A DNA stretch of 20,000 bases, taken from NCBI GenBank assembly GCA_013115125.1, contig JABANN010000105.1, forward strand, positions 51,831 to 71,830, given 5' to 3'. The first letter of the stretch is position 1, and each line of letters begins with the position of its first letter. The stretch is from Perkinsus olseni (Eukaryota). Below are positions 1-20,000 of the stretch, piece by piece. Made by a program: the position numbers and the translations under genes. The notes below the pieces were generated by a model. The model was not told the origin of the DNA and searched no databases. It saw only the letters and a list, made by a program, of their open reading frames with translations.

Positions 1-1090
1 CACAGATGTTGATGATCTGGGAGCCCATGCACGCTGATGCCGCCATCGAGCCGTAGCCACGACTGGCAACAGTTATGGCATTCACTGTGTCGGGTATCTC
101 AGCCCCAATGGCGACCAATATGAGGCCGAAGTAGCCCATGCTGGACGGCTGGCCAAGTAGCGTCACCCAACGGTCTACCACCGTCCCGAGCACGAAGGAT
201 GCTACGGTGATCCACAGGAATGCAGCCACGAAGGTTATGGGGTAGAGGTCCTCTCGAGGCTGGTATATTCGACAGTCAGGACAGGTCGCGTCCACGGCCC
301 GCTTCAAAGGGGCCATCAGTGCTACCACCACGGTCTTCGGAGAGGGTACGCGCTTCTTACGTGGACGATTGCCCTGCTGCTGTTGAAGCAAGGGCTGCGT
401 CCGTTGGGAGTCGTACCGCTCACGGAAGATCGAAGTGGACTCCTTCGCAAAGAGCTCTCTGGGGTTGGTGCCGTGACTGAGCTTCCATTGCTTGTACCAA
501 GCATTGACCTTCCGTGCATAGCATAGGACCAGCACGTAGACAACGTAGGTGAGAAGCTCGAAGGCGGCCAGTGCCAGGTCAACCCCTCTTCTCAGTGCCC
601 ACATTAATATGCCCAAGGCAATCATATAAAAGCAAATGTCCCGGGCGAGGGGACGGCGCTTGAGAGCGAGGGGCCTTCCATCTACCATTACGAGTGTGCA
701 CATGGCGGGGATGGCCAGGAAGGCGATGAGGCCGCTGCCAAGAATCGCTCCAACGCCCAGCTCTGCTTCTGTTACATCTTCAGGGTGGTCTGTTCGAGAC
801 TGTTTGAGTAGGGACCTGACGGTCGCCACGGAGTTGACGGTGATTTCCGGCACCGCTCCGCCTAGGGCCATGAAGGTGGCACCTCCGACATCCTCAGGAA
901 CATCCCAGTGATCGCAAAGTGTCTCCATCGAGTTGCATAGATGGTCAGCGGCAAAGGACAGGATACCAAAACAGTAGAGGAGGATGACCAGTTCGAGCAC
1001 TATGCCGTACCAAGCATGGTCCACGCTGTCCAGACACATGCTCTCCTCGAAGTGTGATAGGGTACATGCTGCTCTGCCTTCATTAAACAT
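1..1090 (-). CDS. Ca2+/cation antiporter (CaCA superfamily, NCKX/SLC24-like), intronless, 3' end beyond window
   Basis: Manual minus-strand translation is open from ATG 1090 to base 1, so it is absent from the ORF track (no stop). It reads MFNEGRAAC...VLELVILLYCFGILSFAADHLCNSMETLCDHWDVPEDVGGATFMALGGAVPEITVNSVAT...ELGVGAILGSGLIAF...PLARDICFY...YFGLILVAIGAEIPDTVNAITVASRGYGSMAASACMGSQIINIC. The alpha-1 and alpha-2 repeats match CaCA exchangers. The start could instead be the next in-frame Met (MCLDS). Confidence 0.9.
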   Translation of the reverse strand, partial: MFNEGRAACTLSHFEESMCLDSVDHAWYGIVLELVILLYCFGILSFAADHLCNSMETLCDHWDVPEDVGGATFMALGGAVPEITVNSVATVRSLLKQSRTDHPEDVTEAELGVGAILGSGLIAFLAIPAMCTLVMVDGRPLALKRRPLARDICFYMIALGILMWALRRGVDLALAAFELLTYVVYVLVLCYARKVNAWYKQWKLSHGTNPRELFAKESTSIFRERYDSQRTQPLLQQQQGNRPRKKRVPSPKTVVVALMAPLKRAVDATCPDCRIYQPREDLYPITFVAAFLWITVASFVLGTVVDRWVTLLGQPSSMGYFGLILVAIGAEIPDTVNAITVASRGYGSMAASACMGSQIINIC

Positions 1091-1250
1091 GCTCCAGCGT
1101 CCATGGCAGAAGGAATGACGGAATATGAGATTCTTGTGAACTTGCGAACACTTGCTTTTCCTTAACTTCAAGATACCTCTTGAGAGACATTGAAAATTGC
1201 CAACTCTGGTCATGCTGCTCTATCAGTCTTTCTTTTTATACCCATCATCT

Positions 1251-2336
1251 ATGTGTACTCCGCAGCACCTGAACGAAGCCTTGTTATTGGCCTGCAACAC
1301 TTACCACGAGCAGCTCCAGGATGAGCGTCGCCGGACTCGTGAGCTTGAGCAGCAGAATCACCAATTGAAGCGCCTCCTCACCGAGTACCATCTCGTTCAG
1401 TCAGAGGGCTATGGTGGGTCTTCCCGAGTGCTGCTGTCGTGCAAGCGTGTGATCTCTCAGATTCTTGCACTCCAGAACGACATAACAGTGCGCCATTATT
1501 GACGCCGCCGACCACTTCCGATACCACTCCAATCGTTGGAGGTGGCTATTGTCTTCCCGACCTTCTGAAGCAGCTAGATCAAGAAACCGAGGCATGCATC
1601 TTTATCGTGAGGAAGATCCATAAGCTGCGGTGAGTGCATCCTCCGGAAACATTTCTCCGACTGATCATTTCGCCAGGTTCCAGTCAGCGAGCATTTTGGA
1701 GCAGTACTTCTCTGGTTTCGGCGACGTGAAGAAGGTCCTACTACTGCCGTGGAGGCGCCAAAAATCCCTTGGCTCTCACCCTGGCAAGGCTCGGTAAGCA
1801 ACACGCATGCCACGCCCTTCGCAATTCGTCGTTGTCAGCCCTGCTTCGATGGGGTTCGTTGTAATGAAGTCGCCTCTGGCCGTATCGAATATTCTCGCGT
1901 TGCCACAGCACACTGTGGCCGGCTGGCCCATAAGCGTTCAAGTGTTCGAGCGGCAGGCGGATAAGTCCGGTGGGGGTAGGCGGCGACTGGTCGTTGCTGT
2001 TTGTACGTCGTCTGTTCAGATTCACGAAGGTCCAGTGTTACCTCCGATTTCCTCACTTACGAATGGTCTTCCCCAGCGAGCACTGCTGCTACTCCTGCTG
2101 TCGACCGCGCCTCTTTCATGCTCGAGAGTAGCAATCCCCTCGACGGAGATTGCTCGGCGGCGCTCTTCGCTGCCGAATCAGTGCTCAGAGGCCTGACAGA
2201 CGACCTTTCCGGTCCAGGCGGCTCTGACCGAGTGGCTGATTGCAAGGAATTCGTACCCTCAGTGGACGCTTCCTCGGCACTCCCCACCACTTTTATATCA
2301 CAACCGGTGAATCCGGACCATATGCCGCACTTATAA
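1251..2336 (+). CDS. 5-exon gene: N-terminal coiled coil, divergent RRM-like domain and Ser/Thr-rich tail (dinoflagellate/perkinsid-type RRM protein)
   Basis: GT-AG introns at 1414-1460, 1630-1676, 1794-1838 and 1970-2019 (47, 47, 45, 50 nt) join the ORF pieces in frame: ...ACIFIVRKIHKLR/FQSASILEQYFSGFGDVKKVLLLPW...AR/PASMGFVVMKSPLAVSNILALPQHTVAGWPISVQVFERQ. IFIVRKI and SMGFVVM are RNP2-like and RNP1-like strands. Confidence 0.8.
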
Positions 2337-3066
2337 TGCATATGTTATTTATAAGGGCTCCGATTACTGCAAAGTCAAGTAGTTGGTGTTCTCTCGTCGG
2401 TTCATATACGCGGCTGTAGCTGTGCATGTCATATCAAGGGGATGCCCCCGTGACTGTATAAACGTTTTTTTTGTTTACTGAGCGAATCTCGCTGTCATCG
2501 ATTTATCCCATATATCAAAATGCTCCCAACCGGGTTGGATCCCGGCGTCCATGGTCCTCAAGCATCGCACGCTTTCCTCTGCAGGGGAAGAAAGCGTTTC
2601 CACATTTTGTTTGTGTTGGGTTGGCTCAGTGGATACTACGTCTTTCTGCTACGATTAATTTCAGCCCCCGGGCGAGGTTTTGAAAGCTTGAGACAGACTC
2701 TACATATCCTATCCCTCATGGGTTCTCCTGTAGTAACTGCTCAACCCCATGGTCTCTTTACTAGACAAGTATTCTAGTCTGTCTCCTGATTGGGAAGCCC
2801 GGCAACAACTAAGGTAGACATAACTAATCTGGGCCACTTGGCCTGTCTCATGCCAGCACTTCAGTCTCTACCATACCAATAAACAATAAGTGATAATCAA
2901 GAAATACGTGGTCAAACAGAGCTTGAATGAAAAGATAGAAAATGACTTGTAAATGATGAGGCATCACAATATGCGGATAACGAAAGGAGATCTCCAGCTG
3001 AGCAAGACATGAGCTAGCATCCATCCATGTGACGAACTACTGACGAGGTTGTCCTGTCTCAGAAGG

Positions 3067-3468
3067 CTAAACCATCGGAGGGAATGGCAGGGGGAATACC
3101 GACAGAATAATCTGATGACCATGGTATAGTATAGTAAAGGTGTCGTCAGCGCGACAGTAGGGGATTTTCTTCCAGTCCTCGACATTGAGGTCGTACTTCT
3201 CCGCAAAAGCCTTGAAGTTTTCATCAGTTGTCTTCAGCTCCAATACAGATTCATCCGGGTTCACATTCCAAGGAATGTCACCGGTGACGTCAACTATGAG
3301 GGGGAAGTCATTGGGATTTATGATGAAGATATTGACGATGTTCGGGGGCTTGAACGACCACGTGCTCTTGAAGAATTCGTTGTCCGAGTTGAAGTATATC
3401 CTATTCGGCGGGAAGGCGGCCACCCTCTGAAGAATGGCGATCACCAACAGAATGAGGGAGCGACTCAT
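3067..3468 (-). CDS. Secreted family paralogue A (133 aa, signal peptide, function unknown)
   Basis: MSRSLILLVIAILQRVAA-FPPNRIYFNSDNEFFKS...TGDIPWNVNPD...LNVEDWKKIPY...DTFTILYHGH...PFPPMV*. Start chosen by alignment with five paralogues; the ORF-track N-terminal extension is not conserved. Confidence 0.85.
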   Translation of the reverse strand: MSRSLILLVIAILQRVAAFPPNRIYFNSDNEFFKSTWSFKPPNIVNIFIINPNDFPLIVDVTGDIPWNVNPDESVLELKTTDENFKAFAEKYDLNVEDWKKIPYCRADDTFTILYHGHQIILSVFPLPFPPMV

Positions 3469-4714
3469 GCGAAGTGGTACACTGCATAACGGTCTTATCA
3501 ACAACAAGCATCACTGCATCGGCAAAAACCCAACTCGAACTTCCCAGAACGCATAGACGGTATCTGGCAGATTTTATCTGCGGCTCTTCGTATGCGTGCT
3601 GGTGACAGGGAACGCCCTCGTCCCCAGCGAAAGTAGCGCATTCCATGCTTCAAATCTGCAGATTCGAGGATTCTGATCGATCGTCCCCCAAGCATGTGCC
3701 TCCCGCGAGACTCTGGGACGGGGCGGCAGTTTCGCTACTGCAGAGGGCATGACTTACATGATCGAGGGGGTTGACCCCTTTCGCTGTGTCCGGCGAAAGC
3801 TGTCTACCAAGGATACAGCGAAGCTAGAAGCATGGGCTTGATGGTCTGGGGCGCATCGGCCTTCTAGTTTTCTGAATTGCGAGTATCCTGAGGACTCGGA
3901 AGTTTCGAGGATCAGCTTTTCGTAACCTTGTTTTCGAACTGAGGGAAGGGGTTCCACACTGCGATGGCTAATGCGTCGCGCCCTTCTCGCTCGACAGGCG
4001 CACAGTGGCGCTGCCCAGGGGATTCCCCTGAGGGGAATGCTAAACGCCCTGTTCCTGGTTCGTCGAACGAAGGCGGGTTCATTACGCCGCCTGAACTCCA
4101 GGAAGCTCTTGTTGAACTACCTCGAGTCGCAATTGAATCGAGTGTGATAACTGGATCGCCACGGGGTCGTTATCAAATTCGCTACTCGTTTTCGCGTCGC
4201 CTAGCTAGCCACGAGAGATTCCGCGCGAGTGGTGATACGGTATGATGTCTGATCGCCACCCTTGGAATGCACATGGTATGATGAGACCTCAGCATCGGAG
4301 CCTTCGACAGCCTCGCATCCCGAAAAGGCCTCTCGCATTTGCTGAACCTAATCGGAACAGACAGTCTTTCAGATGTATGCGTGGATTGGAGTCACCCGAT
4401 GGGGCTCCATTCGAGTGAAATTACGGCGAAAGGGACTGCACTAGCCTCGCAGCCGGGGCTCGCGGAGGAGTGAGAGGTTCTCAAACTCGAAGGACATATT
4501 CCACTACTCCGAAACTGCTCCAGCAGTGCCAACGCAAGCACACGTCGCTCAACCCGGCTCGATTCGAGCTCTCGAGGTATGGTGTGAGCAAAAAATGGTA
4601 GCAGAGAAAGAATCTAAATACCTCTGCTTCTTGCTTATATTTTTCCGAGTAGACATTAATCTCGTCCGGAGTGCGGACAGGCTGCCCGGGACAACCTCGC
4701 TCGTCTGCTTGAGG
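3469..4714. repeat. Duplicated intergenic spacer, copy 1 (between A and B)
   Basis: Colinear with 5117-7018. Shared strings include acggtatct, tcttcgtatgcg, ccaagcatgtgcctccc, ggttccacactgcgatggct, gtctgatcgccacc and gcggggctcgcggaggagt-like. Confidence 0.85.
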
Positions 4715-5116
4715 TTACCGCGACGGAATTGGCCCGGTATATGGCGCAAGAACGATAAGATGACCATGGAATCGTATAGTGAAGGTGTTGTCATCAACAT
4801 TGAAGGGGATGTTCTTCCAGTCCTCGACATTGAGGTGGTACTTCTCCACGAAAGCCTTGAAGCTTATATCAGTTGTCTTCAGCTCCAGTACATACTCATC
4901 GGGGCTCACATTCCAGGGAATGTTACCCGTGGTGTCGGTTACGCAAGGGAAGCGCTTGCAATATATAATAATGAAGATATTGACAACATTCGGGGGCCCG
5001 AAAGACCACACGCTCTTGAAGAACTCATTGTCCACGTTCAAGTATGTCTTATTCGGGGGAAAGGCGGCCACCCTCCGAAGAGCGGCGATCACCAATAGAA
5101 TGAGGAAGCGAGACAT
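4715..5116 (-). CDS. Secreted family paralogue B (133 aa)
   Basis: MSRFLILLVIAALRRVAA-FPPNKTYLNVDNEFFKSVW...LNVEDWKNIPF...NTFTIRFHGH. Closely similar to A. Confidence 0.85.
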   Translation of the reverse strand: MSRFLILLVIAALRRVAAFPPNKTYLNVDNEFFKSVWSFGPPNVVNIFIIIYCKRFPCVTDTTGNIPWNVSPDEYVLELKTTDISFKAFVEKYHLNVEDWKNIPFNVDDNTFTIRFHGHLIVLAPYTGPIPSR

Positions 5117-7018
5117 ACGAAGGGGTACACTGCATTGCGGCTTGATCAACGAGCAAGCATTTCTGGGGGTGGTCAATAGACCTCCCCTGAATTCCAGAAG
5201 CGCTCCCAGGATTGAATTTAACGTGCGGAAGACGATTCTGGGAGCACTCCTGAATCCAGGTCTATTGAACACCCGGACTGCATCAGCAAAATACCCAACT
5301 TGAGCCCCCCAGCACGCTTGAACGGTATCTGCAGATCTTCGTATGCGCCTTCTGGCCCCGTCGAGAGCAGCAGATTCCATACTCCGAACCTGCAGGTTCG
5401 AGACTTCTGATAGATTTTCCTCCAAGCATGTGCCTCCCACGAGGTCGTGGATCTGGGCGACGGTCTTGCTATCACTGCAATAGTATTGCAGAGAGCATGA
5501 CTTGTTTGGCCGAATGAGTTGATTCTTCTCTTTGTGTCTGGCAGAAACTGTCTACCGTGGGTACAGCGGCGCTACCAGCTAGAATCACGGACGGCTTGAT
5601 GGTTCATGACGCATAGGGCTTCTCATTTTCGGAGTGCGAGTATCTTGACGACTCGCAAGTTGCGAGGTTCAACTTCCTATAATTTCGTTTTCGAACTGCC
5701 GGGAGTGGTTCGGAACCACTGGTTCCACACTGCGATGGCTGTCGGGTCGCGCCCCTCTTGGAGTAGCGCTGTCCAGGGGAATGCTGCACGCCCTGTTTCT
5801 GGCTCTTTGAACGAAGCCGAGTTCATTAGTGATGCTTCGGAAACTTTCCGTGGTTTCGGGAGTACTTTCCATACACCCTGGATTCATTACGCCGCTGAAC
5901 TCGAGGGAGCTTCCCTAGAGCTACCGGACGTCGGAATCGAATCGCGTTTATCTCAGGCGTCTCTGCGGAGGAGAGAAGTCATTCCGGCAGTTAGTGCTAT
6001 TGTATTTTGCAGAGCTATTACCCCTGCACACCGCTTCCGATGCGGCTTGAGTACCTCTTCGGAGTGTGGCTGCGGCGCGCCGGTTAGAGATTTCCGTCGC
6101 GACCTGCTGTCGTGTGCGTTCTTGATACCTGCGCGGGAGGCGGTGGCTGGGGGAGTGCCCTACCATCTCTATGAGATGGCGACGGATCTGACGCGTCGCA
6201 GGTCATTCAATCGTCCTTCAAAACTCTCTAAAAACCTCAGAAGACCGCTGTTGTGTAGAATTGGCGCGACATACAACACGGTGTATGAGGAGATCTTCCA
6301 TCACCAGGCGTCTAACTCGGCAAGAGTCTAACGAAGCCGGACCCGGCGTTGGACTATGAACTCACACACACCAGCCGTGGCGGCTGGTGTGACCGCTCGT
6401 GACGGCCGTCGGAATCGAAATGCTTATGATAAGTGGATCGTCATTGGCTCGCTATCAACTTCGCTACGCATGGCCGCGAGCCCACCGCTGCTTGATAGCC
6501 TAAGCTATGCGCAGCTCTCCTCTTGAGGCAGAGGTGAGCGTCGCGCTACGATATTAAGTCTGATCGCCACCTCGGAAGGCGCATGGTCTAAAGGGAATTC
6601 AGTCGAAGTCCTCGAAAGTCTCGCATCCCGAAGAGGCCACTCGCTCTAGCAAAACCTGGTCGAAACAGACATCGTCTTTCATATAGAGAGTGCGTAGGAT
6701 AGAGTCACTCGATCGGGTTCCATTCGAGTGTAGTTTTCATACCGCGAGGGGAACTCCACTAGCCTCGCAAGCGGGGCTCGCGGAGGAGTCAAGGCTTATA
6801 AACCTCGAATAACATACTCAGCTGATCCGCAATTGCTACAGCACTGCCAACGCAAGCACACATCGCTCAACTGGGCTCGATTGGACTTCTCGAAATATGG
6901 TGCGAGCAAAAAAGGGTAGCATACAATGAATCTGAATACCCCGGCTTCTTGCTGATGTTCTTCCCAGTGGGCGTTCGTCTCGTCGGGAGTACTCACGGCC
7001 TCGTTCATCTCTACGGGG
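5117..7018. repeat. Duplicated intergenic spacer, copy 2 (between B and C), with extra segments
   Basis: 5117-5945 matches 3469-4140 and 6557-7018 matches 4245-4714. The part adjacent to the stop codon recurs at ~8875-9099, next to D. Confidence 0.85.
5161..5277. mobile_element. ~116-bp imperfect inverted-repeat (MITE-like) insertion
   Basis: Absent from the paralogous spacer (caagcat|c|actgcatc near 3505-3520). Arms gggtggtcaatagacct...gctcccaggattg and cgattctgggagc...aggtctattgaacaccc are reverse complements with few mismatches. No clear TSD. Confidence 0.55.
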
Positions 7019-7414
7019 CTACGGCGGAAAGGGTTCGGTAGACGGCCTGAGATCGATTTGTTCACCATGGTATGGTATAGTAAAGGTATCGTCGAAGGGG
7101 TTGTAGGGGATGTTCTCCCAGTCCTCGACCTTGAGGTCGAACTTCTTCGCGAAAGCTTTGAAGTTCTCATCAGATGTGTCGAGGTTCAACAGAATTCCGC
7201 AATGGTCCACCTTCCAAGGAATGGGGCCGCAGGAGTAGATTGGGAACGGGAATCGACTTTCTGGGGTGATCGTGAACGTGGCGATAGTACCATCAGAAAA
7301 GAAGTACCACGCAGTCCTGAACTCACGGGCCTTGCTGACGTATAGCTTATTGGGGGGAAAGGCCGCCACCTCATACAAGAAGGCCAGCAGCAACGAAGTG
7401 ACAAGGTGACACAT
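7019..7414 (-). CDS. Secreted family paralogue C (131 aa)
   Basis: MCHLVTSLLLAFLYEVAA-FPPNKLYVSKAREFRTAWYF...LKVEDWENIPY...DTFTIPYHGE...EPFPP*. Confidence 0.85.
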   Translation of the reverse strand: MCHLVTSLLLAFLYEVAAFPPNKLYVSKAREFRTAWYFFSDGTIATFTITPESRFPFPIYSCGPIPWKVDHCGILLNLDTSDENFKAFAKKFDLKVEDWENIPYNPFDDTFTIPYHGEQIDLRPSTEPFPP

Positions 7415-9099
7415 ACGAAGTGGTACACTGCAGGGCCACAGAGACGATAGACTCAAATTAGTGTGGGTTCTCATCAAGATACTCGACAGGAAATGAGGTC
7501 TTCACGCACAGTCACAGTCAATACATTACAGACAGTTGCACATTGCATTGCTGCACGCGATGTGTGTTCCTAATAATTCGGGGCCTGGTGTCCCTTTTTT
7601 AGCATCGCTGCACGTTGTCCCACTCATTGTCTCCTGATGCTCCCCCTGTCAATGTCTCTTTTTGCTGCAACGGATATCGTGGTTTACAAGTCGTGACCTT
7701 TCTTACCTCTAAGCTAGCCTTCTTTCACCGTTTTTATCGCTGGTTCACCCAGCGGTACCCAGCGGTACCCAGCATTATCCAGATGGTAATGATATTCAGC
7801 GTTTTTGATTGATGCGCAAATGTGGCGCACAGGTCCACGCGTGCGAGTTGGCCCATAAAATGTGACGCGATCGATCACTGTGTAGGAGAAAATCGGCCTG
7901 ACTTGAGCGTTCGTTCCTTTCTTTGCCTCGCACCTTTACAATTGTCCAGTTGAACATTGATAATACTCATCATGCGTAGGCCACGCAGTGTGGCTTCGCA
8001 CTACGCTCGCCAATAGTTACGCTAGAAGTCCTAGCCTAGCACTAGCTTCGTAGGGAATGCATAGCGTTATTGGCGTGACGTCGAGTTCAGCGACGGCCTA
8101 AGGTGCTGCATACTGCCTATAGCGCCGACCTTCTCAGGAGGTCCTTGTGTCCAGTTGCCCGCTTCGAGTGGCAACTCACTGCTGTGTACATTACGTGCGG
8201 TTAGCCTTCCTTTCCACGGACTTTTTCCTAAGTCTCCTAGTAGTGAGGCGGACTGGTGCACTCCCGATGGTAGCGCAAATCGTGTTCTGGAGCCAAAAAG
8301 ACTCCAGTCCCAATTGGTGACTGCGAAGAAGAGGCGTTTTTCGTTGATCGAAGGATCCGGACGCCTTCGACCGGCACGGCATTTTCCAGCGCGGGACATG
8401 AGTTAGTCCACGACATGCATCATCACCGAGGGCGTCTTTCACAGCGGAATAGCATTAGCGAAATGGTCAGCGATGCAGGCTTCGATGGCCGCGCAAGTGA
8501 CCTCGGAATCGCTGGTCAACATGGCATGAATGGACCTTGAAAACCGTAATCGGTGGAACTACGATGATGAGAAACGCCTGAACTTCGATGACTCTAGGAA
8601 GTCCAGGGAGTACTGAGTCTTGGTAGACCGTGGCTTGTATTTCAATGTTGAACGATAGTTCGGTTGAAGTTTGCAGAGTGACTAACAAAGTGTGAATCCC
8701 GAGGAGTGGCCGCGGCTACGGTAGCGGCCACCCCCAATTAGCTGACTCGGCGCTAATGGACATTGAGTCTGGCAATCTAAGTGATATTCTAGAGAGTTGT
8801 GATCGGCAAATTCTCTTCACGGTGACGAGAATTTGTTTTTGTGGGTGACGGCGTCACTTATGTAAGGAGAGAGGCTATAAAGGGTTTGAAACTGCTCCGG
8901 TGCCCCAACACTATTAAACCAAGCACACATCGCTCGACTCAACTCGAGTTGACTTAACCAGTTATGTGCTGAGCTGCTCAGCCTGAGCAAAAAAGGATAG
9001 CGTATGATGAATCTAGATAACCCTGCTTCTCGTTGTTGTTGACCGGATTCCATATCCTTCTCATCGGGAGTACTGACGGCCTCGGTTGTCTACATGAGG

Positions 9100-9496
9100 T
9101 TACGGTGGAAAGGGCTCAGCAGATGGCCTAAGAACGATATGACGACCATGGTATAGTATAGTAAAGGTATTTTCAAAGGGGTCGTAGGGGATGTTCTCCC
9201 AGTCCTCGACCTTGAGATCGAACTTGCTCGCGAAAGCTGTGAAGTTCTTATTAGATGTGTCGAGGTGCAACAGGAGTCCGCAATGGTCCGCCTTCCAAGG
9301 AATGATACCGCTAAAGTAAAATTGGGAATGGCCATCGACTTTCCGGGGTGACCGTCAACGCGTCGAGAATACCATCAGGACTGAAGTACCACGCAGTTCT
9401 GAACTCAGGGGCCTTGCTGACGTAGAGCTTACTCGGGGGAAAGGCCGCCACCTCATGCAGGAAGGCCAGCAGCCACGGGGTGATAAGGTGGCACAT
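9100..9496 (-). pseudogene. Secreted family paralogue D, +1 frameshift (pseudogene or homopolymer error)
   Basis: 397 nt versus 396 nt for C. Removing one base of the A4 run at 9318-9321 restores ...PFPIYFSGIIPWKADHCGLLLHLDTSNKNFTAFASKFDLKVEDWENIPYDPFENTFTILYHGRHIVLRPSAEPFPP*, colinear with C. Confidence 0.8.
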
Positions 9497-9899
9497 ACGA
9501 AGCGGTACACTGCAGAGCCACAGAGACGATTAACTCATTCTAGCCCCAGGACTGACTCAATTCCACGCAATCATCGCGGCGACTCCTTGCATCCCTGAGT
9601 TGTACTCAGCGGACGTAGGCTACGCAGCGTAGCTATTTACTAGCTTTCCGCTAGCCTCGTCATGATCATTCTTGTGCGCGTACCGTGGTGGACGTGGAGC
9701 CACGCGATTCTCGTCACCACAGGACAGAGAGAAGCCGCCGTCAACTTGCACCACCCGACCATTTTTTCTGAACATTAATGTCGATTCCGGACGAGCGGAC
9801 CCGAAAAAATCTGATTACACAAAAAACTGATTATGCTGTGTACCAGCAGCAAATAAGTGCGTAAGACGTTGGTTCTTTCTTGGTTGATAATGTTTCTCG

Positions 9900-10080
9900 A
9901 ATATTGAAGTATAGGGGAGAATGTCACATCACCATATCCATCGGTATCCTTACGCAGACCATTCTTCTTGGCATCCAAGTCGGCCCTTCCAGTTGACCTC
10001 GTCGAGCCCTGCGACGACGGCGGAAACTCAGGCCCTGATGGCCTTTTTACTATGCTCAACACAACACCACTGCGTGGCTT
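9900..10080 (-). pseudogene. Decayed partial copy of the 254-aa gene
   Basis: EFPP...TGRADLDAKKNG...TDGYG aligns with QFAP...TGRANLDAEQDG...TDVYR. At the DNA level ggcatccaagtcggcccttccagt (~9970) matches ggcatccaagtttgcccggcctgt (~10614). Boundaries approximate. Confidence 0.5.
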
Positions 10081-10244
10081 GAGAGGCAGAGCTTTATTTT
10101 CTCAAACCTCAACGAAACAGTTTTGACGAATGGATTCTCTGGGTGAGCCAGGGGAACGTGACAATGAAGCCGAATACTACAGTGCGAAGTAACTCAGCCG
10201 GGGTCGCACTGTTGAGTACTCACTGACTACTACTTGGGTATAGA

Positions 10245-11009
10245 TCAGCCATACAGTGTACCATTAGCGACAACGCGAGCGACTTGGAAATGTTTGCCAT
10301 TGTCTAACTGGCCTCTCGCACCAAAATAAATTTCATGGCTCCATCCTAGTTCCACTTTTGTTATGGTCACTGCCTGCTCGGTGTTCACTTTCACTTTATT
10401 AGTGCTGCCTTCGACCGGATTATCAAAGTGCAGGTCCAGTTGCTCACTGAAGGCCCAACCCTCTATATCGTACCCTCTGTTGCTCGCTCTCTCTCCGCCG
10501 GGGAAGCAGACAAATACTCTGGATGGGACCTTGATCCCGTCGATTCTACTCCCCAAACCGCGATAGACATCGGTGCCGCCCGGATTCCACCAGAGGTATA
10601 CCCCATCTTGTTCGGCATCCAAGTTTGCCCGGCCTGTGATACTCAGAGTACTTAGGCGATGGGGCGCGAACTGATGAACAATGAACGTACTGAACTTGAT
10701 TCTCATGTCGCCGTAGCGTCCAGGCATGTCAGTCCTGATAATGATGCCGGTGCTCTCTTGGTAGAGTCCAAACTCACCATAACCCCTCATGTTGTAGATG
10801 CAGGCGCCCTCCTGCAAGTTAATATCGCCTCCACCCTTCGCCGGACCGGGCCCTCCGTTGCAACCCTTCGGATAATCAGCAGTAACAAGCACAGGCGGTT
10901 TAGGCGGAGGAGACGTGCGAGGGCGATGAACGGGATGAGCAACATGCTTGGCATCACTAACCATCACCATTTGCATAATGTAGAACAAGAAGAGCCCGCG
11001 GTGAGGCAT
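10245..11009 (-). CDS. Hypothetical secreted protein, 254 aa, intronless
   Basis: Long clean ORF with a hydrophobic N-terminus (GLFLFYIMQMVMVSDA), a Pro-rich linker (SPPPKPP) and a Gly/aromatic, beta-strand-like mature region. No family recognised. Confidence 0.7.
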   Translation of the reverse strand: MPHRGLFLFYIMQMVMVSDAKHVAHPVHRPRTSPPPKPPVLVTADYPKGCNGGPGPAKGGGDINLQEGACIYNMRGYGEFGLYQESTGIIIRTDMPGRYGDMRIKFSTFIVHQFAPHRLSTLSITGRANLDAEQDGVYLWWNPGGTDVYRGLGSRIDGIKVPSRVFVCFPGGERASNRGYDIEGWAFSEQLDLHFDNPVEGSTNKVKVNTEQAVTITKVELGWSHEIYFGARGQLDNGKHFQVARVVANGTLYG

Positions 11010-11162
11010 GTTGGAGCTAAGCCTCTAGAAGTGTAAGTCGGGAACTAAATTTGTTCGACTAATGCCAATACAGATTGTCTGCCTGGGATCACCCGATTGG
11101 GATAGATAGTTGTGTCTTGCGTTACGGCAGGAACGAATCGCTGACCCGTTTTTGCTGCCGGC

Positions 11163-11227
11163 CACTAGCTCACCAGTGCTCAGCTAGTGAGTCACTAGGT
11201 GACTCACTAGATGACTCACTAGCTCAC
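11163..11227. repeat. Nested direct/inverted TGACTCACTAG motif cluster upstream of the 254-aa gene
   Basis: ctagtgagtcac-tag-gtgactcactag (11184-11210), then tgactcactagctcac again (11212-11227), plus cactagctcac at 11163. Confidence 0.8.
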
Positions 11228-12320
11228 TTGTGATGGCCCATCACCGCATGGACCACCTGCCTGCCATCACCTGCTCGTACGCTACTCGACCAATAGCACG
11301 CATGATAAGTATCCGTGTGTTCGTGTCAAGCGTTGTTACGTATGCTTAGCTATGCGTAGCGGCTGGTTCTCGGCTGTTCCGGTAGTTTTACTAAGCGTAT
11401 GAAGTTGGAATAGAAATTTCAATTAGATCCCCGAAAATCTGTCCCTGGTTTCAGAAAGTTATCGAACTCTTAATGAATAACTCAGAACTTTGAAAAAGCG
11501 TTCCGACCGGTGATATCTGCATCAAATCCAGTTACTAAGTTATACATGTTAGATGCAGGCCAATTCCCTGATTTTCGCTTTGGGATTTTCTGTTGCTTGA
11601 GTCACAGTATTGAAGGCGAACAGTGACAGCTGCGGTGCCGATGCCAACTTTGTAGTTGAGCATTTGAAGGCACTCAAATTCAGCTTCTCCATTCAGCGGA
11701 ATTAGTTGTGTTGGGTAGGCTCAGTGTATAGTATGCCGCTTGTCGAGAATTGGCAGTGTGCATTATAGCTTTTAGTCTATAACTCGGTATGGTATGGCTA
11801 TTTGAGACGGGGCTCAAAGAAAGGTGAGATTGGACTTGAGGGGAGCTAAGCAATACTGTGATCTACAGCTTATCAGCCTAAACTTAGTGTGACACGTATA
11901 CTCATGCACGCGAGTGCCAAGTGCAGAATGATATTGGATACTGGTAGTAAGTAAGCAGCAGCGATGGTTCTCACTATAGTGCGCAAGGTGGGTGAGCGGC
12001 AGCAATGAAGGTGGTTGGCACTATATTGCAAAGGCCATTGGAAGAAAAGAGGGCCTCATTGGGCGTCGCTCCAAAATGCAGCAACCGAATCTACAGTACT
12101 TGCGTTCTGCTAGCGCGAAATACTGAGCGATGCTGTCATCTGTCCGGTCGTGCGTGCTGATGATAACTCGGATGTTTTTGCGACCGGGAACAACCATCAT
12201 TAGGCGGCGCAAGAAACAAGAAGAGAGCGTTATTGAAGCTCGTTCCGGTCTAGACTCTGAGGCTCACAGTGCAAGTACGCATCCTTCCCGGGCTACCCCT
12301 GAGGTTCTCCTACATTCACA

Positions 12321-12353
12321 ACTCAAGTACTCAACTAAGTTGAGTACTTGAGT
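12321..12353. repeat. Perfect 33-bp palindrome (16-bp arms, 1-nt spacer)
   Basis: actcaagtactcaact-a-agttgagtacttgagt. Confidence 0.95.
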
Positions 12354-12556
12354 AACTCAACAACTCCCTGGATTCAACTAGTTTAACGTGGAATGGATAA
12401 AGTAAACAACATAAACAAGTTGTGAAAGTATCATTAAAAGTCATGAATAACGAGATGAGATAGATGAATCGATAGAGAACGAGTAAAGAGTAGCCGCAAA
12501 GATTCTGTCCAGCAAACGTTCCCACGATGAAGTATTGAAAGTGAGAGGTTTGTCGA

Positions 12557-12943
12557 CTAAACTTTTGGAGGGAAAAACTTGATTGCCGACAATACAATAT
12601 AATGACCATGGAATGATATAGTAAAGGTATCATCACTGCTGTCGTAGAATATGCTTGCCCAGGTCCTGACATTGAGGTCGTACTTCTTCGCAAACGCTTG
12701 GAAGTTGTCATCGTAGGTTCTCAGGTGCATCAGGGACCCATCAGGGCTGACGTCGAAAGGCATATCACCCGTGTAGTCAAGAGGAGGAGAATCATAGGGA
12801 ATTATGAGGATGGAAACTTCACCGGGATCGAAGACCCACACACTCTTGAAGAATTCATTGTCCACATTAGAGTACACCATACTCTGGGGGAAGGTGGCCA
12901 CCCTACGAAGGGATGCTATGAAGAGAACGAGGAGGGGAGACAT
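12557..12943 (-). CDS. Secreted family paralogue E (128 aa)
   Basis: MSPLLVLFIASLRRVAT-FPQSMVYSNVDNEFFKSVW...TGDMPFDVSPD...KKYDLNVRTW...DTFTISFHGH...FFPPKV*. Confidence 0.85.
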   Translation of the reverse strand: MSPLLVLFIASLRRVATFPQSMVYSNVDNEFFKSVWVFDPGEVSILIIPYDSPPLDYTGDMPFDVSPDGSLMHLRTYDDNFQAFAKKYDLNVRTWASIFYDSSDDTFTISFHGHYIVLSAIKFFPPKV

Positions 12944-13349
12944 ACGAAGTGGTACGCTGTAGGACCACAGGTACGCTCAAGCAGCAAGTCTCACCGCAAC
13001 GGCGTTATCAAGCTCGAAACTGGTCGGCATGTACGCAGGATCAACAAAACTCACGTGAACTTACGCGTGCGGGTCACTTGGACGCGCCTCACCAGTACCG
13101 ATACCATTACATTAACAACTCTCGTTCAACATATCCGAGGAACGTGATTGATCATATCATCGAAATCTTGAACTCCGGCGGGTTCTAGAGTGCGCTGGCT
13201 TCCCGGTTGTGGGGGATATCGTATCTCGGATCGTCGAGATGGTTGATCTCAGTCCGTTTGTCAAATAGACACTGTACACAAGGGGACCTTCTACCCAAGA
13301 TCATAAGCGCTATGATTGTTCAGGGCGTATGAGGACTTGCAGCCGCTGG

Positions 13350-14130
13350 GGAGGAGGCTATCTTGAAGACTGATAAGTTGCAAGGATCAACCTGTTTTCC
13401 TCCTGTACCCGACTGATGTGAGTATTGATACACTGCAACGATTGACGTGCTGCGCCCTATCCAGCTCAGCACTCGCTCAGCAATGCTGCACTTGGGGACC
13501 CACTGTCCCCGTCTCCGCGACCGGAGGAACGATGCCTACACCCAGGAGTTCACGAGTTTCCAGGAAATTCCACTCCGCCGACGTCATGTCTCTCACTGAG
13601 TCTTGAATGTGTTCGTGCTTGGATTTCCAACCGAGCCTCGGTGTCGGCACTGCCAACTCGGTTCATGCCATATCTTCAAACGCTGTTGCACTGATTGTAC
13701 AAATGCCCTAGAAAAGCCTTAATACTGGAAGCAAGCCTATCCACAAGCATCCATACAGCGTACCAGCACCCATGACATACGCGAGCGAAAATCTGACGTG
13801 GCTCAGAATGCCTCAGAGGCATTGCCTGTCGCCCTATAATGGATATGACAGAAGGAGCTCCCCTTTGCCTTCGTCAGCCCTGGGTGTTGCGAACCACCAC
13901 CTTCGTGGCATATGACACTGGCTTCCCTGGCAGAAACGATGGAAGATCCGACCTTCGAGGTATTTCCAAGTAAAACCAATCCAAGAGCGTCGATGAAGCT
14001 TGGACATCGGGAACTACTCCCATTCTTTCCTCGCTAGGGACATCCTTTCCACCACGATAACGCCATCGTCCTCGTAACGCAGATCGGCCGTGTAAGCAAC
14101 ATCGGGCAGAACCGCGCAGCTCGCTCCAAG
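13350..14130 (-). mobile_element. Possible highly decayed RT/RNase H remnant (DIRS-like)
   Basis: Fragments across several frames with stops, in the expected order: RYEDDGVIV (YxDD, 14065-14076), FIDALGL, L*GILSHV, ETRELLGV. This is motif resemblance only. Confidence 0.3.
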
Positions 14131-15096
14131 CCTTGAATCATTACACATTTTAACTTAAGGGGAGTAAAAGGTGCTTAAAACAAGCTTCTGGTTCAGAAAT
14201 AGACGGGCTGTGCAGTCAATCAATCCCGTTACTGAGGATCAATCCTGGGACAATCCAGAGCCTTTTTTTGTTCAGTCAATACTTTTCCGACTTATTCGTT
14301 TGGGGCTGGTATAGACCGGTCATGAGGGCTCCGTGGAGTGCGAAAAGGCACCAAATTACACGGAGTCGCAGCGTAATTCACCAGGATGGTTGGTTGGAAA
14401 TTTCAATTGAAATCGACCCCGAGATCGATCCTGCGAAATCTCAGGACAAGGTTCCCTGGGTTGCAAGTGGGCAAGAGCTGGCTGGCGAGTGATGATGATG
14501 AGTTGATGATTAGGCATGTGATCTGAGATGTTATTCATTTCCCTGGTTTTGAGTGGTATCCTTGCTTTTTCAAATCGAGCTTCAAAATCGGTCTTCAAGC
14601 AAGATTCGAAACCAAGTCGTAAACTCTTTTTGTTTTGCTGTCCCCCTTTCCATTGGAGCGTCTCAAAGGCGCATCGGAAGCGCTCGAAATTAGACCATCG
14701 GAGGTTTTCGTTGTCACTGGCAACTTCTTCTCGAACGAGAGAAACCTCTCTGAGTGTAGACTGAGGTAGGACGTTCTGAGGAGGCCCATGCGAGCGTCAT
14801 AGTACTCGTGAACACTGTTCACCGAATAGCCTATACTCCGCAGACACCGAGCTCTGAACTGCTTTAAGAGTATTTCCATATTAACAACTCAACCTCGCAA
14901 AACTCGGCAGCATGAGTCTTATTGTACGACTTCTACTTGTAAGGCTCAGCAGAAGTTTCCCCGTCTAACCTCTGCTCGAGAAAGCCCAGCTGCAACAAAA
15001 TTGTTGGAAGAGACGCTGAGGCTGTGGGCCTGCCATCTGCAAGCACCTCAACATAGAATTGTCAAGAGTTATCGAATCAATGAAAATGATTATCAG

Positions 15097-15594
15097 TTAA
15101 TGAATACTTTCATAAGAGATCCCCGCCGATAGTAATAGATCCTTCAGTCGACGGAAATCTCGATCGGCCTTCTTACTCCTGGTGCCCTGTGGAGGCGGGA
15201 CAGGTGGCTTACCGACGGCTTTAAGAATAATTTTGTGACCCTGGTATAGAACAGTAAAGGTATCATAGTTGCGGTCGTAGGGAATGCTCTTCCAATCCTC
15301 AATGTTGAGGCTGAATATCCTCAAAAATTCTTGGAAAGTCAACTCATGAACATGCAGCATGATAGCTTGGTCGTTGGGGCTCGGGTCCCAGTCAATGTCT
15401 CCCGTGACGTCGTGACGAAAGGGGACCTTCGACGTGTCAGCGTCGAGAGCACAGATCTTGACCGTCAAGGGGGAATCGAAGAGAAACCCGATCCACACGA
15501 ACTCGTTGTCAACATTGGCGTAGAACTGTTTAGGTCGGAAGGCGGCCAGTTCATATAGGGACGCCACCAGCAACACGTTACGGAGGTGGAGCAT
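15097..15594 (-). CDS. Secreted family paralogue F (165 aa, divergent, with C-terminal extension)
   Basis: MLHLRNVLLVASLYELAA-FRPKQFYANVDNEF...TGDIDWDPSPND...LNIEDWKSIPY...DTFTVLYQGH, followed by a Pro-rich/basic tail. Confidence 0.8.
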   Translation of the reverse strand: MLHLRNVLLVASLYELAAFRPKQFYANVDNEFVWIGFLFDSPLTVKICALDADTSKVPFRHDVTGDIDWDPSPNDQAIMLHVHELTFQEFLRIFSLNIEDWKSIPYDRNYDTFTVLYQGHKIILKAVGKPPVPPPQGTRSKKADRDFRRLKDLLLSAGISYESIH

Positions 15595-16899
15595 ACGGAG
15601 TAGCTCACTGCAGAGAGGGGCTGACGAACCGGTTAGTTGCACCCTAGGGAGTCGACATAGGCCCACACGCATACACGATATATGGGCCGCATGTTGTGCG
15701 TGCGGGTCACAGAGACGCGTCCCCTCAATTTCCGTCCGAGTGCATTTCACACTTCCACACCGTATGCGTAAGGATCCCCATTAGTCGCTTCTCGCATAAG
15801 AATGTTTCGCAATCTGGCTGGCCGTCCGTCGTCGGTGTTGTCGCACGTAGGATGCTCTTTGCGTTGGCTTTTTCTCCTCGTAACTACTAGACACTGTCCA
15901 CTAAGGATACAACGGCCATTGTCACCAGTTGTTCGGTGGCGCCAGGGAAGTGTGCCTTTCCAACTTCTTGAGGATGCAAGCTCTGCGCAGCTTTCCTGTT
16001 GCCAGGCACCGATTTCGTGCATTCTCATCCTGCACTAACGGAGTGGTCGTCGACCGTGAATATACACAAGCTGCGCCCGCTGAAGCCGGAGCACGTGCGC
16101 AGTACCGCTCCTACAGGGCATAGCTAGCTGTCCCAGCGTCCCCAACGGTTGGGGACGTGGAGTTCCTCGGATTCCTGAGTTGTTTTCACAGGCGGTGGTT
16201 TGCCCGTCGTCTCCTCGTCGTGCCAGAGTGTTGATTCAAGTCGCAGAAGGGAGTCCGTCTGCCAAGGCGCCGTCGTGTTTGCTGAGGGCGTGGTGAGTTC
16301 GACGTAACACTGTATAGACCCTCCAGTAACGGATGCTGTAAGCTTGAGGGCTACATCCTGCGTTCCCTCATACTCCAACTCGACGACGTACAGGCATTAG
16401 TATTCGGGACCCGAGTTTTCAAGCTCAATAAGCAGAGGAAATTTCATCGCTCGAACCGCGCCGAGCTCATGTGTGAAGCGATCCCGAGTTTTCACCTTAG
16501 CTGCTGTGGTACCCTAACGTTGATGATGTTATCATCAACCCTTAGTGATACACTGTCCCTTCTTAATGTACATGACGATTTTGGCTGTAGTTAATAATGC
16601 TCCGAATGGTTACTCCTGTACCTCTTCTGCCTCACCACTGGCTGTGCTCCTGGATACATTCCCACATACACGGAATGAGCGGTGAAGAAGGGATTACAGC
16701 AGCGTGTCGCCCTTCCGTTATGAACGTTCGTTTCCACAATGGTAGTCGCGCCACACTGCCCCAGCAAGGCCGAACTCTCTAGAACGCAGGACATGATGTG
16801 AAAAGAAAGTACACATCGGAGTGTCGAGTACGTGCCACGTACCACGTGGAGACAGCGGTATATAACTTCCATTGCTTCCATCGTTAGTATGAAGAGACT

Positions 16900-19800
16900 T
16901 CACAGTAGCCGCCTTCCCTCGTAACCCTGATCCACCTTCTCGAGGTGCATGCACCAACGGCCAGCACATACAGGAAGGAGGAAATGGCAAACAACGAGGA
17001 ACATTGACCATCTATGATATCCCTCGCTGTCAGGGAACCGCACTATAGAGAACAACTCATTGAAATCCGGTGAAGCTTCACTCGCCACGAAAAGTACTGT
17101 GCTAACTGCGGCGATCAGGCCCATCCACAAGGGACGGTTAGCCTTTATCGGCTTCATTGAGGGCGGACCTTCGTAGTTGGCGAGGAATGCCGAGAAGTGG
17201 CAGGCGGCTGTTTGAACGAACATCTGAGAATTCAACAGCGTGGGCTCGAAAGCGGAGTCCAAGTCGACCACTGGCTCCTCAGACGTGTACGAAACGGCAA
17301 GCTTCCACCCAGCAAGTAACAGAACCACGTGGGTGACCAATTGGAGGGCAAGTGAAAGCTGAACACTCCAGTGGAAGATACTCGTTACTGGCTTGAACTG
17401 GGACAGTCGGCTCTCCGGCTTCGATCGCCCCATGGCTGTGAAGATGAGCGACACTGCAATGGCCTCTACTGCCGACTGGAAGTCTCCAAACTTCGCGCCA
17501 TGCAGAGTGAGAACGGAGAGACTGAATGCGCCCAGAAGAGAATTCAAGGCGAGTATCTTGTACATCATCATCACGACTGAGTGGACAGCTCGGCCACAAC
17601 GGAGTACGAAGGGAACGCACTTGATGCATTCCCCCCGATAAGTGAAGGGAGCGGCCACGCTAGCGTCCATACCAATCTTAGCAATAGGTGCTGCACCGTG
17701 CAGTTCGGCATCACGAAGCTGCAGTTTCCTCTTCCGAGACATCGGACCAGAGTCAGAGGACAGCAAGGAAATGCCCACATGCGCGGCCTTCAGGGCCCCG
17801 ACGTCGTTCGTGCCATCGCCACACATGAGAGTGATCTTGCCGTCAGCCACCATACGCTTGATGACGTCCTCCTTGTGTACCGGGGACATTCGACTGAACA
17901 CTGTAATCTTGGACAACTCTACATCCGGCTTCTCGAGAAGGGCCTCGACTGATCTCCCCTGCACGCACAGCGTGTACTGGTCGCTGTGCTCAAAGCCCCA
18001 ATCCAGCGACACTGTGTAGTCCTCAGAGTCGAACAGAGGCTTCCACTCCGAGGCGTCGTCCGACAGCAGCAGAACGCCATCAGAATCAGTCGGCTTGAGG
18101 CCGATGGACTGAGCCACTTCGCAAGATGTCGATGGATGGTCACCGGTGATCATACAGAGAGGTCTGATGACGACGAGCGATGGAGCGCGCGACGCGCGCA
18201 GCAGCAGCGACTTACACTTTCCTGCCCATCTCCTTCAAGTGCTTCACAGCCTTCAACGTCCCAGTCTTCACCTCATTCCGGAAGGCGATGAAAGCGACGA
18301 AGTGTAGGTTCTTCTCGACTTCTCCTCTATCAGTGATCTCACTATGGTTACTAACACGCTTGTACGCTGCAGCGATGACTCTAAGGCCCTCTCCGGCGAG
18401 GTCCTGGTACGTTCTACGATACAATGCTTCAACAACCGAGACAGCAACAGCCACGGGTAATACTCTTCGTAGTCCTGCGGCACCTCCTCCAGAAGAGTTT
18501 CCATCATCTCCGGACTGCCTTTGCTTAGTATCAACAGCTCGCTCGCCGGACCATTCTCGTGCCTGCTCCGATGATGAACGGGATTCTCAAGAAACCCGCG
18601 TGCCCACTTCATAGCCACACTCATCCGCTGCAGCTCACTATTGAAGGGGAACCTTGCGACCTGGGAGTACTTCTGTGTACCGAAGATTTGAAAGGTCGGA
18701 GGACCGGAACCCGGCAGGTATATGGCTGAAAGAAAGATGATACAACAAGTGGCGTCCACGAGGGCGGGAGGGGACCAAAAAACGAACGATGGAGTTAGTC
18801 GAAATTGAGACGTGCGGGGTTGGACGGGAGCCTACCCGCAGCATTAGTAGCCGTTCTCGCTGCCGTGAACATGGCCTGTTCGAGAGGGTCCCCGACAAGC
18901 ACAGTCGCCAGAGGATCGACTGCAGTGAGGGAATGGCAGCAGGACAACACCAAGTCCAGCAACCTGAGATTTCGTACTTCCCCTTAGACCTTCGGGGAGA
19001 GCGCGATCCGACCATGACGCAAGGTCGTGAACACAGTATGTCGAGGAACCGTCCCATTAAATGCAAGCCAACTCGAGCCGAAGCCTACTTTCCCGAGTCC
19101 ACACTACTCGCCCCCGGCAACATCTTAGTCGCTTGCAGCGTCATCTCGCCATTGGTAATCGTACCAGTTTTATCGAAGCAGCAAACATCAACCTACATTC
19201 AAGTGAGCGGAGCGGAGCGCTTCGTTCGAAGCTGCTCTCACCTGGCCGGCGAAGGGTAGTCGGAAGGGTTCCGTGCAGTATACACCATTCCTCATGAGAT
19301 GGCCGAGGCACATCGTCACCGCAATGCTCATGGTCACAGGGAACTCGGGCGGTACTACGTTCGTTATGATGTGCGTTAAAGACAGGAAGAGCTTCCACCT
19401 AAAGAAAACGTCTGTCACTACCGCGGTGGGCGGTTCTTACTTCGAGGAGGTCAGGCTGGGCTCCACAACCAACCGGTAGTAGGCAACGTATGCTGATGCT
19501 ACCAGGGCTACTGCAACCAAGCCAAGCAAGAACGTAGTGGCCTCCCTACTATTGGTACCTATAGTGGACGCCATCTGTTATGCCGCAGGGGGCCCACTCT
19601 GTTACCAGTGACCCGCTCCGACGAGTAAAGTATAGTCCGTACAAGCTTCCCCTGTACAGTATCGAACCCCGTCCTCAGAACGTAACAGACGGCACCCTGC
19701 TTGTATGGTGCCTGCCAACGACGAGAGTACACCCCGTCTAAAGTGAGCGGTAGTACCTTCCTTAGTATCCCAGAGTCTGGGGCAGTAGGGGGTTTGGTTA

Positions 19801-19911
19801 ACACCAGTCTAGTGCCAGAGAACAGGATGTTGTCCTTATGCACACCTCGACAGTCCAACTTGATGTCGGACGAAGAAAGGATCGATTCCTTCAGATTTGG
19901 AGTGGACTCTC
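16900..19911 (-). CDS. ATP13A1: P5A-type ATPase (Spf1/ATP13A1-like), multi-exon, 5' part missing
   Basis: Motifs in order: (G)ESTPNLKE, ILFSGT, VLRTGFDTVQGKLVRTI, VVPPEFP, EPFRLPFAGQ/VDVCCFDKTGT (19160-19174), VGDPLE, FPFNSELQRMS, KGSPE, MITGDHP, MCGDGTNDVGALKAAHVG, DASVAAPFT, then C-terminal TM helices. Short GT-AG introns include 18164-18215 and 18414-18463. Confidence 0.93.
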
Positions 19912-19928
19912 CTGAAAGGGAACCCCGG

Positions 19929-19930
<2 letters not shown>

Positions 19931-20000
<70 letters not shown>
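19931..20000. other. 70-nt poly-G run, probable sequencing/assembly artefact
   Basis: Pure homopolymer that runs to the window edge and interrupts an ATPase intron ~20 nt from the acceptor at 19912. Confidence 0.7.

What the first reader, a model, noticed from the sequence alone, without database searches (positions are those of the whole stretch)
3067..15594. Island of six co-oriented paralogues of an unrecognised small secreted protein family
Seen: six intronless minus-strand genes (A-F), each with a 17-18 aa hydrophobic leader ending VAA/VAT/LAA and a mature start F-[PR]-[PQ]. The C-terminal core is conserved (G-x-I-P-W...F-x-A-F-x-x-K-[YF]-x-L-[NK]-V-E-D-W-x-x-I-P-Y...D-T-F-T-I-x-[YF]-H-G...P-F-P-P), while the middle is more variable. 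Two subtypes exist: A/B/E/F (NxDNEF) and C/D (SKAxEF). The array sits between intron-rich housekeeping genes, amid repeat debris. Inference: a lineage-specific effector or antigen-like repertoire under birth-and-death evolution, probably a small beta-rich fold. I cannot assign a known domain.
Basis: partly seen in the sequence, partly recalled or inferred. Interest (0 to 1): 0.78.

Follow-up and report, generated by a model that had tools for sequence, protein, structure and literature searches.

The report
Perkinsus-only small secreted barrel gene array
A clam parasite (Perkinsus olseni) carries six tandem copies, one of them broken, of an undescribed small protein found only in the genus Perkinsus; it probably leaves the cell and folds into a small barrel of the kind that often carries lipids, but what it does is untested.

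Summary
Exactly six co-oriented minus-strand loci lie at the stated coordinates, but copy D carries a one-base frameshift, so there are five intact genes and one broken one.

The window is Perkinsus olseni DNA. No Pfam family or solved-structure sequence matches. A profile search of 1.84 billion proteins found 19 hits: 17 named Perkinsus proteins (12 P. olseni, 3 P. marinus, 2 P. chesapeaki), one unnamed record and one false positive.

Pairwise dN/dS of the mature domain is 0.27-0.63, which indicates purifying selection and gives no sign of an antigen-like arms race. Mosaic flanks, the broken copy and a P. olseni-only clade support birth-and-death evolution. Contigs from a run that holds spliced RNA cover parts of A and F.

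Best reading: a genus-specific secreted ligand-binding-type barrel family. Its function is unknown.

The parts
3067..3468 (-). Gene A, 133 aa, intact; leader MSRSLILLVIAILQRVAA then FPP
   Evidence: ORF. 94% identical to a P. olseni hypothetical protein. An RNA-run contig with no differing letters covers 2625-3272. AlphaFold model with pLDDT 83.9.
4715..5116 (-). Gene B, 133 aa, intact. It is mosaic: the coding region and 5' flank resemble A, the 3' flank resembles C.
   Evidence: The 5' flank is 78% identical to A's (179 aligned columns, 242 gap columns) and the 3' flank 77% identical to C's. Repeat families D4, D7, D13 and D14.
7019..7414 (-). Gene C, 131 aa, intact; SKAREF subtype
   Evidence: Its sequence is identical to the second part of the public gene model P0004.
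9100..9496 (-). Copy D, C-like, split into two frames by a one-base length difference near 9318-9325; a pseudogene or an assembly error
   Evidence: Two frames. The C/D DNA alignment has a single one-base gap. The sequence lies in a short T run. An intact counterpart exists in another isolate, the C-terminal part of P0007.
12557..12943 (-). Gene E, 128 aa, intact; most diverged core (GDMPF, VRTW, IFY)
   Evidence: The tree reports 99% identity to P0009 over 115 columns.
15097..15594 (-). Gene F, 165 aa, intact, with a C-terminal tail of about 30 residues that copies A-E lack
   Evidence: An RNA-run contig with no differing letters covers 15355-15677. The relative P0008 lacks the tail.
3466..3484 (-). 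Conserved 19-nt element ending in the start codon (CAGTGTACCACTTCGTATG type). Further copies lie at 5114-5132, 7412-7430, 9494-9512 and 12941-12959. A more diverged copy lies in front of F, at about 15592-15610 by my own reading of alignment A5.
   Evidence: 5 matches with at most 3 mismatches against 0.01 expected by chance. In the alignment of the six upstream regions it is the only conserved block upstream of the ATG.
4295..4683 (.). Duplicated 3'-flank block of the tandem unit, with counterparts at 6603-7001 and, in part, 8901-9040
   Evidence: Repeat families D4, D9, D11, D13 and D14, 71-85% identity.
10245..11009 (-). Unrelated 254-aa ORF lying inside the array between D and E; not a family member
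   Evidence: ORF. Its only matches are two P. olseni hypothetical proteins. No real Pfam hit.

Best explanation
The locus is a tandem array, built by repeated unequal duplication, of a protein family restricted to the genus Perkinsus. It holds five intact genes and one frameshifted copy.

Proposed mechanism: each protein is made with a cleavable N-terminal signal peptide of 17-18 residues and enters the secretory pathway. The mature product of about 110-115 residues starts at or just before a near-invariant F-P-P-x-x-x-Y. It folds into a single up-and-down beta-barrel: six strands, a conserved helix-turn-helix (N-F-x-A-F ... D-W-x-x-I-P-Y), then three more strands. I read it as a soluble, exported barrel of the ligand-binding (calycin-like) type. 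It would hold a small hydrophobic molecule such as a host sterol, fatty acid or other lipid, or dock onto a host molecule. The conserved helical segment and last strands would form the fixed scaffold. The more variable first half of the barrel would tune specificity among the paralogues.

Shown here: the array, the frameshift, the genus restriction, purifying selection, and cover of parts of A and F by RNA-run contigs.
Inferred from sequence heuristics: secretion and the cleavage site.
Inferred from prediction: the barrel fold.
Inferred only by analogy of fold: ligand binding, and which ligand. I put ligand binding itself at about 0.3.
For: Array and duplication:
- Six loci and no more.
- Repeat family D3 has 6 copies spaced 1645-3460 nt apart.
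- The flanks are shared in a mosaic way: A/B 5' flank 78%, B/C 3' flank 77%.

Real genes under constraint:
- Mature-domain dN/dS is 0.27-0.63 in 10 of 10 pairs, and the bootstrap 95% interval stays below 1 in 9 of 10.
- Relatives occur in three Perkinsus species.
- A run whose contigs carry spliced introns on both flanks has contigs with no differing letters over 2625-3272 (A) and 15355-15677 (F).

Secretion:
- 22 of the 23 members in which the script found a start Met and the FPP-type motif carry a 17-19 residue hydrophobic leader. The one other, P0021, has only 4 residues before the motif.
- In 13 of those 23, including all 5 window genes, the -3/-1 residues just before F fit the usual cleavage rule.
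- The basal clade has a conserved Cys pair (7 and 6 of 25 rows) and many N-x-S/T sequons, as expected for proteins that pass through the ER.
- For A and E the conserved Met is the first in-frame ATG.

Fold:
- The AlphaFold model of A has pLDDT 83.9 and pTM 0.75.
- The model of a 27%-identical P. chesapeaki member has pLDDT 82.2 and pTM 0.75, with the same order of elements.
- The weak top Foldseek hits are lipocalin-like lipoproteins, Blc and FABP/CRBP.

Biological context: passages of PMC2868825 report the suggestion that P. marinus cannot make sterols and must take them from the host.
Against: - No SignalP-type predictor was available. In 10 of 23 members the residues just before F do not fit the cleavage rule.
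- The two models share most of their alignment, so they are not independent.
- The helix-turn-helix lies between strands 6 and 7. That is neither the lipocalin nor the FABP arrangement.
- The array copies have lost the Cys pair of the basal clade.
- Nothing here bears on any ligand.
- RNA cover is partial, and it comes from one run whose RNA status is only inferred from splicing.
Confidence: 0.55

Rival explanations
1. Host-directed effector or variant surface-antigen repertoire. The copies would be secreted to manipulate or evade bivalve immunity and would diversify under positive selection.
For: - Signal-like leaders.
- Expansion confined to P. olseni in the tree: a 22-row clade with 95/94 support.
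- Gene turnover: the broken D, and truncated C/D-type models in other isolates.
- The first half of the barrel is the more variable: dN 0.26-0.85, against 0.18-0.57 in the second half.
Against: - dN/dS is below 1 in 10 of 10 mature-domain pairs and in both halves of the barrel.
- The higher dN of the first half comes with a higher dS, so the ratio is no higher there.
- There are no repeats, low-complexity stretches or hypervariable cassettes.
- The basal clade is shared by three species, so the domain predates any single host association.
- Site-wise tests were not run.
Confidence: 0.2
2. Structural or matrix protein of the parasite's own cell wall, vacuole or zoosporangium. It would be exported but act on the parasite side, with no ligand cargo.
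For: The secretory leader. The domain is conserved across the genus under purifying selection. A P. marinus protein of 490 aa holds several domain copies in one chain, P0029/P0036, as wall or matrix proteins often do.
Against: The proteins are small, acidic and single-domain, with no anchor, repeat or cross-linking motif. Nothing tested here addresses location.
Confidence: 0.1
3. Secreted protease inhibitor of the small-barrel type, which blocks host or parasite proteases.
Against: These scores are tied with dozens of unrelated barrels, and potempin is absent from the 50 rows shown for the second model. There is no shared motif. Untested.
Confidence: 0.05
4. Not exported. The leader followed by Phe would be the start of a two-part signal for the relict plastid or another internal compartment.
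For: Phe directly after the leader is near-invariant (20 of 23 rows). From memory, not from any call: a Phe at +1 is typical of plastid pre-sequences in organisms with red-derived plastids.
Against: There is no room for a transit peptide. The residues right after F-P-P belong to the conserved, confidently modelled barrel: Y25 is conserved in 21 of 23 rows, a strand spans 24-26, and the mean pLDDT of the 21-30 block is 83.
Confidence: 0.03

Closest known systems
Perkinsus 'hypothetical proteins' of the same family (e.g. P. olseni P0001-P0023; P. marinus P0021/P0027/P0029; P. chesapeaki P0026/P0030)
   Same: True homologues, with profile E from 5e-66 down to 3e-4. They share the same leader, the F-P-P-x-x-x-Y start, and the N-F-x-x-F and W-x-x-[IL]-P-Y motifs.
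   Different: None has a name, a Pfam family or a study. No paper holds the six P. marinus identifiers I searched. The P. marinus and P. chesapeaki members keep a Cys pair and many glycosylation sequons that the array copies lack.
Lipocalin-like barrels: bacterial lipoproteins 3lhn, 4qrl and 3ge2/5cyb, YxeF 2joz, E. coli Blc, tick Japanin
Fatty-acid-binding / retinol-binding proteins (C. elegans LBP-3 9dxi, CRBP2, As-p18)
   Same: A barrel combined with a helix-turn-helix element. They are weak Foldseek matches for the second model, with E 0.05-0.5.
   Different: From memory, not tested here: FABPs have ten strands with the helix pair between the first two strands. Here nine strand segments are modelled, with the helices after the sixth. 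TM-scores are only 0.30-0.37.
Uncharacterised giant-virus proteins (Megaviridae environmental A0A5J6VJI0; Chrysochromulina ericina virus A0A0N9QYY9)
   Same: The best structural match in any library searched: E 5.3e-3, TM 0.72 on the target, rmsd 2.8 over 108 columns. The second hit of the language-model look-up is a Nucleocytoviricota cluster, score 0.93.
   Different: Identity is 14-18% and the function is unknown. The profile search of 1.84 billion proteins found no sequence-level link. This is a lead only.
Oomycete elicitins (secreted sterol carriers of sterol-auxotrophic parasites, in multigene clusters). This is a functional analogy from memory, not from any call.
   Same: A small secreted protein family, tandemly amplified, in a parasite reported to need host sterols (passages of PMC2868825).
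   Different: From memory, elicitins are all-alpha and disulfide-rich, so the fold is unrelated. Sterol binding by the Perkinsus family is entirely untested.

Membership tests
Lipocalin family (calycin superfamily) | Match to the lipocalin sequence profiles (the Pfam lipocalin families) | tested here: not met
   Pfam at E up to 1 gave 0 families for the five intact window proteins. None of the 23 members matched a lipocalin family.
Lipocalin family (calycin superfamily) | Eight-stranded antiparallel up-and-down beta-barrel | tested here: inconclusive
Lipocalin family (calycin superfamily) | C-terminal alpha-helix packed on the barrel, and an N-terminal G-x-W motif (both features recalled from memory) | tested here: not met
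   In the model of A the only helices besides the leader are internal, at 83-91 and 96-100. The conserved Trp of strand 2 sits in [ST]-[TVA]-W with no Gly two residues before it in A, B, C and E.
Fatty-acid-binding protein (iLBP) family | Ten strands with a helix-turn-helix between strands A and B (recalled from memory) | tested here: not met
   The helix pair follows the sixth strand in both models. There is no Pfam match. FABP structural matches have E 0.05-0.5 and TM 0.30-0.37.
Classical secretory proteins (cleavable signal peptide) | N-terminal hydrophobic core of 7-15 residues followed by small residues at -3 and -1 | tested here: met
   By heuristic only. All 5 intact window proteins have a maximum 8-residue hydropathy of 2.4-3.9, with V/L at -3 and A/T at -1 before F. 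Family-wide, 13 of 23 meet the strict rule at that exact site. SignalP was not available.
Classical secretory proteins (cleavable signal peptide) | Protein actually found outside the cell or in the secretory pathway | not testable with these tools
   No proteome data were at hand. No paper on the family was found.
Tandem multigene family under birth-and-death evolution | Tandem paralogues of graded divergence, with pseudogenes and recombinant copies | tested here: met
   Six copies with dS from about 0.35 to above 1.5. D is frameshifted. B has A-like 5' and C-like 3' flanks. 5 of 9 C/D-type public gene models lack profile positions of about 32-62.
Diversifying (antigen or effector-type) gene family | dN/dS above 1 over the gene or a region of it | tested here: not met
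   The ratio is 0.27-0.63 over the mature domain in 10 of 10 pairs and 0.09-0.70 in either half. The only value above 1 is in the 18-codon leader (A/B 2.47, A/C 1.18), which is too short to weigh. Site models were not run.

The most novel reading that the evidence does not exclude
The family is a Perkinsus invention for scavenging host lipid: a secreted sterol or fatty-acid carrier with a new barrel topology, in which an internal helix-turn-helix serves as the lid. It would do for this sterol-requiring mollusc parasite what elicitins do for oomycetes. The near-invariant F-P-P-x-x-x-Y at the mature N-terminus would be a processing or sorting signal rather than a structural element. The P. olseni-specific burst of Cys-less copies would reflect adaptation to the lipids of different hosts. 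A link to small barrel proteins of marine giant viruses would add a case of gene exchange between protist and virus.
Probability: 0.15. Interest if true: 0.65.

Novelty: new variant of a known kind. Interest (0 to 1): 0.4.

Why it matters
Perkinsus olseni and P. marinus cause major losses in clam and oyster culture, and very little is known about what these parasites export. This family is real, under constraint, confined to the genus and multiplied in P. olseni, and no database or paper that I could search describes it. That makes it a concrete candidate for the parasite-host interface or for nutrient capture. It could also serve as a genus-specific marker. A solved structure would show whether the barrel with an internal helix pair is a new topology within the ligand-binding barrels. 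Lineage-specific tandem families of small secreted proteins are, however, common in parasites, so the finding is useful but not surprising.

Tried and rejected
- Whole-genome search of the window's own assembly: no genome is held. I therefore could not take a per-genome census of the family or find other arrays in this genome.
- Pfam on the five intact proteins and on 23 members: nothing real. The best hits were DUF1139 at E 0.0087 in one member and MBB1 at 0.11 in two.
- Profile against PDB sequences: only two chance rows, at E 0.46 and 0.62.
- Foldseek against PDB for both models: no match at E 0.001 or better.
- P0024 (1048 aa, an unnamed ENA record) scored E 5e-11 in the profile search through 8 short repeated stretches. 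It is a DUF7507 repeat protein that also 'matches' a dozen unrelated Pfam families. I dropped it as a false positive.
- RNA runs: no holder is on record as RNA. One run was listed, a guessed RNA run holding 0.10 of the words. Laid on the window, 8 of 30 bins have no cover, including most intergenic stretches of the array, the 5' part of E and the 3' part of F. That lack of cover is not evidence of silence.
- A contig joint inside D (9126 to 9308, skipping 181 nt, only 28 letters on the shorter side, depth 5) was too weak to interpret.
- Spliced-leader use at the conserved CAG in front of the start codons: the output does not show it. The contig over F runs on as genomic sequence to 15677, and no loose end near a start codon was among those shown, though 18 were not shown.
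- Rfam on the whole window and on 11600-12100: no match.
- A bacterial promoter/terminator scan of 2500-3100 does not apply to a eukaryote and is ignored.
- Literature: eight searches found no description of this family. Supplements were not searched.
- Earlier scan notes: nothing on this genome or sequence.
- Spurious ORFs were rejected as an explanation because of conservation across three species, dN/dS below 1 and RNA cover.


Full report
WHAT IS THERE

Reading the window with the standard code gives uninterrupted minus-strand ORFs for five related proteins:
- A, 3067-3468, 133 aa
- B, 4715-5116, 133 aa
- C, 7019-7414, 131 aa
- E, 12557-12943, 128 aa
- F, 15097-15594, 165 aa

The sixth copy, D (9100-9496), lies in two frames. 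The N-terminal part reads in frame 9311-9529 and the C-terminal part in frame 9100-9354. A DNA alignment of C and D shows a single one-base length difference in a short T run near 9318-9325.

A tblastn of 15 family proteins against the window finds these six places and nothing else. Identity to A is 67% (B), 48% (C), 56% (E) and 41% (F). E and F fit the motif string only loosely.

WHERE IT COMES FROM AND HOW WIDE THE FAMILY IS

The closest database proteins are hypothetical proteins of Perkinsus olseni, up to 94% identical to A. All 16 hits of a profile-seeded word search are P. olseni proteins.

A HMMER profile of 8 sequences was run over 1.84 billion representative proteins and found 19 with E at most 0.001. 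By name they are:
- 12 from P. olseni
- 3 from P. marinus
- 2 from P. chesapeaki
- 1 unnamed record (P0025)
- 1 repeat protein, P0024, of family DUF7507, which I drop as a false positive

No member has a Pfam family, and a profile of 23 members matches no solved-structure sequence. None of the six P. marinus locus tags and accession numbers I searched occurs in the text of any paper in the library. Seven further literature searches found no description of the family. Supplements were not searched.

A maximum-likelihood tree of 29 rows has two parts. A basal clade of 7 rows holds P. marinus, P. chesapeaki, P. olseni and the unnamed record. A clade of 22 rows, all P. olseni (support 95/94), contains the array. 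The tree is rooted only at its midpoint, and it warns that long branches meet at that split. The basal clade keeps a Cys pair (7 and 6 of 25 aligned rows) and several N-x-S/T sequons; the array copies have neither.

Other arrangements exist. One P. olseni gene model of 524 aa is three tandem genes fused by annotation, each with its own leader. Two adjacent P. marinus proteins of 490 aa each hold several domain copies in one chain.

HOW THE ARRAY AROSE

Repeat family D3 (107 nt of the conserved core) has six copies spaced 1645, 2301, 2081, 3460 and 2633 nt apart. The flanks are shared in a mosaic pattern. A and B share the 5' flank (78% identity over the aligned part). B and C share the 3' flank (77%), and D shares it more weakly (59%). 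B therefore looks like a product of unequal crossing-over between an A-type and a C-type unit.

Synonymous divergence runs from about 0.35-0.5 (A/B, C/D) to saturation (above 1.5 against F), so the copies differ in age. In public gene models from other isolates, 5 of 9 C/D-type proteins lack profile positions of about 32-62, while an intact counterpart of D exists as the C-terminal part of P0007. Duplication, recombination and decay together fit birth-and-death evolution.

The 'repeat debris' between the genes is largely these diverged flanks. Tandem Repeats Finder reports only three short arrays in the window. An unrelated 254-aa ORF (10245-11009), also known only from P. olseni, sits between D and E.

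SELECTION

Nei-Gojobori dN/dS over the mature domain is 0.27-0.63 in all 10 pairs of intact copies. The bootstrap 95% interval stays below 1 in 9 of the 10; B/C reaches 1.11. Several dS values exceed 1 and are saturated, so those ratios are rough.

Split by region, the ratio is 0.09-0.59 in the first half of the barrel and 0.23-0.70 in the second. The first half has the higher dN but also the higher dS. The only ratios above 1 are in the 18-codon leader, which is too short to weigh. The two halves of D against C give 0.40-0.70, which is not yet neutral. The break in D is therefore recent or an assembly error. The public gene model P0004 joins D's N-terminal piece to C, so the break also seems to stand in a public assembly, which may be the same DNA.

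Overall these are proteins under purifying selection of moderate strength.

TRANSCRIPTION

Only one run was offered; it holds a tenth of the sampled words and its kind is a guess. When it was laid on the window, its contigs skipped 13 short segments of 42-125 nt, with GT..AG ends at 1412-2019 and CT..AC ends at 18163-19756. These are introns of a plus-strand gene on the left and a minus-strand gene on the right, so the run holds spliced RNA.

Contigs with no differing letters cover 2625-3272 (the last 206 nt of A's coding region and about 440 nt downstream) and 15355-15677 (the first 240 nt of F and 83 nt upstream). Bins over B, C, D and E also have some depth at the 90% likeness threshold. 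The table of pieces was cut, so I cannot say these contigs are the window's own copies. I therefore count A and F as transcribed in part and leave the rest open.

A CONSERVED ELEMENT AT THE START CODON

The six upstream regions align only in a block of about 20 nt that ends in the ATG. The 19-mer CAGTGTACCACTTCGTATG occurs 5 times with at most 1 mismatch, against 0.01 matches expected by chance at up to 3 mismatches. By my own count from alignment A5, F's copy has 4 mismatches.

This block is better conserved than the leader-coding sequence that follows it. For A and E no in-frame ATG lies upstream, so the block is non-coding. It begins with YAG. Perkinsus mRNAs are known to receive a spliced leader (abstract of PMC3101222; passages of PMC2868825), so a trans-splice acceptor plus a short fixed 5' leader is a natural guess. 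The output at hand neither shows nor excludes it.

THE PROTEIN

Of the 25 rows of alignment A6, the script found a start Met and the FPP-type motif in 23. Of these, 22 have a hydrophobic leader of 17-19 residues; in the remaining one, P0021, the model starts 4 residues before the motif. In 13 of the 23, including all five window genes, the residues at -3 and -1 before the Phe are those usual at signal-peptidase sites. In the rest, cleavage a few residues earlier is possible. No dedicated predictor was available.

The mature proteins are acidic, have 0-2 cysteines and no second hydrophobic segment.

With a 23-sequence alignment, AlphaFold gives A a confident model (pLDDT 83.9, pTM 0.75). It has strands at 24-26, 34-40, 44-50, 58-61, 65-69 and 75-78, helices at 83-91 and 96-100, then strands at 101-105, 110-115 and 118-124. 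The most conserved residues (F19, P20, P21, Y25, T62, G63, I65, P66, N84, F85, F88, W99, I102, Y104, F111) fall at the mature N-terminus, at the turn before strand 5, in the two helices and in the strand after them.

A second model, of the P. chesapeaki member P0030 (27% identical to A), has the same order of elements (pLDDT 82.2, pTM 0.75). The two alignments overlap heavily, so this is a check of robustness and not independent proof.

WHAT THE FOLD RESEMBLES

Foldseek against PDB finds nothing at E 0.001 or better for either model. For A the weak top rows are lipocalin-like lipoproteins (3lhn E 0.07, 5cyb, 3ge2, YxeF), Blc and Japanin. For P0030 they are FABP/CRBP-type proteins and YxeF.

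The position of the helix pair, after the sixth strand, matches neither what I recall of lipocalins (a C-terminal helix) nor of FABPs (helices between the first two strands). The family may therefore be a separate topology.

The best match in any library is an uncharacterised Megaviridae protein in BFVD (E 5.3e-3, TM 0.72 on the target, rmsd 2.8 over 108 columns). The language-model look-up independently lists a Nucleocytoviricota cluster second, after the family's own cluster of 56 members. This is a lead, not a finding.

MOST LIKELY FUNCTION

Taken together, the leader, the ER-type features of the basal clade, the small stable barrel, the purifying selection and the genus-wide conservation with expansion in one species point to an exported soluble barrel that binds something.

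By analogy with the fold class, the cargo would be a small hydrophobic molecule. P. marinus has been reported to need host sterols, although the paper's authors themselves question this (passages of PMC2868825). I put the general reading (secreted calycin-like barrel family) at about 0.55 and ligand carriage itself at about 0.3.

The rivals are:
- a host-directed effector or antigen repertoire (0.2)
- a wall or matrix component (0.1)
- a barrel-type protease inhibitor (0.05)
- an internal, plastid-type destination suggested by the Phe after the leader (0.03); there is no room for a transit peptide, because the residues after F-P-P belong to the modelled barrel

VERDICT

The feature is real and correctly located, and one of the six copies is broken. 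It is an undescribed, Perkinsus-restricted family of small, probably secreted barrel proteins, amplified in tandem in P. olseni. The 'effector or antigen' label is not supported by the selection data and remains untested. This is a new variant within a familiar theme: small exported ligand-binding-type barrels, and lineage-specific secreted gene arrays in parasites. It is worth a structure and a secretome experiment, but it is not a surprise.

Noticed in passing
window 11340-12006 (core about 11777-11982): The RNA-run contigs pile up here to a word depth of about 2400, roughly ten times that of the flanking genes. Several loose ends and a 123-nt skip with GT..TA ends lie here too. There is no ORF of note and no Rfam match. 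It may be a highly expressed non-coding RNA, or a repeat with copies elsewhere in the genome.
   Followed up: partly
window 10245-11009 (-): A 254-aa ORF inside the array whose start is moderately hydrophobic. Its only relatives are a P. olseni hypothetical protein (52% identity) and the front part of gene model P0007, where it is fused to a D-type copy. No real Pfam family matches. It may be a second lineage-specific exported protein in the same island.
   Followed up: partly
window 3466-3484, 5114-5132, 7412-7430, 9494-9512, 12941-12959 (and about 15592-15610): A conserved 19-nt block beginning with YAG and ending in the ATG is the only conserved upstream sequence of all six copies. It may be a spliced-leader acceptor plus a fixed short 5' leader.
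   Followed up: partly
window 19931-20000: A run of 70 G at the window's end reads as poly-proline in the open minus-strand frame. The read-laying tool skipped it as a repeat. It may be an assembly artefact.
   Followed up: no
window 6004-6670: The RNA-run depth is about 160 between B and C, with a loose end at 6371. It overlaps a 241-aa plus-strand ORF (5606-6331) that has no Pfam family.
   Followed up: partly
window 9126-9308: One low-depth contig skips 181 nt inside D, with ends that read GT..AG on the minus strand. Only 28 letters lie on the shorter side of the joint. It may come from a paralogue or be an artefact.
   Followed up: no
window 1225-2570 (+), 2-1213 (-) and 16881-19999 (-): Neighbouring genes. 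On the left lies a single-ORF Na/Ca-exchanger protein (PF01699, E 4e-28). Next to it is a spliced plus-strand gene of unknown family with at least 4 introns of 44-47 nt. On the right is a P-type cation ATPase with at least 9 introns of 42-125 nt.
   Followed up: partly
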